In this document: positions 1 to 64,000 of the stretch, one piece after another
How positions within the stretch are numbered: position 1 is the stretch's first letter
How the letters are laid out: each line of letters starts with the position of its first letter
Source: a virus
Virus record (IMG/VR): IMGVR_UViG_3300043172_001413
Direction: 5' to 3' (one strand)
Length of the DNA stretch: 64,000 bases
Translations under genes and position numbers: made by a program
Notes under the pieces: model-generated
Seen by the model: the letters and a program-made list of their open reading frames with translations, nothing else
Databases searched by the model: none
Told to the model about the DNA's origin: nothing

Positions 1-85
1 TATCTTCAGCCATGATATATCCGTGGTCTTTTTTAAATTCTTTTTCAGCGTGGGAAAATGTGTCAATAATTTCAACTTTACGCAT
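1..85 (-). CDS. hypothetical protein, 5' portion only (gene runs off window start); N-terminus MRKVEIIDTFSHAEKEFKKDHGYIMAED
   Basis: ATG at complement 83-85 preceded by GGAG 5 nt upstream; overlaps stop of upstream gene (TAAATATG); open to window edge. Confidence 0.35.
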   Translation of the reverse strand, partial: MRKVEIIDTFSHAEKEFKKDHGYIMAED

Positions 86-87
86 AT

Positions 88-891
88 TTACTCCTTCAGC
101 CATTTTACAGCATTTAACATGATATAGGGATTATCATTAAGACATCCTATAGATCTATTACACTTTCCACATAAGAGCCCTCTAATTTTATTAGTCTTGT
201 GGTTATGGTCTACACAAGGATTTAAGGGTACTTTAATTGTAAAACTTCTTTCACATATCCCGCATCTGTTACTCTGTTGAAATAGCATTCCATTAAATTG
301 TTCTAAAGTTATGTTATAATCTCTTTTTAAATTGTGTTTTTTAAATCTCCCGAATTTCAGAATAGATTCCGAATATTCTGGTATGTCTGTCTTTCCCTTT
401 CTCCTAATCCATTTGAGAGCTTTAAATAATAATTTTATGTCATCATTAAGGCCTCCGATTCCACTGTTACATTTACGACATAAAAGTCCTCTTATTCTTT
501 TATCTTCTTTATGTGTATGATCTACACAAGGGGAAAAAGAAGGACTTGTAAATATAAAATCCCCTTCACAGATACCACACTTATTTCCCTGATTTTTTAA
601 AAAAGTATTAAATTCTTGAAGTGTGATATTGTATTTCTTCTTTAATTTTTGATTTTTTACTTTATCTTTATTATTTTTTTTCCATTCTTTTCTATATTTT
701 GTATAATATTCTTTGAGATTGAGTCGGTGCTCCTTATTGTATTTCTGGATTTCTTTTTTGTGGGTTAATTTATATCTTCTTTTTATCCTGTGAACTTTAT
801 CGCTGTTATTTAAACACCATATCTTTTGTACGGCATACATCTTTTCTTTTTCTATTGTACTCATCTCTTTTCTATAATCTTTAAGAGGCAT
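88..891 (-). CDS. tandem-duplicated recombination endonuclease VII (HNH-like) domain protein
   Basis: Two copies of the Endonuclease_7 signature C-G-I-C-x(n)-C-V-D-H-x-H-K-x(3,4)-I-R-G-L-L-C-x-K-C-N-x-x-I-G (res ~105-150 and ~215-260), as in T4 gp49-type HNH resolvases. Confidence 0.7.
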   Translation of the reverse strand: MPLKDYRKEMSTIEKEKMYAVQKIWCLNNSDKVHRIKRRYKLTHKKEIQKYNKEHRLNLKEYYTKYRKEWKKNNKDKVKNQKLKKKYNITLQEFNTFLKNQGNKCGICEGDFIFTSPSFSPCVDHTHKEDKRIRGLLCRKCNSGIGGLNDDIKLLFKALKWIRRKGKTDIPEYSESILKFGRFKKHNLKRDYNITLEQFNGMLFQQSNRCGICERSFTIKVPLNPCVDHNHKTNKIRGLLCGKCNRSIGCLNDNPYIMLNAVKWLKE

Positions 892-894
892 AAT

Positions 895-1155
895 TTAATT
901 ACCATAAAATTTGATACGAAGCGAACCTTCCATAATCCCATCTGGACCAATCATTCCTATATCATTCTTAAGGAAGAGAGGCCATCTCTTCTCAAATTCT
1001 CCGGAAGCGAAAATGCCTTTTTCCTCCATCATTTTCACTATCAGACTCTGGCGTAATTCCAGGTTATAGATATTTCCTCGGTACTGATCAAGAATTTGAC
1101 TCTGCTGATCAGTTTTTAGGATCAGAAGCTTATTATCTTCGGCCATACTATTCAC
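895..1155 (-). CDS. hypothetical protein
   Basis: 86-aa ORF, same strand as neighbours, tight spacing. Confidence 0.4.
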   Translation of the reverse strand: MNSMAEDNKLLILKTDQQSQILDQYRGNIYNLELRQSLIVKMMEEKGIFASGEFEKRWPLFLKNDIGMIGPDGIMEGSLRIKFYGN

Positions 1156-1339
1156 TTTCTTTTAAATGTGTAAATTGTTGTTTTTTATAATTCTGGTAGT
1201 ATACCATTTTATCTATTTCTTCATAATAGCGATCTAGAATTCTTCTAACCATTTCGGTGAAAGAAATTTCTCGTTCATTTGCGTCCTTCTGAATACGGGC
1301 TATTTGATTGCTGGAGAAGTAGATCATCTTCTTTGTCAT
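1148..1339 (-). CDS. hypothetical protein
   Basis: 63-aa ORF overlapping upstream gene by 8 nt (operon-like). Confidence 0.35.
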   Translation of the reverse strand: MTKKMIYFSSNQIARIQKDANEREISFTEMVRRILDRYYEEIDKMVYYQNYKKQQFTHLKESE

Positions 1340-1416
1340 TATGTGTTACCTTTATGTTATTTTGACACATATATAACATACATGTATTAATAGATTATTA
1401 CAAAGTAATAACTCTG

Positions 1417-1504
1417 TTATTACAGGGTTATTACAGGGTTATTACAGGGTTATTACAGGGTTATTACAGGGTTATTACAGGGTTATTACAGGGTTATTAC
1501 AGGG
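1417..1504. repeat. tandem repeat, 8 x 11 bp unit TTATTACAGGG
   Basis: Perfect head-to-tail copies read directly. Confidence 0.9.
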
Positions 1505-1584
1505 TTATTATAACAGGGTTATTATAACAGACAGGATTTTTATAACAGACAGGATTTTTATAACAGGCAGGATTTTTATAACAG
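1505..1584. repeat. tandem repeats: 2 x TTATTATAACAGGG then 3 x ACAGGATTTTTATAACAG (third copy G-variant)
   Basis: Read directly from sequence; share TTATAACAG/ACAGG core with the 11-bp iterons. Confidence 0.85.
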
Positions 1585-1612
1585 GGTTTTAATAATCTCT
1601 TAATACGGTGAA

Positions 1613-1635
1613 TCTATATATATATATATATATAG
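1613..1635. repeat. (TA)n dinucleotide tract, about 11 units
   Basis: tatatatatatatatatatatag. Confidence 0.9.
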
Positions 1636-1862
1636 AAAAAGGAACCGTGAAGTATGGTCACGATTCCTCGTTGAAGATATGGGAATTTGTTTTAAAATTT
1701 TATCTGAATTTAAATCTGGATGTTATTCTATCTCTATTAGCAATTATTTCATTTTTGAAATAATTAAAAGAACTATTATGAGTATTATAACATTCGACAT
1801 AATAATTCTCCTTTCCTTTTAAAAATAAAAGGGTTCCCATGCCTCCTTTTTTGATTCAAGAA

Positions 1863-1893
1863 AACAGGGAGAAGTCTAAATCTTTTCCCTGTT
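1863..1893 (-). terminator. putative rho-independent terminator downstream of dnaJ-like gene
   Basis: AACAGGGAGAAG-TCTAAAT-CTTTTCCCTGTT hairpin; on minus strand followed by GTTTTCTTG U-rich tract. Confidence 0.4.
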
Positions 1894-1994
1894 TCTATAC
1901 ATAAATTACCTTTTTTCTAAATCAATATGCTGTTTTACATAAGAAATAGGCACCTCGCTCATATCCTCGAAATTCCTCTTGCAATATTTCCCCT

Positions 1995-2978
1995 TCAGTG
2001 TCTGCACAAAGAATTTAATCTTGTACCGACTTTCTCCTTTTCTATTTGTAATAATTTTTGGTAAAGTTCTTTTTCCTCTTTGGATAGTATTAAGGGAATA
2101 TTAATATAAACGATGGCTTTGAAATATCCTGTTTTTCCTTCATAAGTTATTCCAGCATTTTTCATCTCAATAATGTGTCCATTGCGAGTTCCCGGAGGTA
2201 TTTCTACTGTAATATCTTTGTCAAAGACAACCAACTTCACTGAATCACCAAGAACTGCTTGTGCTGGACTTATTCTCACTTTTCCTTTAATATCCAACCA
2301 CTCTACTTTATAATTAGGGTCTTCTATTATATCCAGATCAATAAAAAGTTCTCCGGCTATGCCCCCGAAACAGCAATTCCCCAGACCCACGAGTACCGTG
2401 GAACTTGCCATTAAAGGATGAAGTGTTATTTTTCTACGTATTATCTCATTAGTTAAAGCGGTTCCTTTGCAATCAAAACATGGCAGACCTGCCGGTGTCT
2501 TCCCGGCTCCTTTGCAGTACTGGCATTTTTTTCTCTCTCCAAGAGCCAGGGAAAAACCCTGTAATCCTGTGCCGTTGCAATAGACACATTTTTTTGTTTT
2601 TCTTTCCAGTGAACCGGTGCCCTCACATTTTTTACACAATCCCTTTCTTTTTGTAACAATAAGTCTTTCTGCTCCGCGTATCAACTCAGCTCTACGAACC
2701 TTTACGTTAATTCTCAGGTCAGTGCCTTTTCTTTTCGGTCTCTCAGTTTTAGTTTTAGGTTGTGCCCAACTAAACTGAGAATTATATTTTTTCCTCTTTT
2801 CCGGATCTTTAAGTATTTCATATGCTTTAGTAGCTTCACCAAACATTTCTTCAGCCACTTTATTCCCGGGTTTTTTATCCGGGTGATATTTCATAGCAAT
2901 TTTTCGGTACGCCTTTTTTATTTCATCTACTGAGGCATTCCTTGAAACTCCAAGAATATCATAGTAATTTTCTAACAT
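1995..2978 (-). CDS. dnaJ: DnaJ-like molecular chaperone (J domain + four CxxCxGxG zinc-finger repeats + C-terminal domain)
   Basis: N-terminal YYDILGV...HPDK J-domain with HPD motif; CKKCEGTG, CVYCNGTG, CQYCKGAG, CFDCKGTA repeats. Confidence 0.8.
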   Translation of the reverse strand: MLENYYDILGVSRNASVDEIKKAYRKIAMKYHPDKKPGNKVAEEMFGEATKAYEILKDPEKRKKYNSQFSWAQPKTKTERPKRKGTDLRINVKVRRAELIRGAERLIVTKRKGLCKKCEGTGSLERKTKKCVYCNGTGLQGFSLALGERKKCQYCKGAGKTPAGLPCFDCKGTALTNEIIRRKITLHPLMASSTVLVGLGNCCFGGIAGELFIDLDIIEDPNYKVEWLDIKGKVRISPAQAVLGDSVKLVVFDKDITVEIPPGTRNGHIIEMKNAGITYEGKTGYFKAIVYINIPLILSKEEKELYQKLLQIEKEKVGTRLNSLCRH

Positions 2979-3056
2979 ACTAGAAAAATAGTATAGGTTT
3001 ACCGTGTGTCATATAAGAATGGTACAATTTTTTGGGGTGGGTATTAAAGCAAAATT

Positions 3057-3476
3057 TTACGTGAAGTCATAAAAAATTCTGAAATTGGCCTCATCTAAGC
3101 CGTCTGCCAGTTCTGTGACTTGTGCATCAATCCACAGGTAATCAGAGACGTTAGTATGCCAATCGAGAGAAACGCCGTTGGGTGAGGCAGCGGTGGCATT
3201 GGGGACTTCAATAAAATGAGTCGATAATTCCGTACTGCCTGATTCTATTGAAGGGACAAAAAATTGGGATTTATAATAACCGAAGTCGGTGTCTTTCCAG
3301 GCACCTTTATTTTCAAGAAAAATCTGCAGGTTAGTGACAGTAGCCTCTGTTTCAGAGAGAACCCTTAGAACGATAGGTTTAATGCAATGCTGTCTCTGGA
3401 TGAGGTCGCCAAAATCCAGGGCGTCAGCCTGGTCTATCACTTCACCGCTTATGTAGTCATATACTTCAAAAATCAT
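3057..3476 (-). CDS. hypothetical protein
   Basis: 139-aa ORF, no recognisable motif. Confidence 0.45.
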   Translation of the reverse strand: MIFEVYDYISGEVIDQADALDFGDLIQRQHCIKPIVLRVLSETEATVTNLQIFLENKGAWKDTDFGYYKSQFFVPSIESGSTELSTHFIEVPNATAASPNGVSLDWHTNVSDYLWIDAQVTELADGLDEANFRIFYDFT

Positions 3477-3764
3477 TTAAGATATCCTTGAGTTTTTTAC
3501 GCTTTTATAACCTTTTTTACGGAGTTCCTTTTTAATATGAGCCGTCATATTCTCAGCTAGACGTGCGCTGAAACCGGCTCCAGAGACTCTCATTTTATTC
3601 TCTACTGGCATACCTATGTCTGTACCGCAACTCCAGCCCCAGGATTGTTTGCCGTTGGTAAAAGAACTACAGAGTTCCTCTGGTAAATTATCAACGATAT
3701 CATCAATATCCTTTTCCAGGATATCAGTACTTACTGTGATGATAGTACTCCAGCTCATATGCAC
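3477..3764 (-). CDS. hypothetical protein
   Basis: 95-aa ORF abutting upstream gene. Confidence 0.4.
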   Translation of the reverse strand: MHMSWSTIITVSTDILEKDIDDIVDNLPEELCSSFTNGKQSWGWSCGTDIGMPVENKMRVSGAGFSARLAENMTAHIKKELRKKGYKSVKNSRIS

Positions 3765-3932
3765 TCCTTAATAATAATTAATAGATTATTGTAGTAGCGA
3801 CGCAGAGGCAAAAGGCACAGGCGAAAAATGCAAGCATGAATTTATTAAATTTTTCTTCCCGTTCCTCTTTGTAAAGTCTCACAATAGCCTTATTCATCGT
3901 GGTAGTGAAACTATCGATGACTTTTTCCATGA

Positions 3933-4322
3933 TTAAATTCCCTTCTGACCGGCGACTAAGAATCCTGTTTCTTCCAGGCTCATATCAACGTCTGTAGGAT
4001 TAAGTTTGAATTTTTCAAGATCCTTTTTTATTTCTATGGGTCCATTCATTCCTACCCAGAGGGCGTATTTAAAGGTTTTTTCGTTACCCGGAATTGGGAT
4101 TCTTGATACATATTCTTCTCCATAAATATGTAAGGGCAGTCCAATCAGGCGCACGCGGCTTTCTATTTCACGAAGTATCTTTTCTGCTTCTGATAGTGTG
4201 GCACCGTGTTTAATACCCTCGACAAGAAACTGAGAGACCGTCCCAGCGTGATTGTATTTAGGTTGATTAATAACTTCATGCATGTCAATTAAGAATTGTT
4301 TAAATTTAAATTTCTTTTCCAT
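3933..4322 (-). CDS. hypothetical protein
   Basis: 129-aa ORF. Confidence 0.45.
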   Translation of the reverse strand: MEKKFKFKQFLIDMHEVINQPKYNHAGTVSQFLVEGIKHGATLSEAEKILREIESRVRLIGLPLHIYGEEYVSRIPIPGNEKTFKYALWVGMNGPIEIKKDLEKFKLNPTDVDMSLEETGFLVAGQKGI

Positions 4323-4490
4323 ATACTTAATATAATTTCATGTGTGTATTATAAAGCTTCCATGATTATCTTCATGTCCGATAGAGAAATTATATTTTTC
4401 ACAAACTTTAACAATCTCTTTGAGAAAATTATCAACTTCATAGTTTTCTTCACTCTCTCTTAGAACTATATTCCATCGTTCCATAATACC

Positions 4491-4760
4491 TTACCCTTCT
4501 GTTTGATATAATTTCTTATTGTATTTTTTAAGCCATTCTTGATACTTCTCACGTTCATCAGTAAGAGGTTCTTTGGACGTGAATTCTTCTCGAGCACACT
4601 TCTCACAGAAAGGTACTGAGCCAATTTTTACCATAATAAGTTCTACAGCATCACACTTGACACATTGATAATTATTAATATAATGAACATGTTTAATCTT
4701 TGAGTTCATTATTACATCAAACCAGCCAGACAAACTACGATCTTTATTCTCTTTATTCAT
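4491..4760 (-). CDS. small zinc-ribbon protein
   Basis: CVKC...CEKC paired CxxC motifs. Confidence 0.4.
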   Translation of the reverse strand: MNKENKDRSLSGWFDVIMNSKIKHVHYINNYQCVKCDAVELIMVKIGSVPFCEKCAREEFTSKEPLTDEREKYQEWLKKYNKKLYQTEG

Positions 4761-4763
4761 AAT

Positions 4764-4955
4764 TTACTCCCATTCGATTATATCACTACTCTCAAATGAT
4801 CTTGTATTTCCACATGAATCTTTACCTTTATAATAGTAAACTAATCTACTTTCTACTTTAGTTATTTTTACGTTTTTAAAGAAGCTACTTCCAGTAACTA
4901 TCTTTCTATTGAGGTTAACAACTTCTCCTATCTTATGTTCTTTTTTAGTTTTCAT
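4764..4955 (-). CDS. hypothetical protein
   Basis: 63-aa ORF, 3 nt from neighbour. Confidence 0.3.
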   Translation of the reverse strand: MKTKKEHKIGEVVNLNRKIVTGSSFFKNVKITKVESRLVYYYKGKDSCGNTRSFESSDIIEWE

Positions 4956-4993
4956 GACTTTTTACCTTTTAAGGAGTTACATTCCATACTGTA

Positions 4994-5392
4994 TCACTTA
5001 AAGTAACCCCTTAATTCATCGATTACATCTAACCGAATTCTCGCCCTTAAAGTATCGGGATCGTCTGAGTGCCTCTTTATGTATTTCGTTAATCGTTGGG
5101 TTACTTCTCCCACAATTTCGCAATGAGGGCATTTAGGGCAGTAATGCTCTTTTCTCCATTTATATATCTTTGTACGAGGAAATGATGTTTTGTTGAGTAT
5201 GGAATCCCCTTTTACCGTATAGATAAAAATACTGTCTCCTTTTTTCTCAGTTTTATATGTGATTGTAGAGTCAACATAAGAATCTTCCGGGATGCCTAAT
5301 TCTGCTGGATGTACCTTGTCTCTGGAGAGCTGGAAGACCGTAAATGAGAGAGCTACAACAACCACTAGACAGATATGTAATGCGTATTTCAT
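4994..5392 (-). CDS. hypothetical secreted/membrane-anchored protein with CPKCPHC motif
   Basis: N-terminal hydrophobic segment LVVVVALSFTVFQL; CxxCxxC. Confidence 0.45.
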   Translation of the reverse strand: MKYALHICLVVVVALSFTVFQLSRDKVHPAELGIPEDSYVDSTITYKTEKKGDSIFIYTVKGDSILNKTSFPRTKIYKWRKEHYCPKCPHCEIVGEVTQRLTKYIKRHSDDPDTLRARIRLDVIDELRGYFK

Positions 5393-5408
5393 AATTTCAT
5401 TAACTCCT

Positions 5409-5717
5409 TTACTCTTTTTTGTGATTCAGTGAGCAGACATGCTCACAGCAGGGTCCCTTTAGTAGTCTGTATTCTTTTAAACTTTCTAGTAGAGCAGTAT
5501 TTGCACTGTCAAGGCTGATTTTGGCAGCATTGGCTTCTTTTATTTCCTTTCTCAACTCTGACTCTTGGGCAGCTAATGTTTTAGCCATTTCAACTTGTGC
5601 CTTGTCCTTTCTAGTTTCCTCCTGTTCACTATAGCGTAAAATCATAAAGACAATGCCAATAGAGACAACTGCAGCAAAAAGATATCCTATGATCCGAAGA
5701 ATTATTTTCTTTTTCAT
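5409..5717 (-). CDS. membrane-anchored coiled-coil protein (type II topology), C-terminal Cys cluster
   Basis: N-terminal TM IILRIIGYLFAAVVSIGIVFMIL then heptad-rich segment. Confidence 0.45.
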   Translation of the reverse strand: MKKKIILRIIGYLFAAVVSIGIVFMILRYSEQEETRKDKAQVEMAKTLAAQESELRKEIKEANAAKISLDSANTALLESLKEYRLLKGPCCEHVCSLNHKKE

Positions 5718-6136
5718 TTTTTTCTCCCCTGAAGTTTCTTTCTCAGTGTGTTGAAAAATTCTTTTACCACGGCTTCTCCAAGCTGTTCCTGTGAGAGCCT
5801 GTCATTACATATCTCACAATCTTTAAGATGTTCAGAGATTTCTATTTTTTGTTCATCAGTCAGGTTTTCCATCCAGGAATAATGAACATTATTGATATCC
5901 TCAGTAAAAACCCTCTGGTAAATGTGTCCTACTGAGTCAAAGATATCATAGTGCATAATAAATTTTGCACCGCATTTCCGGCATTTGCATAGTTCTTGCC
6001 AGTACCTGGGTTCAGTACGTATTTCTTCCTTGAAGGCAAAATTTGCAATATCTGTAAGGTCTGAGTTACAATGTTGACATAGTTCCTCAGTACTCCCTAT
6101 ATCTACTTTTTGTAGACATTCCCAGTCTTCGTACAT
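5714..6136 (-). CDS. zinc-finger protein
   Basis: CQHC, CKCRKC, CEIC motifs. Confidence 0.45.
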   Translation of the reverse strand: MYEDWECLQKVDIGSTEELCQHCNSDLTDIANFAFKEEIRTEPRYWQELCKCRKCGAKFIMHYDIFDSVGHIYQRVFTEDINNVHYSWMENLTDEQKIEISEHLKDCEICNDRLSQEQLGEAVVKEFFNTLRKKLQGRKK

Positions 6137-6696
6137 TTTTTCTTCCTTATTAGTTTATTAAGATTTCTCTTAGCTGCAGAACGTTTTTTATTCACAACCA
6201 GACATATCTGACAGAGAGCATCACTGTGTTTTGCGATGGGTCTTTTACCACAATTCCCACACAGACCCATATTATATCTTCTTCTGTGTGTAGCGGAAAT
6301 ACATTGTATGCAACCCTTTTTGCCCTTAACTACTTTTCTCTTTTCGCAATAAGGACAGATACCTTTTTTGAGTAATTTTTTCCTTCTCTCTTGTTTGTAG
6401 ATTCTTTTTTTCTCTTTACATTCATCACAGGATTTTATCAGACCCTTTCGTCTGCGCTCTTTAGTAGAGAGAGGGTTTCCGCAAGAAAAGCATTCTTTGT
6501 TTTTTCCTCTTCTGACAAGTCTGGTGATGTTGTAGATTTGTGTTTTGGTGACACCGAATACTCTTGCTACTGTACTGGCAGGTGTGTTCTCTTCATCTCT
6601 GAGAGAGAATACAGCAAGTTTCTCTCTTATAGTCCACGGATGGTTCTGCAGTGGTTTAACTCTGCTTAGATACCACCTCGGTCTTTTTACTGCCAT
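6103..6696 (-). CDS. putative transcriptional regulator (N-terminal HTH, multiple CxxC zinc ribbons)
   Basis: HTH-like TVARVFGVTKTQIYNITRL; six CxxC pairs; very basic. Confidence 0.45.
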   Translation of the reverse strand: MAVKRPRWYLSRVKPLQNHPWTIREKLAVFSLRDEENTPASTVARVFGVTKTQIYNITRLVRRGKNKECFSCGNPLSTKERRRKGLIKSCDECKEKKRIYKQERRKKLLKKGICPYCEKRKVVKGKKGCIQCISATHRRRYNMGLCGNCGKRPIAKHSDALCQICLVVNKKRSAAKRNLNKLIRKKKCTKTGNVYKK

Positions 6697-6818
6697 CCTT
6701 CCTCCCGGTTTTCAGTTCATATTCTATTTCATTTATATTATACCGGCTTTTTAGTAGGATTATTCATAAATCTTTAAAAAAGAAGGAAAATACAGCTATT
6801 TCATTGATTTCATGAGGG

Positions 6819-7142
6819 TTAACAGTGTTTAAAAAACTTCTGTACGAGGCTCTTTTTTGGCTTTTTACTCTTAGGAACAGTTAATTTGAGTCTTTTCGCT
6901 TTCGGTGGCGTAACATGCTTTATTTTTCTCGGTTTCTTGAACCAGGTAGGTTTGTACCGCATAAACATTTTTCTATGTTTAAGGACACTTTTATGGGTTC
7001 GCATATATCTGCGTCTTTGCAGGCGTATTTTTGCTCTATTGCGTCGATAATAGAGGCGAGATTTAAGTCTGACGGAGGCAGGCCTGCGCTTTGGGGGTTT
7101 TACTCTGAGCTTAATGGCTATTAAAATTCTTTCCATACACAA
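6819..7142 (-). CDS. highly basic (K/R about 40%) small protein, possible DNA-condensing/histone-like or internal protein
   Basis: Composition of 107-aa ORF. Confidence 0.4.
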   Translation of the reverse strand: MCMERILIAIKLRVKPPKRRPASVRLKSRLYYRRNRAKIRLQRRRYMRTHKSVLKHRKMFMRYKPTWFKKPRKIKHVTPPKAKRLKLTVPKSKKPKKSLVQKFFKHC

Positions 7143-7162
7143 GAGAGGGTATAAATAGATTA

Positions 7163-7690
7163 TTACATTATGTCATGCTTTTTCTTGAAAGTATAGAGAC
7201 GGTACTCAGGTGAATCTCTTAAGTCCTTTTCAAGAGTATCATGCTCATTTAGTAATTCCTGCACTTTTTCACTCTTGAGATGGCCCCGACTGATTTTATT
7301 TTGGATCTCTTTCATTCTTTTCAGGGGCTTTGTAACTTTCCTATACATATTATTCTGACCCTGGAGGGCTGACTGGTTTTTTAGCCTATGGCAGATTTTA
7401 CAGAGGTATCTTCGTTCACGATTTGTGCCAGCTGGAGGGAGAAATAATTTGCTGGCCCTTTTTCCACATTTAGGGCAGGCAAAAAACCACCGGTGACCGC
7501 CGAGATGGTTCTTCAATGCTTCGTAATTAAATACCTGGTCATTGACAGAGAATTTTTTAAGTTCTTCCAGTGTATGAACATAGACTTCTTCTATAGAAGA
7601 GTCCGGATAATCCCGTTTAAGAAGTTTTTTTATTGTCTTCTGTAGAGAATTAATGTTAATAGAAGAACATTTTTCAACGGTTAACTGCAT
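7163..7690 (-). CDS. zinc-ribbon protein
   Basis: CPKCGK...CKICH. Confidence 0.45.
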   Translation of the reverse strand: MQLTVEKCSSININSLQKTIKKLLKRDYPDSSIEEVYVHTLEELKKFSVNDQVFNYEALKNHLGGHRWFFACPKCGKRASKLFLPPAGTNRERRYLCKICHRLKNQSALQGQNNMYRKVTKPLKRMKEIQNKISRGHLKSEKVQELLNEHDTLEKDLRDSPEYRLYTFKKKHDIM

Positions 7691-7946
7691 AGAAACATGC
7701 CTTTTTAAAGTAAATAACTGTTCATGAATAAAGAAATATCGATAGATTATTAGAATAAACTGTTGAAAAAGGTATTTAATTTATAAAATAATAATTTATT
7801 TTGATTTTGTGAAAATAAAAAATATATTAATACGTAGTCATGTTTAAGGAGGACAAAATGACATAGATTAAAATAAGACCACCGTAATAATTATACTCTT
7901 ACAGTATTGACTAACTAATTTTTTAACAATTATCAGGAGTATAATT

Positions 7947-8231
7947 ATGAGTATGAAAGAAGAGTTAAAATCAGAAGCAGCAGCTATAAGAAAGAATAAC
8001 CTAGAAACAAAGCGTCTTCAGAAAAACGGCGAGTATGCCGGTAACCTGCAATTTTCCCGTATTTCCTTAAAGAAGAATTTCCGTCATAAGCATATTGCTT
8101 ATTGTATGCTTGCAGGGAAAACTTACAAACAAATTGAACCCAAATGTGCTGAGAACAATAAACCCGATATGACTCGGATTAAGGAGCTTATGGATGAGTA
8201 CGCCAAAGAAAATGTATGTGTTAGTGCGTAA
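7947..8231 (+). CDS. hypothetical protein
   Basis: 94-aa ORF with upstream AGGAG. Confidence 0.4.
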   Translation: MSMKEELKSEAAAIRKNNLETKRLQKNGEYAGNLQFSRISLKKNFRHKHIAYCMLAGKTYKQIEPKCAENNKPDMTRIKELMDEYAKENVCVSA

Positions 8232-8505
8232 AGACCTTGATAAGGTCTACGGCGGAGTACAAGCCGGCCATGCACTGACGGCGTACTCCTTAAAGGGTGA
8301 TCAAGGCCTCTTTTATGAATGGGGAAACAGTGATCTTATTTATCTGGGTGTCCCCAATGAGAATGTCCTGAATTTATGGACAGAGAAACTAACTGCTATG
8401 AAGAAAGCTTGGGTAGGGTTCTGGGAACCCGATCTTCAGAATCAGTTAACGGCAGTTGCATGTATTAGTCCGGAAGAGACGTTTAAAAAGTTGAGATGCT
8501 ATTAA
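8194..8505 (+). CDS. peptidyl-tRNA hydrolase, PTH2-like
   Basis: MYVLVRKDLDKVYGGVQAGHALTAY parallels PTH2 [25 protein letters not shown]; C-terminal TAVACISPEE parallels TVLAIGPGP; sits immediately 5' of tRNA cluster. Confidence 0.55.
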   Translation: MSTPKKMYVLVRKDLDKVYGGVQAGHALTAYSLKGDQGLFYEWGNSDLIYLGVPNENVLNLWTEKLTAMKKAWVGFWEPDLQNQLTAVACISPEETFKKLRCY

Positions 8506-8512
8506 AATTAAT

Positions 8513-8707
8513 CGGCGGGTAGCTCAGTTTGGAAGAGTACCAACTCGATTATCTTGAACACGGAGGTTACGGCGGTCTGCAGACTAAAGTGGTTTAAGTT
8601 TCTTGATATATCGACATGGAAGAGTGAAAAGTCCGCTACCGGAGTGGGCCGGAAACAATTCTGTGAACCTGTTGGGAGTCGGAGGTTCGATTCCTTCACC
8701 GCCGACC
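8513..8707 (+). tRNA. tRNA-like gene with about 119-nt insertion in anticodon loop (putative intron); isotype undetermined
   Basis: Acceptor CGGCGGG/ACCGCCG, D-arm GCTCAGTTTGGAAGAGT, anticodon stem CCAAC(8540-8544)/GTTGG(8671-8675), T-arm GGAGGTTCGATTCCTTC, discriminator A then CC. Confidence 0.5.
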
Positions 8708-8760
8708 GATTTAAAAAATGAATAATTTGATAAGGATGTTTGTATAATGTATATGAATAC

Positions 8761-8992
8761 CGGCGAGTAGCTCAGCCCTGGTAGAGCACCGGTACCGATA
8801 CCTGGGGTATGGAGACCATGGATGTTTGCAAGCTGAAATGGTTGAGATATTTTAGGAACCTCGGCAGTGTAAGAGGAGAGAAGCAGGACGGGTTCAAAAT
8901 GATTCATGAATTGTTCTGAACGAGGTCGTTTCTCGAATTAATAAGCTGAAACATACCGGAGGTCGCGTGGTTCAAATCCCGCCTCGCCGACC
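8761..8992 (+). tRNA. tRNA-like gene with about 154-nt insertion in anticodon loop (putative intron); isotype undetermined
   Basis: Acceptor CGGCGAG/CTCGCCG perfect, D-arm GCTCAGCCCTGGTAGAGC, anticodon stem CCGGT/ACCGG, T-arm GCG(T)GGTTCAAATCCCGC with one bulge, discriminator A + CC. Confidence 0.5.
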
Positions 8993-9004
8993 GTTTTAAA
9001 AGGA

Positions 9005-9445
9005 ATGATCATGAAAGTATATGAACCATCAGTACGTAGGAAATTTAAACCCTTCCAGATAAGATGGAATGAGGCTCTTGGTGAGCCAGGTAATCCGTAT
9101 CTATATCGATGGACGTTTCTATTCTTTAATTATTCGATACGGATCCATCACTGGGTAAGATCGGATGATAAGAGATTCTTTCATGATCATTCCTGTGATC
9201 TCACTTCCATTATATTAAAAGGTAGTTATACCAATGTCACGCCAGATGGCCGGTTCGATGTAAAAGCTGGTTCTGTCTGGCATGCTAAAGCAGATAAAAG
9301 GCACTATCTGGATATTCCGAAGGAAGGAGCCTGGACATTATTGCTGTGTAGCCGGCCTTACCGGAAGTGGGGATTCTGGGTAAAACCTGATAAGATGTTA
9401 AGGCCCTTGGCTTATTTTCATAAATATGGAGAAGTAAACGAATAA
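9005..9445 (+). CDS. hypothetical protein (His-rich HHW...FHDH motif)
   Basis: 146-aa ORF between tRNAs. Confidence 0.45.
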   Translation: MIMKVYEPSVRRKFKPFQIRWNEALGEPGNPYLYRWTFLFFNYSIRIHHWVRSDDKRFFHDHSCDLTSIILKGSYTNVTPDGRFDVKAGSVWHAKADKRHYLDIPKEGAWTLLLCSRPYRKWGFWVKPDKMLRPLAYFHKYGEVNE

Positions 9446-9448
9446 TAT

Positions 9449-9522
9449 GCGCCCGTAAGCTCAGTTGGTAGAGCGGCGGCCTCTATTTCCGCTGGTCGGG
9501 GGTTCGATTCCCTCCGGGCGTT
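9449..9522 (+). tRNA. tRNA with anticodon CUA (amber-suppressor-like)
   Basis: GCGCCCG acceptor (G1-U72 wobble), D-arm GCTCAGTTGGTAGAGC, anticodon stem GCGGC/TCCGC, loop CTCTATT giving 34-36 = CTA, T-arm GGGGGTTCGATTCCCTC; followed by T-run. Confidence 0.55.
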
Positions 9523-9525
9523 CTT

Positions 9526-9668
9526 TATTTTTCTCGTAATTCTTCTGATAATTCGACTGCTAGGTTTACAGCATCGGCATTGCCTTCTTCGCTGTACATG
9601 TAATCTATCTGTTTAAGAATATCTTCTACAGAAACATATTCAACGTTTTCAACAATTATTTTTCTCAT
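9526..9668 (-). CDS. possible small acidic protein (47 aa)
   Basis: ATG-initiated ORF MRKIIVENVEYVSVEDILKQIDYMYSEEGNADAVNLAVELSEELREK in convergent gap; weak RBS. Confidence 0.2.
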
Positions 9669-9704
9669 CTTTTAGTTACTCTACCTGAAATAAAAATGAG
9701 ACGA

Positions 9705-10751
9705 TTAAAGGAAAACTTTTTGAATATCATGTCTTTTATTCATGCAGTTTGACATGAAAACATTACAGTCATAATGATTTACTATCGCATTACGATAAAA
9801 CAGAGCGGTTTTTGCATCAATGGGTTTAAAACTGTGGCAATCAACGCCTACGTTCAATCCATTTTCTTTGACCATTTGGAGTTTATGGATATGGCCAAAT
9901 AAAAAGAAATCTATCCCTTCACCTTCTTCAGGTGCGTGGATTAAACGGAAAGCAATATTCTCTAACATAAGCAGAAAGTTATTTTTTATGATAATGACTC
10001 TGCTGTCCTCTTCAAGTTTTGTTATAGTAGGTTCTTTGTCGTAGTTGCCTGGTAAAATGTAAACACGTTCTCCTTTTAAATGTTGGAGCATTTTAGGATT
10101 ACCGAAATCTCCTAAATGGTACACTGTGTCTTTATCGGTTACAAGGGCATTCCACTGTTTTACCATCTCCCAGTCCATTTCTTCTACAGAAGAAAAGGGT
10201 CGTTTGGATAACTGTAATGTTCTTTCCTCTCCAAAATGCGTGTCGGAAGTGATAAAGACATTCATTACCGGGCCAGTTAGCTCTCTCAATTTAGTGAGAG
10301 CGTTATCGATACAGACAGAAAGAGTCTCAGCCCATGATATCTCTGACCTTTTACATCTTTCTTTAATGTACCTGAGATGTGGAGAATCAGAAGGGGCACC
10401 TACTGCTATTTTCCCGGAATTTAGCCACTCACCAAATTCAATATTAGTAGTAAAAGCTGGAAGAATCTCATTTCTTGGTATCCAGAACAGGATCACTTTA
10501 GAAATGCTCATAGCTTTTCTTTCCCAGTCTACCTGTCGGCTGTATGTCCAGTCTTCCGGTTGGCAATCGTCAGGGTATTCTGGGATGTAAACCACACCAT
10601 CGAATTCTTTCTCTTCTAACATTGTAAGAGCAGAGTGTCTCCATCCTTTAGGAACTATACCCCCTTTTGCAACTCTGTATGTAGGTCCTGCTAAGTAGAT
10701 AGAATCAGTACTTTCTTCCACCATTTTATCTAAAACATAACTTTTTAACAT
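9705..10751 (-). CDS. fusion protein: N-terminal nucleoside 2-deoxyribosyltransferase/DNPH1-like domain (tentative) + C-terminal calcineurin-like metallophosphoesterase
   Basis: N-terminal SIYLAGP motif; C-terminal MPP motifs SDTHFGE, GDFGN, GNYD, GHIH. Confidence 0.55.
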   Translation of the reverse strand: MLKSYVLDKMVEESTDSIYLAGPTYRVAKGGIVPKGWRHSALTMLEEKEFDGVVYIPEYPDDCQPEDWTYSRQVDWERKAMSISKVILFWIPRNEILPAFTTNIEFGEWLNSGKIAVGAPSDSPHLRYIKERCKRSEISWAETLSVCIDNALTKLRELTGPVMNVFITSDTHFGEERTLQLSKRPFSSVEEMDWEMVKQWNALVTDKDTVYHLGDFGNPKMLQHLKGERVYILPGNYDKEPTITKLEEDSRVIIIKNNFLLMLENIAFRLIHAPEEGEGIDFFLFGHIHKLQMVKENGLNVGVDCHSFKPIDAKTALFYRNAIVNHYDCNVFMSNCMNKRHDIQKVFL

Positions 10752-10760
10752 GAATTCTCC

Positions 10761-11414
10761 TTAAGCATGTTTTCCAGAAAAACAACCTGAGCCTCTTTCA
10801 TAGCACCCCTGGCAATCATTCTCACAAAAGATTTCATCAAATGAAAACCAGTCGGCACCACATCCACCAGAATGTTCTTTATTTCTGTATAAGTGAACTA
10901 TACCATCGTCATAATTTGGGACACCCACAACACCTTTTTCACTGAGTTTTTTGGCTTCTGCGAGGTGCTCTATGGTCAGAACGAGATAATTATTCTCCAT
11001 TTCAAGGGTTCCTTCCCACAACTGTTTATTACGGGTAAAACCTTGTTGGATAATCCCTGCATTGGAAAATTGTCTCATGACTTCTAATATTCTTGCGGTA
11101 AATTTTGGGGGGCAGTCTCCAGCGGCAAACCAGTACAGCATGTTAGATCCGTCTAAGTTTACCTCTGCATATACCTTAGCAAAGACATCATTCAATGATG
11201 CAGTGGTGAAAAAATTTAAGATTTCTTTTTCTTTTCTATTGGCTAGTGAATTCAGACAATTTTTTATGCATCGTGAAGTTGCAAAATGACAGCTACCCCC
11301 ATCTTTAGGCAGTCCGCTTGGAAAATAAACAGCAAGTACGCTCCCGTGTTTAAATAAAATTCTGTTTTTTATGGTTTCGGGATCATTCTGGGTAAAAATT
11401 TTATACCGATCCAT
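10761..11414 (-). CDS. hypothetical protein with C-terminal Cys cluster
   Basis: CENDCQGCYERGSGC. Confidence 0.45.
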   Translation of the reverse strand: MDRYKIFTQNDPETIKNRILFKHGSVLAVYFPSGLPKDGGSCHFATSRCIKNCLNSLANRKEKEILNFFTTASLNDVFAKVYAEVNLDGSNMLYWFAAGDCPPKFTARILEVMRQFSNAGIIQQGFTRNKQLWEGTLEMENNYLVLTIEHLAEAKKLSEKGVVGVPNYDDGIVHLYRNKEHSGGCGADWFSFDEIFCENDCQGCYERGSGCFSGKHA

Positions 11415-11429
11415 ATTTTTATCCTTTAT

Positions 11430-11735
11430 TTATATTTTATTTGATTTTGATTCAAAATTGTTCTGGGCTTCTCTGGAAAACTTGAAATGAGGGACTTTGT
11501 ACTCCGGGATTTCAATCACCTTCCCCGTTCTCGGATTGCGGCCTACTCGGGGTCTTCTATTTTTTACGCAAAAAGCACCGAATCCGCGAATTTCTATACG
11601 CTGTCCTTCAGATAAAATTTTTAAAATCTCGTCAAGAAAGGCCTCTACTGTTATTTTGATGTCATTGACCGGTTTATTATCGAGTTTTTTTGATATCCGA
11701 TTACATAAATCCAGTTTGGTAGCATTATCGCTCAT
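11430..11735 (-). CDS. HU/IHF-family DNA-binding protein
   Basis: RGFGAF...RNPRTGK signature arm. Confidence 0.75.
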   Translation of the reverse strand: MSDNATKLDLCNRISKKLDNKPVNDIKITVEAFLDEILKILSEGQRIEIRGFGAFCVKNRRPRVGRNPRTGKVIEIPEYKVPHFKFSREAQNNFESKSNKI

Positions 11736-11746
11736 TTGAGGACTCC

Positions 11747-12202
11747 TTACAATACCTTATTTTTTGATAGCCATTTTTTTATGTAAAACCAAATTTTTTG
11801 GATAATGTTCAAGGGTGGTATGCCCAAGACACTTTGTTCAAGGACCCATTCCAGTGCACATAAATCTGGGTATTCCCTCTCTTTTAATTTTTTGTTTTCC
11901 AACCTCCATTCAAAAAATTTCTGAATATCTTTTTTATTGTATTGAGAAACAAATGCATTACAATTTTTACAGTGCTGCATATCTTGGCAGATGTCTACCA
12001 AATGAGGAAATATTCCGTTATCAAGATCAACTCCCGGTTGGTGGAAAAGACAGAGATGTATGGGAGCTTTACCGGAAATGATGTATTTATAATTATACTT
12101 GCAGTTTTCAGGTATTCTCTTCAGGTGTTTTTTATAGAGTTTCACCAGGTGAACATACTTAACGTCTTTTAATTTTGTGTATACAGCACGGACGTTTCTC
12201 AT
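11747..12202 (-). CDS. hypothetical protein
   Basis: 151-aa ORF. Confidence 0.4.
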   Translation of the reverse strand: MRNVRAVYTKLKDVKYVHLVKLYKKHLKRIPENCKYNYKYIISGKAPIHLCLFHQPGVDLDNGIFPHLVDICQDMQHCKNCNAFVSQYNKKDIQKFFEWRLENKKLKEREYPDLCALEWVLEQSVLGIPPLNIIQKIWFYIKKWLSKNKVL

Positions 12203-12206
12203 TTAA

Positions 12207-12770
12207 TTAGTTTCTCCTGAATGTATGAAATCCAAAGACGGCAACTTTTGGCTTTTTGTAAAAGAACTGCTCATCTATGAAATGGACTTTATCAGCATAC
12301 ATTTCAAGAGCAGTGTTATAACATTCCTTAAAACTCCATATTTCCACTTTTTTCTTTTTCTGTTTAAGATATTTGCACAGGTCTGCAAAATCACCGTCCC
12401 CTGACATCAGTATCCATTTATTGAAAGTGTTTATTCTATCCATGCAGTCTACGGTAATATTGACATCATGATTTGAATTCTGATATATCGTTTTTTTTGT
12501 ACTTGTGGATACATCCCACTTCGTGAATTTGGTGACATTTTTTGCTTTGATGTCATATCCGATAGTTTTTAATTTTGCTTCAAATTTTGTGCTGTCAAAA
12601 TCCGCTCCTCTGACCAGATAAATAGAGGCAGCAGTTAGTATCTCTGTTTCGCGGTCACTGAAGAAGTGCCATACTTTATCAAAGTCTATTTTCTGTCCCT
12701 GATTTCTCGCTTCAAAGAATAGGTTTTGAAGATCAATTTGCATGTATGTTGCTGCGTGATAATCACTCAT
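12207..12770 (-). CDS. NYN/LabA-like (PIN-fold) nuclease domain protein
   Basis: IDLQNLF, VDCMD and SGDGDF motifs of NYN domain. Confidence 0.55.
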   Translation of the reverse strand: MSDYHAATYMQIDLQNLFFEARNQGQKIDFDKVWHFFSDRETEILTAASIYLVRGADFDSTKFEAKLKTIGYDIKAKNVTKFTKWDVSTSTKKTIYQNSNHDVNITVDCMDRINTFNKWILMSGDGDFADLCKYLKQKKKKVEIWSFKECYNTALEMYADKVHFIDEQFFYKKPKVAVFGFHTFRRN

Positions 12771-13387
12771 TTAATTTTCTCCATGATAAGACCGTTTTTT
12801 GATTCTCTTACTCTGTAAACATGATCAGCGTTATGTTGAAACTCCGTTTGATGCGTAACTAAAAGGACATCTAAACCGATTTTTTTTGAAAGTTCACTAA
12901 TTAGATTTCCGGTATTAGCTATATATTCTTTCCCTACGGCAGCGAATGTTTCATCAAGGATCATAAGTTTGGCGGATTTTTTCTTTAACAGACATAATAC
13001 GCGCAGAAGAAAACTTTCTATGACAGCGACACTTCCTCCAAACGATTTGTAACCTCCTTCAACACCATCGTTATTGGTTTTTAGTTCAATGTATATTTTT
13101 TCATTTTTCTTTGTAATTTCCGGTGTGAATGTTAAATTTTGGTCCTCAAAAATGGTCTTCAGACCATAGGTGATAAGACCTGCCATACGTGCGACCTCAT
13201 CTTTGACCATGATATCCAGAAGATGCTTTAATACTGTACTTGCTTTCATATCTCGGTCAATATCTTTTTTCAGGGTGTCTACAGTCTCTGTCAGTTCCTT
13301 CTCCTGTAGGCAGTAAGCCTGATAGAAACCATCTATCTGGTCGGTTTTCCGCTGCAGGTCTTTTACAGAATTTAACTCACTGATCAT
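12767..13387 (-). CDS. Rad50/SbcC-like ATPase, C-terminal lobe only (short coiled coil + signature/Walker B/D-loop/H-loop)
   Basis: FGGS signature-like, LMILDE Walker B, VTHQ H-loop; no Walker A. Confidence 0.55.
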   Translation of the reverse strand: MISELNSVKDLQRKTDQIDGFYQAYCLQEKELTETVDTLKKDIDRDMKASTVLKHLLDIMVKDEVARMAGLITYGLKTIFEDQNLTFTPEITKKNEKIYIELKTNNDGVEGGYKSFGGSVAVIESFLLRVLCLLKKKSAKLMILDETFAAVGKEYIANTGNLISELSKKIGLDVLLVTHQTEFQHNADHVYRVRESKNGLIMEKIK

Positions 13388-14532
13388 TTAACAATCCTGG
13401 CTAATGTCATGAGACCTATTGCAGTAAAAGATTTTTTTACCGGTTCTTTATCATCTTCTTCTATAATTATTTCAGCATTGCTATAAATGAAGCATTTATT
13501 TTTAGCAATGAAAACCTCTACATTTGAGGCTTTGAATTGATTAAGGACTGCTTTGAATTTGTCGCATTGTATGATAAAGTAAAGGGGTTCCTCTGAGTTA
13601 CATTTACATGGCACTGTTTCAAAGGAGGGCCTTTCCCCCACAGTTTCCATTTCCAGATTTTCGTTATCCTTTATGGTCATCTTTATACCCACATCTTCCC
13701 AGGATGTCAGAGAGAGTCTGTTAAGCTTCTTCAGGAAAAGGGTACGTTCGATATTAAATTTCGGAAGTTTTGGCTCCTCTGTAGAGATAGGGAACTTTGG
13801 GGTATTTGCAAGGGATTTCCTGAAACCAAAGCAATACCGGTCATCAGGAGAATAGAAAGTTATAAGTTTATCTGAAATCTTTATTGCAACTTCTGATGCC
13901 TCTGATTTTTCGACCATAGTCACAAGGGGTGACAGGATGGATTTACGCAGAATTAAATTGGGAGAGCCCTCTATGTCAGGGCTTGTGAAAGCTCCTACCT
14001 TTGTATTTCCATTGGCACCGTAAAACGCGTTGTTCAGGACAAAGAGATTAGAGAATTTTTCATCCTTTTCATTTAAGAATCCTTGTATAAATTTAATACC
14101 GTCAAGAAGCACCTCAATGTTAATAGTATGTTGAAGTTCTTGAGAGGAGAGGTTGAGTGACAGGAATTTTTTCGGATCAAAAGAAGCGAAGGATAGAAAG
14201 GACTTCTTGTTTTCAGAAGTATAAACTTTTAAAGTCTTTGTTTCTGGCTCATAAGTAAAACTGGTCTTTGATGAACCTGAGCTACTGAGAAGTTTATAAA
14301 GATTTTTAGGTTCTGCTGTAAACTGGATTCCTTCTCCTTCAAGTTCGATGTCACTAATAGAAAAATGAGATGTTGCTACTTTATCCTCATCAGTGGAATA
14401 GAGAGTGCCCTCATCTCCTTTTATGGAAAAAAGAGCATGACTCTGAATATGAGTCGATATCTTTCCGGTAGCGAGAGCTACTATTGATAGTGCTTTCTTT
14501 AACTCCGCCGTTTCTGTCGTAAATTTGATCAT
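13384..14532 (-). CDS. dnaN: DNA polymerase III beta sliding clamp (DnaN-like)
   Basis: N-terminal MIKFTTETAELKKALSIVALAT...DGTLYSTDEDKVA parallels DnaN MKFTVEREHLLKPLQQV...DGTLSLTGTDLEM; 382 aa. Confidence 0.55.
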   Translation of the reverse strand: MIKFTTETAELKKALSIVALATGKISTHIQSHALFSIKGDEGTLYSTDEDKVATSHFSISDIELEGEGIQFTAEPKNLYKLLSSSGSSKTSFTYEPETKTLKVYTSENKKSFLSFASFDPKKFLSLNLSSQELQHTINIEVLLDGIKFIQGFLNEKDEKFSNLFVLNNAFYGANGNTKVGAFTSPDIEGSPNLILRKSILSPLVTMVEKSEASEVAIKISDKLITFYSPDDRYCFGFRKSLANTPKFPISTEEPKLPKFNIERTLFLKKLNRLSLTSWEDVGIKMTIKDNENLEMETVGERPSFETVPCKCNSEEPLYFIIQCDKFKAVLNQFKASNVEVFIAKNKCFIYSNAEIIIEEDDKEPVKKSFTAIGLMTLARIVK

Positions 14533-14533
14533 T

Positions 14534-14794
14534 TTATACCTCTATAAGATTAAGTTTTTCCTGTGTTTCTTGTACCTGAGTTTCAAGTTCTCCCAGTAAT
14601 TTCTCTAACTGTTTCTCCTTCTCTTCCCTGATTTCAGTCAGTTTCTTTGGGTCATAACCTTTTTCATTGATCTCAGTCAGGAGTTTTTCCAGGTTTGCTT
14701 TCTCAGTTTTAAACCTTTCTTCTAACCGGATCTTTTGATCAGACATTTGATTTATGTCCTCTTTGATTTTCGTGAATCTCTGTGTATCGTCCAT
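14534..14794 (-). CDS. small coiled-coil protein
   Basis: 86 aa, E/K-rich heptads. Confidence 0.4.
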   Translation of the reverse strand: MDDTQRFTKIKEDINQMSDQKIRLEERFKTEKANLEKLLTEINEKGYDPKKLTEIREEKEKQLEKLLGELETQVQETQEKLNLIEV

Positions 14795-14809
14795 GTGTAC
14801 CTCTTTATG

Positions 14810-15640
14810 TTAAAATCCCAATTCAACTATTTCGCCATTACTTTCCAGATCTATTTTTGAACTTCTCTTTCGACTCACCCTGCTTTGCTCACCCTCTGTG
14901 CAACCAGTAAAATATTTGCAGTATTTACAGGATTTTGCGCTTGGGGTAGGTTTATGTTCTGCTTTTACCATCTCTTTCACGTCCAGAGATAGTCTGGCTC
15001 TGAAATCATTAAGAATATCCATATCCATTTCTACCGGAACCAATGTATTGAAGCGGTAATAGAAGAACCCTAATGCTATCGGTAATTTATTAAATCTGAA
15101 ATAATAAAGGAATGTGTAGAAATAAAGCTGGTCGTTACTGATATTCTTTCCTATTTTATTGGTTCCCTTTCCATCGAATATTGTATCCTCATTACCTACT
15201 TGGGATGTATGGAGAAAGTCCAGCCGACCTTTTATTTTATGAGAATCCTTAAGGATTAATCCTATACTGACTTCTGATTTTGTATTAAAGAAATAATTTT
15301 TGTTCGGAGAGTCCATTATAATGCATATGTCCGTATGCGCCTGTTCAAATATCTCCTCTTTTGAATCCTTACAATAAGGTGCACCCCAATTCACGGTACT
15401 TGATTTTAAGATATCATGATAAATAAAAATCATCTTTCGCCGGACAGCTTCAGGAGAGAGACTGGGAGTTTTAAAGCGCCATATATTACAGTACAATTCA
15501 AAAAACTTTTCCGTCAGACGGCCATAAAGAGTGAAATATTCATTGATAGGTTCAGTCGGAGGGTCATCTCGGACATATTGTTTATAGAATTTTTTAGGGC
15601 ATTCAGTGTAAGCTTTCCAGGAATGGTATGTTATATTCAT
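14810..15640 (-). CDS. Cas4/RecB-family PD-(D/E)XK exonuclease with 4-Cys Fe-S cluster
   Basis: N-terminal YTECPKKFY Cys, C-terminal CKYCKYFTGC triad. Confidence 0.55.
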   Translation of the reverse strand: MNITYHSWKAYTECPKKFYKQYVRDDPPTEPINEYFTLYGRLTEKFFELYCNIWRFKTPSLSPEAVRRKMIFIYHDILKSSTVNWGAPYCKDSKEEIFEQAHTDICIIMDSPNKNYFFNTKSEVSIGLILKDSHKIKGRLDFLHTSQVGNEDTIFDGKGTNKIGKNISNDQLYFYTFLYYFRFNKLPIALGFFYYRFNTLVPVEMDMDILNDFRARLSLDVKEMVKAEHKPTPSAKSCKYCKYFTGCTEGEQSRVSRKRSSKIDLESNGEIVELGF

Positions 15641-16614
15641 ACAGAGACCTCCTGGATAAAATAGAGTACCCGGTCCCGCACTATCTTTGCCATGTCCATA
15701 GTTTCTATAAGCTCATCAATGGTTTTTGTGCTGTCAATGGATTCTTCCATGGCTTCCGAAGCAAGTTTTTCGACAAATAATCTCATTTCCTCTTTTTCCA
15801 GATCTTCCTGTTCTCTTTTAACAAGGTCAAAAACTTCGGACGCAGGTTTAACTTTAAGATTAATTGATCGCAGAGTATAAATAGGTTTGTTATCTTCAAC
15901 GGTTATTTTTATAAAACCTATTTGAGGGTTATGATCAATATCTTCCTCGGATAGAGCACCCCTAGCCAGAGATCCTATATTAACGAAATATTTACCATTC
16001 GGTTCCTGATGAATCCCTTGGTCAATGTGATAATGACCAAGGACGAAAATATCAGGTGAGAATTCGCTCAGTTCATCATATCCATAGAGTCTTTCTTTGA
16101 AGAGCATACCACCCTTTAAACTGGTGTATAGGTGCATTGCACATATTTGGCTGATACAATCACCCTTATCAGGTATTTTCAAGGTCTCAAGATCAAGTCC
16201 TTCTGTATAGGGCACCCCGATCAGCGATATTTTTATCCCGTCTTTCTCGATAATTTCTTCTCTGAGCTGAAGTAATGTTTTGTCAGCGAACAGGACACCT
16301 AATGGTTGTTCTTTTATGCTTTCTAATCGGTTCGCTGTTAGGTCGTGGTTTCCTTCTATCATATAAATAGGACAGTTAAACTGGTTGAATACCCTTATCA
16401 GCTCTATATTTAGGTTATGGCTGTTTCTGGTTGGGTTCTTTAAATTAAAGAGGTCACCGGCAATAACTGCGACATCTGCATTCAGTTTATTACAAGCCAT
16501 GCACATCTGACTAATTTTACCCAGTATGGCGCTCTTAAAATCATCGATTCTGGATCGAGGCCCGTTATCACTGATATGTATATCATTTGCTGTAATTATA
16601 ATAAATTCTGTCAT
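15637..16614 (-). CDS. sbcD: SbcD/Mre11-family nuclease
   Basis: Phosphoesterase motifs DIHISD, GDLFN, GNHD, GHYH. Confidence 0.75.
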   Translation of the reverse strand: MTEFIIITANDIHISDNGPRSRIDDFKSAILGKISQMCMACNKLNADVAVIAGDLFNLKNPTRNSHNLNIELIRVFNQFNCPIYMIEGNHDLTANRLESIKEQPLGVLFADKTLLQLREEIIEKDGIKISLIGVPYTEGLDLETLKIPDKGDCISQICAMHLYTSLKGGMLFKERLYGYDELSEFSPDIFVLGHYHIDQGIHQEPNGKYFVNIGSLARGALSEEDIDHNPQIGFIKITVEDNKPIYTLRSINLKVKPASEVFDLVKREQEDLEKEEMRLFVEKLASEAMEESIDSTKTIDELIETMDMAKIVRDRVLYFIQEVSV

Positions 16615-17795
16615 AGGGGTCTCTCACACAAAGGGCAAACTTTGATTTCTTCCTTTTCTTTTCTCTTCTGTTTCAGTTTTTCTGTGACTTCTCTTAATTC
16701 GTCACGAGTCGTTTTTGTTTCAACGGCTAATTCAGAGAATGCCTCCTCCAGAAACTCCGCCTCATGAAATTCTTTAAATGTCCTTTCCGCTTCTTCGACT
16801 GTTGCAGTTACCCCATTCATGTCAAAATTATCGAGGATCTCTTTTTGCTGTTTGATTCCCTTAATTAATTTTGTGGCTGTATCATCCCATTCACAGAGCT
16901 GGTCTACTTCCTTCACCAGAGAGTCAATTTTTGTTATTTTAGGGACTCTGAGTTGAGAGACACCCTTTAATTTCTCCACAATACCAGCTAATTCTCTGTG
17001 TTTTTTTTCTTTCTCTCTGAGCCACTGTACATCATTGATTGCTCTTTCAAACGGGCTACTGTCTGGGATTACTACTTGGGTGATTCTCCGGAGAACTGAT
17101 AAGGATTCTGTGAGCTCTTTTATTTTTTTTTCATAATCAACAAGAACAAGTATCTCAGAACTCAGATTTTCAGTCTCTTTCTCTTTTTCTACCAATATGG
17201 CAACTGTTTCTTTTATTTCTTCAAAATCAGCGAACGCTTTAAGACTCTCCTTTATAGCCTGCAGATCAGCTTCCCGGGTCTTTAACATAGATTTCTGAGA
17301 TTTTATTGTTTTTTGGCATAGGTCATCGGCCTTACTCAGGGTGTCGATGTTATACAGTTCTGCCAGTACCTCTGTTACCACAGAACCCGGTTTATCTACC
17401 AGGAAGAGTTCATCGAACTGAGAAGCTATAAAGGGAAAGACTTTTTTATCTCCTACTACCATCTTTCCAAAACCTGCACGAATTAATGGCGGCGGAACAT
17501 CCCTGTTCAGTTTTGAATAGACTTCCTTTTCTTTTCCGTTATAAATAGTGTAAGTAGCAGATGCCCCTTTCACCCATTCGACATCTATATCATCACGTTT
17601 TATTTTTACGGTGGTTTTCTTCTCTCCGTGCCGGATAAAACTTTTACCTGGTTGATTGGCTAGAGGGGCTTCGAGTGCCCTTATTATGGCACTCTTACCT
17701 ATATTGTTTTTACCGGTGATAACGGTGAAGCCGTCAATCTCAAAAGAGACATCCTTTATGCTTTGGTAATTCTTAATTGTAACTTTAGTTGTCAT
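16611..17795 (-). CDS. Rad50/SbcC-like ATPase, N-terminal lobe + ascending coiled coil ending at zinc hook
   Basis: Walker A GKNNIGKS, Q-loop, about 250-aa coiled coil, terminal CPLCERPL zinc-hook. Confidence 0.6.
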   Translation of the reverse strand: MTTKVTIKNYQSIKDVSFEIDGFTVITGKNNIGKSAIIRALEAPLANQPGKSFIRHGEKKTTVKIKRDDIDVEWVKGASATYTIYNGKEKEVYSKLNRDVPPPLIRAGFGKMVVGDKKVFPFIASQFDELFLVDKPGSVVTEVLAELYNIDTLSKADDLCQKTIKSQKSMLKTREADLQAIKESLKAFADFEEIKETVAILVEKEKETENLSSEILVLVDYEKKIKELTESLSVLRRITQVVIPDSSPFERAINDVQWLREKEKKHRELAGIVEKLKGVSQLRVPKITKIDSLVKEVDQLCEWDDTATKLIKGIKQQKEILDNFDMNGVTATVEEAERTFKEFHEAEFLEEAFSELAVETKTTRDELREVTEKLKQKRKEKEEIKVCPLCERPL

Positions 17796-19014
17796 CAGGG
17801 TCTTCTTTTTGTTTCTTTTTTTGGTTCTGCTTTGAGATGAAATCCTCGGCTACATTGGACATCAAATCATCCATTTCATCGGGTGGCTCATCTTCTACAT
17901 TCTGGTACTGTGCTTTTGTTGTTTCATCCTGTTTAAAAACGAGGGAACTCTGAAGTTTCTCAAATGCCCTTTCGTTGTCATTGAATGCTTGCCATAGTGC
18001 CTCTTTTCCCTGAGCTTTGATGATAACTTCATCATTCTGCTTGAAGGTGAAAAAAGCACCGCCTTTGGTAATGACTTTAGTGTTCATGGCAAGTTCAATA
18101 ATGGACCTGACATTATCAATACCTTCACCGAAACGGATGAAAATGGGAGCCTGAAAATAAGGGCGGTCGATCTTATTCTTAATAACGGTAGCTTTAATGG
18201 TTATGTTGACCGGTTCTTTCTCTGCTTTACCCGTGATCTTGCTCTGTACAGCTACTCTTTCAACAATGCCCAACTTTAGTTTTAATCTGACTGAGGAATA
18301 ATATTTTAAAGCTCTTCCGCCTGGTGACTCTTCCATAGGTCCGGACTGAAATTTTGATGTTTTTATAACATCTCTCATCTGGTTAATGTAGATCAGGCAG
18401 ACATTACTGGCTTTTAGGAATTTAGTGATATACTGCAGAAAAGTTGATTGAAGCTGTGCTTGCAGCCCAATGCGTCCAGCTTCATCTATAGCACCTTCCA
18501 GATATTCTTTTGGGACCATGGCTGGTACACTGTCCACAACGATGATATGTGGTTTTATATACAAAAAATCTCTGATTTGTCGTATACCCTGTTGGAAATG
18601 GACAGGTTCGGTCACGATAAGTTTACTTCTTCTCAAATCAAGACCCATCTTTTCCGCATATCCTTTATGGAATGTCTGCTCGAAATCAAGAAGGCATCCA
18701 AAGCCTCCCATTTCCTGTGCTTTTCTGATAGCACTAAGCGCTATTGTTGTTTTTCCGGAAGACTCGTCTCCTATGATTTCAACAATGGCTCCTCGGGGAA
18801 ACCCACCTGGCTTTCTGGTCATAGAGCCATCACCAATAATCTGATCGAGAACCCATGAACCGGTTGGGACAAAGTCTATAGTTTCTTCTTTTTGAAGATC
18901 GCGGATTGTTGCCAGATCTTCTTTATGTAATTTTTTAAAAAATTCTTCCTGCGTTAAAGGTTTCTTCTTTGCTTTAGAAAATTCTTCCTGCGTTGAAGGT
19001 TTCTTCTTTGCCAT
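17785..19014 (-). CDS. RecA/UvsX-like recombinase
   Basis: AIVEIIGDESSGKTTIAL parallels RecA IVEIYGPESSGKTTLTL; VVDSVPAM and YINQMR. Confidence 0.8.
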   Translation of the reverse strand: MAKKKPSTQEEFSKAKKKPLTQEEFFKKLHKEDLATIRDLQKEETIDFVPTGSWVLDQIIGDGSMTRKPGGFPRGAIVEIIGDESSGKTTIALSAIRKAQEMGGFGCLLDFEQTFHKGYAEKMGLDLRRSKLIVTEPVHFQQGIRQIRDFLYIKPHIIVVDSVPAMVPKEYLEGAIDEAGRIGLQAQLQSTFLQYITKFLKASNVCLIYINQMRDVIKTSKFQSGPMEESPGGRALKYYSSVRLKLKLGIVERVAVQSKITGKAEKEPVNITIKATVIKNKIDRPYFQAPIFIRFGEGIDNVRSIIELAMNTKVITKGGAFFTFKQNDEVIIKAQGKEALWQAFNDNERAFEKLQSSLVFKQDETTKAQYQNVEDEPPDEMDDLMSNVAEDFISKQNQKKKQKEDPDDN

Positions 19015-19714
19015 TTTTTATCTCCTCTGCAATTTTGTCCGAATTTCTTTCTCTTTTTGTATAGTCAAAGAACTGATCATTTTCACGATAGATTACCCCG
19101 GTGTATTCTGTCAGTCCTTTCTTATTTCCTCTTTTAAAAGTGTGCTTTCCACAAAACAATTTTCGCTCTCTTTCGGTTAATTCATCGTCTGTGTATTTTC
19201 TCATGAAATACCATTGATAGAATTTTAATCCGAGTTTTCCAATGAAATAAGCGTCAGCCACATGTTCAGAAAATCTTCTTCCCATGAGGTCTAACTCTTT
19301 CTTAGCCTGGTGTGTGATGTGGTGTTTGGTTACATCAGCCAGTTTTATTTCAGGAACAGCGAACCTTTTTAAGGTTTGGGGCTGTACATACAGAACAAAA
19401 ATTTTCTCGTCCAGAAATACCTCATGTATATGCTGGTTCAGAGCAAAGAGTAGTTCTGTATTAAAATCCTGTAAATACGGTGCTTCCATTGATATGAATT
19501 TTATATTTCTTGATCTCAGTAATGCGCGTACTTTTTCTCTTTGTGTTATCAGGCGTTCTACCAATAGACCGTCAGCCGGACTTGTTTTAAATACACCTCC
19601 TTCTAGGACTGCTTCTTTCCCTGTTTTATTTTCATCAAGGACTACCCATCCTAAATGGGTTAATGAAGGGTCGAATCCTGCTATCATAATTTTAGAACAT
19701 GTACCGGTCTCCAA
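18974..19714 (-). CDS. RuvC-like Holliday junction resolvase
   Basis: N-terminal IMIAGFDPSLTHLGWVV catalytic-Asp motif. Confidence 0.55.
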   Translation of the reverse strand: METGTCSKIMIAGFDPSLTHLGWVVLDENKTGKEAVLEGGVFKTSPADGLLVERLITQREKVRALLRSRNIKFISMEAPYLQDFNTELLFALNQHIHEVFLDEKIFVLYVQPQTLKRFAVPEIKLADVTKHHITHQAKKELDLMGRRFSEHVADAYFIGKLGLKFYQWYFMRKYTDDELTERERKLFCGKHTFKRGNKKGLTEYTGVIYRENDQFFDYTKRERNSDKIAEEIKNGKEETFNAGRIF

Positions 19715-19753
19715 AGAAACCGGTACATTAGTTTAAGAGATTATTAAGCCCAA

Positions 19754-20377
19754 CTAAACTGTATCCAGAACATTATCCAGATCAAGTTTTTGTGTTGGGT
19801 CTGTCCCTACTGTACCAGAGATACCGAGCAGTTCATTAATTTCTTCAACTGACAGATCATTGGCAATGGATTTTTTAATGTAATCCCAAATAGGTTTGGC
19901 TTGTTCCAGAACGGTTTTTTTAAACGGATCCTTAGCCGTCCATATGGATTCATTGCAAGGCGTAATATCCAGATGCTGGTACTCTTCATTAGTACAAGCT
20001 ATCTTAATATCATGAGTTGCAAGAGGGAATTCACCATTAACCTGTTTCAGTTTTAAATAAGTCTGTTCGCTGAAAATCCACGGAAACAGCTCATAGGTAA
20101 ACGGTTTTTTGACATTTCCTTGTTTATCTGTCCCGTATTTCACGAGGACAGCTCCTACACGCCATTTTGATGGCCCAAGGACATCACAGCATTTTCCCTT
20201 TTTGCAGAGGAAAAATCTGTCCTTGAAATGGATTTTTGAGCCGACAAACATCGCTTTGGGGTCCGTGTATACAATGGCATTTCTGTGGACTTCGCTCTTT
20301 TTGCCTTTGTATTTCTCGAACATCCCTCCTTTGATGTCTTCGTTCTCAAATCCAAAGACTTCAAGTTGTTCAGGCAT
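19754..20377 (-). CDS. hypothetical protein
   Basis: 207-aa ORF. Confidence 0.45.
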   Translation of the reverse strand: MPEQLEVFGFENEDIKGGMFEKYKGKKSEVHRNAIVYTDPKAMFVGSKIHFKDRFFLCKKGKCCDVLGPSKWRVGAVLVKYGTDKQGNVKKPFTYELFPWIFSEQTYLKLKQVNGEFPLATHDIKIACTNEEYQHLDITPCNESIWTAKDPFKKTVLEQAKPIWDYIKKSIANDLSVEEINELLGISGTVGTDPTQKLDLDNVLDTV

Positions 20378-20388
20378 TTTTACACTCC

Positions 20389-21387
20389 TTAGTTTTTGGT
20401 TGGTTGAAAACTGTCAAGTAAATCATCGAGATCCATACCTGTTTCTACAGTGTGGCGTTCTTTTTGGTTCTCCGCCACTTCAATTTTTATTTGAGTTTCA
20501 GTTTGTGATTTCTCTTCTTTCCCTCCTTCTTGTATAATTTTTTCACTTGTCACAAACAATGCATCCAAATCAATTTCTTTATTTTCCAGTTCCGGTGCTT
20601 CAATCACTTTCTCTACTTCGAGAACAGTTTCCTGATCAATCACGGGCCAGTCATCCTCTATTTCGATAGGCGACTCTCCGTCTGTATCAGGGCTGAGGTT
20701 GGGAACAGGGTCAATAAGTTTTTCTGCCATCTCTTCTTCAGAAGGTTTTGGCTCTTCCTTCCCATCAAGGAGGCTCTCAACATCTAAAGAAGTTGACGGA
20801 TCTACTACTTTTTCTTCTTCTTCTTCCTCTTCAGCTTCGGCATCTCCAAAAGAATCTTCACCGATGGTACTCTTCTCTAGCTCTTCCAACATGCTCTTAG
20901 CAGCATAGTTTGTAGAGGGTCCGACACCACCGATCTTTGCCTGAGCTTCAAATATCCTTAATTGCATCTTAATATCATTATTAGCCCTGTTTAGATTTCT
21001 TATCTTCAGGTTAATAGATTTTAAGAGATTATTAAGATCAGTTACATCATTTTCATATTCAGTGACTTTGACTTGTTCTTCTCTGAGGAGCATGTTAGCC
21101 GCGGCCTCCCTATCCTTTATAGACGGGAGGTTTTTAACTTCACTATTGTTAGTAAAAATATCACTCTTTTTTACTTCAAGCGCAGCCGTGGCATTATTTA
21201 GAGCCTGCTGCTTTATTGAAATCTCTTTACTGATCTTGATACTGAAGTGCTCGATTTCTTCAATAAAAGCATGGCACTCCCCGATCTTCTGATTGATTGC
21301 CGCAGGGTTGGGTATGATTTCGATGTCTATCGTAAACCGTATCTCAAGCAGACGGTCATAAATTGTATTTCTATATGCAATTTCCAT
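20389..21387 (-). CDS. coiled-coil protein with poly-Glu acidic tail
   Basis: EEEEEEEK tract. Confidence 0.45.
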   Translation of the reverse strand: MEIAYRNTIYDRLLEIRFTIDIEIIPNPAAINQKIGECHAFIEEIEHFSIKISKEISIKQQALNNATAALEVKKSDIFTNNSEVKNLPSIKDREAAANMLLREEQVKVTEYENDVTDLNNLLKSINLKIRNLNRANNDIKMQLRIFEAQAKIGGVGPSTNYAAKSMLEELEKSTIGEDSFGDAEAEEEEEEEKVVDPSTSLDVESLLDGKEEPKPSEEEMAEKLIDPVPNLSPDTDGESPIEIEDDWPVIDQETVLEVEKVIEAPELENKEIDLDALFVTSEKIIQEGGKEEKSQTETQIKIEVAENQKERHTVETGMDLDDLLDSFQPTKN

Positions 21388-21445
21388 GCTTAACTCCTAT
21401 ATTATATGGTACTGTTTTAAGAGGTTATTATTAAAGAAAAAGTTT

Positions 21446-21829
21446 TCACTCTAAGTGTATTATTTCCAACGGTATACGATTTTTCGGTAAATAATTTGAT
21501 AATTTAATTGCTTCAATGTTATCAGTTTCTCCGAAAAAATAGATAGAGGAGATACCAACTGAGACTATTAATTTCATATCATCAAAGGTAGGGAAGCAAG
21601 TAGAGAAAAGGACAAAGTCCGTCATATCTTTATTACATGAGCTGAAGATAGCATCATATATCGCAGATATCTCCCATTCTTTCTCTTTTACGATTCTTCG
21701 ATTATATCCGTAAGACTGTATCTGTCTTCCATTGAGGAGGATCGCTCCTCTTTGCTGGGAGCAAGCAGAAAGTCTGCTGGCTCCCCAGACTGTGTCGGCA
21801 AAAAATTTTTTTTCGCTCTTTGTAAGCAT
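21446..21829 (-). CDS. degenerate deaminase-fold protein (zinc ligands lost); true start may be internal (about 21631)
   Basis: GAILLNGRQIQSYGYN matches GAVIV..R.IG.GYN; HAE replaced by EWE; PCxxC replaced by TCFPTF; overlaps helicase 3' end by 142 nt. Confidence 0.4.
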   Translation of the reverse strand: MLTKSEKKFFADTVWGASRLSACSQQRGAILLNGRQIQSYGYNRRIVKEKEWEISAIYDAIFSSCNKDMTDFVLFSTCFPTFDDMKLIVSVGISSIYFFGETDNIEAIKLSNYLPKNRIPLEIIHLE

Positions 21830-24012
21830 CCTTTTATGCGTTCTCCTAAATTTGTGTTTCGTTTCTGCACGCTTGCATTACTTATGGCTTTTTCAAGCGC
21901 CGATCCGTGACCTATTATGATAACTTTCTTTTTTGCTCTGGTAATAGCTGTATACAGAAGGTTTCTCTGTAACATGTTCCTTCCGAATTGATTAATAAAT
22001 GGAAGAATGATATACGGGTATTCCTGTCCCTGACTTCTATGGACAGATAAAGTATAAGCCAATTTTAATCTCTCAAGAGCGAGTTCTTTCCCGATATCGA
22101 CCACTTTGTCGTCCATTTGTACTGAGATGTGACTGCCGGTAATACCTATCACTTTCCCCACTTCACCGTTAAATACACCCAATTCATAATCATTTTTAGT
22201 TATAATTACTCTGTCTCCTCTTCGTATAATAAATTTCCCCAGTTGGCACTCAGATTCCGGTGGCGGGTTAAGCACGGCTTGAAGACTATCGTTTAATACG
22301 TTCACACTCAGGGGGCCGTCATTGCGCGGGGTAATGATCTGAAATATCCGGCGCTCGTCTTTGAATTTCTGGGCCAGTTTTATGATAAAATTTTCTATGA
22401 TATCTGTGTTTGTTTCCCGGATGAAAAAGACATCTGCGGTGGGTTCAGGTTTGAACAGAGTTAAATCAGTTTCACCGTTTTTTATCTTATGGGCTACTTT
22501 GATGATATCTGAAGCTTCATCCTGCCTGAATATTTTTTCTAAATTTATAACCGGTATCTCACCACAATTAATGAGTTCTTTCAAGACATTCCCCGCACCT
22601 ACAGAGGGGAGCTGATTATTATCTCCGACAAGAATAAGGTGTACTCTTTTTCTCAGAGCACTCAATAACCGGAAGAATACTTCCTGATCTACCATACTCG
22701 TTTCATCAATGATCACCACATCAGTTTCATATTTTTCCAGTTCACCGAATCTCCACTCATCTCCCCGGAAACCCAAACGCCGGTGGATGGTATAGGCATT
22801 GTAATCAATCGTGGAGGCCATTTTCTTGGCTGAAATACCGGTAGGGGTCATACAGGTCAGGTCTAATTGAAGCTTCTTCACGAGGTCCACAATGGCCTTT
22901 AAAACGGTGGTCTTTCCGGTACCGGGACAACCCGTGATAGCATACACTTTTTTCTCAACGAAATAATAAAGTGCGTCTCTTTGTTCCTTACTTAATGTTA
23001 TTAAATTCTCCCGTTCAAAATTTGCTATATGTTCATCAACATATTCTCTTGTAAGAAGAATGAGGTCAGACTCTTCACGGAGAATGGCTACTATTTTTGA
23101 TGCTGACCCTGTTTCAGCCTTAAAACTCTTAACTGAATAGAGATATCCGTTTTCTTCAATGACCAGGCCGTCATCAATAAGACTCTTTATAGATTCAGCT
23201 GTGTCTTCCTCTATTATTGTTCTTTTAGCGAGGAAATAGGTATTTGTTTCCATGCTGTACTTATTGATCAATTCTACACAGTTCACTACTGTAAGATAAA
23301 GATGGCCGTTTTGAGGGCATAGGACATTAATAGCATAAAAAATGAAAGCCCGTAATCTGAGAGGATCACTCTCAAGAACACCAAGTTGCTTGGCGACAAA
23401 GTCTGCAGTACTGAAACCGAACCCTTCTATCTCCGTTAATTTATAGGGATTTTCCCGGATAGTATCTTCTGCTTTCAGACCTCCGCCAAAATATCTTATA
23501 ATTTTTTTTACCCTGCGTTCTTTGATACCCAGTGAGTTTAAGAAAGCCCTTAAAGTATACTCCTGCCGTTCATGCTCCCATTTTTCTCGGTTTTCTTTCC
23601 AGGCCTTTGCTAAACTCTCAGCTGAGATTTTTCCGATGCCCTCAACTTCCGTTAGACGATAGGATTCATTCTCCAGAACATCTATTGTGTCACTCCCGAA
23701 ACGGTTAACTATGTACTGAGCTCGTTCTGGGCCTATGTTAGGGGAAATAGCGCATATAAACAATCGAATACTGGCGAGTTTCTGTGCATTATGTGAGATA
23801 TTGTACGAAGCAACCCTGAAATTAGTACCGTATTTCGGGTGTGACCTGTAGTCACCATGAAAGTCTGCTACTGTTCCAGGGATTATTTCAGGACCGAATT
23901 CACCGGTAAAAGTAAGAACAGGTCCAGACGGTATTCTTACTTTCATCACTTTAAAACCAGATTCTTCGTTTGAAAAAATGACCCGTTTAACCGCTCCCTT
24001 TATTGTTTCCAA
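21688..24012 (-). CDS. RecD2-like SF1 helicase
   Basis: Walker A ITGCPGTGKTT, DETSMV, SVHRSQGQEYP. Confidence 0.75.
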   Translation of the reverse strand: METIKGAVKRVIFSNEESGFKVMKVRIPSGPVLTFTGEFGPEIIPGTVADFHGDYRSHPKYGTNFRVASYNISHNAQKLASIRLFICAISPNIGPERAQYIVNRFGSDTIDVLENESYRLTEVEGIGKISAESLAKAWKENREKWEHERQEYTLRAFLNSLGIKERRVKKIIRYFGGGLKAEDTIRENPYKLTEIEGFGFSTADFVAKQLGVLESDPLRLRAFIFYAINVLCPQNGHLYLTVVNCVELINKYSMETNTYFLAKRTIIEEDTAESIKSLIDDGLVIEENGYLYSVKSFKAETGSASKIVAILREESDLILLTREYVDEHIANFERENLITLSKEQRDALYYFVEKKVYAITGCPGTGKTTVLKAIVDLVKKLQLDLTCMTPTGISAKKMASTIDYNAYTIHRRLGFRGDEWRFGELEKYETDVVIIDETSMVDQEVFFRLLSALRKRVHLILVGDNNQLPSVGAGNVLKELINCGEIPVINLEKIFRQDEASDIIKVAHKIKNGETDLTLFKPEPTADVFFIRETNTDIIENFIIKLAQKFKDERRIFQIITPRNDGPLSVNVLNDSLQAVLNPPPESECQLGKFIIRRGDRVIITKNDYELGVFNGEVGKVIGITGSHISVQMDDKVVDIGKELALERLKLAYTLSVHRSQGQEYPYIILPFINQFGRNMLQRNLLYTAITRAKKKVIIIGHGSALEKAISNASVQKRNTNLGERIKGCLQRAKKNFLPTQSGEPADFLLAPSKEERSSSMEDRYSLTDIIEES

Positions 24013-24280
24013 TTTTATTCCTGGTTAAATGTTCGTACATTTTTGTTGCACCTTGCTCTACTGTTTTCTGAAATTCCTGAAATTCCTCTAATGCTTCTTT
24101 TAGTTCAGGCAGTTCTGGCTCTTGTAAATGCACCATGAGACGGCTTGCTGTTTGACTGTCAATAGCAAATACCGGATGAGTATAATCAGAATGACTGTCA
24201 GGCCAAGTTTTCTTTTCATCTGTGTAACAGAATCTTTTACTTCCCGGCTCAAACCATCCTATCTGAGTAAATTCGAACAT
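23987..24280 (-). CDS. hypothetical protein
   Basis: 97-aa ORF. Confidence 0.35.
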   Translation of the reverse strand: MFEFTQIGWFEPGSKRFCYTDEKKTWPDSHSDYTHPVFAIDSQTASRLMVHLQEPELPELKEALEEFQEFQKTVEQGATKMYEHLTRNKIGNNKGSG

Positions 24281-24285
24281 AATTT

Positions 24286-24792
24286 TTAATCCTTATACAG
24301 TCCACCGGCACAGACATAAGCACCGACAGTGTTACACCCTGGTCTATACATGATGTAAACACAATTAAAATGTTTTATCTGATCTAAAATTTTTTTAACT
24401 TCTCTAAGTGCACGAGAAAAAGAAAGAGTGTTGTCTACAATTAGGGGTCTTACCAAGGTTTTGCTTTTAAAAATTTTAGAATATTTCCCTATGGTATATG
24501 TTCTTCTGTGATGTCTGGTGGTGATTCCCATTTCTCCTTGACCTAATACCTGTAATTGAATTTTTTCTTTAGGTATTTTTAATTCGTTTATAAAATATTC
24601 CTGTATGCTGTCAAAATCCCATGTTACCAGCACATAAGGAGTTCTTATTTCTTTTTTGTAAAAATCACTTAAGGTGTGATAAAAATCTTTTTTCTTATAT
24701 TTCAGATGTATGGCATACTTATTGTTTTTGACAATAGTGTACCCTGCTTCTTCTAAGAGGCTTTGAAGTACTTGTCTTCCTTCTGTTCCCAC
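24286..24792 (-). CDS. phosphoribosyltransferase-domain (ComF-like) protein
   Basis: RPLIVDNTLSFSRAL resembles PRPP-binding motif. Confidence 0.4.
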   Translation of the reverse strand: MGTEGRQVLQSLLEEAGYTIVKNNKYAIHLKYKKKDFYHTLSDFYKKEIRTPYVLVTWDFDSIQEYFINELKIPKEKIQLQVLGQGEMGITTRHHRRTYTIGKYSKIFKSKTLVRPLIVDNTLSFSRALREVKKILDQIKHFNCVYIMYRPGCNTVGAYVCAGGLYKD

Positions 24793-24794
24793 TT

Positions 24795-25673
24795 TTATCT
24801 CTTTCGATGGTGTTTCGTGACGGATGAATCCAGTCCGGCGAAGATATCAAAAATCAGTGACGTGGTATCTACTTTAGTTGAATTGAAAATCTCATCAAAA
24901 TCGACACCACTGAGTTCATCTACTTTTCCTCTGAACATATATGACAACTGTTTATATTCTTTTGCGACCCTTGTTTTATATTCCTTTACGTATGTGAATG
25001 TCTCTGCATTGTCCCTTATGCTTTTTAAATAATCGGGTCCGCCCAGATAACATTTTAGACCATGATTTATGTTTTTCTTTTTTAGTATGTTCTCTGAGAG
25101 ATAAAAAGAACCAATAGCGATATTACAAAATTCGTTAAATAGGGTCTTCTTCCCCTTCCACCTGATATCTAATTTTTTTGCAATAGGTTCTCCGGTTGAT
25201 TCCTTTATCTGCATTAGACCCCGGCATCCGGCCTTTGAGGTCAAAGTAGGGTTAAAGTTCGTTTCTACCCGGATAAGAGCTACGTACACCTCCCACGGGA
25301 TTTGATAGTATATAGAATACTGATCAAAAATGATAGCGTAATGAAATGCTTCCCATTCAGATATCCCATATGCCAGTATAATTGTTTTTGCTATGCATTT
25401 TCTTCTTTCTCTTCGTAGGAAATAAGCTCTGTTCAACTCTTTTTCCTGTGCAAGTTCCTTTTTCAGTGCCTCTACTTCAACTCTTACTCCCAGACGATTG
25501 AATGTTGTTGTAAAAATGCTGATCAATGCTCCAATACAGATTATTAGAAAGAGAGTAATTATAACTCCTTTCCATCTACTTTTCTTTGGTTTCGGTTTTG
25601 TTTCCTCTGATGCACCTAAATCGTGGCTTTCCATATCACTCCTCGTTAAAAAGTGTGCCGCAATCTTCAACAA
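24795..25673 (-). CDS. membrane-anchored lytic transglycosylase (SLT domain)
   Basis: N-terminal TM; SKAGCRGLMQIKESTG core with catalytic Glu. Confidence 0.7.
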   Translation of the reverse strand: MLKIAAHFLTRSDMESHDLGASEETKPKPKKSRWKGVIITLFLIICIGALISIFTTTFNRLGVRVEVEALKKELAQEKELNRAYFLRRERRKCIAKTIILAYGISEWEAFHYAIIFDQYSIYYQIPWEVYVALIRVETNFNPTLTSKAGCRGLMQIKESTGEPIAKKLDIRWKGKKTLFNEFCNIAIGSFYLSENILKKKNINHGLKCYLGGPDYLKSIRDNAETFTYVKEYKTRVAKEYKQLSYMFRGKVDELSGVDFDEIFNSTKVDTTSLIFDIFAGLDSSVTKHHRKR

Positions 25674-27741
25674 GTCCCTGCTCGGGTTCTAACTTCTCTT
25701 CAGGCTCTTTTTCTGGGGTGTAATTTCCGGCTATTTTAAGAAATTCTTTTTCGGTGATTACTTTTACCCCATATTTTTCTGCTTTCACAGATTTATTCGA
25801 TCTTTTATCTTCATTGCACACGAGATAAGATAGACCTCTAACTATAGATTTTTTATTTGTACCACCCAGTTGAGTCACTATCGCCTGATAGTATGAGCGT
25901 GGTTTTTCCATAGTTCCAGTAAAACAGAAAGATATGCCCCCCAATACCCGGAGAAAAAACGGCACGATAAGTGTTTCCTCATTACCTTCAACTTGCAATG
26001 AAATTATTGTTAAGAGAAAATTAATTTCTTCTTTATTTTTTAATAATCCTGCCACAACTTTACTTGCAGATATATCTGAGAATCCCTTCAGTTTTACAAT
26101 ATCTTCTACGCTTCTTTCCATCAGATTATCGATGGTTTCAAAAGCCTGTAGGAGTTCTGCCGATGTGCTTTCTGAAATACTGGGAATACCCAGCGCACAC
26201 AGGAATTTCTCAGATGACATATTTTTAGTTTTAATTATATTATCAATAATTTTTTTTGCTGATTTCTCACCCCATCTTTCAATTGAGCTGATATGAGACG
26301 ATTTGAGACGATAAATATCCGCTATACTGTTTAGTGTACCCATGTCATACAATTCTTGAGCCAAGCTCTGACCGAAAGTGTCTATTTCAGTAACTTTAAT
26401 CCAGTTTAAAATCCTGAAGAATATTTTCCGGGAACAGTCATCATTTAAGCATCGGAGAGTAGTGCCGTCATTCTCAAGTTTCAAACCACAGCTGGGACAT
26501 TCCGTTGGGATCTTTATAGGATTACCTTCATGTTTCAGGACGGCCTCGATTTTCGGAATGATATCACCCCTTTTAACTAACATAACAGTGTCACCACGAC
26601 CTATACCCAGTCTTTTTATTTCAGCAACATTATGTAGGGTAGCCTTTCTTATTATTGAACCTTCTATCTCAACTGGTTCAAGATTTGCCAGAGGGGTAAC
26701 AACCCCGGTACGGCCCACATCCCATATTTCTTTATGAAAAATAGTGGCAGATCCTGGAGGTTCGAATTTCCATGCCTTCTGTGCCTTCGGTTTATTCCTT
26801 GTCATACCCATAGCTTTCTGTATCTCTTGGGAGCAGACTTTTACTACCACACCATCAATATCATAAGACAGAGTTTTCCTGCTTCTTTCAATAGATTCAT
26901 AAGCTGTGATTATTTTCTCCGGATTCCCAATAAACTGAACGGGAGTATAAAATCCTAATTTCTTCAGGGTTTTAATTTTATCAGGCTCATCAATAGCTCT
27001 ATTTATATCATAAGTAACTATCTGGAGATATTTGGAAAATTTACCGTCATATCTCCTGCTTATACCTGCTGCAGCATTCCGTGGATTAGAATATTTTTTC
27101 TCTTTAGGAAGAACTTGATTTATCCTGTTAAAATCATTCTTACTTAATAATATTTCAGCTCTCACCGAGCCGGTAAAGAAAAAACCTGGGTATTCAGCAG
27201 GTTTCATAATATCAATCATGCCGGCATCACTCATATCTTTTAATGCCTCTCCTGTCACAGGCATAGCTTTTTTTCTGAAACCGCGCATAAAAGCTACATT
27301 CTGACTTATCTCCTCACCCTCGATACCATTACCCCGGGTAATCGCTTTCATAAATTCAGAATCTTTATAGTCAAGAGAAATACTTAAACCATCAAGTTTA
27401 AATTGCAGGCAAAATAAAGTATCTTTCTCGAACTTTGACACCCATTTCAGGAAATCTTCTCTGGTATGAACTTTATCTAGGCTACCCATGAAAATACCAT
27501 GACCCGCTTTTTTCCAGGCAGAAGAAGCAGGATGACCCACGGTATCAAAGAAAGGGTGGTCAGGATCGTGTTTTCTTACCATGTCTTCCAGAGAATCATA
27601 TTCTTCATCGGTCATTATAGCATGACCAGTGCCATAATAAGCTTTTCGAGCTTCGACAAGACGTTCTACGGCAGATTCTATGTTATACACCACCTGGTCC
27701 ATTCCCTTCTTCAGTGTCATCCTCATCTTCAATGAGAGCAT
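25636..27741 (-). CDS. ligA: NAD-dependent DNA ligase
   Basis: KLDG adenylation motif, Zn-finger Cys cluster CPSCG...C, C-terminal BRCT-like region; 701 aa. Confidence 0.85.
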   Translation of the reverse strand: MLSLKMRMTLKKGMDQVVYNIESAVERLVEARKAYYGTGHAIMTDEEYDSLEDMVRKHDPDHPFFDTVGHPASSAWKKAGHGIFMGSLDKVHTREDFLKWVSKFEKDTLFCLQFKLDGLSISLDYKDSEFMKAITRGNGIEGEEISQNVAFMRGFRKKAMPVTGEALKDMSDAGMIDIMKPAEYPGFFFTGSVRAEILLSKNDFNRINQVLPKEKKYSNPRNAAAGISRRYDGKFSKYLQIVTYDINRAIDEPDKIKTLKKLGFYTPVQFIGNPEKIITAYESIERSRKTLSYDIDGVVVKVCSQEIQKAMGMTRNKPKAQKAWKFEPPGSATIFHKEIWDVGRTGVVTPLANLEPVEIEGSIIRKATLHNVAEIKRLGIGRGDTVMLVKRGDIIPKIEAVLKHEGNPIKIPTECPSCGLKLENDGTTLRCLNDDCSRKIFFRILNWIKVTEIDTFGQSLAQELYDMGTLNSIADIYRLKSSHISSIERWGEKSAKKIIDNIIKTKNMSSEKFLCALGIPSISESTSAELLQAFETIDNLMERSVEDIVKLKGFSDISASKVVAGLLKNKEEINFLLTIISLQVEGNEETLIVPFFLRVLGGISFCFTGTMEKPRSYYQAIVTQLGGTNKKSIVRGLSYLVCNEDKRSNKSVKAEKYGVKVITEKEFLKIAGNYTPEKEPEEKLEPEQGLVEDCGTLFNEE

Positions 27742-27985
27742 AATTAAACTGATTCATAGTCTCTTGAGTATGTTCCATCATTTTTAAAATATGTTCTTTC
27801 AGATTCTCTCTTAAAGGATCATCATCTTTAAGAGACATATAGGCATCAAGAGATTTAGAATAAATATCTGAGATAGCTAACATTTTACACCTGATAGCTT
27901 CTATTATAATGATAATAGGGTCATGTTTATTATATTCCTTGTCCATGAAGTCTTTAAAATCTTCGTCACCGAATTTCTTAGTCAT
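27683..27985 (-). CDS. acidic hypothetical protein
   Basis: 100-aa ORF. Confidence 0.4.
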   Translation of the reverse strand: MTKKFGDEDFKDFMDKEYNKHDPIIIIIEAIRCKMLAISDIYSKSLDAYMSLKDDDPLRENLKEHILKMMEHTQETMNQFNYALIEDEDDTEEGNGPGGV

Positions 27986-28158
27986 AGATTCTCTGCTCCG
28001 TGGTAATAAGTATCATATATATGGTAGTCTTTTTAGGCTCCTTTCTTAAACTATTTTTTAAAAAAAATTGTAACTCCAGTTTTTTGAACTCTATAGAGTA
28101 ACATTTTTATAAACATAATACATAGCAGGAAATTAGCAACTACAAAAGTAATTATTAT

Positions 28159-28178
28159 AATACACACTGTGTATTATT
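28159..28178. promoter_or_regulatory. palindromic operator-like site AATACACAC/TGTGTATT in divergent control region
   Basis: 8-bp arms, perfect; between minus and plus gene blocks. Confidence 0.35.
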
Positions 28179-28195
28179 TTTCCTTCTAAAGAAGT

Positions 28196-28242
28196 AATCA
28201 GTAAAAAGAAAAGATATAGAAAAAGGACTCGGTTCATATAAG
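28196..28242 (+). repeat. 47-bp direct repeat copy A
   Basis: Identical to 29145-29191. Confidence 0.9.
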
Positions 28243-28329
28243 GGAAAGTATGAAAATCAGAAAATGAATTTTTTTTAAAAAAAGTTTAAGACGAGGTACT
28301 GAAATCTGTACCATTAATTAATAAGGGGG

Positions 28330-28707
28330 ATGAACATGAACTGTATTCTTATTGGTAGCCCAGATAAAATATCTCTAAACAACTTTGTTAAGTTCCTGAA
28401 AAAAAGTCTTAATGAATATAGAATAGGTGTTATGCATTCTTTAATGTCTGCTAATTCTGTTCGATTATATATGGAAGACTTCTTGGAAAAGAACCCCAAG
28501 GCCATGTTTACCTATTACGCAAAACGAAAAGTGGGTATTGATCCGTTGACATGTTTTCCGACTTATGCTCAGGAAAGAGCAGATGTTGTTATCTGGTTTG
28601 ATCTTTATTCTACTGAACCAAAATTGGTGAAGGACCGGTTTAATGTAATGAAACAGACTATTAAGGATTGGAATAAATATATAGAGAGTATATCTGGTAA
28701 TATTTAA
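28330..28707 (+). CDS. hypothetical protein
   Basis: 125-aa ORF with AAGGGGG RBS and upstream GTACCATT motif. Confidence 0.5.
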   Translation: MNMNCILIGSPDKISLNNFVKFLKKSLNEYRIGVMHSLMSANSVRLYMEDFLEKNPKAMFTYYAKRKVGIDPLTCFPTYAQERADVVIWFDLYSTEPKLVKDRFNVMKQTIKDWNKYIESISGNI

Positions 28708-29144
28708 TGAAAGGAGGTATTACTTCTCGGAGAGAGAATACGTCCAGTACATAGAGAAAATTAGGGCTAAAATACAGGGGGCAGTATCTTGTCGGGACCA
28801 TAAAGGCTACGGCCGGTGACCGGAGGTACTGATCTGCTATGGGTAGAATCCCTATAAATTTCCTTCCATACAGGTTGTAGTGGACCAAATTCGTTGCCTG
28901 AAAGATATTACGAATTATGGGGGTGTTTATAACAGGTGCAGTAAAATTACTGTGGCTTGGGGGTTAAGCTGATACTGAGGATGCTGTGTACTGATTGTGG
29001 AGATTAAAGGATTTTCCCGCTCTATTCTACTATGAATAGTAGAAACGAAAACACTCGACAACGAAAAAAAGGCGTTGGAGTTCCCTTCGCCAACGAAGAG
29101 AAAGCGGCCAAAAGAGGCAGAAGGTTTGCTACTAACTACCAAAA
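28708..29144 (+). other. ORF-poor, relatively GC-rich structured segment; candidate non-coding RNA
   Basis: No ORF of 60 aa or more on plus strand; strong RBS AAAGGAGG without ATG; inverted repeats GGCCGGTGACCGG, TTCTACTAT-GA-ATAGTAGAA, CGTTGG...CCAACG. Confidence 0.25.
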
Positions 29145-29191
29145 AATCAGTAAAAAGAAAAGATATAGAAAAAGGACTCGGTTCATATAAG
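29145..29191 (+). repeat. 47-bp direct repeat copy B
   Basis: Identical to 28196-28242; 45 nt upstream of next gene start. Confidence 0.9.
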
Positions 29192-29229
29192 AACAATACT
29201 ACCAATTATTTACAAGAGAGATCCGGGAG

Positions 29230-29526
29230 GTGAAGATGGGTGTTACAATGTTAACGGCATTGATTATTCAATCAAGAGGTGATGATGTTAAATGTGAATA
29301 TACCGGGCCAGATAAGGACGGTATGTATACCGGTTGGATAAATCTTTATAGAGACGAAGAATATGATCACCCGTTACTGGATTCCGGACCAACGTTTAAG
29401 GAAAAGAAAATTGCTATTGAAACAATGGAGGGTATTGTAGTTCAGATAAGGGAAATTGATTTAAACCCTCCGCGGGAAGTTAAAGAAGCTATGAGTGTTG
29501 CACAACAAGTCAAGAATGCAATTTGA
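29230..29526 (+). CDS. hypothetical protein
   Basis: 98-aa ORF, GGGAGG RBS. Confidence 0.5.
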   Translation: MKMGVTMLTALIIQSRGDDVKCEYTGPDKDGMYTGWINLYRDEEYDHPLLDSGPTFKEKKIAIETMEGIVVQIREIDLNPPREVKEAMSVAQQVKNAI

Positions 29527-29582
29527 TCTTTGAGAATTAATGAGTATCCCAGAAGATCATAAGAAACATTACCGGCGAAACT

Positions 29583-29849
29583 GTGGAGGAGGTTCAAAAA
29601 GAGATGCCTATGAACAATGATGTTATGGGAGTCTTTATTAAATTTGGTGAATCTATTCAGACCTCCTTCACGGGTCTAAAGTCTCCGGGCAGGATCTGGG
29701 AAACCGCCTTTAATGGATCATCCCGGGTTGCAAAACCGGAAACTGGTAAGAAATACCCATATCAGAAAGTTGAAGAAGAAAAACCTAAAAAAGAACCAGA
29801 AAGACCTGTGTTTAATCGGTACAGAGCTTTGATTGATAAAAATGAATAG
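29583..29849 (+). CDS. hypothetical protein (TAG stop)
   Basis: 88-aa ORF, GGAGG RBS. Confidence 0.45.
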   Translation: MEEVQKEMPMNNDVMGVFIKFGESIQTSFTGLKSPGRIWETAFNGSSRVAKPETGKKYPYQKVEEEKPKKEPERPVFNRYRALIDKNE

Positions 29850-29860
29850 AGTCAATTTTA

Positions 29861-30823
29861 ATGTTATCTTCTGTAATTGGTCACGAACAGCTGAAGGAAA
29901 AATTGTCTATTCGTTTAAAAGAGCATCCGGCTGGGGTGTTTCTTTTTTGCGGTCCTGCCAGTATTGGTAAACGTACGACTGCTTTTGAAGCGGCAAAATA
30001 TATTCTGTGTGAAGATAAGTCTGAGGAAAAGTGTTCCTGTCAATCCTGTAAAAGATTCAAATCGGAACACCCTGATTTCTTATGTGTGGGCCGGCATGAG
30101 AAAATTAAAGTACACGATGTTGATTCAATAATTAATTTCAGTTCTACCGCTCCATTGATTTCGGATTATAAAGTTGTTGTTCTTGATAATGCTCATGAAA
30201 TAACTCCGGAAGCTGCGAACCGGTTATTGAAGAGACTGGAGGAACCTCCGCCGAAGTTTACTTTTATTTTAGTTACTTCAAACCCACAGTATCTTATTCC
30301 TACAGTATTATCCCGGTGCATAAAATATGAATTTGGTAATTTAAACCGTGATGAACTCACTACTATAATAAGGAAGAAACTGGGTTTTAGTTCTAAAAAG
30401 TCTGAGGTACTGGGGCTACTTGCTGTGGACTCTTCGTTGGATGTTTTTAAGAATGCTGGCCACTATTTGAAATACCGGAAAATGGCTGTTGAATTCCTGT
30501 CGGAAATAAAAAGTCGTTCTCTGATTGATTCTCTTGATTATGTGGATAAGATTGAGAAAGAGGATATACCGATTTTTATCGATATGATGATGCTGTTACT
30601 GACTGATTTTCTTCTCCTGAAAAATAATATTCCAGAGATAACCAACAAAGATATGGAGGAGGATCTAATAAAGATTGCGAAGCACATAAATGATAAAGCT
30701 CTTATAGGGGTTGTGGGAATGTTTAGTCAGATAAAGAGATATTTATATCTCAATATTAATTTGAACCTTTATTTGAAAAATGCAGTTATAAAGAGTTATC
30801 CTTATTTCATGGCGGACGTATGA
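29861..30823 (+). CDS. holB: DNA polymerase III delta-prime clamp-loader subunit
   Basis: FCGPASIGKRT, zinc module CSCQSCKRFKSEHPD, SRC motif. Confidence 0.65.
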   Translation: MLSSVIGHEQLKEKLSIRLKEHPAGVFLFCGPASIGKRTTAFEAAKYILCEDKSEEKCSCQSCKRFKSEHPDFLCVGRHEKIKVHDVDSIINFSSTAPLISDYKVVVLDNAHEITPEAANRLLKRLEEPPPKFTFILVTSNPQYLIPTVLSRCIKYEFGNLNRDELTTIIRKKLGFSSKKSEVLGLLAVDSSLDVFKNAGHYLKYRKMAVEFLSEIKSRSLIDSLDYVDKIEKEDIPIFIDMMMLLLTDFLLLKNNIPEITNKDMEEDLIKIAKHINDKALIGVVGMFSQIKRYLYLNINLNLYLKNAVIKSYPYFMADV

Positions 30824-31779
30824 ATTACCAGAATGCCGTATCTTCTTTGCGTTTTAAGAAGGAAACCAAATTTGCCCTTGTGGGTAATGAGCGCTATTTA
30901 AAAAAATCTTTTATTAAAATAGCTGAAAAAGTGCACTCTGACTGTACTCTGTATTCATTGTACCCGGATGACCAGGAAGAAGCTCTGGGTCTGCTGGAGT
31001 CTGAGGATCTATTCGGTGCAAAATTATTTGTATTTCATTCTTTTAATGAAATGAAAATGGAGGCCTTTGAGAGGGCTGTAAAAGAATATGGGGGTAACCT
31101 GATACTGGTAATAGGTGAGAAAGCCCGTCTTAAATCCAGGGCTATCACAGGCGTTCTCAGCAACGTTGCAGTAGTGGAGTGTAAAAAGCTTCGTGATTAT
31201 GGTATGGATTATCCTTTATGGATCAGGAATAATATCACAGAAGCAGGTTATACGGCACCGGATGAAATTGACCAGCAAATTTTTTTAAGGGTGGGACCAA
31301 ATATGTCAGCCCTATCACATGAGCTTGAAAAACTTTTTATTGTGAAATCAGAGGAAAAAGTTATTACGGTTGAGGATGTGGAGAAGATAGTGTCAAAAAC
31401 TGCGGTCAGCACAGCTTTTGAGATATTTGAAAGTCTTTTGAAGAGGAATGTTTGTAAGGCTCTGGAATGTTTTTATTCTTATTCTCGGAACCACGTTAAT
31501 TTTATTGAAATAGTTTCTTTTCTGGGATCTTACTTGGAGAAAATGTACCGGATGCTTCTTTTAAAGGAAAAGAGGTTTGCATCTGATGACATAGCGGATA
31601 TTATAAATATTCCGCGCTTTCTTGTGAAGACTAGGTACATGCCACGGGCTCAGGCTTTTGGGAAGAACAAAATAGCTGCGAAAATCGACAGTATCTGTAA
31701 TTTAAATGTGCACTTAAGATTATTCAAAGGGGATAAAAAAATTCTGATGGAGAGATTTATCCTTGGATTTGCTCAATAA
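30820..31779 (+). CDS. putative DNA polymerase III delta subunit
   Basis: Coupled to holB (ATGA overlap); N-terminal FALVGNERYL resembles delta lYG.e.yL. Confidence 0.4.
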   Translation: MNYQNAVSSLRFKKETKFALVGNERYLKKSFIKIAEKVHSDCTLYSLYPDDQEEALGLLESEDLFGAKLFVFHSFNEMKMEAFERAVKEYGGNLILVIGEKARLKSRAITGVLSNVAVVECKKLRDYGMDYPLWIRNNITEAGYTAPDEIDQQIFLRVGPNMSALSHELEKLFIVKSEEKVITVEDVEKIVSKTAVSTAFEIFESLLKRNVCKALECFYSYSRNHVNFIEIVSFLGSYLEKMYRMLLLKEKRFASDDIADIINIPRFLVKTRYMPRAQAFGKNKIAAKIDSICNLNVHLRLFKGDKKILMERFILGFAQ

Positions 31780-31827
31780 TAGAAAAGAAAAAATTTAAAA
31801 AATTGGAGTAAAAGGAGTACCATTATT

Positions 31828-32307
31828 ATGGGTAATTATCGACAACTTTATTTTGGTCCGTATATGCGGATCTGGATGCCGGAAGTAACGGTCAGTGTTC
31901 CCTCACAGACATGTACAAACGAGGACTGTAAGAAACATGGGGAGTATATCCGTCATAAATTCTGTTCTTATTGTGGCTCCCCGGTGGAGAGAATAAACAT
32001 TGAAAAGCCCTCTCATTTAAACCTGCATCAATTTCTGTTAGAAGAATTTAATGATGAGGACATGTTTACAGCTGTTTATCCGGATAATGTTGATCATATC
32101 ATTGCTGTCCCGAACCGCCGTGACCGTCAGGGTGGTACTCGTTTTCAGGATAACTCTGAGACAGAAATTCTGGTACTCTCAGGTAATCTGGAGGAGCAGT
32201 ACATGGCTGATTTTGATAGGGAGGACTGGGAGAGATTGGAAGGAGCTTTGATGGATCGGGATATAAAATATGAGAAATTAACCGGTGTGCTTCAGTGGTT
32301 TAGTTAG
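31828..32307 (+). CDS. zinc-ribbon protein (TAG stop)
   Basis: CTNEDC...CSYCG. Confidence 0.45.
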   Translation: MGNYRQLYFGPYMRIWMPEVTVSVPSQTCTNEDCKKHGEYIRHKFCSYCGSPVERINIEKPSHLNLHQFLLEEFNDEDMFTAVYPDNVDHIIAVPNRRDRQGGTRFQDNSETEILVLSGNLEEQYMADFDREDWERLEGALMDRDIKYEKLTGVLQWFS

Positions 32308-32315
32308 GAGGCTTT

Positions 32316-32552
32316 ATGAAATGCCAGAAGTGTGAGTCGGAACGGCTCTGTTATATCTGTTCAAAGAGCAGTGACCTCAATAACGGCGTGGTGGTAGGGA
32401 CAGAATTTGATGGGTATGTTCCGGATGATATTGGAATAGGTGGTGGGGATTATGTTGATTTTACATGGTGTCTGGAATGTGGCCAGATCCAGGGGCAATT
32501 TCCTTTAGAGACACCTGAGAAATACATTGTTGAGCCGGAAGAACTTGTATAG
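32316..32552 (+). CDS. small zinc-ribbon protein (TAG stop)
   Basis: CQKC...CYIC...CLEC. Confidence 0.45.
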   Translation: MKCQKCESERLCYICSKSSDLNNGVVVGTEFDGYVPDDIGIGGGDYVDFTWCLECGQIQGQFPLETPEKYIVEPEELV

Positions 32553-32602
32553 ACGTAGAGGATCTTTTAAATGGCTAATCATTGCATTGAAGTGGGCTGT
32601 AA

Positions 32603-33256
32603 ATGGCTATGGAGGAACTTATTGATGTAGAGGGTGGGACACACCTGGAAATTGAGCACGGTGAGCGCTTTCTTGGGTGGTATTCATTTAAGACACCGAT
32701 CCGGAAAGAGGAGATCCCGCTTAATTATAAAAAGACGGCTCTGAAATATGAATTTACTATCTGTGATTATAACTTCAGATTCGTGATGCCCCCCAAGATT
32801 GAATTTGTCGATGGATTTATAACTTACTCTGACGGAGAACGTGAATTAGGTATCTTCAGATTTCCTCGAGACCAGGACGGTAAGTTCTGTGCTCCGATAT
32901 CTTTAGACCAAAAAAAGCTTGACGAAATGGTGAATTCTCCGAAGGAGGAATTGGACAAACTTTTATTAATGAAACCGCCCTTGGTTTTTGAAGCTTTCAG
33001 AATCCCGCAATACGGTTTCGAGTTGTTTGACCTTGATGCACAGGCTCGGGAGCGAATATCTAAACTCACAGATATTGACTTTGTAGAATCCCTTAAAAGG
33101 GAGCACGGTGATTTCATAGTAGAGAAAACTAAGAAAATAAAGAGCAATATTTTGTCAATTTGTAATTATCTTTTAATACTCCGAAATGTCTTAGATCATC
33201 AATGGAAAGATTTTAATGAAATATCATTGATGACCAATAAGATAATACACATATAA
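32603..33256 (+). CDS. hypothetical protein
   Basis: 217-aa ORF. Confidence 0.45.
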   Translation: MAMEELIDVEGGTHLEIEHGERFLGWYSFKTPIRKEEIPLNYKKTALKYEFTICDYNFRFVMPPKIEFVDGFITYSDGERELGIFRFPRDQDGKFCAPISLDQKKLDEMVNSPKEELDKLLLMKPPLVFEAFRIPQYGFELFDLDAQARERISKLTDIDFVESLKREHGDFIVEKTKKIKSNILSICNYLLILRNVLDHQWKDFNEISLMTNKIIHI

Positions 33257-33275
33257 GTATAGGAAATCAAATAAG

Positions 33276-35759
33276 ATGGGCGATAAATTTGAATTGTCAT
33301 CGGTAGGAAGGGTTATCTGGGAAGATCGTTATGCGTTAAAGGATGAAAACGGGGATATAATTGAAAAAGATGTTACGGAGACTTTCAGGAGGGTCGCAAA
33401 AGCGGTAGCCTCAAAAGAAAAAGATTCAAAAAAATGGGAAGAAAAATTCTATGATATTATGGTTAAAGGTCTTTTCTGTCCTGCAGGAAGGATTCTCGCA
33501 CATTCGGGTACTCATTATTCCCAGCTTCTTAATTGTTTTGTCCTTCCTTTTGAAAATGACAGCCTTGAGAGTATTATGGATACCGCCAAGAATATGGCGA
33601 TAACGCAAAAGTTTGGCGGAGGAACGGGACATTCTTACAGCGGACTTAGACCTGCAGGATGTTATATAAAAGGTGTCAATGGACGTAGCTGCGGTGCCGT
33701 AGGATTTATTGGTATGATGAGTGTTGTTTCAGAAGTTATTGAACAGGGAGGTACCCGGCGTGGAGCGAATATGGGTGCTCTGGAAGTCAGGCACCCAGAT
33801 ATATGGGAATTTATCAGCTATAAGAATGATCATAATTGGGATCGTCTCCTCGATTTCATGGAAGTTCAGGATGAGGAAAAATGGAAATATTTCAAATATG
33901 AAAATTTATATAAATGGCAGATGTACAATGTCAGTGTGGCAATTAACGATGATTTTCTTGAAGCTCTGGATAAGGATGAAGTCTGGCCTTTTATGTGGGA
34001 AGGTAAGGAGTGGGAACTCTATAAAGTTGTTTTTAAAGAAGCGCTGGAGGATGATAAGTACAAAGAAAAAGAATTTGAAGTAACTGCGGACTGTGATGCT
34101 ACTGCCATCTGGAAGGTAAAAAGAAAAATACCGTTTCCAAGGGGTATCGATAAATTTGAAGTTATATCCAGAAGGAAAGTGAAAGCCTCTGAGATATGGG
34201 ATCTGATATGTTATAATGCTTGGGCAGACGGGTGTCCTGGTATCATCAATTTATCTGAGATGCGTAGAATGCATAATCTGGAATACACAGGCACTATTGA
34301 TACAGCGAACCCCTGCGGAGAGCAGCCTCTTCCGGCAAACGCTTCCTGTAATCTTTCAAGTATCTCCCTTCTTCGTTTTGTGAATAAAGAGCTGGGAATA
34401 GTGAATTTTGACCTGTTGGGAGAGGTGGTTAGAACAGCTGTCAGATTTTCTGATGATGTCATCGATAATTGTGAGTTTCCGATTCCTGCAGTGAAAGAGA
34501 AGGCGTTGAAGGAAAGGCGCGTCGGTCTGGGAACTATGGGTGTCCATGACATGCTTATTGAATTGAACCTCGGTTATGACACAGAAGAGGGTAGAAATCT
34601 GGTTGAGGAAGTACTTACGTTCATAAGAAATGAAGCTTACAAGGCTTCTGTAGAGTTAGCTAAGGAAAAAGGATGTTTCCCGGTTCTAAGTAGAACAAAA
34701 TTTATGAAGAGTGGGTTTATTAAGACACTCCCGAAAGAGATCCAGAAACTTATTGAGTTGAATGGTACCCGTAACGGGACATTATTATCTCAGGCTCCTG
34801 CTGGTTCGATAGGAGCATTCCTGAGTGTCTCTTCCGGGTGTGAACCGTGGCCTTTTCTTTCCTTTATCCGGAACACCAGACTCGGTTCTTATGAAGACGG
34901 ATGTGCAGCCTATCTGAAATGGAAGGAAGAGCATCCTAATGAGCCGAAGCCCCTCTATTTCAAAGAAGCGCAGGAAATAAGTCCTGAAGATCATGTAAAA
35001 ATGATGATTATCTTTTCTAAATATATGGACAGTGCTGTCAGTAAAACGATAAATCTTCCCAATAAAGCAACTGTAGCGGATATTAAAGAAGCCTTTCTAT
35101 TTGCATTGAGAAATGGTGTGAAGGGTTTGACTGTTTTTCGTGATGGCAGTAAAGAGGGCGTACTTATTGATAGAGGTAAGAAAAAATTAATAAAAGAGGC
35201 AAAAAAAGCTGTTCATGAGCTACAGGACATGAAGGAAGAATCTGTTCCCGAAAGTCGCATGTCTCCAAGAAAGAGAGGCGGTAAAACAGTAGGTTCAACT
35301 CTACGCATTCATATGCAAAAGCATAATTTATACATTACTGTGAACCGAAACATGAGCGGGGAACTTGTCGAGGTTTTTGCTACTGTTGGTGAGAATAAGA
35401 ATGAGAACTCATTTCATACCAGTGGTGTGGAGGATTCATGGGCAGAAGGTCTGGCAAAGATGATCAGCCTAGCACTTCGTGCAGGGGTAGATACCGCGTC
35501 TATTATCAGGAATCTGAAAAATATACCTTCTGATAAACCGGTTTTTGTTACGTTGGGCGGAAATGAGACATCTGAACTTATATCGTCTCCACCCCATGCA
35601 ATAGCGAGAGCAATAGAGGAAGAAATGCTTCATCCCGTTATAGGTGAGAAAGCGACTCTGGAAAGACCTAATTGTGAAAATTGCGGAAATAATAACACTA
35701 TACCCAAAAGTCCTACATGTTATGATTGTCTGGACTGCGGGTTTAAAAAGTGTGGTTAA
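33276..35759 (+). CDS. ribonucleotide reductase, probably class II (NrdJ-like)
   Basis: NPCGEQPL active-site motif, C-terminal Cys pairs; 827 aa. Confidence 0.7.
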   Translation: MGDKFELSSVGRVIWEDRYALKDENGDIIEKDVTETFRRVAKAVASKEKDSKKWEEKFYDIMVKGLFCPAGRILAHSGTHYSQLLNCFVLPFENDSLESIMDTAKNMAITQKFGGGTGHSYSGLRPAGCYIKGVNGRSCGAVGFIGMMSVVSEVIEQGGTRRGANMGALEVRHPDIWEFISYKNDHNWDRLLDFMEVQDEEKWKYFKYENLYKWQMYNVSVAINDDFLEALDKDEVWPFMWEGKEWELYKVVFKEALEDDKYKEKEFEVTADCDATAIWKVKRKIPFPRGIDKFEVISRRKVKASEIWDLICYNAWADGCPGIINLSEMRRMHNLEYTGTIDTANPCGEQPLPANASCNLSSISLLRFVNKELGIVNFDLLGEVVRTAVRFSDDVIDNCEFPIPAVKEKALKERRVGLGTMGVHDMLIELNLGYDTEEGRNLVEEVLTFIRNEAYKASVELAKEKGCFPVLSRTKFMKSGFIKTLPKEIQKLIELNGTRNGTLLSQAPAGSIGAFLSVSSGCEPWPFLSFIRNTRLGSYEDGCAAYLKWKEEHPNEPKPLYFKEAQEISPEDHVKMMIIFSKYMDSAVSKTINLPNKATVADIKEAFLFALRNGVKGLTVFRDGSKEGVLIDRGKKKLIKEAKKAVHELQDMKEESVPESRMSPRKRGGKTVGSTLRIHMQKHNLYITVNRNMSGELVEVFATVGENKNENSFHTSGVEDSWAEGLAKMISLALRAGVDTASIIRNLKNIPSDKPVFVTLGGNETSELISSPPHAIARAIEEEMLHPVIGEKATLERPNCENCGNNNTIPKSPTCYDCLDCGFKKCG

Positions 35760-35797
35760 TATATCTGTCACAAACATATATCAAAAAGGAGTGTTCC

Positions 35798-36100
35798 ATG
35801 GTTACAGAAATTACCGATGTCAGTGCCATCAGTGAGGGAGATGTCCTTGTTGATTTTTTTACGAAAACCTGCGCCCCTTGTCAAGCTATGAATCCGATAC
35901 TTGAAGAAATTTCGGAAGAGTTTGAGAATGTGAAGGTAGCAAAGGTTGATGTGGCCCGTAATCCGGATGTTTCTCAAATGTTCGGGATAATGTCTGTTCC
36001 AACAATTATTTTCATGAGGGACAGAAAAGTACGGGAGACCCTTCGAGGTCTTTCTAATAAGAAAGACCTGATTTCAATGATAAGAAAATATGCAGAGTGA
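35798..36100 (+). CDS. thioredoxin-like protein
   Basis: CAPC redox motif; ATG at 35798 with AAAAGGAG RBS. Confidence 0.65.
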   Translation: MVTEITDVSAISEGDVLVDFFTKTCAPCQAMNPILEEISEEFENVKVAKVDVARNPDVSQMFGIMSVPTIIFMRDRKVRETLRGLSNKKDLISMIRKYAE

Positions 36101-36401
36101 AAAATATAAGATAGAATTGGATTTAGATAGAGATAGGATAAAATCTATATTATCTGAAACCTACAGCATTTGTGAAGATATGCTTGGAGTTCAGTTTAAC
36201 ATCACGATAGAGGAATTTGTTGGAAAGATAAACATTTTTCTTGACAGCAATAGAGTAACTATTCCGGTATTATTGAATTTACCGTCACGACAATATCCTG
36301 AATTGAAGATAGAAGTTGATCCTCGGAAAAAGAGTGTAAGAGCCCGTATGGCTCAGAGGAAGAAGAGAATTTTTCTGAATAGGTATTTGACAAAATTATG
36401 A
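36090..36401 (+). CDS. hypothetical protein
   Basis: ORF overlapping thioredoxin stop. Confidence 0.4.
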   Translation: MQSEKYKIELDLDRDRIKSILSETYSICEDMLGVQFNITIEEFVGKINIFLDSNRVTIPVLLNLPSRQYPELKIEVDPRKKSVRARMAQRKKRIFLNRYLTKL

Positions 36402-36607
36402 CGGAAAAAACTAAAATAACCGGTGAAGTGATGGCTTTTTCAAATCCTTTCTCTTATCAACCATCGTTAAATGACATTATTATGGTAAGAACTGATCTAG
36501 GTTTAGTCTGTGTTCCTGTGAGAGATCCCCAAAAATATCAGATACATCAGGAACTGGAAATTTCGATTACTATAAAGAGCAGGGAGAAGAATTTAAAGGA
36601 TGCCTAA
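36398..36607 (+). CDS. hypothetical protein
   Basis: ATGA-coupled. Confidence 0.4.
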   Translation: MTEKTKITGEVMAFSNPFSYQPSLNDIIMVRTDLGLVCVPVRDPQKYQIHQELEISITIKSREKNLKDA

Positions 36608-37091
36608 AGGTCCATTGTTTCTAAGATTTATAAATAGAGAATTAAGTGTATTCGAGATGCTACAGTCTTTTGCGAAATCCTCTGATTCTCAAACTGCAAA
36701 AGTCGCTACTAAAGCCATGAGTAGCCCTCCTGACTTGGAGGGCTTTAGGTCAGAGATGAAAGAAGCGGTTACTGACCTTATTAAAGAAGGACCCGGGCAG
36801 GAGTTCATAGCCTTCGTTGATTATTATATGAAAGAATCCTTGGAAGAGGATCTCGAGATAGAAAAGGGCCAGCTCGGAAAAAATGTATCTCGGTGGGCGC
36901 GAATCAAAGATGAGACAAAACCATGGATGCAGGGCTTTATCTGCTATAATTTATGTCTTTACATAAAGGCATTTGGTTTGCAGTCATTAAAAAAGTGTAA
37001 GATATGCTCGAAATTTTTTAATCATAAAGGAAAATATGCTGTCTATTGTAGTGACCCATGTAAGTCAGAAGGGAAGGTAAAAAGTGAGTGA
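36600..37091 (+). CDS. hypothetical protein with C-terminal zinc ribbon
   Basis: CKICSKF...CSDPC. Confidence 0.45.
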   Translation: MPKGPLFLRFINRELSVFEMLQSFAKSSDSQTAKVATKAMSSPPDLEGFRSEMKEAVTDLIKEGPGQEFIAFVDYYMKESLEEDLEIEKGQLGKNVSRWARIKDETKPWMQGFICYNLCLYIKAFGLQSLKKCKICSKFFNHKGKYAVYCSDPCKSEGKVKSE

Positions 37092-37269
37092 AAAATACGC
37101 GGTTATTATTAAGAAAAATGATGATCCTATTTTTGAACTTGAATCTGATAATTTTCAGATATCGCATCACCGTAAGGTAGAGCCTGTGTACTCGGCAGGG
37201 TGTTTTTCTCCCGTTAGTTTAGATGTTGTTGAAGGTTCAGAAGAAATTATTATTACAATTAAGAAATAA
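37084..37269 (+). CDS. hypothetical protein
   Basis: 61-aa coupled ORF. Confidence 0.35.
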   Translation: MSEKYAVIIKKNDDPIFELESDNFQISHHRKVEPVYSAGCFSPVSLDVVEGSEEIIITIKK

Positions 37270-37280
37270 GGAATAAAAAA

Positions 37281-38036
37281 GTGACTTTAGGCGCGGTCTA
37301 TTGCACGTATAATGCCTGCTCGTTCTTGACAGAATCGGTGCGACGGGTATATCCTCTTGTTGACAAAGTAATATTTCTTGTTAATTTTATGCCCTGGTGC
37401 GGAGACCCCTTTCCTGTTCTCCGGGGGAACACTATTATAACAATTTTGGACATTCCTGATATTGACAATAAATTTGAAATTGTTGTGGGGTATTGGAAAG
37501 ATGAAGCTGAACAGCGGAATGCAGGCCTTAAAATCTTGAGAGATAAAGATGTTGACTGGTGTCTAATTGTGGATGATGATGAACTTTATAATTATGAAGA
37601 GTTAAAGAATATCAGACATATGTTAGAGAATGATGGAATTCATGCTGCATATCTTATTTATCATCAAATATACTGGAAGGATAGAGATACTATTATAGAA
37701 GGTGTTTTCGGATCTTTTCCTACTCTTGCGCGTACAGACGGCACTGTTAATTTCAATGAGAATAGAATGATTCTGGTTAAGGAACTTCATACCTGGTTTT
37801 CTCTTTCAGCTAATATGATTATGTGTCATCATATGTCCTATGTCAGGACAGATGAGGAGATGTATCGAAAGATACAGAGTTTCTCTCATGCTAATGACGT
37901 TATTCCAGACTGGTATGAAAGAATCTGGCTGGGTGATGTCACCACGTATCTTCATCCTTCAGGAGGAGACAGGTTTCAAAGAACTGTTTCTGCTTCTGAA
38001 TCTCAATATCAACTTCAGCCAGTTCATTCAGGTTAA
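37281..38036 (+). CDS. putative GT-A fold glycosyltransferase
   Basis: CLIVDDDELYN DxD-like motif. Confidence 0.35.
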   Translation: MTLGAVYCTYNACSFLTESVRRVYPLVDKVIFLVNFMPWCGDPFPVLRGNTIITILDIPDIDNKFEIVVGYWKDEAEQRNAGLKILRDKDVDWCLIVDDDELYNYEELKNIRHMLENDGIHAAYLIYHQIYWKDRDTIIEGVFGSFPTLARTDGTVNFNENRMILVKELHTWFSLSANMIMCHHMSYVRTDEEMYRKIQSFSHANDVIPDWYERIWLGDVTTYLHPSGGDRFQRTVSASESQYQLQPVHSG

Positions 38037-38040
38037 TAAT

Positions 38041-38514
38041 ATGGGAACACGGCCATCGTGGGATGAATATTTTATGGAATTGGTAGATAGTGTCTCAAAA
38101 AGAACCACTTGTGATAGAGGGAGAATTGGTTGTGTTATTATAAGAGACAAACATGTACTTGTTTCTGGATATGCGGGCTCTCCTGTCGGATTGCCTCACT
38201 GTGATGATGTAGGTCATAAAATGAAAAAAGAGATTCACGATGACGGTACTGTAACAGAACATTGTGTCAGAACAGTACATGCTGAGCAGAATGCGATTTG
38301 TCAGGCAGCTAAGTTGGGTATTTCTCTCGAGGGAGGTACATTATATACCAGTATGACTCCCTGCAGAGTCTGTGCCATGCTTATTATTAATTGTGGAATA
38401 AAACGAGTCGTATGCAAGCGAAAATACCATGCCGGTGCAGAATCGGAAGCTATGTTTAAAGAAGTGGGAATTGAGCTGGATTGTAAATACGATGAGATAC
38501 AGAAGTATGAGTAA
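38041..38514 (+). CDS. dCMP deaminase
   Basis: WDEYFM, HAEQNAI, PCRVCA; start at ATG 38041. Confidence 0.75.
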   Translation: MGTRPSWDEYFMELVDSVSKRTTCDRGRIGCVIIRDKHVLVSGYAGSPVGLPHCDDVGHKMKKEIHDDGTVTEHCVRTVHAEQNAICQAAKLGISLEGGTLYTSMTPCRVCAMLIINCGIKRVVCKRKYHAGAESEAMFKEVGIELDCKYDEIQKYE

Positions 38515-38520
38515 ATAAGT

Positions 38521-38859
38521 ATGGGAGTAATAGAAATAGCCAAAGGGACACTTTTTATTGATATCGATGGAACTGTCCTGCATACAGATACAGAGGAACC
38601 ATTACCCTATGCTGTAGAAAAGATAAATAAAGCTTATGATGACGGCTATGTCGTGATTCTTACTACTTTCAGAGGAGTTAATTGGAAGATAACTTCACCT
38701 TATTCCGTAGTAAATACAGAGAGAACATTGAAAAGTATCGGATTGAAATGGCATACAATAGTCTGGGATTCTCCGAGCCCCAGAATAATCATTAATGATG
38801 AGAGTGTTGTAGCTTATCAGCACCCGAAGAATAAGAGCTGGAAAGAAATAAATTTATAA
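38521..38859 (+). CDS. small HAD-like hydrolase
   Basis: DIDGTV motif I. Confidence 0.4.
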   Translation: MGVIEIAKGTLFIDIDGTVLHTDTEEPLPYAVEKINKAYDDGYVVILTTFRGVNWKITSPYSVVNTERTLKSIGLKWHTIVWDSPSPRIIINDESVVAYQHPKNKSWKEINL

Positions 38860-38957
38860 TTTTTCTTTAAAATCAGCTGTCTAAAAACGTACCATTTATA
38901 TGGATGGTTAAGACCAAGAGTTCATGGGGATGATTTCTATTAGAGGAGAATTGCTTT

Positions 38958-39215
38958 ATGAATAAATTTCAATATCTTGTAACGGTTGAAACTATGCAAA
39001 AGTATCCTGATAGAATCAACAGGGCTTTGTGGGAGACTCTTGAGAAGTTAAAAATCTATGGTGCTATTGAAGATACTTGGAAGTGTGAAAAGAATTACAA
39101 TTCTCTGAATAATAAGAAGGATTTACAAAGCGGCACACAACACGCAAAGGCTACAATTTTCCATCATGTTAAAAAGTTTTTGAAATATTGGTTTACGGGG
39201 AGTGGAAAACCATGA
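38958..39215 (+). CDS. hypothetical protein
   Basis: 85-aa ORF, GGAG RBS. Confidence 0.45.
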   Translation: MNKFQYLVTVETMQKYPDRINRALWETLEKLKIYGAIEDTWKCEKNYNSLNNKKDLQSGTQHAKATIFHHVKKFLKYWFTGSGKP

Positions 39216-39232
39216 TCCTTTGTCTGGGCTAA

Positions 39233-39877
39233 TTGAAAGGAATTGGTATGAGTCAAGCAGGCAAGTATCCAGATTGCGAAATCTGTGAATACAAAATCTT
39301 TGTAAAAGATGCCCAGAGGGAAGCTGAACCTTCTTGTAGAATTGAGAGCGATATGAAACGTTATATATGTCCTCATTGTCAACATATAGAAGATTCTGAA
39401 TGGGAATTTGATATATTATTTTGTAAAAAATGTAAGCATTTGATGAAGATAGAAAGTGACCTTTTAGTTGATGGTATACATACTCCTCATTACAATGATA
39501 TTCCAGAAAAGGTAAAAACTGGTTGGACTATGATAGAACAGCATGGATGGAAAATTTATAAAAAACCTAAAGAACAATTAACTATGAAACAATTATATGA
39601 TGATAGAGAATGGCCTAGAGACGATAATGGTAAACCTTTATATCACAAAGTTATAAGAAAAGGAGAATTAAAAGAAAATATGCATGTCATCTTTAAAGGC
39701 ACTCTTTCTGATTATCTTTGGGCATTTGGTACAGTAAATAAAATGAAAGAAGATTTTATTATAGAATCTGGAAATACTATGGCCTTAGTAAAATTTTCTG
39801 ATGATGATAGGAATTGTTATGTTATTACAGCTTTGATTAATACCAAAGCTATAGCGAAAATGAAAGTAGGTAAATAA
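39233..39877 (+). CDS. zinc-ribbon protein
   Basis: CEIC, CPHC, CKKCKH. Confidence 0.45.
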   Translation: MKGIGMSQAGKYPDCEICEYKIFVKDAQREAEPSCRIESDMKRYICPHCQHIEDSEWEFDILFCKKCKHLMKIESDLLVDGIHTPHYNDIPEKVKTGWTMIEQHGWKIYKKPKEQLTMKQLYDDREWPRDDNGKPLYHKVIRKGELKENMHVIFKGTLSDYLWAFGTVNKMKEDFIIESGNTMALVKFSDDDRNCYVITALINTKAIAKMKVGK

Positions 39878-39949
39878 TATGTCTAAAATTGTAAGGTGTG
39901 TAAAAGAAATTTTAGAAAAGCAAAATACTTTTGCTCAACAATAGTCCCC

Positions 39950-40552
39950 ATGTCAAATAAAATAGAAAGATTAGAGAAAATAAAAAGTATTGCGAGGAAC
40001 TGTTATAATTGTGATTTGGGGAAAACTCGCAAGAATTTAGTTTTTGGAGAAGGTAATGCAGATCCTTTTTGTATGATTGTTGCAGAAGGACCCGGTCGGA
40101 AGGAAGATGAATTAGGAAGACCTTTTGTAGGCCGATCAGGACAACTTTTACGTAAAATGCTCTTAGCAATTGGACTTGATCCTATAAAAGATTGTTATAT
40201 AGCGAATATTATCAAGTGCCGGCCACCAGGTAATCGGGATCCATTAGAAGAAGAGATTGAAATGTGCTGTAAATATCTGAGAAAACAGATTGAAATAATA
40301 AAACCCCGGCTATTGGTACTGTTAGGGAAGACTGCGGTTAAGGGGCTGTGCCCTAATTTTGCTAAAGACAGTGTTGAAAAGCTGCGATCCATGACAAAGA
40401 GCCTCGGATTGGTTACATACGGGGAAATACCTATTATGGTGACTTATCATCCGAGTGCTCTATTAAGGGCAGCATGGAGAAGAGTAGGTGCGAAGGAGGA
40501 TTTTGAGTTCCTCCAGGCTATTTACAAGGAATTTTTAGATGGACAAAAATAG
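39950..40552 (+). CDS. uracil-DNA glycosylase, family 4
   Basis: GEGNADPFCMIVAEGPG...GRPFVGRSG motifs; ATG at 39950 (alternative GTG 39896). Confidence 0.7.
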   Translation: MSNKIERLEKIKSIARNCYNCDLGKTRKNLVFGEGNADPFCMIVAEGPGRKEDELGRPFVGRSGQLLRKMLLAIGLDPIKDCYIANIIKCRPPGNRDPLEEEIEMCCKYLRKQIEIIKPRLLVLLGKTAVKGLCPNFAKDSVEKLRSMTKSLGLVTYGEIPIMVTYHPSALLRAAWRRVGAKEDFEFLQAIYKEFLDGQK

Positions 40553-41168
40553 AGAGTTTTGGGAAGGAATACATAAAGATAATAATTTGTATTGGTTAAC
40601 TAATTCTGATCCGGATTATGTCTATAAATTACATGATTTAACAAAAAATATTTCAGAACCACATCAGCATATTTTAGAGATCGGTGTTGGTACTGGCCGG
40701 TCTGTGGCAAGGTTGGCGGGTTTGCAACATCATGTATATGCGGTGGATATATCTGAAGATGGTTTAGAAAAGGTTAAATCTTATGCCACAACTATTCAGG
40801 TGCATAATGAGAGGAAGTGGCCTAAGAATAAAATTGATATTGCTCTTTGCCATCTGGTTTTCCAGCACTGCGATGACCGCGATTTTTCCTGGATAATGAA
40901 AAATGTCTTAGAAAGTTTAACTTCTGAGGGGTTTTTTACCTTTCAATCCGCAGATGTTGAAGAGAGTAATTTAAATGTTCAACTTAAAAAGTATGTTGAA
41001 GAAGGTCATTTGTTTTTCAGGTCAAGGGAGCAGATAATTCGTGCTGTGTGCCAGTTTGGTGGGGAAGTGGTTAATATATCAGATGATATATTGCATCCTA
41101 AGGAATGTAATATAATCTGGAATATTTATAGAATAGGAAAACGTAATAACCTTTTAATATCTAACTAA
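40539..41168 (+). CDS. class I SAM-dependent methyltransferase
   Basis: Motif I ILEIGVGTGRS. Confidence 0.55.
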   Translation: MDKNREFWEGIHKDNNLYWLTNSDPDYVYKLHDLTKNISEPHQHILEIGVGTGRSVARLAGLQHHVYAVDISEDGLEKVKSYATTIQVHNERKWPKNKIDIALCHLVFQHCDDRDFSWIMKNVLESLTSEGFFTFQSADVEESNLNVQLKKYVEEGHLFFRSREQIIRAVCQFGGEVVNISDDILHPKECNIIWNIYRIGKRNNLLISN

Positions 41169-41172
41169 TAAT

Positions 41173-41682
41173 ATGGACATTTTACTGGTAATGAACCCCC
41201 AAAATAGCTTTTTATCAAAGGATGGATTGGTTTATATGGGGGAGAAAGCTGAGATATTGAAGGTACGTTTAGCAGATTTTTTGTCAAGATTTAACAAGGA
41301 AATAGTGTTTTTTCGTGAAAAACATGCTACAGAAGACGGTTTCTTTATCTCGGATAAGACGCATTCTGTTGCAAATTTGCCTGATTTCTCAATTTGTAAG
41401 GATTTAAGGAGATTTGGGCATATAAACATGGATAAAACTAGGTATAATGCCCTTTTTGATACAACATTAGAGAATATTTTGTTAAAAAAGAGGATAAAAC
41501 ATATAGGTATTGTTGGAGTTGAGACCCATACGTCTGTTCTCTTTACTGCTGAAGAGTTACGGAACCGGAGTTACGATGTAACAGTGGTGGAACCTTGTGT
41601 AATGTCCAGAGATGATTATTTACACGGGTTTGCGATAACTTTAATGAGACACAGTCTCGGAGTGCGGGTTACAAATGAGTGA
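41173..41682 (+). CDS. isochorismatase-family protein with catalytic Asp and Cys substituted
   Basis: LLVMNPQNSF, KTRYNALFDT, GIVGVETHTSVLFTA match family but D to N and C to T. Confidence 0.5.
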   Translation: MDILLVMNPQNSFLSKDGLVYMGEKAEILKVRLADFLSRFNKEIVFFREKHATEDGFFISDKTHSVANLPDFSICKDLRRFGHINMDKTRYNALFDTTLENILLKKRIKHIGIVGVETHTSVLFTAEELRNRSYDVTVVEPCVMSRDDYLHGFAITLMRHSLGVRVTNE

Positions 41683-42022
41683 AAAAAACATGATTCTTAA
41701 GCTAAAGTGCCCAAATTGCAATAGTCCTGCTCGTGCAGAGGTAAAAAAGAAGTCATATAAATTTCTAATTTATGTATGTCCTAACTGTGATAGTAATGTT
41801 GTCTGTTATAATAACAAAGTAGACATTTTATCTGATAAATTTGTCGAAATATTAACAAGAAAGAACAAACTTCAGTACAGCGGGCGTGCTATTTTCCCGA
41901 AAAAGCCTAAAAAACTGCCTAAAAAGATACGTCGTGACGATATCTCTAAAGATAATGTCACAGACCTTAAAATTCTACTCAATACAGAGAAGAATTTTGA
42001 GTCTTTTCTTTCCAAAATATAA
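41675..42022 (+). CDS. zinc-ribbon protein
   Basis: CPNCNSP...CPNCDS. Confidence 0.45.
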   Translation: MSEKNMILKLKCPNCNSPARAEVKKKSYKFLIYVCPNCDSNVVCYNNKVDILSDKFVEILTRKNKLQYSGRAIFPKKPKKLPKKIRRDDISKDNVTDLKILLNTEKNFESFLSKI

Positions 42023-42070
42023 GATTAATTTTTTTCTTTAATTCCGGGTTATAGAAACAGTACCATTTAT

Positions 42071-42484
42071 ATGGAGAATGAGCTTAAATCTGGTGATTTA
42101 TTGTTTTTAACTGCTGCTTTTAATGTCTATTTTCATAAAAAGCATAAGGATTCCAAGATTATTCTGACAAACAGGTTAGCGAAGTTGGAAGAAATCATTG
42201 ATTGGAACAGTGAAAAAGGAAAAAAGATAAAAGCTGCCAGGATAAAGAGCGGTAAATGGAAAAACCTCCCTCTGGAAGATAATAAATACATAATTTCTAT
42301 CTTTTATCATGATCTGGTTGGTCGGGAGGGGCAAAAGGGCGTTGTTGAAAGGGGCGTAGCCATGTTTCGTGGCCATCCCGAGACCGGTACCCCGTTTTTT
42401 GAGAAAGTTCCGGATTGGTTGTATAGGGAAATTATGAAAAAATGCGAAGAATTTGAAGTGGAATTGAAAGAAGACGATGAGTGA
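42071..42484 (+). CDS. hypothetical protein, ATG directly follows GTACCATTTAT motif
   Basis: 137-aa ORF, no SD. Confidence 0.45.
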   Translation: MENELKSGDLLFLTAAFNVYFHKKHKDSKIILTNRLAKLEEIIDWNSEKGKKIKAARIKSGKWKNLPLEDNKYIISIFYHDLVGREGQKGVVERGVAMFRGHPETGTPFFEKVPDWLYREIMKKCEEFEVELKEDDE

Positions 42485-42606
42485 TTTCACAGAAATGGGA
42501 TTTTTTGCTGTCAGAAATAGAGAAGGGCAGTGGTTTCTTTAAAATGTAAATGCCGTGCCAAATCTTTATTATAGGTGCGGTTTAATGAAAGGTAAAGGGG
42601 TGTTTT

Positions 42607-42879
42607 ATGAAATTAGTAGGTAATTCTGAAAACGGGTTTAATATTGTTGCCGAAAATGTTGCACAAAGAAGGTTTGTTTCATCTCAATTATCGTTTAAGT
42701 ATCTTGAAAATGTGGGACCGCATGGGGTTCTTTGTATTCGTCCAAACACCCCTTCGTCTAAGGAGAAACAAAACTCAACTGGCAACAAACAGATCCCATG
42801 CCTTAACTGTAAACGTATTGGATTGTCATGTTGGCCCTGCTTACCTTTTGTGTCGGAAGAGGGTTGTACTATTAAATAG
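42607..42879 (+). CDS. hypothetical Cys-rich protein
   Basis: AAAGGGG RBS; CLNC...CWPC. Confidence 0.4.
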   Translation: MKLVGNSENGFNIVAENVAQRRFVSSQLSFKYLENVGPHGVLCIRPNTPSSKEKQNSTGNKQIPCLNCKRIGLSCWPCLPFVSEEGCTIK

Positions 42880-42915
42880 GCACAGCAGATAAAGAAGAGG
42901 ATTTAGAAGAATTCG

Positions 42916-43410
42916 ATGTGGAGCTGGATGAAAATGACTAATATGTGCATAAATTCTGACTATTTAAGATCTGACGATGATGAAGAGCAGCAATTAGAAC
43001 TGCTTGAGCGCAACCAAAAAATATGGGCACAGGAAAAAGAAAATAATAAAAGTGATTTTGAAGGATTAGAATTTTATGCCGTCAGAAACCGGGAAGGACA
43101 ATGGTATCATCGGAAAGGTTTAAGCGGTTACGGTGAGACCTGGCGCGAAGATGTTCAGGAAGCCCGTATCTACAATAAAATAGGGCACGCCAGAGCACAG
43201 GTAACCTATTTTGCACGTAAATGGCCCTCTTTTGGGGTCCCTGAGATCGTTGTTTTCAAGGTTGGAGGAACTTACGTAATAAATGAGGAAGAACGGGTAA
43301 AAAAGCAACAGGAAAAAGAGGAAAAAAAAGTCGGGATAAGACGTATAAAAACGGCTAGAGAAAAGTTAAAAGGAGCCCGGTACGAGTTTGATATGGCTCA
43401 GAAAGGGTAA
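42916..43410 (+). CDS. hypothetical protein; contains FYAVRNREGQWY segment also found as upstream mini-ORF
   Basis: 164-aa ORF. Confidence 0.45.
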   Translation: MWSWMKMTNMCINSDYLRSDDDEEQQLELLERNQKIWAQEKENNKSDFEGLEFYAVRNREGQWYHRKGLSGYGETWREDVQEARIYNKIGHARAQVTYFARKWPSFGVPEIVVFKVGGTYVINEEERVKKQQEKEEKKVGIRRIKTAREKLKGARYEFDMAQKG

Positions 43411-43413
43411 TTT

Positions 43414-43821
43414 ATGTTAAAAGAGGGCGATATATTTTTATTGGAAGACGGGCACGATGTTTATGTAGAGAATTTTCCCAAGGCTTTTTTGTGTGACAAC
43501 GGAGATTTTGATTTTAAACTTGCATCCGGGGAATTACATATTGGTGGTATGCAAAGAGGATTGGATACCTCTATTTTCAAAGGTAAATATGTTGTAACAA
43601 AGACTTCATATGGAGGTGGTGGGGCATGCTTTACAATGTCAGGTGCTCCGGACTCATTTCCCGATGGCCATCATGTTTATGCTAAGAAAGTTATTAAGGG
43701 TTTTTCGGGTGTCGAGGAAGTGTCTGATTTTGAAATAAATTTCTATCAATCTGGGTCTTTTACTTGTATGAATTGTGATATAAAATCAATTGGAAGCGCA
43801 AAGGTTAAGTATGATGTTTAG
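43414..43821 (+). CDS. hypothetical protein
   Basis: 135-aa ORF. Confidence 0.45.
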   Translation: MLKEGDIFLLEDGHDVYVENFPKAFLCDNGDFDFKLASGELHIGGMQRGLDTSIFKGKYVVTKTSYGGGGACFTMSGAPDSFPDGHHVYAKKVIKGFSGVEEVSDFEINFYQSGSFTCMNCDIKSIGSAKVKYDV

Positions 43822-43835
43822 AAAGGATATATTTA

Positions 43836-44381
43836 ATGAAAATAATTACCAGCTCAAGTACGAAAAACAGGACAACAGCTATAACCATAGAAGCTGACAA
43901 AGGGGAGAATTTAGAAGAATTTAAGGCAATGCTCGGGTCGCATAAATGGGTACGTCAGAACGAATATGGCGAGCTTGAGACAGCCCCGGCTCACCTAGAT
44001 CCTCCTCTTCTCTATGATCAACGTATTGACCCTATCTGGGACGGGAAACCTGCTAGAATGAGACAATTACGGGAAGCAAAGGAGAAGCATAAAAAAGTTT
44101 TTACTGATCGTTCTTTTTATGTACAACATATAGCAGGCTATTCGGGAGGGTTTTCTGAGAAAGCTCAGAGAATGTTTATAAACGGCTTTGTACCTTTAAG
44201 GAGTAAAAGGAGTAATAGGGACGGTAAATGCTGGGAGATATGGTATTTACCTGGTGCATGGGCTGCAGAAGGAGAACTGCGGGGAAAGACAGAAGAACAA
44301 ATAAAATCCTGGTTATTTCAGGAGATAGGTCCCGGCAACGTCGAATTCTCAGGAGAATCCTGGGGTTTGTCTGCTGATTAA
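43836..44381 (+). CDS. hypothetical protein
   Basis: 181-aa ORF. Confidence 0.45.
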   Translation: MKIITSSSTKNRTTAITIEADKGENLEEFKAMLGSHKWVRQNEYGELETAPAHLDPPLLYDQRIDPIWDGKPARMRQLREAKEKHKKVFTDRSFYVQHIAGYSGGFSEKAQRMFINGFVPLRSKRSNRDGKCWEIWYLPGAWAAEGELRGKTEEQIKSWLFQEIGPGNVEFSGESWGLSAD

Positions 44382-44383
44382 TT

Positions 44384-45064
44384 ATGTTTCTTGATATATT
44401 AATTGAGAATTTGCATCAGGCTATTTTTCGCTATCCCGAAGTATTAAGATACCTGCAGTCTAGGAATGTCAGTGGAGACGATGTCCGGCAATATAAGATA
44501 GGTTACAGCAAACTTATTGGGGTGCCTGAGGATAATAGCCCTGACCGGGAACGCTTCATGGATGAGTGCTACAGGGGGCGTAAAATAGAAAAAAAGATTA
44601 TCTTTCCTTTCAGGGATGAGATGGGAAGAACGGTAGGTCTGATAGGAAGGGCTGTAGATACAAAAGAATTCAAAATTTTTGCCACAGAAAAAGCGAAGCA
44701 TGATGGTTTCTTCTTTGGTCTGTATGAAGCTCTACCACATATCTATGAAGAAAACAGGGCTTTTGTGGTGGAAGGGCCTTTTGATTATTTCGCTTTTTCA
44801 AAAGTGTTTCCGAATACTGTGGGTACAATGACTGCGGGCATATCAGAAGCTCAATATGATTATTTAAATCTTTTCTGTGATTATATTATCACTGTTTTTG
44901 ATTCAGATGCAGCTGGTCAACGCGGTACTGACCGGATTGCAGAAGAGCATAAGAAGATATATTCAATGGATCTGGGTAATTACAAAGATCCTGCAAAATG
45001 TTTGGAAGTACTCAAACTTTCGGCTTTCAGACAATTTATTATAAAAAGGATTCCTTTCTTTTAA
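44384..45064 (+). CDS. Toprim-domain protein (DnaG primase-like, no zinc-binding domain)
   Basis: VVEGPFD and FDSDAAGQRG motifs. Confidence 0.5.
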   Translation: MFLDILIENLHQAIFRYPEVLRYLQSRNVSGDDVRQYKIGYSKLIGVPEDNSPDRERFMDECYRGRKIEKKIIFPFRDEMGRTVGLIGRAVDTKEFKIFATEKAKHDGFFFGLYEALPHIYEENRAFVVEGPFDYFAFSKVFPNTVGTMTAGISEAQYDYLNLFCDYIITVFDSDAAGQRGTDRIAEEHKKIYSMDLGNYKDPAKCLEVLKLSAFRQFIIKRIPFF

Positions 45065-45075
45065 GGAGGTGTGTG

Positions 45076-45723
45076 ATGGTAACGTTTCTGGCGCTCTTTG
45101 TTTTAGGCAGTTTCTGGTGGTATTCTATTTCTGTCTGCTATGTAGTATGGGCAATATTTTTAGCGGAAAGAGAGTCAGTAGGGTGGGTACTCACTTCCTT
45201 GGCTATCTATCTCATATTTTTGTCCTTTCTTGGGAGAGTGAATGTTTTCAGTTACATATTTTATAATCCTTTATATTCTTTTTTGGCTGTGGTCAGTTAC
45301 TTCGTTTTTGGGATTATCTGGTCTTTCGTGAAGTGGTGGCTTAGAGTAACTGAAAGAGCACAGGAATGTCAAGAAGCAATGGATAAATTTCTTAGGGAGC
45401 ATAAACCCTCAAATTTTAAATCAGCTATCCCACTTGATTTACAGCAATCAAAAAAAAGTGGTAGAAATCTGAGAGATGAATGGGAGTCACAGCTTTCAAT
45501 TAGGTATGATCTTAAGAAACCTATTGCGACAGAAAATAAGGAAAGAATATCTGTATGGATTATATACTGGCCTTTTTCTCTGATCTGGTCACTTATACAT
45601 GATTTTATTCAGAGATTGTGGGAACAGTTTGTAATCCGGTTTCAAAAATTTTATCAGGGAATAGCCGATAGAGCTTATAAGAAACTGGAAGCACACTCAT
45701 CTCCAGCAAAAGACGATGAATAG
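45076..45723 (+). CDS. multi-pass membrane protein
   Basis: Four hydrophobic helices; ATG 45076 with AAGGAGG RBS. Confidence 0.5.
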   Translation: MVTFLALFVLGSFWWYSISVCYVVWAIFLAERESVGWVLTSLAIYLIFLSFLGRVNVFSYIFYNPLYSFLAVVSYFVFGIIWSFVKWWLRVTERAQECQEAMDKFLREHKPSNFKSAIPLDLQQSKKSGRNLRDEWESQLSIRYDLKKPIATENKERISVWIIYWPFSLIWSLIHDFIQRLWEQFVIRFQKFYQGIADRAYKKLEAHSSPAKDDE

Positions 45724-46042
45724 GGATTTAACAAACGTAGGGTGGACAGTATTCTTTCTCGAATGCATGGATAAAACACTATATGCCGGTATGACCCGTA
45801 ATCTGGAGAAAGAACTTATTGAGATAAGAATATTCAGGAAAGGTGTCTATTTTGGTAAGCATCCTGACCGGCTCCCTGTAACTGTAGTGTTTAAAGAGAT
45901 GAACCTCACTTTTAAAGAAGCGCACGCTAAGTTAAAATTTATGAGAAAAATGAATAAAACTATGAAAAACAGGCTCATAGAGACAAAGAAATGGCCTATT
46001 GGAGGGAGTTTAAAAAAGTTAATTGAGAACGGAGAAATATAA
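45716..46042 (+). CDS. GIY-YIG domain protein
   Basis: LYAGMTRNLEKEL...HP. Confidence 0.45.
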   Translation: MNRDLTNVGWTVFFLECMDKTLYAGMTRNLEKELIEIRIFRKGVYFGKHPDRLPVTVVFKEMNLTFKEAHAKLKFMRKMNKTMKNRLIETKKWPIGGSLKKLIENGEI

Positions 46043-46067
46043 ATATATAGAAATAAGAAAAAAAAGA

Positions 46068-46096
46068 TTGACAGTTATGTATTAATAGATTATTAT
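46068..46096 (+). promoter_or_regulatory. sigma-70-like promoter TTGACA-N17-TATTAT
   Basis: Read from sequence; overlaps AATAGATTATT palindrome. Confidence 0.4.
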
Positions 46097-46146
46097 AATA
46101 TTATAAGTATAATATATAATTAAGTCTAATAGTATGAAGTACATAA

Positions 46147-47562
46147 GTGCATTTTAAGAAATTTGTACTTTTTTTAGGGGCAATAAAAATTAAACTAGCA
46201 GAAAAATATCGACCGACGAAGTTTGAGGATGTCATCGGCCAGGATTCGGTTATGTGTGTCCTTAAAGCCTCCGTGAAACAGAATCGTTACGGTTCTGCTT
46301 ATCTCTTTTGTGGTCCCTTCGGGGACGGTAAAACTACACTAGCCCGTATCTTTGCTAAAGCTGTCCTCTGTGAATCCCCTATAGATGGTGAACCCTGTTG
46401 TGAGTGTGAGTCATGCCAGTTGTTTGAAGAAGAACGTCATTTCAGCTATAGAGAAATTGATGCTGCATCTTATGGCGGTAAGGATGATATGGTAAGTCTG
46501 CGTGATGATGCCTCTTCCTTAGCTGTTTCAAAAAAGAAAATTATTTGTATTGATGAAAGCCATGATATCTCTAAACAGGGACAGGATGCGCTTCTTAAGC
46601 AAACAGAGGAATGCCCTGATCATCTTATATATGAATTCTGTACAACAGACCCTGATAAGATGAGTAGCACTCTTCGTGACCGGTTCATGGAATTTCATGT
46701 GGTCAAAGTGAGTGCAGAACTCATAAGTCAACGATTAAGAACTATTTGTGAAAGAGAAGGAATTGTTTATCAAGAAGATGCCCTTCAGGTCATAGCAGAG
46801 AGATCAGAAGGGCATGTTCGTTCTGCCATAAATCTCGTAGAAGAAATAGCCTATCTGGGTGAAATATCTCTGGAGAATCTTAATAAAGTTTCCAAGGATT
46901 TTGAGGAACATTTATTTACAATAGTTTCAAACTTGGGAATCAGTCTGCCAAAAATTATAGAAACGTATCAATCTATTTCTTCCTTTTTATCTCCATTTGA
47001 ATTTTATAATTTATTGCTTTCATTATTGAGTGATGCAACAAAATTTTTATTTGGTTATGATGGTTTTTCTGAGAAGAGAAAAGATTTATTGTCAAAATTA
47101 AAAGAAATACATGGTTATAGTTTAGCTGAATTTTTAAATTACCTGATTACACGGGATAAATTCGTGGAAAAGGTAGGATTACAAAGTGACTTAATTATTT
47201 TGCACTATAAATTTTGTGCAAATAATTTTGCCCCTCGGATACAAAAAGAACCCTCTACAAACTCACAAATTCAAACTGTTTCAAAAAGTGATCCATCTAA
47301 TTCCCCTTTTTCCTATGCTGAGTTATCGAAATTAAGTATTAAAGATCGGAACCAGTTACTCCGAGAGGAGAGGAAAAAACATCAAAAAACCGGGGAAAAG
47401 GAAAAATCAGAAATAGTGCCCACAAAATGGCCCTTACCAAAAGAAGAGAGACCGGGGAATAATTTTGAAGAAAAGAGCATGTCGGCCAAGGAATTCTCTC
47501 AAAAATTGGTAGGAGGGCGTGTTGGTGAAGTCAGATCGGTGGTTGATTCTCGAACTGGATGA
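46147..47562 (+). CDS. dnaX: DNA polymerase III tau/gamma clamp-loader subunit (DnaX)
   Basis: YRPTKFEDVIGQ, GPFGDGKTT, CCECESC zinc module, EIDAAS; no ATG, start likely GTG 46147 or ATT 46189. Confidence 0.75.
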   Translation: MHFKKFVLFLGAIKIKLAEKYRPTKFEDVIGQDSVMCVLKASVKQNRYGSAYLFCGPFGDGKTTLARIFAKAVLCESPIDGEPCCECESCQLFEEERHFSYREIDAASYGGKDDMVSLRDDASSLAVSKKKIICIDESHDISKQGQDALLKQTEECPDHLIYEFCTTDPDKMSSTLRDRFMEFHVVKVSAELISQRLRTICEREGIVYQEDALQVIAERSEGHVRSAINLVEEIAYLGEISLENLNKVSKDFEEHLFTIVSNLGISLPKIIETYQSISSFLSPFEFYNLLLSLLSDATKFLFGYDGFSEKRKDLLSKLKEIHGYSLAEFLNYLITRDKFVEKVGLQSDLIILHYKFCANNFAPRIQKEPSTNSQIQTVSKSDPSNSPFSYAELSKLSIKDRNQLLREERKKHQKTGEKEKSEIVPTKWPLPKEERPGNNFEEKSMSAKEFSQKLVGGRVGEVRSVVDSRTG

Positions 47563-48031
47563 TGCATTCGAGGACGTTAGTTACCGAGATATCAAAGTTG
47601 CACTTGTTACAGTATTTGGTGAGGGAGTTGATTATTTCATTCCTATTCATCATGAGTCTATGGGATCATATACGAGTACCAGTGTTTTGATAGAAGGTTA
47701 TGTATTTATAAAAGATTGTTTGGAGGCTCGTCAGGGTATAAATAATTTACATGAAAGTAGAGTTTTTTCAGGGGCTCTTTTTTATTCAGGAAAATATCAG
47801 ACTGTTAATTCAGAAATAATAAAGAACCTCAAAAGGAAATTAAGAAATTCATTAAAGAAAAAAATGACAAACGGAACAAAAGTGTTGATTCTCGGAGGTA
47901 TTTTTAAAAATTTAACCGGTGAAGTAATAGGGATCGAAGATAACGGCAAAAAAATTATGGTGAAAATAAAAAGAATATCTAGGGAAATCATAGCTCCTAT
48001 TCCTTCTACGCTTTTGAAAGAAGTGAAATAG
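47519..48031 (+). CDS. NusG-like KOW-domain transcription factor
   Basis: KOW-like GTKVLILGGIFKNLTGEVIGI; GTG start with AGGAGGG RBS. Confidence 0.45.
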   Translation: MLVKSDRWLILELDDAFEDVSYRDIKVALVTVFGEGVDYFIPIHHESMGSYTSTSVLIEGYVFIKDCLEARQGINNLHESRVFSGALFYSGKYQTVNSEIIKNLKRKLRNSLKKKMTNGTKVLILGGIFKNLTGEVIGIEDNGKKIMVKIKRISREIIAPIPSTLLKEVK

Positions 48032-48949
48032 ATGGACCATATCATTATAGATGGCTTTGGCCTGGTTTTCCGCTCTCATTTTGCTTTCAGTTCTCTTCAG
48101 ACCAGTACTGGGCTCCTTTCGGGTTGCATCTTCGGTTTCTTGGTCAGTGCTCGGACTATAAAGAAAAGATTTCCTCATTGCCATGTGACGATTGCCTGGG
48201 ACAATGATCCTGTGCGCCGGAAGAAAGTGTTTGCCGGCTATAAAGCGAATCGTTCTCGTCTGGGTATTTATGAACAGATAGATGATTTAAAAGAAATTTT
48301 TTCAAACCTGAATGTATCACAGTCAGAATATATAGGAGAAGAGGCTGATGATGTTATAGCTTCTCTGATAAAATGCTATGACGGTCAGATTTACATATAT
48401 AGTTCAGATAAAGATATGTTTCAATTAGTGAAAGATGGCCGTGTAATTGTGATCCGGCCGAAGAGGGGAAGGTATGAAGAAAGATATTTTGATGAAGAAG
48501 CTGTGAAAGAAGCGTTCAAAGTCAGTTCTGAAAATTTTGTCTGCTTCCAGTGCTTCCGAGGAGATAAAGTTGATAGTGTTCCAGGCGTGCCGCGCCTTCC
48601 TTCCGACCTCATAGCCAGACTATCTGAGAAATATAAAACCCCGCAGAATATTTACGACAATCTTGACGAAGAAAAATTAACCGAATTCCAGCGTACCTCC
48701 TTACTGGAATGTAGGGATCAAGTATTGTTAAATGACCAGTTGGTGAAGTTACGTAACGATTTAGATCTGGAGATTATGACAGGAAAACCTAATGCTGAAG
48801 CTTTGGTTCCCCTTTTTGATAAATATGATATCAATTCTTTAAAATCCAATTCCTATGTAGAGGTTTTTATAGATGAGCCGTCTTTTACCGCAAGGAAAGC
48901 TCCTGCACTCGTTGTGAGTTACCCTTCTTTATTTGAGGGAGAAAATTAG
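48032..48949 (+). CDS. 5'-3' exonuclease / flap endonuclease
   Basis: N-terminal IIIDGFGLVFRSHFAF and acidic metal-binding clusters. Confidence 0.65.
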   Translation: MDHIIIDGFGLVFRSHFAFSSLQTSTGLLSGCIFGFLVSARTIKKRFPHCHVTIAWDNDPVRRKKVFAGYKANRSRLGIYEQIDDLKEIFSNLNVSQSEYIGEEADDVIASLIKCYDGQIYIYSSDKDMFQLVKDGRVIVIRPKRGRYEERYFDEEAVKEAFKVSSENFVCFQCFRGDKVDSVPGVPRLPSDLIARLSEKYKTPQNIYDNLDEEKLTEFQRTSLLECRDQVLLNDQLVKLRNDLDLEIMTGKPNAEALVPLFDKYDINSLKSNSYVEVFIDEPSFTARKAPALVVSYPSLFEGEN

Positions 48950-49025
48950 ATATGAGAAAATATAAAAATATGAAATTAGATCTTTCTAATATAGAGTCTG
49001 AATTAATTCAACAAGGATTATTATA

Positions 49026-49664
49026 ATGAAATCTAGTTCTTTTTTAAAGAGAATGGATTACACTGAGATGGAAGCTCGTTTTTCAAATGAGCATGCTATT
49101 AAATATGAGGAGTTTAAGGACTTTTCCGTTTCTTATGATGAAATCCGGCCATTTCTGTACCGTCTGCCTCCACGAGAAATAGATCTGATTGAGTTATATT
49201 ATAATGATCGTAAAAACCAAAAGGATATCGCAAAAATATTCGGGGTGACTCAGGGAGCTATATCCAGCAGGCTTACCAGGGCGAAGAAGCGTCTCAGATT
49301 TTTGAGGAATCTCCCAAAGATAACTGATGATGAAATTGACGAGCAATTAGGGCAGTTTTTTGAGCCTCTTGAACTTGAGATAATAAAATACATGATGAAA
49401 ACAACATGCCAGAGCAGAACGGCTCAGCTGATAAATGAGAAGTTCAATTTTATCGATGGGAAGAAGAAGATGACGCAGGTCAAAGTCAGGCATCGTTTTG
49501 AAAAATGTCTCATAAAGATAGAGGAGGAGATGAAAATTAAAAAGGACCTGAAAAAATTTTACACATTGTTGAATATTATAAAAGATAACCTGTATCTGCT
49601 GCATGAAGTTAGACTGCCCCATTTTGACAGGGGAAAATTTGCCGTTTTCTCAATGACTGTTTAA
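49026..49664 (+). CDS. sigma-70 family sigma factor
   Basis: Region-4 HTH KDIAKIFGVTQGAISSRLTRAKKRL. Confidence 0.6.
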   Translation: MKSSSFLKRMDYTEMEARFSNEHAIKYEEFKDFSVSYDEIRPFLYRLPPREIDLIELYYNDRKNQKDIAKIFGVTQGAISSRLTRAKKRLRFLRNLPKITDDEIDEQLGQFFEPLELEIIKYMMKTTCQSRTAQLINEKFNFIDGKKKMTQVKVRHRFEKCLIKIEEEMKIKKDLKKFYTLLNIIKDNLYLLHEVRLPHFDRGKFAVFSMTV

Positions 49665-49831
49665 TAGAAAAAATAATTTTTTTATTGACATTGAAAGTTT
49701 TTTATAGTATGTTTATTTTAATCAGCTGATAAAACCGAGCATGCAGGTTAAAGTGCATGCATGGGAGGGCCGCCATTCGAGATGCCCAAAACAGGTGACT
49801 GTGACAGGTTGCCAAACGAAAGGAAGCAATC

Positions 49832-50800
49832 ATGGCTTCAAATCCATCTTTTACAGACCGCGTTACAAAAGCAGCAGAACTCCTCTCTGTTAAACCGAAA
49901 GACCTCACGGAAGACTTGAAGAAGAACGGAATCGAAAATGATTCTACCGGTGTCTCTTTATTGGATGCTGACACGACCACAAATGGAGACCTTGTTGGTA
50001 TTCTTGAAAATGGCAGTGGTCACGGGATTCCTAATCTCAGGTTGAAAGCTGCTGCATCTATTCTAAAAGGCGGAAATCTAACAAAGAGTACTACGTCGCC
50101 TGCGAATAAGATGCCGGTAGTTACTCCTGAATCTCAGTATCAGACGCTCGCAGAAATTATGAAAAGCAATCGTCCTATTGAGCAGTGGAGTGATCGGGAA
50201 CTTCTTGAGAGATTTTCAAAAGAGAGAGAGTATGAAGTAGAGCAGGAGCTTCATAAGCGGGCAAAACAACAGAATTTTATTGTTCTGGTGCCTGCTGAAA
50301 AGAGATACGAGCCTGGTAAAGAAGTGATTGACATTGAGACAAGTCTTGAACTTCTGAAAGCTGCTCGGAAAAGAACTAATCCTACTATGCTTCCTGTTGA
50401 AGGGAAAGTTCTGCCAGTTTATAAGATAACTGAGCTGAATCCTGAAGACCGTATAGTCGAACTGTGCCCTCTTTGTGGTGAGTCATTATACAAAGGTTAT
50501 TGTGAGAAATGTCAGCAAAATTTCTCGGCTATTGGTGATGATGCCAGGGCGTACGTCAATCTTATCGCCGCTACTGATACTTTCAGTGTCGATAGTTTTT
50601 CTGACAGGAAGGCTGTTGTTGTCTGTGCTCAGAAAGGTTTGGAAGATCTGAAAGGGGCATGGCCCAGTCTCGTGCAGAAATTTGATGAGCTCAAACTTAC
50701 GAACAGCTTACCGAGACTGCGCGTTGTTTTGAATCGTCCCTCTGTGGCTGATCCTTATTTCCAGGATGGTAACAGAGTATTTGGACATAATAAATTTTAA
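49832..50800 (+). CDS. hypothetical protein with C-terminal zinc ribbon
   Basis: CPLCGESLYKGYCEKC. Confidence 0.5.
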   Translation: MASNPSFTDRVTKAAELLSVKPKDLTEDLKKNGIENDSTGVSLLDADTTTNGDLVGILENGSGHGIPNLRLKAAASILKGGNLTKSTTSPANKMPVVTPESQYQTLAEIMKSNRPIEQWSDRELLERFSKEREYEVEQELHKRAKQQNFIVLVPAEKRYEPGKEVIDIETSLELLKAARKRTNPTMLPVEGKVLPVYKITELNPEDRIVELCPLCGESLYKGYCEKCQQNFSAIGDDARAYVNLIAATDTFSVDSFSDRKAVVVCAQKGLEDLKGAWPSLVQKFDELKLTNSLPRLRVVLNRPSVADPYFQDGNRVFGHNKF

Positions 50801-50864
50801 TATCCAAATAAGACGGGGAGAGGAGAATTTCCTCTCCCTTCAATTTTAAGGAGATGATTTTAAA

Positions 50865-52088
50865 ATGAAAACGACAATGGAATATAAAGGATTTAAGGCT
50901 GAGATCATGGAGGCTCCGCGTCTCGTTGGGGATCATGTGTTCGACCTCCCTGAAGGTAGAGCGCTCCAAGTTTATTATGCCGATGAGTTTCTTCATCCAC
51001 CGGGGAACTGGATGAAGGGTCAAGGTGTGTTTGTCGTTCCTATAAGACCCAATAAAGGTCTCTGGTTTAACTGGCGCGGGAATGACGAATTGAATACTGC
51101 AGTGCTTCCAACCATTAAAGGAGCGAATCCGATAACTGGTTTAAGGACCTCCGGTTTTCATATGGAGAAATATGAAGATAAATGCCCGAAACACGGGTGT
51201 GATTTCATGGCTGATAGATTCTGTCCAGAATGTGATTTCAAATGGCCAGAAAGAAACTATTGTTCCATGAACCCTTTATGGTGGGACGGTTTCCGTGCTG
51301 ATGATGGTACAGTCCGACAGTTCTTTTTTAGTGAGGATGAATTAAGAGATGTAGCATCTCATTTGATAGGCAAAGAAAATGTAGTGCATGCATACGGTTT
51401 CACTTTTTTTACTCCGAAAGAAAGGCGTGAGCATCCAACTGGCAGCTACTCTCGGGGTATGTCTGGCTCAATCTTTCACCTGACTTCGAGCATATCACCG
51501 GGTAAAATGGGGTCTATGATAAATGACAGCTTTGTCACCTCTAATAGTGATGATGTTCATATTTACAATACATCATTTGTTAAAAAGGGTATCAAGGCTG
51601 AGAATAAAATGAGTGATACTTTAGGGAAAGAGGTGTCTTTCTGCAGTGCTGGCGGTCCAATAGGTGCGCCAGAACCTGTAAGTGCTGCACCAGTCGGAGG
51701 AGATGCTTTTGTTGAAGATTCTGGTGAAGAATGTAGTGGTGGCGGTATTATTTCTTCTGGGATCCCCCTCCCTCCTATGAAGAAGACCCGTTTTATAGGT
51801 GAGACGAAGAAAAAGAGTTTCAGTTCAAAGGGAGAATTGAGAGGGATGCAGGTTAATTCAACCCCGCGTTCTAAACCGGTAAAAGAAGTTTCAATTGGTG
51901 CTGGTGCAAAAATCCGCCAGGCTCTGAACGCTGATTCATATCCGCTTGATTCCTGGAAAGAGATTCCTGATGCGTCTATGACTATTTATTTTATATTTCA
52001 CGAGAAATTTGAAGAGCTGAAAGCGAAGGGAATGCGTGATATAAGTGGTGCGAAAGAGGGAATGCTCGCAAACATTCCGGTTGGATGA
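50865..52088 (+). CDS. hypothetical protein (possible virion protein)
   Basis: 407-aa ORF followed by terminator. Confidence 0.5.
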   Translation: MKTTMEYKGFKAEIMEAPRLVGDHVFDLPEGRALQVYYADEFLHPPGNWMKGQGVFVVPIRPNKGLWFNWRGNDELNTAVLPTIKGANPITGLRTSGFHMEKYEDKCPKHGCDFMADRFCPECDFKWPERNYCSMNPLWWDGFRADDGTVRQFFFSEDELRDVASHLIGKENVVHAYGFTFFTPKERREHPTGSYSRGMSGSIFHLTSSISPGKMGSMINDSFVTSNSDDVHIYNTSFVKKGIKAENKMSDTLGKEVSFCSAGGPIGAPEPVSAAPVGGDAFVEDSGEECSGGGIISSGIPLPPMKKTRFIGETKKKSFSSKGELRGMQVNSTPRSKPVKEVSIGAGAKIRQALNADSYPLDSWKEIPDASMTIYFIFHEKFEELKAKGMRDISGAKEGMLANIPVG

Positions 52089-52116
52089 CCTATTAATTCT
52101 ATTAAAATTTACTTCA

Positions 52117-52148
52117 AAGCCCCGCTATTTAGTGGGGCTTTTTAATTT
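52117..52148 (+). terminator. rho-independent terminator
   Basis: AAAGCCCCGC-TATTTA-GTGGGGCTTT + TTTAATTT. Confidence 0.55.
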
Positions 52149-52240
52149 AACCTCAGATTCCTCAAATATCTAATCTTTTGATAATCTCTTAATATGTGAT
52201 ACTCCATTAAATCTGGTCTGTTCTTAATAAATGGGGAAAA

Positions 52241-52813
52241 GTGTCAAAAAGGACATCTGATCATGTTTTTCATCCACCGTCTGGCAGCTCTTTACCCGGG
52301 TCACCAGATCCGAATCCCTATGTTTTTTATCCACCAGATGATATTCGAGGGCTCATTAAAACTGAAAAGGATGAAAAAGAATTGATTAAAATGAAAAGTG
52401 CGCTCAGACAATGGGAAAGAATTTATGTCTTTCCAGGATACCCCTACCGGAAAGTAGCGGCTGAACTTCGTGCTATCGCTGCCACACTATTACGATATGC
52501 TGAGAGAACACCCGTGCCCCGGCAACAAACTTATTATAACGATTCTCAGGTGCCGGAAGGACGCGGGGAGATCATGGATGCCCTAAAAGGTCTTTATGAT
52601 AACCAGAATAATATACGCTTTGATTATAATCGACAGGGTGAGAGACCTGAAGTGGATACTGAAATGAGTAAAGGAGATTTCAGTTCTCCAAGAGACCCGC
52701 CTATTGGTGATTCAGTTAAGGAGAGGGGTAGTGGTCCGGATCCTGAAGATATGGATGCAGTAGAGCCTCCTACCGGAGGTAATATCGATGGATTTCCATC
52801 TAATATTGGATAA
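52241..52813 (+). CDS. hypothetical Pro-rich protein
   Basis: 190-aa ORF. Confidence 0.45.
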   Translation: MSKRTSDHVFHPPSGSSLPGSPDPNPYVFYPPDDIRGLIKTEKDEKELIKMKSALRQWERIYVFPGYPYRKVAAELRAIAATLLRYAERTPVPRQQTYYNDSQVPEGRGEIMDALKGLYDNQNNIRFDYNRQGERPEVDTEMSKGDFSSPRDPPIGDSVKERGSGPDPEDMDAVEPPTGGNIDGFPSNIG

Positions 52814-52827
52814 GGGAGGTTTTTCAT

Positions 52828-53118
52828 ATGGATTATGATAACATTTATCAAACACTTCTGAAAGATGCAGGATCTTTGAAAGATGCTGAAGTGGCTGATG
52901 TGTGCGGTATGGACAGTTTTCTGACACCAGTTGAACCGTTGCCGGACAAAATAAAAGTAGCATCGATTGGTGATCTTTCAGATTTTCTTCGGATCGGAAA
53001 TGATACGCTTGTCCATAAGGCTGAAAAAGATTTATGGCGTATAAATGAGGATAAAACAGGCCAGGTAGTCATTGAACGCCTTTTTAATCCGGACACTAAA
53101 GAGCCTATTAGGGTATAA
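52828..53118 (+). CDS. hypothetical protein
   Basis: 96-aa ORF, GGGAGG RBS. Confidence 0.45.
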   Translation: MDYDNIYQTLLKDAGSLKDAEVADVCGMDSFLTPVEPLPDKIKVASIGDLSDFLRIGNDTLVHKAEKDLWRINEDKTGQVVIERLFNPDTKEPIRV

Positions 53119-53129
53119 GGCGGTATGCT

Positions 53130-53756
53130 ATGAGAAAAAGATTTACTGAATATCCGGAGCGGTATAAAACAGCCGCAGGTGTAAGACGGGAGATTCCTGA
53201 TGACTTTAAATATAATCCCAAGAAATTAAAACATCTGAAGAAAATTCTCCACAATGTTACGATTTCTCTTGGGACACTGACTTCTTCTATTAATGAATTT
53301 GCAAAATTAAAAGGCCCAGAAATAAGTCCTGATGGTCTCTTAGGTGGGGCAGGCTACATTATGCCTCTTAAGGAAATAAAAGAGACATTTAATACCACTA
53401 TACGTGGTTTAAGTGACATTGCTGATAGCCTTGCTGATGAGCTGACCAATCCTCGCTGGAATGTGGAAGATGATAAGGAAGTGAAGAAGCTTATAAAGGA
53501 AAAAGAAGAAGCTCTCAAAGAAGTCGAGGAAGTTGAAGATGATATTAATCCGGACGAGCTGGTGACTGTTGAAAATATAAAGGAAGATATTGAAGAAAAG
53601 GAAGCAGAACCGGAAAAAGAATTACCTCCTGATCCTGATCCCGATAATAAGGAACAGATTGAAAATAAAGAGTTGAGGACTGCAAGTATTATCGGTGAGG
53701 ATAAACTTGCATCAGCCGTTCAAGAATCCCTTGTAAATTTTTTTCAAAATAAATAA
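53130..53756 (+). CDS. hypothetical acidic protein
   Basis: 208-aa ORF. Confidence 0.45.
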   Translation: MRKRFTEYPERYKTAAGVRREIPDDFKYNPKKLKHLKKILHNVTISLGTLTSSINEFAKLKGPEISPDGLLGGAGYIMPLKEIKETFNTTIRGLSDIADSLADELTNPRWNVEDDKEVKKLIKEKEEALKEVEEVEDDINPDELVTVENIKEDIEEKEAEPEKELPPDPDPDNKEQIENKELRTASIIGEDKLASAVQESLVNFFQNK

Positions 53757-53768
53757 AAGGAGAAGAAT

Positions 53769-55328
53769 ATGTTAGGTGACCTCCCTCAAGACATTTTAGG
53801 CGCAGATCCTAAGTATCCTCCGATAAATAATCTTGATTATCTTTCGGTAGATACGAAAAATTATGATAATTATCCGTCTGATAATAATTCGGTCCGTATA
53901 CAGCCAAAATTGGCTGATCTCTGGAAAACGAAAGGAGAGAATACCGGTATCCATCTCATACCTAATCAGGGGACATCCTCTGCCCCGTGTCCCATGGGAA
54001 TGAGAAGCGGTGGAGACAATCAGGTAGTCGTGGATGAAATTGTCCGTGAGGCCAAGAAAGCTATGATGGCCGGATTGAAGGGGACTGAATTAGCGGGGCA
54101 TCTCCGGGCCAGATACATGCCAGAGGCGATAGTTTGTGCGAAAGATGCAATGCAGAAACTCTCTGAAGAACAGGGCCTCCTTGGTAATGTATATATCGAT
54201 GCCTCTGCTTTTTCCAATGCAAAAGAAGCGGAAAGTTTTCTGGCCACACACCGTAACCGTCTCGCTCAGGATATTGTGATGAATGAGAGTAAAGTCAGCC
54301 CTGATGTTATCGGTTATCTGGCAAATAAGTTCCACAAAAATGTGGTTGCTGAAATTTTTTACGATGAAAATCTTTGTAAGAAGTATAAGGCACATCTTAT
54401 TTCTGCCGGCAAAATTACCCGTGACTTTGTGATCGATTCAAAAGAAACTCTACGTAAAGCTTTCCTGGCGAAACCTGTTCCGCAGGAGAAGATTGTTACT
54501 GCCAGTTCTAAAAAAAAGATTTCAAAAGAAGTGGCTATGAAAGAAATGGTGCACCGGGCAGAGAACAATCAAGTGGCTAAACAAGCAGCTGAAGATGATT
54601 TCACTTTCCGGAGAGTTTACCCTATTCTTGAATTTGCCCGTGAGAATCTTTCCAAAGGCAAAACTGGAAATAATTTGAAGGAAATGCTCAAAGGTAAATA
54701 TGCATCGATAGATTTGAACGATGCAGCCAGATATTTAGCTGTTGTACTTTCCAGCCGTGTCTCTTCTGATGATATCGATAAATTGGTACAGAAGGGCAAA
54801 GTTTCCAAGATGATTGGAAATGATTTGAAAAAATTGGCTAAAGAATATCCGTTGAAAGTTGATAAATATCAACAGGAAATGAAGTCAGAACGACAAGTAG
54901 GTGTCCAGGGATATTTTCATGTTTTGTCTGGGAAAAAATCATCAAAGTTATCAGAGCATGTAGAAGAAGCTGTTAATTCTCTGCGGAAAGGGTGTGCCCT
55001 GGAGCAGGTTAAGGATCAGCTCCTGGAGAAAAAATTATCTAATGACGATGCGGACAGCGTGCTTTTGAGGGCTGTGCAGGATTTTAATGAAGTCTCAGCC
55101 GGCGTGCAAGCAAATACTTTTAAACCTGAGCCAAAAAAGAAAGTTGTTGCTGATCTTCCGGAAAAGAAAACTTTGCCGGATGTAGAAACAATTATTCCAG
55201 AGACGCAGGAGTATATCGATTTCTTTGCGGATGCTAGTTTTGATATTGAAATCAACGATGCTCCCAATACAACTCCTCTGGAAATAGAAGGTCTGGATCA
55301 TAAAACTGGCCTTGATGCGGGTTTATAA
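53769..55328 (+). CDS. hypothetical protein (519 aa)
   Basis: AAGGAG RBS. Confidence 0.5.
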   Translation: MLGDLPQDILGADPKYPPINNLDYLSVDTKNYDNYPSDNNSVRIQPKLADLWKTKGENTGIHLIPNQGTSSAPCPMGMRSGGDNQVVVDEIVREAKKAMMAGLKGTELAGHLRARYMPEAIVCAKDAMQKLSEEQGLLGNVYIDASAFSNAKEAESFLATHRNRLAQDIVMNESKVSPDVIGYLANKFHKNVVAEIFYDENLCKKYKAHLISAGKITRDFVIDSKETLRKAFLAKPVPQEKIVTASSKKKISKEVAMKEMVHRAENNQVAKQAAEDDFTFRRVYPILEFARENLSKGKTGNNLKEMLKGKYASIDLNDAARYLAVVLSSRVSSDDIDKLVQKGKVSKMIGNDLKKLAKEYPLKVDKYQQEMKSERQVGVQGYFHVLSGKKSSKLSEHVEEAVNSLRKGCALEQVKDQLLEKKLSNDDADSVLLRAVQDFNEVSAGVQANTFKPEPKKKVVADLPEKKTLPDVETIIPETQEYIDFFADASFDIEINDAPNTTPLEIEGLDHKTGLDAGL

Positions 55329-55338
55329 GGGGTAATTC

Positions 55339-55884
55339 ATGCCGGAAACGGAGAAAAGTCATGAGAATATGGATCTTGAGACAGCCATACAAGGTCCTCA
55401 AGATTCAGATCCTATCCCGGCGAGTCTCGTTGAGGTCACGGTAACCCAACCCGAAGAACTGGCTGATGATGAGATCTGTCTTTCTATTAAAGAGGATGAA
55501 GTACCCGATGCTGTATTGAAAGCAGTTATTCTGGGGCTTGCAGAGGAACAATTATCTTTAAAAGTATTGCGTCAAAAGAAGCAAGGTGAAGGTAAAGACA
55601 GCTCATTTGTTTCTTTAAAACGTGGAACATTGTTGAAATATATGTCTGAGACATTACTTCAACGGCAAGCTCTGACAGGTTACACGGGAGAGATGGATCT
55701 GAGAAGCCCAAGATTCCGAGAAGTGTTTAAAATGCTTCTAAATATCGTGGCAGATACTTTTGATGAAATAAAAGCTCCTGTCGAGTATAAAGAGATGTTT
55801 TTTCATGCATTATCAAAAAACCTGGAAGGCTGGGAAGAACGTGCAGAAAAATTAATTAAAGCTATGACACCGAAAGTGAGATAA
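55339..55884 (+). CDS. possible terminase small subunit
   Basis: Directly upstream of and ATGA-coupled to terminase large subunit; no motif. Confidence 0.3.
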   Translation: MPETEKSHENMDLETAIQGPQDSDPIPASLVEVTVTQPEELADDEICLSIKEDEVPDAVLKAVILGLAEEQLSLKVLRQKKQGEGKDSSFVSLKRGTLLKYMSETLLQRQALTGYTGEMDLRSPRFREVFKMLLNIVADTFDEIKAPVEYKEMFFHALSKNLEGWEERAEKLIKAMTPKVR

Positions 55885-57797
55885 TGAGTCTATCAGAGCT
55901 TTGCACGAGTTATATAGGTTCCACAAAATTAAAAGATGAAACCGAACGGAATATCATTGAATTTGCCGAAGCACCATGGGGTCTGGGACTCGGTAGTGTT
56001 CCTGGTATGCCTCCTCTTTTTCCTGTCCAGAAATTCCTTTTTAAAGCCTATTATAATATTCCCCTATCCAGTGATGAGCGCAAGATTATCATCATGGATA
56101 AATTTAATGAGAAAGAGCGCTATCGTTTTAATGAGATTGAATATCTTAATTTTTTGTTCAATGAAGGCCGTATAAATGTAAAAGAAATTACTGGAGATCC
56201 CGAGGATACCCGAACAAATTTGGTGTTGGTGATCGGACGTAGAGGGTTAAAAACCAGTAGTATCGCACTTTTAGTTTCATTCGAGACTTATAAATTACTC
56301 AAAAAAGTCAGTCCCCAAGAATATTATCGTATAATGCCCGATGATGAAATCCGGGTTTCATGTATTGCCACAAATCAGGAACAAGCTAGTGAGCTTTTCC
56401 GGAGAATCAGTGGTCATCTGGAACGTTCTGAGTATTTCAAAAAGTACCGTGAAAAACCCACACTTACTTATATGAAGCTCAGCACACAACGGGATATTGA
56501 ATCTTATGGGTTCGGTAACCGGTCATCCATTCGTATCGTTGCTTCTCCTTGTACCGGTCGTGGTCTTCGTAGCCATAATAATATTATTGCTGTATTGGAT
56601 GAGATGGCTCACTTTTTTGAGGCTGAGACTGCTACAGATAAATCTGATAGAGCTGTTTATGAAGCTGTCACTCCTTCAATTGCAAAATTTAATTCACCTG
56701 AAGGAGAACTTCATGGAAGAGTTATCTGCATATCATCCCCCAATGACCGCAGTGGTAAATTCTTTGAATTATATCAACGTTCAATGGAGAGTGACTGTGA
56801 TGATTTATTGATGATCCAAGCTCCTACCTGGGAAGTAGATTATACCCTTTCTCCTAAGTACTTACGTTCCAAGTACATAGAAAACTCTGTCTCTTATATG
56901 AGTGAATTTGGGGCTGAGTTCAGTGACCGGGTCACTGCCTGGATTGATAATGAGCAGATGCTGAGAATTAATATTATTCCAGGGCTTAGAATGAAAAAGA
57001 TGAGCTATGAGCGTGTTCCTCATTTCATGGGCATAGACGTTGGTTTAAAGAATGACGGAACTGCTATTGCTATCTGTCATATAGTGAAAGAGGAGACAAA
57101 CGGATTACAAAGGGATTTAATAGAGCTTGATACCATTGATGTCCGTTATGCAAAAGATGAGGATAAAGAGTATTTCCATCCGGAAGAAATAGCTGAATGG
57201 ATTGCTTCTTATCAGGATAAATTTTACATCGTTAAAGGAATAATGGACCAATATTACGGCATGGCTATTGTTCCTATGTTGCAGGAAAAAGGATTTAAAC
57301 AGGTACAAGCCGTTCATGTTAGTCGGGATTTTAGTTCAAGAGTTTATCAGAATTTAATGTCAAGGATGCTCGATGCCTCTTTGAGAATACCTGAAGGTGA
57401 AGAACATCTTGTTGATGGTAAGAAAACAAATGAGCTATCTCTCATCACAGAAATGTTAAGATTACGTGCTATCTCTCATTCAAAATATCTAATTACAGTA
57501 AAAGCCCCCGATGTAAAGGATATGCATGATGATGAATCAGATGCTTTTAGTCGTGCAGTTTTTTTGGCAAGTGAATATATGTCTTCAGGGGGAGGAATAG
57601 TGAAAAATAATCGTATAGAAAATGCAGGAGTTGGCGGTACTTCTTATAAGCAGCATTATATGAAACAAAAAAGAAGCGCATTCCATACTAAACGTCCGTC
57701 ATCTACTCTCCAAATGGAAATATCTCGAAATAGAACTTTTAATTCATTGGGTATGGGCTCAACTACAAATGCTTTGTTCAGAGGGTCGAGGAGGTAA
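55884..57797 (+). CDS. terminase large subunit
   Basis: Walker A-like GRRGLKTS, Walker B VLDEMAHF, C-terminal nuclease MGIDVGLKNDGTAIAICH. Confidence 0.7.
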   Translation: MSLSELCTSYIGSTKLKDETERNIIEFAEAPWGLGLGSVPGMPPLFPVQKFLFKAYYNIPLSSDERKIIIMDKFNEKERYRFNEIEYLNFLFNEGRINVKEITGDPEDTRTNLVLVIGRRGLKTSSIALLVSFETYKLLKKVSPQEYYRIMPDDEIRVSCIATNQEQASELFRRISGHLERSEYFKKYREKPTLTYMKLSTQRDIESYGFGNRSSIRIVASPCTGRGLRSHNNIIAVLDEMAHFFEAETATDKSDRAVYEAVTPSIAKFNSPEGELHGRVICISSPNDRSGKFFELYQRSMESDCDDLLMIQAPTWEVDYTLSPKYLRSKYIENSVSYMSEFGAEFSDRVTAWIDNEQMLRINIIPGLRMKKMSYERVPHFMGIDVGLKNDGTAIAICHIVKEETNGLQRDLIELDTIDVRYAKDEDKEYFHPEEIAEWIASYQDKFYIVKGIMDQYYGMAIVPMLQEKGFKQVQAVHVSRDFSSRVYQNLMSRMLDASLRIPEGEEHLVDGKKTNELSLITEMLRLRAISHSKYLITVKAPDVKDMHDDESDAFSRAVFLASEYMSSGGGIVKNNRIENAGVGGTSYKQHYMKQKRSAFHTKRPSSTLQMEISRNRTFNSLGMGSTTNALFRGSRR

Positions 57798-61403
<3,606 letters not shown>

Positions 61404-61419
61404 GCACCGTAGACCTCGG

Positions 61420-63210
61420 TTATTTGAAGTTTTTAAAGCTATTTAAAAACAGTGTGCTGGGATTGTTGTCTATACTATGTCCGCGAAAGAGGCGACTTTT
61501 TGCGTAGCTGATATTCAGAAAATTCTTCGCCCGCGTACATGCCACATAAAAAAGTCTCTCTTCTTCTTTTTTGTCCATAGAGAATCTATGGGGCCATATC
61601 CCATCTTCCAGACCTACCACCAGAACCGTATCAAACTCCAACCCTTTACTGGCATGAGCAGTTAATAACTTGACTCCATAACCACTGTCTTCCTCCAAAA
61701 AAGTACTGGCGAGAACGAGTTCTTCTATTGTTTTATATCCGGATGCAACATCTATAAGAGAAGTGAGCATTGTATGGTCAGAATCCCTCTTCAGTGTCCC
61801 ACGATATTCCGTCCGGTATAAAATTTCATTGATGGCATCATAGGGGCTCATGCTCTTAATTTCATCTAACAGATAGATGAATGATTGAATTTTTGGCATC
61901 TCTTGTGCCATTTTCTCCAGGTAGGGCCAGCCCTTATGTAATAATCTCTCCTGTTTCTGTTCTCCGAATCCTCTCTTCGGGACATTGATAATACGAACAA
62001 GACTCTCGAGGTCTGAATGGTTGACAGCAGCTTTACAAAATGACAAAAGATCCTTTGACACTTTTCGCTTATAATAAGGAATACCTATCACTTTATATGG
62101 GATACGCTTACGGGCAAAGGCTCTTTCAAAAAGCAGGGATCGTGTATTAACCCGGAAGAGTATCGCAGTGTTTTGAAAATCTCTCTTCCTTAATAAAGCG
62201 TCTGCAATTTTCTCGGCTTCCTCTTCTTGACTATTGAACCTAGTAAAAGAAACCTGTCCTGCCATGGCAGATTTGGAGACCATAGGGGCACCGTATTGCA
62301 GGAATCTGTTCGCATGGTTAATGATAGAAGAGCCACTCCGGTAGTTATAACTGAGATTACAAACAGTGGGTTCATATGTTTTTATGAAATCGTTTATGTT
62401 CTCGGGGTTCGCTCCACGCCAGCCGTAGACCGACTGATTAAAATCTCCCACAACAAAGAGAGTTTCTGTCTTCTTAGAATTATACAATTGATTTATTATT
62501 TTATATTGGATCACGGAAGTGTCCTGGAACTCATCTACCAGGATATGATGCCATAAATCTGAAAAGTAATCGGAGCATTCATCGTGTTTGAGACAGACGT
62601 TGGCGTATATCAGAAGATCGTCAAAGTCGCAGGCATTATTTTTGAAAAGAATCTCTTGATATGTTTTATATAATTTTAGAAATTTAAATTCATCGAGATC
62701 GTTATCACCGTTACGGAATGCCTCTTTAATTTCTTCCTCTCGTTCTGAAGTGCATATGGATTTAATATTGCTGATAGTTCTTATATAGTCTCTCGGCTCA
62801 CCGTTATATCCGCGAGACTTGATGATAGTTTTAACTATGGAGAGCTGATCAGATTCATCGTAGATACTGAAAGGAAGATTCAAGGGAGTGTATTGAATAA
62901 AATCTTTCATTATTCTGACACATAGACTATGTATCGTGCTGACTTGGATATCTTTTATAGGTTTATTGTATTGAGATTTCAATCTCTCTTTCATCTCATT
63001 GGCCGCTTTATTGGTGAATGTGATAGCACAGATGCTTGCCGGATTGATTCCGGATGCGATTAATCTTAATATTTTTACGATGAGGCACCGAGTCTTGCCA
63101 GAACCGGCTGATGCATTTACCAGAGTAGGTGAAGGTGCCATTACAGCTATTCGTTGTTCATTATCTAATTCTGGTCCCATCAAAAGCCTCTTTTCATACT
63201 CATGGAACAT
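61420..63210 (-). CDS. UvrD/PcrA-like SF1 helicase
   Basis: AGSGKT Walker A, TFTNKAANEM, DEFQDT. Confidence 0.75.
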   Translation of the reverse strand: MFHEYEKRLLMGPELDNEQRIAVMAPSPTLVNASAGSGKTRCLIVKILRLIASGINPASICAITFTNKAANEMKERLKSQYNKPIKDIQVSTIHSLCVRIMKDFIQYTPLNLPFSIYDESDQLSIVKTIIKSRGYNGEPRDYIRTISNIKSICTSEREEEIKEAFRNGDNDLDEFKFLKLYKTYQEILFKNNACDFDDLLIYANVCLKHDECSDYFSDLWHHILVDEFQDTSVIQYKIINQLYNSKKTETLFVVGDFNQSVYGWRGANPENINDFIKTYEPTVCNLSYNYRSGSSIINHANRFLQYGAPMVSKSAMAGQVSFTRFNSQEEEAEKIADALLRKRDFQNTAILFRVNTRSLLFERAFARKRIPYKVIGIPYYKRKVSKDLLSFCKAAVNHSDLESLVRIINVPKRGFGEQKQERLLHKGWPYLEKMAQEMPKIQSFIYLLDEIKSMSPYDAINEILYRTEYRGTLKRDSDHTMLTSLIDVASGYKTIEELVLASTFLEEDSGYGVKLLTAHASKGLEFDTVLVVGLEDGIWPHRFSMDKKEEERLFYVACTRAKNFLNISYAKSRLFRGHSIDNNPSTLFLNSFKNFK

Positions 63211-63449
63211 GCTCCGGCTACGATGTCTCTTAAATAATCTAAGTCATATTCTTTTTCTCTATTTAATTTGAGGAGTTTATGGTCAGCAGAAATGACTTGA
63301 GTTAAATCTAATAACAAAGGTATCTTTATGTTCCTGTCTGAAGTCTCCAAAACGGGCTGGTACAGTAAATTATTAATTATTTTGAAAGAGACTTTAATAG
63401 TCATGTTTTTCCCTCTAAAAAATAATGGCTTCATGATTCTGGCATTCAT
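63180..63449 (-). CDS. hypothetical protein (start trimmed to internal Met)
   Basis: Trimmed to avoid overlap. Confidence 0.35.
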   Translation of the reverse strand: MNARIMKPLFFRGKNMTIKVSFKIINNLLYQPVLETSDRNIKIPLLLDLTQVISADHKLLKLNREKEYDLDYLRDIVAGACSMSMKRGF

Positions 63450-63463
63450 CACCCATTCATCAC

Positions 63464-63763
63464 CTAGTAAAGTAAATATTTGGCGAAGTTTATAATCCTT
63501 TCGCGGTTCCAATTGTTTAGAATGAATGTTCTGAAATATTCTTCTTCGGTTTGGGTTGTTATCTGTTGATCCCACCATTCTTTGAATAGGCTGTGGTTGA
63601 TGTTGAAATTTTCTCCATCAGAAAAGACCATGTTTGGAAATTCTAAATGTCTGTTTGATCGATAAACATGAACAGGATGTATATATTCCTTTCCAGTCAA
63701 GTCACCGGCAGCTTTAACCCAGTAATAACCACCAATTTTAGGTTTTTCTTTTGTCCAAGCCAT
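63464..63763 (-). CDS. hypothetical protein
   Basis: 99-aa ORF; ATG overlaps upstream stop (TAATG). Confidence 0.4.
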   Translation of the reverse strand: MAWTKEKPKIGGYYWVKAAGDLTGKEYIHPVHVYRSNRHLEFPNMVFSDGENFNINHSLFKEWWDQQITTQTEEEYFRTFILNNWNRERIINFAKYLLY

Positions 63764-64000
63764 TATCTCATGTCCGCATATCTAGTATTGGAGAGCAGCA
63801 TTTGGTCAGTCCAGTCCCATTTATCCTGCACATAGTTCCGAAATTCCTGAGAAGTAATAGTTATTTTTTCATCGACACTCATTTCAAGCATTTCGATTGC
63901 CCTGTCATATTCCTCTGCTTTATCAACGGGTTTAGGTAAATTGAGAATATTAGTAAGATTATCAAAATTCCTGTCATTGGCTTCTTTTAAAAGTGATTCA
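63764..64000 (-). CDS. hypothetical protein, 3' portion only
   Basis: Open minus-strand frame from window edge to TAA at 63764-63766 (...NTRYADMR*). Confidence 0.35.

What the first reader, a model, noticed from the sequence alone, without database searches (positions are those of the whole stretch)
8194..9530. tRNA island: two tRNA-like genes with large anticodon-loop insertions, an amber-suppressor-like tRNA(CUA), and an adjacent PTH2-like hydrolase
Three tRNA-shaped genes sit in a short plus-strand island inside the minus-strand block. Two of them (8513-8707 and 8761-8992) have canonical acceptor, D and T arms, but their anticodon stem halves are separated by about 119 and 154 nt. That is too short for typical group I introns (about 200 nt or more), and bacteria lack a tRNA-splicing endonuclease, so these could be a compact self-splicing element or disrupted genes. 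The third gene (9449-9522) folds as a standard tRNA whose 7-nt loop CTCTATT puts CUA at positions 34-36, so it would read UAG. Several genes in the window stop at TAG (29583-29849, 31828-32307, 32316-32552), which makes a suppressor consequential. A PTH2-like peptidyl-tRNA hydrolase lies directly upstream and a phosphoesterase fusion directly downstream, which suggests a translation-manipulation or tRNA-repair module.
Basis: partly seen in the sequence, partly recalled or inferred. Interest (0 to 1): 0.8.

Follow-up and report, generated by a model that had tools for sequence, protein, structure and literature searches.

The report
Phage tRNA-like genes with giant loops
Two of the three tRNA-shaped genes belong to a conserved, unannotated family of giant-phage tRNA(Val)-like RNAs whose anticodon loop is swollen by a folded 120-160-base domain and which almost always sit beside one small metal-binding (cupin) protein gene, so they look like a dedicated RNA-protein module rather than broken or classically intron-split tRNA genes; the third is a real amber-suppressor-type tRNA.

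Summary
8513-8707 and 8761-8992 have full acceptor, D and T arms, and a 5-bp anticodon stem whose halves lie 126 and 161 nt apart. 9449-9522 is a tRNA with anticodon CUA. The inserts are not group I introns or any Rfam ribozyme, and the genes are not pseudogenes.

Related jumbo-phage contigs hold about 50 homologues. Two cultured phages carry them unannotated. They share C1-G72, A73, a covarying anticodon stem and an invariant A-C at tRNA positions 35-36, which are the valine identity nucleotides. U33 is not conserved. The loop ranges from 6 to 207 nt. Relatives with 8-10-nt loops occupy the same genomic spot.

Large inserts fold into covarying helices. Their hairpin loops carry 6-nt palindromes in 31 of 50 inserts, against about 3 in shuffles. 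An RsmD-like methyltransferase, a T4 Rnl1-type RNA ligase, a PTH2-like protein or a tRNA(CUA) often lies alongside.

Best reading: a non-decoding tRNA(Val)-like RNA that works with the cupin, probably unspliced. Protein-mediated excision is not excluded. The window uses the standard code, so the suppressor's target is unknown.

The parts
7947..8231 (+). First ORF of the plus-strand island (94 aa, no family). It overlaps the next ORF by 38 nt.
   Evidence: ORF list. No Pfam/PHROG/NCBIfam hit. Homologues lie upstream of the PTH2-like gene in L131, L117, L112 and L109. Promoter-like sites at 7763-7897.
8194..8505 (+). PTH2-like small hydrolase (103 aa); the assignment is weak.
   Evidence: Pfam PTH2 E=0.009 and 16.6 bits, below the cut-off of 23. 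phrog_3668 'hydrolase' 2.8e-12. PDB 1rlk (Ta0108) E=0.36, sharing KKMxxxVRKDLD...Q.aHA. Homologues lie 1-3 kb upstream of the cupin in about 8 other loci.
8513..8707 (+). t1: tRNA(Val)-like RNA gene with a 126-nt anticodon loop. Acceptor 8513-8519/8698-8704, A73 at 8705, T arm 8681-8697.
   Evidence: ARAGORN -i; model R1 45.2 bits; parse and coordinates.
8540..8544 (+). t1 anticodon stem, 5' strand (CCAAC). It pairs with 8671-8675 (GTTGG).
   Evidence: The homologous stem covaries in the family.
8545..8614 (+). t1 insert, helix A: nested stems with the 10-nt palindrome GTCTGCAGAC (8575-8584) at the apex.
   Evidence: Fold. Alignment with t2 and L089 shows pair-preserving changes, GGTTAC/GTGGTT against GACCAT/ATGGTT.
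8615..8665 (+). t1 insert, helix B (CATGGAA...TTCTGTG).
   Evidence: Folds.
8666..8670 (+). t1 3' junction AACCT, at tRNA positions 34-38. A35 and C36 are the family-invariant dinucleotide.
   Evidence: Family statistic: A 45/49 and C 44/49.
8761..8992 (+). t2: second tRNA(Val)-like RNA gene, with a 161-nt anticodon loop. Anticodon stem 8789-8793/8955-8959. It ends 12 nt before the cupin ORF.
   Evidence: ARAGORN -i -ps90; model R1 58.8 bits; parse.
8794..8954 (+). t2 insert: helix A (apex GTTTGCAAGC, 8824-8833), helix B (apex palindrome ATTCATGAAT, 8902-8911), then 3' junction AACAT (8950-8954).
   Evidence: Folds. Homology to t1 and to L089 111-296. Coordinates.
9005..9445 (+). Conserved partner gene: a 146-aa metal-binding cupin (phrog_4786, annotated 'cysteine dioxygenase'). 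H60, H62 and H100 are the presumed metal ligands (H100 invariant; H60 and H62 invariant in A2, >=90% in A5).
   Evidence: phrog_4786 4.8e-27. Alignments A2 and A5. 433 homologues, all metagenomic, with no Pfam domain. AlphaFold2 pLDDT 91, with generic small cupins as best PDB matches. Adjacency to the RNA family.
9449..9522 (+). t3: tRNA with anticodon CUA (9483-9485), starting 3 nt after the cupin stop. A T-rich tail follows.
   Evidence: ARAGORN; Rfam tRNA 50.2 bits. A tRNA(CUA) lies shortly (9-82 nt) after the cupin in L145, L117, L131 and L106 too. Terminator-like tail.
9705..10751 (-). Context gene: nucleoside-2-deoxyribosyltransferase-like domain fused to a metallophosphoesterase, convergent with the island.
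   Evidence: Pfam Nuc_deoxyri_tr2 7.4e-9 and Metallophos_2 8.9e-12. Conserved next to the cupin only in the closest relatives, L145 and L111.

Best explanation
t1 and t2 are two paralogous genes of a conserved jumbo-phage family of non-canonical tRNA(Val)-like RNAs.

Shown:
- The RNA keeps a full tRNA body (acceptor, D and T arms, usually C1-G72 and A73), plus the anticodon stem.
- It keeps the last five loop nucleotides, N-A-C-N-N. A35, C36 and A73 are the known valine identity set.
- The 5' side of the anticodon loop is free to vary. It ranges from 1 nt to about 200 nt.
- Large expansions fold into a covarying multi-helix domain. Its hairpin loops display 6-nt self-complementary sequences.
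- The RNA genes are nearly always adjacent to the cupin gene.

Inferred:
- The RNA is matured at its ends like a tRNA, by RNase P and 3' trimming/CCA addition.
- The insert stays in the mature RNA.
- The molecule does not decode on the ribosome.
- Its tRNA body plus A35-C36-A73 lets it be bound by a tRNA-recognising protein. Valyl-tRNA synthetase (possibly charging it), the co-encoded cupin, the methyltransferase and the ligase are the candidates.
- The palindromic loops let two copies pair loop-to-loop.
- It works together with the cupin encoded at 9005-9445, with which t2 and t3 form one tight transcription unit.

t3 is a separate, genuine amber-suppressor-type tRNA that travels with the same cassette. 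What it suppresses is unknown, because this window is read in the standard code.
For: Family and linkage:
- Searches with the cupin returned 23, 65 and 80 loci.
- Interrupted or expanded-loop tRNA-like genes lie 2-30 nt upstream, or about 57-136 nt downstream, on the same strand in most loci that have enough flank.

Structure:
- In a 13-sequence subfamily, 93% of cells pair against about 40% when partners are slid.
- 34 of 42 pairs show compensatory changes, and 0 of 500 shuffles reach this. This includes the split anticodon stem and three insert helices.

Identity nucleotides, in 49 model hits chosen without using the loop:
- A at position 35 in 45/49, and C at position 36 in 44/49.
- N34 is A 32, U 9, G 5, C 3.
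- U33 is present in only 8/49, and a purine at position 37 in 34/49.

Loop continuum:
- Loop lengths run 6, 7, 9, 10, 12 ... 57-207 nt.
- Short-loop members sit at the same spot next to the cupin. Examples are CAUAAACAA, AAUGUACAU and UCUUAACAA.
- The shared function therefore cannot need a canonical 7-nt loop or splicing.

Not the phage's decoding tRNA-Val:
- L051 has a canonical tRNA-Val(UAC) with G1-C72 and loop UUUACAA.
- It also has the cupin-adjacent C1-G72 RNA with loop AUGUACAU.

Palindromic loops:
- 31 of 50 inserts have a perfect 6-nt palindrome inside a predicted hairpin loop, typically G-NNNNNN-A. Shuffles give 3.2 +/- 1.6, maximum 7.
- The hexamer differs between lineages: UUCGAA, UUGCAA, UACGUA, UCUAGA, UGAUCA, GUUAAC and others. 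Palindromy is kept by paired changes.
- t1 carries GUCUGCAGAC. t2 carries GUUUGCAAGC and AUUCAUGAAU.

No known RNA family:
- Rfam finds only 'tRNA' in these regions.
- A genuine group I intron in another tRNA of L071 scores 70 bits.

Operon packing: t2 ends 12 nt before the cupin ORF, and t3 starts 3 nt after its stop.
Against: - No transcript data exist, so retention of the insert is inferred, not shown.
- About a fifth of members have a perfect U33-NAC-R37 3' junction. Examples are the Paraglaciecola phage (UGACAA) and L013/L143 (CUUACAU). Those look like a true tRNA-Val split at 32/33.
- CcrColossus copies end UGAAGA (Phe-like), so the A35-C36 rule is not universal.
- Insert presence flips between close relatives. 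Cupins 75-80% identical have loops of 9, 10, 85, 114 and 117 nt. Mobile introns also show this pattern.
- A T4 Rnl1-type RNA ligase, which seals anticodon-loop nicks, and phosphatases/phosphoesterases sit next to the module in several lineages. That fits a cut-and-rejoin pathway.
- In t1 and t2 the palindromes can also fold as small hairpins with a UGCA tetraloop.
- Whole-molecule folding energies are not exceptional: z = -1.0 and -1.9.
- The cupin has no known RNA-related function. Its fold matches are generic.
Confidence: 0.5

Rival explanations
1. Protein-spliced pre-tRNAs. The insert is an intron removed by proteins, not by itself. A structure-specific endonuclease cuts at the base of the insert. 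In the P0-type members this could be RNase P plus a 3' end nuclease acting on the acceptor-like P0 helix stacked on the T-arm-like hairpin B. The ends are then healed by a phosphoesterase and sealed by an Rnl1-type RNA ligase. The product is a short tRNA(Val)-like RNA of the kind encoded directly in relatives.
For: - Rnl1-type ligase (PF09511, 4.8e-16) directly follows the cupin in L119 and L123.
- RNA ligase gp191 plus phosphatase gp192 precede the RNA gene in Paraglaciecola GD virus 1.
- A metallophosphoesterase fusion and an NYN nuclease-domain protein lie within 4 kb in the window.
- Uninterrupted alleles occupy the same site in close relatives.
- Some 3' junctions are canonical, U33-NAC-R37.
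- Megaphage tRNAs are reported to 'contain introns' (PMC8346664; PMC13037316).
Against: - No endonuclease is identified.
- No bulge-helix-bulge motif is present.
- Junction nucleotides other than A-C are not conserved.
- t1 and t2 lack the outer helix P0.
- No ligase homologue is found in this 64-kb window.
- The spliced product would still lack U33 (t1 UC/UG-AAC-CU, t2 AC/GA-AAC-AU), so splicing would not rescue decoding.
- Conserved palindromic loops are not explained by a disposable intron.
Confidence: 0.25
2. A new, very small self-splicing or self-cleaving ribozyme class lodged in the anticodon loop.
For: - The inserts have a conserved covarying architecture.
- They sit at one fixed site in a tRNA, as group I introns do (PMC13011429).
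- Their distribution among close relatives is sporadic.
- There is a weak twister-sister-like hit next to one family member: L090 1861-1968, 22.6 bits, below the gathering score.
Against: - No Rfam intron or ribozyme matches, even at E<=10 in a 1.2-kb search or in 37 related loci.
- The three-way junctions have almost no unpaired conserved nucleotides that could form a catalytic core.
- Insert sizes run continuously down to a few nucleotides.
- No conserved U at the 5' junction or G at the 3' junction.
Confidence: 0.08
3. Degenerate (deleted) group I introns that rely on a full-length intron or host factors in trans.
For: - Genuine group I introns occur in tRNA genes of the same phage group: L071 1718-1941, 70.1 bits.
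- One member (L079) contains a GCAGAGAC string resembling the group I R element.
Against: - RF00028 gives no hit on any insert.
- There is no P3-P9 core.
- The helices that do covary are unrelated to group I topology.
Confidence: 0.03
4. Pseudogenes: tRNA genes broken by insertion of junk or a MITE-like element, or an assembly artefact.
For: - Standard tRNA finders miss t1 and t2.
- The folding z-scores are unremarkable.
Against: - The same sequence is found on an independent JGI contig.
- About 50 homologues keep both halves of the acceptor and anticodon stems, with compensatory changes across 45-80% protein-level divergence.
- There are no terminal inverted repeats or target duplications.
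- The position next to the cupin is conserved.
Confidence: 0.02

Closest known systems
Group I introns in bacterial and phage tRNA anticodon loops (cyanobacterial tRNA-Leu, Azoarcus tRNA-Ile, Patescibacteria tRNA-Asn/Asp; Rfam RF00028)
   Same: A structured insertion at a fixed site in the anticodon loop of an otherwise intact tRNA gene. Such genes are missed by standard tRNA finders. Genuine examples occur in the same phage group (L071).
   Different: The inserts are 34-207 nt, against roughly 200 nt or more. There is no RF00028 match. No U / omega-G junction rule is met. The site is 5' of position 33/34 and has variable length. The helices are unrelated to P1-P9. Removal would not give a canonical loop.
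'Introns' reported in megaphage/jumbo-phage tRNA genes (Lak phages, PMC8346664; jumbo phage survey, PMC13037316)
   Same: Huge environmental phages with tRNA genes that need intron-tolerant search modes, accompanied by suppressor tRNAs.
   Different: Those reports rest on tRNAscan-SE calls and give no structure, family or partner gene. Some of those calls are said to contain another tRNA. Here the inserts form one covarying family tied to a cupin gene, and the phage is not recoded in the sequence seen.
Phage T4 species 1 and species 2 RNAs (rnaC, rnaD)
   Same: Small stable RNAs of about 120-140 nt, encoded inside a phage tRNA gene cluster. They have tRNA-like 3' parts (T arm and acceptor-like end in rnaC), and their function is still unknown (annotation and sequence; the background is from my own knowledge).
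   Different: T4 rnaC lacks a D arm and a split anticodon stem. No cupin partner is present. No alignment beyond a 13-nt identity with t2 (ATGGTTGAGATAT), which may be chance.
tmRNA
   Same: The topology matches: acceptor 5' strand, then a long internal structured domain, then T arm and acceptor 3' strand. It is a tRNA mimic that is charged but does not decode by an anticodon.
   Different: There is no G3.U70 alanine identity, no tag reading frame and no pseudoknot series. A full D arm and anticodon stem are kept. Rfam tmRNA does not match, whereas a real phage tmRNA in L083 scores 100 bits.
Valylatable tRNA-like structures of plant tymoviruses (TYMV TLS)
   Same: A viral tRNA mimic that presents valine identity nucleotides (an A-C in an anticodon-like loop, plus the discriminator) without acting as a decoder. 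This is from my own knowledge.
   Different: The TLS is the 3' end of an RNA genome with a pseudoknotted acceptor. Here the genes are free-standing in DNA phages and have an ordinary acceptor stem. Charging is untested.
Kissing-loop dimerisation or multimerisation RNAs (HIV-1 DIS hairpin, phi29 pRNA, ROOL/GOLLD assemblies)
   Same: Hairpin loops of 8-9 nt with a 6-nt self-complementary core flanked by purines. The core sequence varies between lineages but stays palindromic. Several are phage-encoded and lie near tRNA genes (from my own knowledge).
   Different: There is no sequence or architectural homology. Dimerisation here is inferred from sequence only.
YrlA / bacterial Y RNA-like RNAs (RF02553)
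   Same: A non-coding RNA with a tRNA-like module used as a protein-binding handle.
   Different: YrlA is circularly permuted relative to a tRNA. The only Rfam hit (18.3 bits against a gathering score of 69) spans the T arm of t1 and the D arm of t2 and is an artefact.

Membership tests
Canonical elongator tRNA (t1, t2) | Cloverleaf: 7-bp acceptor, D arm, 5-bp anticodon stem, T arm with a UUCRAnU loop | tested here: met
   Manual parse and ARAGORN -i. t1 has one G.A in the acceptor, and t2 has a one-base bulge in the T stem.
Canonical elongator tRNA (t1, t2) | 7-nt anticodon loop with U33 and purine 37 | tested here: not met
   The loops are 126 and 161 nt. The nucleotides before the 3' strand are UG-AAC-CU (t1) and GA-AAC-AU (t2). 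In the family, U33 occurs in 8/49.
tRNA-Val identity set (E. coli-type ValRS) | A35, C36 and discriminator A73 | tested here: met
   Both t1 and t2 have them. In the family, A is 45/49 and C is 44/49; A73 was the selection criterion. The identity rule itself comes from my own knowledge.
tRNA-Val identity set (E. coli-type ValRS) | Actual aminoacylation with valine | not testable with these tools
   Needs a charging assay.
Group I intron (RF00028) | Match to the covariance model / P3-P9 catalytic core | tested here: not met
   No hit at E<=10 on 8400-9600, nor on 37 related loci. Positive control: L071 at 70.1 bits.
Group I intron (RF00028) | 5' exon ends in U and the intron ends in G, at a position that restores a canonical loop | tested here: not met
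   No consistent U/G junction across 30 members. The rule is as stated in PMC13011429.
Archaeal/eukaryal protein-spliced tRNA intron | Bulge-helix-bulge motif (two 3-nt bulges separated by 4 bp), usually at 37/38 | tested here: not met
   Inspection of folds and of the subfamily consensus. There are 0-2 nt on the 5' side, 5-7 nt on the 3' side, and the insert lies 5' of position 33/34.
Known self-cleaving ribozymes (hammerhead, twister, twister-sister, pistol, hatchet, HDV-like) | Rfam covariance-model match | tested here: not met
   None in the window region. There is one sub-threshold twister-sister hit beside, not inside, a relative.
tmRNA | Rfam RF00023 match, G3.U70, tag ORF | tested here: not met
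   No match. Position 3:70 is G-C.
Amber suppressor tRNA (t3) | tRNA fold with anticodon CUA at 34-36 | tested here: met
   ARAGORN; Rfam alignment at 50.2 bits with loop CUCUAUU.
Amber suppressor tRNA (t3) | In-frame TAG codons that need reading (recoded genes) | tested here: not met
   The standard code gives 91% ORF coverage, and reading TAG as sense adds 1.5%. The only long TAG read-through joins a NusG-like gene and a flap-endonuclease gene. The rest of the roughly 512-kb genome was not available.
PTH2 peptidyl-tRNA hydrolase (ORF 8194-8505) | Pfam PF01981 at or above the gathering score | tested here: inconclusive
   16.6 bits against a cut-off of 23, E=0.009. There is a weak PDB match to Ta0108. 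No structure prediction was run.
Cysteine dioxygenase (ORF 9005-9445, as annotated in phage records) | Membership of the CDO_I family / specific structural match to CDO | tested here: not met
   No Pfam or NCBIfam hit. No PDB sequence hit with a profile. Foldseek best matches are generic small cupins (TM1459, DddK, KdgF) at TM about 0.55. Only the cupin fold and a His-x-His...His pattern are shown.
Kissing-loop (DIS-like) dimerising RNA | Hairpin loop carrying a 6-nt self-complementary core whose palindromy is kept through sequence change | tested here: met
   31/50 inserts against 3.2 +/- 1.6 in shuffles, with 14 different hexamers. In t1 and t2 the palindromes are present but can also fold on themselves.
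Kissing-loop (DIS-like) dimerising RNA | Dimer formation | not testable with these tools
   Needs native gels or SEC with loop mutants.

The most novel reading that the evidence does not exclude
A previously unrecognised class of phage non-coding RNA. It has a tRNA(Val) body that is charged or bound through A35-C36-A73 but never decodes. Its anticodon loop has been turned into a docking platform whose palindromic loops join two or more copies. It serves as cofactor, substrate or scaffold for a dedicated, phage-specific metal-cupin enzyme, with a methyltransferase, an Rnl1 ligase and a PTH2-like hydrolase as accessory parts. In short, it would be a tRNA-dependent, non-ribosomal phage pathway.
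Probability: 0.25. Interest if true: 0.85.

Novelty: new variant of a known kind. Interest (0 to 1): 0.72.

Why it matters
- Giant phages are known to carry many tRNAs and 'intron-containing' tRNAs. These have been treated as translation supplements.
- This finding shows that at least one recurrent set is something else. It is a family of tRNA-shaped RNAs that cannot decode in the usual way. They are under strong structural selection and are genetically tied to one uncharacterised phage-specific protein.
- That gives a concrete, testable entry point into non-translational uses of tRNA mimicry by DNA phages. Options include charging-dependent chemistry, decoys for tRNA-targeting defences, and RNA assemblies.
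- It also flags unannotated RNA genes in two cultured phages, Caulobacter phage CcrColossus and Paraglaciecola Antarctic GD virus 1, where experiments are feasible.
- It warns that 'tRNA with intron' calls in megaphage genomes should not be read as ordinary spliced tRNAs.

Tried and rejected
- Group I intron and all Rfam families: no match to the inserts.
- The YrlA hit is an artefact that joins the T arm of t1 to the D arm of t2.
- A DNA pattern from the t1/t2 shared hairpin found nothing in IMG/VR. A pattern from the 3' half found only two contigs already in hand.
- blastn against GenBank phages matched only the t3 region, to ordinary tRNA genes.
- I tried to place splice junctions that would restore a canonical loop, using a U-ending 5' exon, a G-ending intron, ARAGORN's Phe/Ile proposals, and fixed 32/33 or 33/34 sites. 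None is consistent across members.
- Box C/D or k-turn reading of GAUGAUGA...CUGA in some members: the geometry does not fit, and it is not conserved.
- T-loop reading of the GUUCGAAA apex: variants such as UACGUA break the T-loop rule but keep palindromy.
- TAG recoding: rejected for this window and for related loci. The stop inside the L005 match is a TGA upstream of the true start.
- The in-frame TAG between 47519-48031 and 48032-48949 separates two distinct genes, NusG-like and FEN.
- T4 rnaC/rnaD homology: the alignment is uninformative.
- Model R1 scores t1 and t2 through the tRNA scaffold only. It also hits ordinary tRNAs, so it is not family-specific.
It was redone with database sequences.
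- The relaxed regex scan is too noisy, so I used the model-hit set for statistics.

Full report
**1. What is in the window**

The plus-strand island runs from about 7900 to 9525 inside a minus-strand block. It holds six features, in this order:
- a 94-aa ORF (7947-8231);
- a 103-aa PTH2-like ORF (8194-8505);
- t1 (8513-8707);
- t2 (8761-8992);
- a 146-aa ORF (9005-9445);
- t3 (9449-9522), followed by a T-rich tail.

Default ARAGORN and Rfam see only t3. It is a tRNA with anticodon CUA, scoring 50.2 bits. It has a C31xU39 mismatch and U at position 37.

ARAGORN in intron mode recovers t1 at the default threshold. It recovers t2 only at a relaxed one.

By direct parsing, both t1 and t2 have complete acceptor, D and T arms and a perfect 5-bp anticodon stem. 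The stem halves are 126 and 161 nt apart.

The two inserts are homologous in their 5' halves and show pair-preserving differences. Each fold gives the same layout:
- the anticodon stem;
- helix A, starting 0-1 nt after the 5' strand;
- helix B;
- a 5-nt single strand (AACCT in t1, AACAT in t2);
- the 3' strand.

**2. What the inserts are not**

- A permissive Rfam scan of 8400-9600 (E<=10) gives no intron or ribozyme family.
- Scans of 37 related loci give the same result.
- As a positive control, a true group I intron in a different tRNA of locus L071 scores 70 bits.
- No choice of splice sites gives a canonical loop. Both t1 and t2 lack U33, and t1 has C37.
- There is no bulge-helix-bulge motif.

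**3. The family and its partner gene**

The window comes from a very large phage. Its 146-aa protein occurs on a contig of 512 kb. An identical copy of the locus is on an independent JGI contig.

Searching with the 146-aa protein returned 23 and 65 IMG/VR loci and 80 of 313 metagenome loci. Many are from contigs of 200-675 kb.

In these loci a tRNA-like gene with a split or expanded anticodon loop lies on the same strand. It sits either 2-30 nt upstream of the protein gene or about 57-136 nt downstream.

The protein:
- is 58-88% identical among the close relatives (42-57% in the most distant loci recovered), with conserved H60, H62 and H100;
- has no Pfam or NCBIfam family;
- models confidently as a small cupin, with pLDDT 91 and only generic cupin neighbours;
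- is essentially absent from 185,579 species genomes, with four MAG contigs only.

Phage records annotate it as 'cysteine dioxygenase'. That name is not supported beyond the fold.

**4. Structure is under selection**

I aligned a homogeneous subfamily of 13 sequences with inserts of 80-94 nt. RNAalifold and explicit pair counting give:
- 93% paired cells, against about 40% when partners are slid;
- 34 of 42 pairs with compensatory changes;
- 0 of 500 shuffles as good.

The supported helices are the acceptor, D and T stems, the split anticodon stem, an outer insert helix P0, a long helix A and a hairpin B. This rules out pseudogenes and artefacts.

**5. The conserved loop signature**

I took covariance-model hits that have C1-G72 and A73. 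This criterion does not use the loop. It gave 49 RNAs. The two nucleotides at tRNA positions 35 and 36 are A (45/49) and C (44/49).

| Position | Composition |
|---|---|
| 33 | U in only 8/49 |
| 34 | A 32, U 9, G 5, C 3 |
| 37 | purine in 34/49 |

A35, C36 and A73 are the classical valine identity set (my own knowledge). A34 is not a normal bacterial valine wobble base.

Loop length is a continuum from 6 to 207 nt. Members with 6-13-nt loops occupy the same position beside the cupin in close relatives, for example CAUAAACAA, AAUGUACAU and UCUUAACAA.

In L051 a canonical tRNA-Val(UAC) coexists with the cupin-adjacent RNA. The canonical one has G1-C72 and loop UUUACAA. The cupin-adjacent one has C1-G72 and loop AUGUACAU.

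The shared function therefore does not require a canonical anticodon loop. The family is not the phage's decoding tRNA-Val.

**6. Palindromic loops**

- In 31 of 50 inserts, a predicted hairpin loop (typically G-NNNNNN-A) holds a perfect 6-nt palindrome. Shuffled inserts give 3.2 +/- 1.6.
- The hexamer differs between lineages: UUCGAA, UUGCAA, UACGUA, UCUAGA, UGAUCA, GUUAAC, AGUACU, UGCGCA, CAUAUG and others. Self-complementarity is kept by paired substitutions.
- A 6-nt palindrome cannot pair within an 8-nt loop. The simplest reading is loop-loop pairing between two copies.
- t1 carries GUCUGCAGAC (8575-8584). t2 carries GUUUGCAAGC (8824-8833) and AUUCAUGAAU (8902-8911).
- In t1 and t2 these can also fold as small hairpins, so the inference is weaker for the window itself.

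**7. Neighbourhood**

Besides the cupin, these genes recur:

| Gene | Where |
|---|---|
| RsmD-like methyltransferase, between the RNA gene and the cupin | about 10 lineages, including Caulobacter phage CcrColossus |
| T4 Rnl1-type RNA ligase | directly after the cupin in L119 and L123; with a phosphatase before the RNA gene in Paraglaciecola Antarctic GD virus 1 |
| PTH2-like protein | about 8 lineages |
| tRNA(CUA) shortly after the cupin | L145, L117, L131, L106 |

The window's metallophosphoesterase fusion is conserved only in its closest relatives.

The two cultured phages carry unannotated family members:
- MW805361 113999-114125;
- NC_019406 241461-241736 and 241749-241997.

The CcrColossus copies end UGAAGA rather than NACNN. 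Distant members may therefore mimic another identity.

**8. Interpretation**

Shown:
- t1 and t2 belong to a conserved, structured family of non-canonical tRNA(Val)-like RNAs linked to a cupin gene.
- They are not group I introns, not known ribozymes and not pseudogenes.

Inferred, at about 50%:
- The insert is a lineage-variable expansion that stays in the RNA.
- The RNA is end-processed like a tRNA and recognised through its tRNA body and A35-C36-A73.
- It may pair through its palindromic loops.
- It acts with the cupin in a non-decoding role.

The main rival, at about 25%, is protein-mediated excision and religation. The neighbouring Rnl1-type ligases and phosphoesterases, the uninterrupted alleles and the minority of canonical 3' junctions favour it. 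Even then the product would be a non-canonical, expanded-loop tRNA-like RNA.

A new self-splicing ribozyme (about 8%) and a degenerate group I intron (about 3%) have no positive support.

**9. The suppressor**

t3 is a genuine tRNA(CUA) that travels with the cassette. The window itself is decoded by the standard code:
- ORF coverage is 91% with the standard code, and reading TAG as sense adds little.
- TAG ends 12 of about 87 real ORFs, with read-through tails of 1-19 codons.
- The single long read-through joins a NusG-like gene and a flap endonuclease gene, which are separate genes.

Related loci show no TAG recoding either. Suppressor tRNAs without detectable recoding have been noted in Lak megaphages (PMC8346664). 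Recoding of late genes elsewhere in the roughly 512-kb genome cannot be excluded.

**10. Comparison and novelty**

Intron-like insertions in megaphage tRNA genes have been mentioned but not analysed (PMC8346664; PMC13037316).

The nearest concepts are:
- group I tRNA introns;
- T4 species 1/2 RNAs, which sit in the T4 tRNA cluster and have unknown function;
- tmRNA;
- tymoviral valylatable tRNA-like structures;
- kissing-loop RNAs.

None fits as a family. I file this as a new variant of a known kind (a viral tRNA mimic), with a moderately high interest score. The family is widespread and under strong selection. It has a fixed protein partner and can be tested directly in cultured phages.

Noticed in passing
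window 47519-48031 and 48032-48949: A NusG-like (KOW) gene ends in TAG, and the next gene (5'-3' exonuclease/FEN) starts in the same frame at the next codon. Amber read-through would fuse them into a protein of about 476 aa. Domain analysis says they are two separate genes.
   Followed up: yes
L071 1699-1968 (IMGVR_UViG_3300024262_000414): A genuine group I intron (Rfam 70.1 bits, 1718-1941) interrupts a tRNA gene in a related phage. Its 3' exon has a UAA anticodon-like loop. It served as a positive control.
   Followed up: partly
L083 3536-3943 (IMGVR_UViG_3300032007_000256): A phage-encoded tmRNA (Rfam 100.4 bits) lies in the same tRNA-rich region, just downstream of the cupin gene. The same locus has four more tRNA genes with 49-108-nt insertions of other identities (Ile GAU, Pro UGG-like).
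   Followed up: partly
L090 1861-1968: A sub-threshold twister-sister ribozyme hit (22.6 bits against a gathering score of 34, E=0.71) lies about 45 nt upstream of that locus's short-loop family member.
   Followed up: no
L058 1835-1867: A DUF805b RNA motif scores above the gathering score (40.3 bits), about 120 nt upstream of an interrupted tRNA-like gene.
   Followed up: no
window 8832-8844 versus T4 rnaC (NC_000866 70908-71046): There is a 13-nt identity (ATGGTTGAGATAT) between t2 helix A and T4 species 1 RNA. The global alignment is uninformative, so this may be chance.
   Followed up: partly
L001 3591-3665 and 3741-3815; L005, L006, L007, L009: Several tRNA genes in related phages have 6- or 8-nt anticodon loops (ARAGORN 'tRNA-???' with 2- or 4-base anticodons). 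There are also multiple tRNA(CUA) copies. Odd tRNAs cluster around the cupin gene.
   Followed up: no
window 12207-12770 (-): A 187-aa NYN-domain (PIN-like RNase) protein lies 2.7 kb from the island. It is not conserved next to the cupin in other loci.
   Followed up: partly
window 8708-8760: The spacer between t1 and t2 contains TGTATAAT, an extended -10-like element. t2, the cupin and t3 may therefore have their own promoter. The consensus scan did not list it.
   Followed up: no
L176 2430-2960 (Paraglaciecola Antarctic GD virus 1, record 114734-115264): Three further T-arm-like GGTTCRAnTCC motifs lie downstream of the cupin gene, in a stretch annotated only with a 53-aa hypothetical ORF. 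These may be more unannotated tRNA-like genes.
   Followed up: no

Follow-up and report, generated by a model that had tools for sequence, protein, structure and literature searches.

Can the ATPase of a Mre11-Rad50 nuclease be encoded in separate genes, and if so, in how many pieces? In current models, Rad50 couples ATP binding in the head to gating of the nuclease via a continuous coiled coil that is closed by a zinc hook. A stretch of viral DNA from IMG/VR record IMGVR_UViG_3300043172_001413 (64,000 nucleotides, referred to as the window) raises this question, since an initial annotation, made from its letters and open reading frames, proposed a Rad50/SbcC divided into an N-terminal and a C-terminal gene, with a short coiled-coil ORF as a possible third piece.

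Gene organization of the locus

Six ORFs were found on the minus strand, with adjacent genes abutting or overlapping by a few bases (Table 1). The N-terminal gene (N-piece) and the 206-aa C-terminal gene (C-piece) are separated by 3,223 bp, in agreement with the approximately 3.2 kb given before, and the four genes named for this gap are present: SbcD/Mre11, a Cas4-like nuclease, the 86-aa helical ORF and a clamp-like gene. RecA/UvsX-like and RuvC-like genes lie directly upstream of the N-piece. A RecA gene is also found upstream of the N-piece in L005, L006, L012, LR745208 and Tunturi_5 (with one gene between in the last two), and in Tunturi_5 it is preceded by a RuvC-like gene.

Table 1. Coordinates of the predicted genes and motifs in the window.
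Feature	Coordinates	Strand	Remarks
C-piece of putative split ATPase, 206 aa	12767..13387	-	78-residue stalk helix, then C-lobe
C-lobe motifs	12848..13042	-	FGGS 13031-13042; Walker B LMILDE 12950-12967; ETFAAV (D-loop region) 12935-12952; H-loop THQ 12848-12856
Sliding-clamp-like protein, 382 aa	13384..14532	-	between small gene and C-piece, in some lineages only
Two-helix protein, 86 aa, central KGYDPKKL turn	14534..14794	-	conserved third member of the system
Cas4/AddB-like PD-(D/E)XK nuclease, four Cys (C14, C238, C241, C247)	14810..15640	-	profile matches and cysteine positions
SbcD/Mre11-type nuclease, 325 aa	15637..16614	-	start codon overlaps N-piece stop codon
N-piece of putative split Rad50/SbcC-like ATPase, 394 aa	16611..17795	-	N-lobe residues 1-120, five arm helices, terminal CPLC
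CPLC, zinc-hook-like motif	16626..16637	-	four residues before stop; N-piece end is CPLCERPL-stop
~41-aa tandem helical repeats in N-arm, residues 205-325	16821..17183	-	I/V-P punctuates each unit
Q-loop ASQFD	17412..17426	-	translation
Walker A / P-loop TGKNNIGKS	17691..17717	-	translation
RecA/UvsX-like recombinase (17785-19014) and RuvC-like resolvase (18974-19714)	17785..19714	-	RecA 4.4e-48, phrog_159 3.3e-18

The SbcD ORF matches Metallophos in Pfam (1.1e-7), sbcd (3e-10) and Mre11 (2e-9) in NCBIfam, and the Mre11 structure 1ii7 in PDB (2e-5). Linkage of this gene with the N-piece gene is also seen in L005, L006, L012, Tunturi_5 and phBC6A51. The Cas4-like ORF matches PDDEXK_1 (6.7e-9) and Cas_Cas4 (4.6e-4) in Pfam and Cas4 in PADLOC (4e-7); with its PD-(D/E)XK core, an N-terminal cysteine and a C-terminal CxxCx5C arrangement, it is predicted to be a Cas4/AddB-type Fe-S nuclease. 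The clamp-like ORF matches phrog_947 over its full length (2.7e-12) and NCBIfam dnaN (1e-3), with no match in Pfam and none by sequence in PDB.

Grouping the Cas4-like nuclease and the clamp with the split ATPase as one module, as was suggested, is only partly warranted. The Cas4-like gene is kept in the metagenomic large-phage contigs sampled (the window's relatives, LR745208, L012/L013 and L015), but was not found in the examined operons of phBC6A51 and 0305phi8-36. Clamp homologues occupy the same position in L005/L006, L015 and LR745208, and in L012/L013 and the Bacillus phages, including phBC6A51, no clamp gene intervenes between small gene and C-piece. Judged by gene order, the clamp-like gene is a lineage-specific insertion outside the core system. 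The protein gp6 of 0305phi8-36 was considered as a clamp relative and rejected, as it has no similarity.

Two complementary halves of an ABC ATPase head

The N-piece matches Pfam AAA_23 (8e-10) and AAA_15 (1.9e-9), and the Walker A and Q-loop motifs assigned to it, together with the helical arm, were located. In 85 N-piece homologues, G28, G33 and K34 of the Walker A motif are invariant and S35 nearly so, and the Q-loop residues A124, Q126 and F127 are nearly invariant. The separate C-lobe gene likewise carries the FGGS, LMILDE and THQ motifs expected from the initial annotation, and G117, G118, S119, L144, D145, E146, T147, F148 and T178 are invariant in 71 homologues. This protein matches phrog_15167 (8.5e-14) and the last third only of Pfam SMC_N (profile positions 150-218 of 220, E = 1.6e-4, under the SMC_N cut-off). 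The motifs are complementary, in that each piece has what the other lacks, and the catalytic motifs are intact. The signature motif is degenerate (FGGS here, [FR]GG[GSA] in distant relatives) and the canonical signature serine is absent.

Structure predictions were compared with PDB using Foldseek. The top matches of the C-piece AF2 model (pLDDT 87) are the C chains of Pyrococcus furiosus Rad50 (9a9j_B, 1ii8_B, 1f2t_B and 3qkr_B; E-values of 2e-9 to 1e-8), and its motifs align residue by residue to that fragment. The N-piece model in turn finds the N chains of the same two-chain constructs as best matches, so the structural check proposed for both halves favors Rad50. Confidence in the N-piece model is low at residues 121-160, where the missing C-lobe and stalk would pack, which we count for a split head. 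Sequence searches against PDB, using single proteins and family profiles, gave weak Rad50/SMC matches only (E-values of 1e-3 to 1e-2). Curated thresholds were not reached (20 bits versus a cut-off of 700 for the NCBIfam Rad50 model PRK03918; 14 versus 27 bits for Pfam SbcC_Walker_B), and the Pfam models passing their cut-off for the ATPase pieces are the generic AAA_23 and AAA_15 only.

Similarity of the head fold alone does not discriminate Rad50 from SMC/RecN. As in Rad50, the ABC head is bipartite, with Walker A and Q-loop in the N-lobe and signature, Walker B, D-loop and H-loop in the C-lobe (the signature serine apart), and an Mre11/SbcD partner is genetically linked. The single polypeptide with a long intramolecular antiparallel coiled coil, which is also characteristic of Rad50, is not found, the lobes being in separate genes. 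The SMC/RecN features do not fit: a hinge is missing, the arm terminates in CPxC, and SbcD is the partner. The models support the N- and C-piece being complementary halves of one Rad50/SMC-type ABC head.

A modular arm with a terminal CPxC motif

The arm of the N-piece contains approximately three repeat units, two matched by a repeat HMM and a third deduced from how the V-P motifs are spaced. Copy number differs among N-piece homologues, with insertions mapping to residues 286-320, and copies counted by the repeat HMM climb with N-piece protein length (median 390 aa to 478 aa); in P0133, the I/V-P motif recurs with a 41-aa period. The helix at residues 191-236 is, according to the repeat HMM, itself partly a repeat unit, and because of this an assignment of coil partners by helix lengths was abandoned.

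The N-piece had been said to end exactly at a CPLC zinc hook. Its position is indeed terminal: a CPxC is found at the extreme C-terminus in almost all N-piece homologues, down to 26% identity, and also in Tunturi gp181, 0305phi8-36 gp8, LR745208, L012 and phBC6A51 BC1852, with no CxxC in the Magritte N-piece. However, the stop codon follows four residues later, and a profile of the hook region matched the Rad50 hooks 1l8d and 6zff in PDB at non-significant E-values of 0.2-0.33, swamped by coiled-coil noise. On the basis of the four-residue motif we call CPLC zinc-hook-like; it may bind zinc.

Conservation and distribution of the split

The searches yielded 211 homologues of the C-piece, 155 of the N-piece and 63 of the small protein above threshold, with at most 120 listed for each. 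Among the matches listed, every N-piece and C-piece homologue is a stand-alone gene and none is full length. The C-piece family comprises 1,106 clusters at E≤1e-10, and the best 150 of 2,945 matches in the C-piece profile search have 76-313 aa, nearly all of them 190-255 aa. N- and C-pieces could be paired by contig in 25 cases, and a C-piece match is present in all seven complete phage genomes (7/7) that have an N-piece match. The gene order RecA-N-SbcD-Cas4-like-small-(clamp)-C, which recurs in phage contigs of 300-500 kb, is kept in contigs of 24-497 kb, in which the C-piece is 63-68% identical or detectable by profile only; within the same contigs the C-piece is more conserved than the small protein, and the latter more than the N-piece. 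The same split occurs in the Bacillus phages 0305phi8-36 and phBC6A51 as well as in Tunturi_5, Magritte and LR745208, and in Tunturi_5 and Magritte the N and C genes are about 90-110 kb apart. No paralogues of the N-piece, C-piece or small protein were found in the window, and neither megablast against phages nor back-translated pattern scans of IMG/VR returned close relatives. From these sequence comparisons, the split is an old and widespread architecture, far beyond chance. It is neither a recent fission nor a local insertion; gene fission or an ancient insertion had been envisaged as origins.

The Bacillus systems, 0305phi8-36 gp8/gp7/gp5 and BC1852-BC1857 of the B. cereus prophage phBC6A51, belong to the same family and have the same parts, namely an N-piece with CPxC at its end, a small protein of two helices, a C-piece encoded on its own, and SbcD. 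They differ in having no Cas4-like or clamp gene inside the operon and, in 0305phi8-36, in the fusion of the SbcD domain to the N-piece. This fusion was described as an Mre11/Rad50 protein without one P-loop segment, in a phage reported to be without other SbcC (Yoshida et al., 2011; PMC3175470). Based on its sequence, the missing segment is gp5. The Bacillus genes are annotated merely as exonuclease, ATPase or chromosome segregation ATPase.

A small helical protein accompanies the split pair

Homologues of the 86-aa protein have 83-90 aa. A tblastn search of the phage collection gave no match, and relatives were obtained only with the family HMM, which matches 0305phi8-36 gp7 (5e-11), an ORF of LR745208 (1e-5), proteins of L012 (95 aa, 4.6e-19) and L015 (90 aa, 4e-15), and phBC6A51 BC1854 (8e-5). 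Seven lineages, sampled independently, have the small gene together with the split pair (the HMM match is significant in five and weaker in two). The small gene usually precedes the C-piece gene directly or directly follows the N-piece gene, and the three genes are inherited together with sbcD. Co-occurrence and adjacency support the assignment of the 86-aa ORF to the split-Rad50 system. The arm of the N-piece varies in length by repeats of approximately 41 aa, whereas the listed small proteins and C-pieces are near-constant in length, and the three pieces therefore cannot pair one to one as a simple antiparallel coil over the full length of the arm. The small protein most likely binds the arm or stalk of the split Rad50.

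Alternative explanations

An artefact or a decaying gene, whether through faulty assembly or sequencing, pseudogene formation, or two exons united by an intron, intein or recoding, is extremely improbable as the cause of the split. Recoding had to be weighed, as the window contains a suppressor-type tRNA(CUA). However, both halves end in TGA, not TAG, and, since TGA or TAA is found at the relevant stops, read-through of TAG was discarded as a way of joining the genes. The halves are separated by four conserved functional genes, and the boundaries of the halves recur in cultured phages as well as in hundreds of independent contigs; there is no intein sequence, the N-piece stopping just past CPLC and the C-piece starting at its conserved helix. 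The inteins, introns and frameshifts for which a check had been advised are thereby excluded. A split SMC/OLD/AriA-class ABC ATPase with an independently acquired SbcD-type partner, Rad50-like by convergence and no SbcC/Rad50 orthologue, is unlikely, albeit less remote. The best sequence-profile matches of the N-piece are AAA_15/AriA (4e-16), Old and LmuB; ATPases of the OLD/AriA/GajA class (AAA_15) share with it the N-lobe profile and a helical stretch inserted between the halves with Walker A and Walker B, and the degenerate signature motif would suit this reading as well. However, these ATPases are made as one chain and, in defence systems, have a TOPRIM nuclease either as a partner or fused to them; they have neither an SbcD partner nor a terminal CPxC. 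The locus has no TOPRIM partner; an adjacent, translationally coupled SbcD/Mre11 is found in every lineage, CP[LTV]C ends a long helical arm, the neighbourhood consists of recombination genes instead of a defence island, and Foldseek places the Rad50 chains first for both halves.

Within the Rad50 interpretation, the place of the small protein was weighed. An obligate three-polypeptide Rad50, in which the small protein and the C-piece stalk would form the descending arm strand in trans, with the hook on a free C-terminus and the repeats tuning arm length, is an idea we hold tentatively. In L012/L013 and phBC6A51, the small gene immediately precedes the C-piece, an order collinear with a descending coil followed by the C-lobe; this favors the idea, as does a 313-aa protein in which the C-piece is fused to a helical extension of about 100 aa and whose operon has an N-piece of only 281 aa. 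It is quite conceivable instead that the small protein is an accessory factor (an adaptor to SbcD, clamp or DNA, or a regulator of the ATPase or nuclease), and that Rad50 consists of two pieces with a self-sufficient N-arm, e.g., two arms coiled in parallel as a homodimer and closed by their CxxC motifs. The constant size of the small protein beside a variable repeat number fits this, as do the arm helices of the N-piece, which are modelled with high confidence without any partner. Further, the small-protein HMM matches no N-piece or C-piece, and the N-terminal extension of P0390 was rejected as a small-protein homologue since this HMM did not detect it.

Discussion

We consider it probable that the region encodes a phage Mre11-Rad50 nuclease (SbcCD, T4 gp46/47-like) whose Rad50-type ATPase is made from separate polypeptides. 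Like T4 gp46/gp47 and E. coli SbcCD, it combines an ABC ATPase having a helical arm and CPxC with an adjacent calcineurin-type SbcD nuclease, and its neighbours are recombination and replication genes, among them one for a UvsX/RecA-like recombinase. The Rad50/SbcC of those systems is a single chain with an intramolecular antiparallel coiled coil and the hook at its apex, whereas in the phages N-lobe plus arm and C-lobe plus stalk are separate genes, conserved together with a protein of about 90 aa; CPxC stands at a free C-terminus, and the head lacks the signature serine. The engineered two-chain P. furiosus Rad50 (1F2T/1F2U, 1II8, 3QKR, 9A9J), the top structural match, also consists of separate N and C chains, which reportedly give an active head when expressed as such. 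However, these chains are laboratory truncations without most of the coil and the hook, while the phage split is natural and conserved and keeps the arm and hook-like motif. No described split Rad50 or SbcC was found in the literature searched; new here is a giant-phage Rad50/SbcC-type ATPase encoded as two complementary genes with a small helical protein, conserved across many phages.

In the proposed mechanism, the N-piece would supply Walker A, Q-loop, the modular helical arm and the C-terminal CPxC, which probably joins two arms via a shared zinc ion, and the C-piece would supply the stalk helix, the degenerate signature motif, Walker B, D-loop and H-loop. Both would assemble non-covalently into one head, in which the stalk helix would pair with the N-piece's first arm helix, as it does in the catalytic domains engineered as two chains. 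The two-helix protein of about 90 aa would be a third subunit, most likely on arm or stalk, and SbcD the nuclease. The complex may act alongside the Cas4-like exonuclease, RecA/UvsX and the RuvC-like resolvase, processing DNA ends in recombination-dependent replication and repair of a phage genome of approximately 0.5 Mb; a gp46/47-like end-processing nuclease for recombination-dependent replication is the most likely function.

For annotation, this would explain the "missing P-loop segment" of the 0305phi8-36 Mre11-Rad50 fusion and assign a function to the PHROG families that so far carry the bare label "ATPase" or "exonuclease", as well as to hypothetical proteins of about 90 aa that form one family. 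One member is carried by a prophage of B. cereus, which can be cultivated, and 0305phi8-36 is a cultured phage of Bacillus thuringiensis. As the split parts are compact and separable, they offer a handle for testing arm function. A large and old phage family with a two-chain head, a hook-like motif at a chain end and a small helical subunit suggests that the covalent loop may be dispensable. Should the three-polypeptide reading be true, thousands of phages would run Mre11-Rad50 without covalent continuity from hook to C-lobe, and they would provide a natural test of whether signal transmission through the coiled coil and DNA clamping need an unbroken chain.

Organization of the operon

The window comes from a part of a huge-phage genome devoted to replication and recombination. 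Its minus strand carries genes for endonuclease VII, DnaJ, HU, a NYN-domain protein, the split-Rad50 module, a RecD2-like helicase and an NAD-dependent ligase, while clamp-loader subunits, ribonucleotide reductase, the large terminase and a tail fibre are encoded on the plus strand. The module forms part of a tight minus-strand operon, in which adjacent genes touch or share a few bases. Two of its genes encode the parts of a Rad50/SbcC-like ATPase, here called N-piece (Walker A half) and C-piece (Walker B half). In Pfam, the N-piece was assigned to AAA_23 and AAA_15, and the C-piece matched SMC_N over its C-terminal third only. PHROGs places the pieces in different families, phrog_16465 (“exonuclease”) for the N-piece and phrog_15167 (“ATPase”; profile of 211 positions) for the C-piece. 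Translation, Pfam and PHROGs agree with the initial annotation in its description of the ORFs and their motifs; the SbcD, Cas4-like and clamp-like genes were confirmed as well.

Features of the window discussed in the text
Feature	Position	Strand	Motifs and remarks
Endonuclease VII	88-891	-	N-terminal zinc-finger-like region
DnaJ, full	1995-2978	-	J domain, CXXCXGXG, C-terminal domain
tRNA, anticodon CUA	9449-9523	+	amber-suppressor type; ARAGORN label tRNA-Pyl
Fusion protein, 348 aa	9705-10751	-	nucleoside 2-deoxyribosyltransferase-like domain, Metallophos_2 phosphoesterase
HU-like protein	11430-11735	-	
NYN-domain protein (RNase)	12207-12770	-	downstream of C-piece
ATPase C-piece, 206 aa	12767-13387	-	FGGS, Walker B LMILDE, THQ
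Clamp-like protein	13384-14532	-	
Helical ORF, 86 aa	14534-14794	-	
Cas4-like PD-(D/E)XK nuclease	14810-15640	-	four cysteines
SbcD/Mre11	15637-16614	-	
ATPase N-piece, 394 aa	16611-17795	-	Walker A TGKNNIGKS, Q-loop ASQFD, end CPLCERPL-stop
Tandem units of N-piece	16821-17183	-	residues ~205-325
RecA/UvsX-like recombinase	17785-19014	-	
RuvC-like resolvase	18974-19714	-	
Conserved ORFs, 207 and 332 aa	19754-21387	-	between RuvC-like and RecD2-like genes
Divergent region	~27741-29861		switch of coding strand and GC skew
A/T-rich palindromes	around 28046-28073, 28267-28286		
Direct repeat, 47 nt, perfect	28196-28242, 29145-29191		949 nt apart

The two pieces as halves of a Rad50-type head

Using family alignments, AlphaFold2 models were obtained with a pLDDT of 83 for the N-piece and 87 for the C-piece. 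In the C-piece model, a helix of 78 residues leads into an alpha/beta lobe, and its top Foldseek matches in PDB are C chains of Pyrococcus furiosus Rad50 (9a9j_B, 1ii8_B, 1f2t_B, 3qkr_B; E 2e-9 to 1e-8), all from two-chain structures of the catalytic domain, with SMC head C fragments ranking next. The N-piece matched best the N chains of P. furiosus Rad50 from such entries (1f2u_C/A, 9a9j_A), followed by RecN. Confidence in the N-piece model falls at residues 121-160, where the missing C-lobe and stalk would pack. Further, phmmer gave a residue-level alignment of the C-piece to the P. furiosus C fragment from the signature region to the H-loop. The score thresholds of curated Rad50/SbcC models were not reached by the pieces. 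Since the head fold alone is insufficient, three observations carry the assignment to Rad50, namely the ranking of Foldseek matches, the coupling to an SbcD partner and CPxC at the end of the N-piece. The proposal of the initial annotation that the two ORFs are complementary halves of Rad50 thus largely stands, given N and C chains of the same entries as well as complementary motifs.

A split gene might originate from faulty assembly, decay or an intervening element. Assembly artefact, pseudogene and splicing were all rejected: gene boundaries are identical in hundreds of independent assemblies, the catalytic residues are invariant, the genes between the halves are conserved and functional, and there is no space for an intein sequence. 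No paralogues of the N-piece, the C-piece or the 86-aa protein were found in the window. The genes for N-piece, SbcD, clamp and C-piece all end with TGA and, therefore, the tRNA(CUA) of the window, located on the strand opposite to its neighbours, is irrelevant to them. TAG is the stop of 7 of the 54 long stop-to-stop ORFs in the window, and long ORFs become slightly longer when it is read as sense (17,064 to 18,510 aa). TAG may be recoded in other parts of the genome; the window gives no evident sign of it.

Conservation and spread of the split

Database searches returned 211 homologues of the C-piece and 155 of the N-piece. Among the 120 listed for each, C-pieces almost all have 200-222 aa (identity down to 61%) and N-pieces mostly 345-491 aa, and none carries the opposite lobe on the same protein. 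When the C-piece profile was scored against 1.84 billion representatives, 2,945 proteins matched (1,106 at E ≤ 1e-10); the best 150 of these are nearly all stand-alone proteins of ~200-230 aa. The window's own proteins were found on a contig of 512 kb, and contigs with relatives measure 314, 470 and 497 kb; the lineage is one of huge phages. The order RecA, N-piece, SbcD, Cas4-like, small protein, clamp, C-piece, NYN and, further on, HU is retained where the C-piece identity is only ~65%. A much more distant lineage (L012, L013) shows RecA, N-piece (427 aa), SbcD, PDDEXK, small protein (95 aa) and C-piece (217 aa), without a clamp gene.

The split also occurs in cultured or complete phages, namely PHBA67-T, vB_BboS-125 and several others. 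In Bacillus phage 0305phi8-36, gp8 is a Metallophos domain fused to the N-piece, gp7 the small protein and gp5 the C-piece. Yoshida et al. (PMC3175470) described the Mre11/Rad50 fusion as lacking one P-loop segment and stated that this phage encodes only that version; the missing segment is gp5, three genes downstream. The B. cereus prophage phBC6A51 encodes N-piece (BC1852), small protein (BC1854), C-piece (BC1855) and SbcD (BC1857). Tunturiibacter phage Tunturi_5 has gp181 (N-piece), gp180 (small protein) and gp177 (SbcD), with its C-piece gp14 108 kb distant, and Microbacterium phage Magritte has gp155 (N-piece) and gp2 (C-piece). The uncultured 485-kb phage LR745208 contains the split, too. 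Each complete genome with an N-piece match also has a C-piece match. A literature search for a described split Rad50 or SbcC found no such paper. We conclude that the split is a conserved, old and widespread architecture.

The small protein and the clamp-like gene

Homologues of the 86-aa ORF (63 proteins, 83-90 aa, identity at least 51%) share the consensus helix, KGYDPKKL, helix; within the same contigs, the small protein is better conserved than the N-piece. Its family HMM matched 0305phi8-36 gp7 (E=5e-11), the 95-aa gene of L012 (4.6e-19), a 90-aa gene of a further phage contig, L015 (4e-15), BC1854 of phBC6A51 (8e-5) and an LR745208 ORF situated just before the clamp-like gene (1e-5). Tunturi gp180, directly after the N-piece, is the best match in its locus, yet non-significant (0.37). 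The small gene directly precedes the C-piece in L012, L013 and phBC6A51, and the clamp-like gene alone separates the two in the window, LR745208 and L015. In a minimal operon of N-piece (281 aa), SbcD (367 aa) and P0390, the latter (313 aa) combines a C-piece with an extension of ~100 aa at the N-terminus, which is helical and acid-tailed. P0390 looks like a fusion of small protein and C-piece; homology of the extension to the small protein was undetectable.

The small protein is a genuine third member of the split-Rad50 system. The order of small gene and C-piece is collinear with a putative descending coil followed by the C-lobe. The variable number of arm repeats speaks against a simple one-to-one antiparallel coil over the full length of the arm, and the protein is a candidate arm strand, as suggested by the initial annotation, or a candidate accessory factor.

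In huge-phage lineages, the clamp-like gene is repeatedly found beside the C-piece. In Magritte (locus positions 284-2377), the C-piece is a few genes from the clamp-loader gene gp4, and in Tunturi_5 (locus positions 4019-8528) from the sliding-clamp gene gp9; this proximity, despite distant N and C genes, echoes the adjacency in the window. The initial annotation had been largely right in involving the 86-aa ORF, which has HMM matches adjoining N- or C-pieces across lineages, but mistaken in counting the clamp as an integral part, since the gene is missing from the module in other lineages. It also understated the age and frequency of the arrangement.

A modular arm with a terminal CPxC motif

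Following the N-lobe, the N-piece model has arm helices at residues 137-186, 191-236, 247-276, 288-323 and 326-383, and CPLC is located on a short hairpin after the last one. Practically all N-pieces, down to 26% identity, have CP[LTAV]C within the final 4-25 residues, including Tunturi gp181, 0305phi8-36 gp8, LR745208, L012 and BC1852; in Magritte gp155, exceptionally, a terminal CxxC is lacking. The motif resembles Rad50 hooks (CPVCGR, CPLCGS). When the last 53 residues were used as a profile, the solved Rad50 hooks 1l8d and 6zff were matched only at E 0.2-0.33, amid coiled-coil noise. A Rad50-type hook is plausible from the motif, though not established.

The tandem units in the arm have ~41 aa each, with an I/V-P-D/K linker before a helix of ~30-35 residues. 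N-piece homologues (e.g., P0133, P0134, P0144) fall into length classes of ~349, 390, 434 and 478 aa, i.e., steps of ~41-44 aa; repeat-HMM copy number is higher in longer N-pieces and differs between related phages. Repeat number is not tracked by the length of the C-piece (~201-217 aa) or of the small protein, which has 83-90 aa in the family of the window and 77-97 aa in distant lineages.

Genomic context and proposed function

The 314-497 kb relatives show synteny for DnaJ, HU and NYN. Minus-strand genes lie to the left and plus-strand genes to the right of the 2-kb divergent region, which may represent divergent promoters or an origin. Possible roles of the 2-deoxyribosyltransferase-like/Metallophos_2 fusion are nucleotide salvage and base modification. 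The 207- and 332-aa ORFs have no family matches; the latter is coiled-coil in its N-terminal and highly acidic in its C-terminal half. In the 497-kb relative (L005), an IS605 OrfB/TnpB (Cas12f-like) gene at 754-2142 lies just upstream of recA, the position of the RuvC-like gene in the window, with a second OrfB fragment nearby (15011-15793); these are mobile elements within a huge-phage replication module. L012 (16536-19253) and L013 (13342-16059) encode a UvrD-like helicase (905 aa) with the intein splicing domain PF14890.

By analogy to T4 gp46/47 and SbcCD, the complex most likely performs ATP-dependent processing of DNA ends and hairpins. The Cas4-like nuclease, we infer, probably adds 5′-3′ resection, and the RecA/UvsX-like recombinase would use the processed ends in recombination-dependent replication and repair. 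Mre11-Rad50 biology as such is expected in phages. What we describe is a Rad50/SbcC that occurs naturally in separate pieces, probably three subunits, with a modular arm and a hook-like motif at the end of a chain. It corrects existing annotations and provides an experimentally tractable split Rad50, whose architecture is of direct relevance to the function of Rad50 arms.

Follow-up and report, generated by a model that had tools for sequence, protein, structure and literature searches.

The window, by which we mean the whole 64,000-nucleotide stretch that was analyzed, belongs to an uncultured phage of ~0.5 Mb, and at 28 kb its genes change strand. An RNA and a small gene lie at this switch between two identical 47-bp repeats, here called R1 and R2 (or R, for either copy). 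Reading left to right, an AT-rich control region is followed by R1, the gene for a 123 amino acid protein (p123), the abutting RNA of ~350–440 nt, R2, and then the downstream genes, and this order is conserved. Ligase and RecA genes lie to the left of the locus, and clamp-loader and RNR genes lie to the right. The features referred to below are as follows.

25636–27741: NAD-dependent DNA ligase gene; it and the 100 amino acid gene make up the left side of the divergent region
27683–27985, minus strand: first leftward gene, 100 amino acids, no family (from the ORF list)
28000–28195, no strand assigned: AT-rich divergent control region, recognized by its GC content (0.245), the skew minimum, and gene orientation
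28133–28161, plus strand: sigma70-like promoter match TTAGCA-17-TATAAT, found by a consensus scan (10/12 matches; the number of such sites is not above chance)
28157–28177, no strand assigned: inverted repeat ATAATACACA c TGTGTATTAT, with 10-bp arms
28196–28242, plus strand: R1, the upstream 47-bp A/purine-rich direct repeat, ending in the -10-like TATAAG
28295–28312, plus strand: 5'-UTR hairpin GGTAC-TGAAATCT-GTACC, just 5' of the p123 Shine-Dalgarno sequence
28336–28707, plus strand: p123 gene, 123 amino acids
28708–29144, plus strand: structured RNA, opening with a Shine-Dalgarno-like GGAGG right after the p123 stop codon
28745–28754 with 28984–28993, and 28761–28764 with 28975–28978: long-range closing helix of the RNA, enclosing a 5' domain of ~220 nt
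28999–29003/29013–29017, 29069–29072/29084–29087, and 29104–29109/29123–29129: hairpins of the RNA 3' domain
29145–29191, plus strand: R2, the downstream copy, identical to R1
29236–29526, plus strand: first gene after R2, 96 amino acids, no family
29861–31779, plus strand: DNA polymerase III delta' and delta (clamp-loader) genes, from Pfam tags on a Logan contig and ORFs

The 100 amino acid leftward gene has no Pfam or PHROG match, and a homologue occupies the same position in relatives. The delta' and delta genes open a rightward cluster for replication and nucleotide metabolism, and in several relatives the delta' gene lies directly 3' of R2. Other phage-encoded proteins include RecA (17785–19011), a RecD2-like helicase, and an SbcC-like ATPase. 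No terminators were predicted between R1 and the downstream genes. The architecture is that of one conserved locus, which heads the rightward replication-gene cluster in a clade of uncultured huge phages.

A preliminary description of the window had placed a divergence of transcription at about 28 kb, and the ORFs bear this out. Left of 28 kb, all but two ORFs of at least 150 amino acids are on the minus strand, and each of the two exceptions (10126–10590 and 19284–19736) lies within a longer minus-strand ORF; between 28 and 61 kb, every ORF of this size is on the plus strand. GC skew changes at 28 kb from -0.157 to +0.198, and the cumulative GC-skew minimum falls there. The extreme AT-richness of the region is equally real (GC 0.245 over 28000–28299), and 28000–28195 may serve as a replication origin or as a region of early promoters. 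The palindrome reported there is present, but its arms are 10 bp long and not the 8 bp originally given. In relatives, its arms measure 8–10 bp and its loops 1–8 nt, with covarying inner bases (CACA/TGTG, CAG/CTG, CAT/ATG), and among close relatives it is kept as a hairpin with a variable loop. The -10 of the sigma70-like match sits within its left arm. Given a spacer of anywhere between 1 and 8 nt and covarying inner arm bases, a hairpin over a sigma70-like -10 is a better fit than an operator for a dimer, where the spacing should be fixed. The stretch AAAAAGTAAT..TATAATACA is kept in the close relatives L003, L014, L006, and L010, and the context of the 5'-UTR hairpin (..TGTACCATTAATTAA..) is also kept in close relatives.

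The 47-mer, AATCAGTAAAAAGAAAAGATATAGAAAAAGGACTCGGTTCATATAAG, has two identical plus-strand copies, at 28196–28242 and 29145–29191 with 0 mismatches, just as was first observed. No third copy was found in the 64 kb even at three mismatches (0 are expected by chance), and each half, searched alone over the same 64 kb, led only to the same two sites; within the 64 kb, no other dispersed sequence of 22 nt or more is exactly repeated. Two copies in 64 kb do not make the common dispersed promoter that, according to the preliminary description, would have rendered the bracketing incidental. A dispersed promoter family was also sought using the whole of R, its halves, its -10 region, and a GAC-N8-TATAAR motif, and was rejected, as there were no extra copies above chance; nor was the R motif found 5' of other genes in the window. 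The reported position of each copy upstream of a gene is likewise correct, R1 ending 93 nt before the ATG at 28336 and R2 ending 44 nt before the ATG at 29236; across lineages, between 66 and 277 nt separate R1 from the start codon. R2 begins 15 nt past the terminal hairpin of the RNA and in most lineages is itself followed by a hairpin resembling a 5'-UTR stem-loop, with a Shine-Dalgarno sequence and a gene within 31–81 nt. In all lineages R is 63–82% purine on the transcribed-sense strand, and at its 3' end most have a -10-like T(A/G)TAA(T/G) motif (TATAAG, TGTAAT, GGTAAT, GATAAT). There is no -35-like hexamer 16–18 bp from that motif, and neither a conserved core block nor a conserved secondary structure was detected in R across lineages. 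Triplex or H-DNA formation was discarded, R not being a mirror repeat in most lineages.

The gene-less segment between p123 and R2 had been proposed as a candidate structured non-coding RNA, a proposal now strongly supported by nucleotide conservation and by covarying helices across 13 lineages. The segment is 437 bp long, and its GC content of 0.44 is above that of the flanking control region, as had been noted, but is about equal to that of ordinary coding DNA here. It does lack an ORF, since all six frames of 28708–29144 are closed even when TAG or TGA is read through, and AAAGGAGG does sit directly 3' of the stop codon without a usable start codon. The statement that it is full of inverted repeats is weakly true of the single sequence, for which the MFE z-scores of -1.7 (plus strand) and -1.6 (minus strand) are uninformative; it was covariation that bore the structure out. 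Using nhmmer profiles to search relatives, we found the RNA in over 14 lineages of related huge phages. Each locus has a single copy, on the plus strand without exception and directly after the 123 amino acid gene, and lengths range over 310–580 nt; no reading frame is conserved across these segments under any genetic code. The 35 consensus pairs (RNAalifold, pair counts) are 90.1% paired, compared with 39–44% when the partners were slid, and double (compensatory) changes occur in 24 pairs as against 6–14 in controls. The covariation score was 0.633, with 0.13–0.18 in controls, and none of 500 shuffles reached the observed values. Substitutions are compensatory in the helices and not three-periodic, and the G-U pairs identify the plus strand as that of the RNA. 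The segment 28708–29144 specifies a real, compact, conserved, structured non-coding RNA on the plus strand, of a previously undescribed family.

An Rfam scan, which had been suggested as a check, gave no match for 28708–29144. With Rfam 15 at the gathering threshold, only the tRNA at 9449 was found in the window; at E <= 10, the region 27900–29400 yielded a single snoRNA match, attributable to chance and located in the p123 gene, and at E <= 1 the 15 related loci yielded none. The families covered include group I and II introns, RNase P, tmRNA, 6S, SRP, GOLLD, ROOL, HEARO, and small ribozymes. No tmRNA was detected by ARAGORN. The possibilities that the RNA is a guide for R or antisense to it, or that its conserved UGAUUU pairs with the AAAUCA following R2, were considered and rejected, since scores within a lineage (5.08) did not improve on those across lineages (4.82).

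The p123 protein appears to adopt a P-loop/RecA-like alpha-beta fold that is compact; its Walker A is degenerate (GSPDKIS), and VVIWFD resembles a Walker B, whereas the canonical Walker A, GxxxxGK[ST], is absent. The folds closest to it are the cores of replicative helicases and RecA. Its family consists of orphan, stand-alone proteins of ~120–130 amino acids, and sequence searches of Pfam, PHROGs, and PDB found no match to p123, nor did a fold search of BFVD give a significant one. The 891 amino acid multi-stretch match P0096 gave only noise in Pfam. More distant p123 homologues were on contigs of little length in the two cases looked up, and their alignment was too diverged to scan loci with.

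A direct repeat of 41–55 bp brackets the gene and RNA in 14 distinct lineages, with a spacing of 832–1118 bp. In 13 of these the pair is exact, and in the other (L020) there is a single mismatch; p123 identity among the 14 is 37–83%. The edges are sharp, identity falling from 100% to 17–50% on both sides. From one lineage to another, in contrast, R mostly diverges by 30–45%, and orthologous repeats are for most lineages only 52–69% identical. Among three close lineages, R differs at two or three positions, and every change is present in both copies. Among close relatives, R is the best-conserved stretch, at 94–96%, compared to 74–82% for the gene, as fits a functional element specific to this locus. 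By these comparisons, the two repeat copies evolve in concert. This concerted evolution had been overlooked in the preliminary description.

p123 has diverged in step with the ligase and delta' genes on either side, and synteny is kept; the bracketed unit holds one syntenic site down to ~50% ligase identity (43% on the partial contig L021). The same syntenic position in 14 lineages, together with co-divergence with ligase and delta', makes the arrangement ancient and vertically inherited. The earlier suggestion of a cassette acquired between duplicated promoter or operator copies is therefore wrong as a recent event, and horizontal cassette swapping was also discarded, as p123 divergence parallels that of the flanking genes. 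An integrated mobile element or CIME with att repeats was rejected too: the gene tables show no recombinase within 6 kb on either side, and the position is fixed between co-diverging flanks. One lineage, L032, has a divergent copy of the RNA without the bracketing repeat; the bracket is thus not indispensable to the RNA.

Both repeat junctions were assembled independently in Logan contigs (L001 and L002), and the same R-X-R layout is found in SPAdes and MEGAHIT k141 contigs of relatives. Neither the DNA nor the p123 protein has a match among 50,697 GenBank phage records, where delta' has only distant ones; GTDB genomes have no match, and IMG/VR contains a single related locus. A 15-mer of the RNA hit 42 loci in IMG/VR, all of which were discarded as chance matches. 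Many p123 homologues are on contigs of ~910–975 nt. Those from Logan end inside R because the k=31 graph breaks there, and a free circle of ~950 nt was rejected, as the ENA and NCBI contigs are plain fragments that read into flanking sequence. Brackets of this kind, split at k=31 into unit-length contigs, resemble ~1-kb circular elements and are a warning for assembly. Recent acquisition of a cassette, a dispersed promoter, and an artifact of assembly are all rejected as accounts of the arrangement.

We give an even chance to the explanation that R works as a cis element in two places, most likely as a segment of a promoter, with its copies kept identical by the phage's homologous recombination, and that the RNA is a readthrough product. 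R would be a cis-acting element of ~47 bp needed at both positions, forming the upstream part of a promoter as far as the -10 box, with transcription starting just past the repeat. The promoter reading is prompted by the A/purine-rich composition of all versions of R and by the T(A/G)TAA(T/G)-like ending of most; as a promoter, R would have a -10-like motif at its end and no -35. Further hints are the hairpin, Shine-Dalgarno sequence, and gene that come after R2, and the lack of a predicted terminator from R1 to the downstream genes. With no -35, and with its motif at no other gene in the window, it would represent a promoter class with two members in 64 kb. One signal would switch on the p123 and RNA unit together with the downstream replication genes. 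As no terminator or separate promoter lies between p123 and the RNA, the latter would be made by readthrough of the p123 message, then stabilized or trimmed to the body closed by the long-range helix. The length of R is about the minimum for efficient use by a recombinase, and the copies are directly oriented, 0.85–1.1 kb apart. Gene conversion and unequal crossing-over would repeatedly replace the sequence of one copy by that of the other, also by the unit popping out and back in, as in the PeSL cassettes of T4-type phages, and selection would retain the unit and both functional copies of R. With such overwriting and selection, R would drift between lineages but never between its two copies. 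Conversion alone should, however, erode the edges of the repeat; the edges are not conserved between lineages, yet the length is steady at 41–55 bp, which hints at selection for identity or length, or at a regenerated duplication. Our best guess as to function, made from position alone, is that the RNA or an RNP, possibly with p123 as the partner, acts at the onset of phage DNA replication.

An alternative that we consider unlikely is programmed excision or amplification, in which the identity of the ~47-bp repeats is what is selected. Recombination would free a ~0.95-kb circle containing one R, the gene, and the RNA; the circle would be amplified or transcribed round and round, or form tandem arrays, raising RNA and protein dosage during infection, and reintegration would renew the duplication in each cycle. 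In a variant, the unit is a non-autonomous integrated satellite (CIME-like) whose recombinase is encoded elsewhere. Sharp, length-stable, exact repeats that persist through deep divergence are poorly explained by conversion and drift, and suit excision better. The unit has no internal terminator, the closing helix of the RNA could define unit-length processing, PeSL mini-circles provide a precedent, and the phage has its own RecA. However, no X-R-X junction (...ACTACCAAAA-R-GGAAAGTATG...) was seen, and contigs from longer k read into the flanking genes; the gene tables list no recombinase adjoining the unit (within ±6 kb), its position is fixed and its inheritance vertical, and L032 has the RNA without the repeats. 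There is likewise a small chance that the bracket is a working device and no by-product of recombination, its identical sites letting phage recombination pop out, amplify, or re-insert the ~0.95-kb unit during infection. The unit, made up of one site, the gene for a ring-type P-loop-fold protein, and the RNA, would lie at the origin, where an RNP of the RNA and p123 would start or control replication. Site identity would then be renewed in every cycle, so that exact repeats could last through deep divergence. An origin module is a further idea, which we regard as doubtful: the RNA would be an origin transcript or primer, the purine-rich R would serve in stable RNA-DNA hybrid formation or primer processing or as initiator sites flanking the origin, and p123, with its DnaB/RecA-like fold, would be an origin factor. 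The locus is indeed exactly at the strand switch and the cumulative GC-skew minimum, next to an extremely AT-rich region; the genes to its left encode ligase, RecA, and helicase, and those to its right the clamp loader and RNR. R is purine-rich on the transcribed-sense strand in all lineages, and the nearest folds to p123 are replicative-helicase and RecA cores. GC skew is, however, inseparable here from coding-strand bias, and a globular RNA with a long-range closing helix is unlike known primer RNAs. R has neither mirror symmetry nor triplex potential, no complementarity or covariation between R and the RNA was found, p123 lacks a canonical Walker A, and iterons as a rule measure ~20 bp, occur in many copies, and fall short of perfect identity.

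R might instead act in RNA, as a 5'-leader or intercistronic element shared by the two units and read by one trans factor in processing, translation or stability, or nut/put-like antitermination; we think this improbable. The sigma70-like promoter and hairpin 35–60 nt upstream of R1 would put R1 in the transcript, both copies precede start codons by 44–93 nt, no terminator separates the units, and nutL/nutR and putL/putR are precedents. Against this, R has no structure or sequence block conserved across lineages, and R1 lies anywhere between 66 and 277 nt ahead of the start codon. Moreover, recognition by a factor would not need all ~47 positions to be identical, so recombination would still be required for identity. 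It is very improbable that a protein gene, decayed or recoded, accounts for the gene-less segment. A suppressor tRNA with a CUA anticodon is present at 9449–9523, and a 112-codon ORF spans the segment in L003; but that ORF is in no other lineage, the conserved nucleotide blocks fall in different frames, and, as described above, no frame opens when TAG or TGA is read through and the changes are compensatory in helices without three-periodicity. Nor does the window show any general recoding of TAG. Finally, de Bruijn graphs at k=31 do break at R to give unit-length contigs, as might be expected if the duplicated 47-mer were an assembly artifact (a collapsed or expanded repeat, or a mixture of strains). 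We put the probability of this close to nil, since lineage-specific R-X-R arrangements are found at long k in independent assemblies (SPAdes NODE, MEGAHIT k141, JGI, NCBI) from many samples.

Few big phage RNAs are known, and the locus adds to them a large structured family that has no counterpart in Rfam. The context of this RNA is unusually informative: one small protein gene, a strand switch, and the replication genes of phages of ~0.5 Mb. Identity within a genome combined with divergence between genomes normally marks duplications that are regenerated or whose identity is put to use; LTRs, att sites, and CRISPR repeats are examples. Concerted repeats around an RNA gene at a probable origin make the start of huge-phage replication, and the co-regulation of early replication genes, testable.

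Among known systems, the PeSL cassettes of T4-type phages undergo recombination between flanking copies, yielding deletions, insertions, and mini-circles of ~0.4–1.4 kb (Arbiol et al. 2010, PMC2839356; Comeau et al. 2014, PMC4122927). As in PeSL, the phage is large and proficient in recombination and has a small gene unit between short, near-identical direct repeats (promoter-bearing in PeSL), and here too there is a stem-loop before each repeat copy. The PeSL stem-loop, though, is a terminator inside the repeat, whereas the hairpins here are outside the repeat, mutually unrelated, and without U-tracts. PeSL are many-copy composites of a sigma70-type (-35/-10) promoter and a terminator in hyperplastic regions, whereas R has two copies in 64 kb and no -35; and they flank variable, dispensable ORFans that differ between very close relatives, whereas the present unit is conserved and syntenic in 14 lineages.

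Origin transcripts and primers include ColE1 RNA II, the T4 oriF and oriG R-loop origins, and the T7 primary origin with its tandem promoters 1.1A and 1.1B. They share with the locus a structured or promoter-proximal transcript beside an AT-rich region where replication genes and strand asymmetry diverge. The T7 origin likewise has identical promoters, in tandem; the repeats here are ~1 kb apart around a protein gene, and the RNA is globular, with a closing helix. In the ColE1 RNA II type, the transcript stays hybridized at the origin, RNase H processes it, and an antisense regulator acts on it; what the present locus shares with that type is its context (skew minimum, AT-rich region, replication genes). 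Paired cis signals and iteron sets, as in lambda nutL/nutR, HK022 putL/putR, and P1 incC-repA-incA, similarly place two copies of one element before and after a unit, or at the heads of successive units; the copies resemble each other within a genome and co-evolve with their reader. Those elements are similar but not identical over ~47 bp, and they have conserved cores (boxA/boxB, stem-loops, 19-bp iterons), whereas R has no such core. The RNA itself is reminiscent of GOLLD and ROOL (RF01998 and RF03087), which are also intricate, phage-borne, several hundred nucleotides long, and recognized only by covariation. It matches neither in sequence or structure and at 310–580 nt is smaller, and, in contrast to both, it is always fused 3' of one small protein gene, at a strand switch, among replication genes, and within a repeat bracket.

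Two identical copies of the 47-bp direct repeat R, at 28196 and 29145 as the preliminary description stated and both on the + strand, bracket the gene for a 123-amino-acid protein (p123) and a gene-less stretch of 437 bp. The features of the locus are:

28000-28299, AT-rich control region, 24.5% GC
28157-28177, inverted repeat with 10-bp arms
28196-28242 (+), R1, the upstream 47-mer, an exact match to R2
28336-28707 (+), p123 gene, 123 amino acids, between R1 and R2
28708-29144 (+), gene-less stretch, between the p123 stop codon and R2
28745-28754 with 28984-28993, continued by 28761-28764 with 28975-28978, long-range RNA helix closing a domain of ~220 nt
29145-29191 (+), R2, the downstream 47-mer, an exact match to R1

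The extreme AT-richness initially described at the strand switch is evident from the GC content, and the palindrome reported there is present, with arms longer than first stated. Transcription diverges at ~28 kb, as had been proposed: to the left, ORFs of at least 150 amino acids are all on the - strand save two (10126-10590 and 19284-19736), each nested in a longer - ORF; from 28 to 61 kb, the + strand carries all of them. The cumulative GC-skew minimum is at 28 kb, where the skew changes from -0.157 to +0.198. The refuting possibility named at the outset, that R is a common dispersed promoter, fails because the window holds only two copies, with no third found when up to three mismatches were allowed and no further site for either half of the 47-mer searched alone. 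Among exact repeats of 22 nt or longer, a whole-window scan showed R to be the sole dispersed one, all others being tandem. Tandem repeats are densely packed in AT-rich intergenic DNA at 1374-1648 (in order, ~9 copies of the 11-nt TATTACAGGGT, four of the 18-nt ACAGGATTTTTATAACAG, and a (TA)n palindrome); this block resembles iterons and may be a further signal for replication or packaging.

The locus lies where a huge phage carries its replication and recombination genes, with NAD-ligase, SLT transglycosylase, RecD2-like helicase, SbcC-like ATPase, and phage RecA genes to the left, and those for pol III delta' and delta, ribonucleotide reductase, and a DnaX-like clamp loader to the right. The RecA gene (17785-19011) carries a 39-nt tandem duplication, 95% identical, at its 5' end (18934-19011, -) and overlaps the adjoining ORF 18974-19714. 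Replication genes of relatives hold selfish inserts (contigs L006, 2388-5339 and 1-1543, and L010, 5403-7360); a LAGLIDADG ORF splits the NAD-ligase into two ORFs, and intein/LAGLIDADG domains lie within the RecD2-like helicase and ribonucleotide reductase, all three genes being uninterrupted in the window. Farther right, a 1200-amino-acid protein (57801-61403, +) with BNR/YCF48-like beta-propeller repeats and a collagen-like Gly-X-Y tract, the latter encoded by tandem 9-nt repeats (60819-60965), is probably a fiber or surface protein.

Both a 512-kb contig and a Logan assembly also encode the exact p123 product and the 96-amino-acid product of the first gene after R2. The Logan contigs split within the 47-mer, L002 (962 nt) being the unit itself and L001 beginning inside R2; both repeat junctions are thus independently confirmed, and an assembly artifact was excluded as the source of the duplication. 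In L002, L005, and L009 (962-973 nt), the k=31 assembly broke inside the bracket repeat, leaving ends that overlap by 13-30 nt; such unit-length contigs mimic circular elements of ~1 kb and are a trap when small circular replicons are sought in Logan data.

The stretch behind p123 is, as originally described, free of ORFs, and treating TAG or TGA as sense opens none of the six frames. The TAG check was needed because the window encodes a tRNA with a CUA (amber suppressor) anticodon (9449-9523, +; labeled tRNA-Pyl by ARAGORN, 50.2 bits with the Rfam tRNA model). The window gives no sign of general TAG recoding (long-ORF stops are TAA in 34, TGA in 13, and TAG in 7), and ORFs 47519-48031 and 48032-48949 (+), in one frame and split by a single TAG, are a possible read-through fusion. 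Conservation of the gene-less stretch is at the nucleotide level, in blocks whose reading frame varies by lineage, and a long ORF called across it in the L003 locus is not conserved in other lineages; a recoded protein gene was excluded.

The proposal that this stretch is a structured noncoding RNA is supported by covariation. RNAalifold on 13 lineages gave seven helices, the most informative being the long-range one; a second domain, made of hairpins, lies 3' of the domain that it closes. In the consensus structure, 90.1% of cells are paired, compared with 39-44% in controls with the partners slid; 24 of 35 pairs changed on both sides (controls, 6-14), the covariation score is 0.633 (controls, 0.13-0.18), and none of 500 shuffles reached any observed pairing measure. 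Subgroup folds concur on the architecture, and many G-U pairs identify the RNA strand as +. The single-sequence folding energy is unremarkable (z = -1.7). Three Rfam 15 scans found no known family. Profiles (nhmmer) placed exactly one RNA copy in each locus, without exception on the + strand and downstream of p123; the 64-kb window has a single copy. Directly 3' of the p123 stop codon (28708-28716), a Shine-Dalgarno-like GGAGG is conserved in nearly all lineages, with no start codon at a usable distance and no conserved ORF behind it; it could serve in ribosome contact, in defining the RNA 5' end, or in internal pairing.

The p123 family is small (95 clusters among 1.84 billion representatives), and its members are nearly always stand-alone proteins of ~120-130 amino acids, with a degenerate Walker A position (GSPDK[IV]S) and a conserved Walker-B-like (V/I)(V/I)WFD. 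Six separate stretches of P0096 (891 amino acids) match the p123 profile, and a Pfam search of it returned only noise; it may be a relative built of tandem domains, which would matter if p123 assembles into rings, or simply a low-complexity artifact.

No relative was found among cultured GenBank phages or GTDB genomes. Homologs of p123 (37-83% identity) were located in many sediment, lake, and subsurface metagenomes, with synteny kept throughout: leftward, the ligase and a ~100-amino-acid gene; rightward, p123, the gene-less stretch, and small genes or delta'. The p123 gene has diverged in step with the ligase and delta' genes; the arrangement must therefore be an old one passed on vertically, and the cassette acquisition once suggested does not hold as a recent event. 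In 14 distinct lineages, a direct repeat of 41-55 bp, spaced 832-1118 bp, lies on both sides of p123 and the gene-less stretch; the pair is exact in 13, and that of L020 has one mismatch in 46 nt. In every one of these lineages, identity drops from 100% within the repeat (L020 excepted) to 17-50% immediately beyond either edge. Between lineages, repeats are 52-69% identical in most pairs, no better than other noncoding DNA, and among the close lineages (the window, L003, and L014), two or three positions differ, with every change in both copies. The bracket is missing from two lineages whose flanks are complete; L027 has no gene-less stretch either, and L032 keeps a divergent version of it. 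In place of the bracket, L032 (817-957 and 1761-1897) has two nearly identical 33-nt repeats, which contain palindromes, upstream of p123, and repeats of the AATAATAC..AATG type form an array that separates its RNA from delta'. The initial observation holds up, and we regard three points as new and solid: a large, previously undescribed structured RNA family in huge phages; its obligatory position after a small gene whose product has a putative P-loop fold, at a strand switch adjoining replication genes; and the concerted evolution of the short direct repeats that bracket it.

All versions of R are A-rich (37-70% A), and purines make up 63-82% of their sense strand. In most, the 3' end reads T(A/G)TAA(T/G) (TATAAG, TGTAAT, GGTAAT, GATAAT), and about half of the versions have (A/G)GAC-N7-8 ahead of it; a -35 element is absent from R, and the motif was not found ahead of other genes in the window. 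The sequence after R1 is usually G-rich; R2 is succeeded by an A-rich stretch and a hairpin, with a Shine-Dalgarno sequence and the next gene coming within 31-81 nt. In L034, an IMG/VR relative, a 7-nt tandem array, (GAGTACT)n with ~8 copies (~2230-2290), lies between R1 and p123 and stretches the leader to 277 nt. The features of R and its flanks fit R being a promoter segment (about -50 to -1), with the start site just beyond the repeat. Upstream of R1 is a sigma70-like TTAGCA-17-TATAAT whose -10 lies within the left arm of the inverted repeat. In close relatives, the inverted repeat persists with loops of 1-8 nt, and its inner bases covary; in more distant relatives, a different, unrelated hairpin of 8-9 bp lies 1-2 nt ahead of R1. 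Because the RNA's terminal hairpin precedes R2, each R copy follows a stem-loop. R has no triplex potential, and the RNA shows neither complementarity nor covariation with R or the sequence after R2.

Identity at all positions, together with free divergence between lineages, means that independent selection on two sites is insufficient; either one copy repeatedly overwrites the other or the duplication is regenerated. The copies are in direct orientation with ~1 kb between them, and their length is close to that of the shortest substrate that homologous recombination uses efficiently; with a phage RecA, RecD2-like helicase, and SbcC-like ATPase, the simplest mechanism would be gene conversion and unequal crossing-over homogenizing R1 and R2, with selection preserving the unit and two working copies of R. 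Conversion does not fully explain the steady length of R, as it alone should erode edges, and the edge sequences are not conserved although length stays at 41-55 bp. That constancy keeps alive programmed pop-out or amplification of the unit, with the identity or length of R itself selected. No contig evidence for circles or tandem copies was found, the unit-length contigs being k=31 graph breaks that long-k contigs read through. Position only, at the skew minimum and strand switch in an AT-rich region adjoining replication genes, would suggest an origin-primer role for the RNA locus.

Recombining promoter repeats have a precedent in the promoter-early stem-loop (PeSL) cassettes of T4-type phages, shown experimentally to yield deletions and mini-circles (PMC2839356; PMC4122927), if R is indeed a promoter. 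As in PeSLs, every R copy is preceded by a stem-loop; unlike in PeSLs, the stem-loops lie outside the repeat. Phage promoter-repeat cassettes and large phage noncoding RNAs are the nearest known kinds, and there is a real chance that this locus is something more unusual than either.
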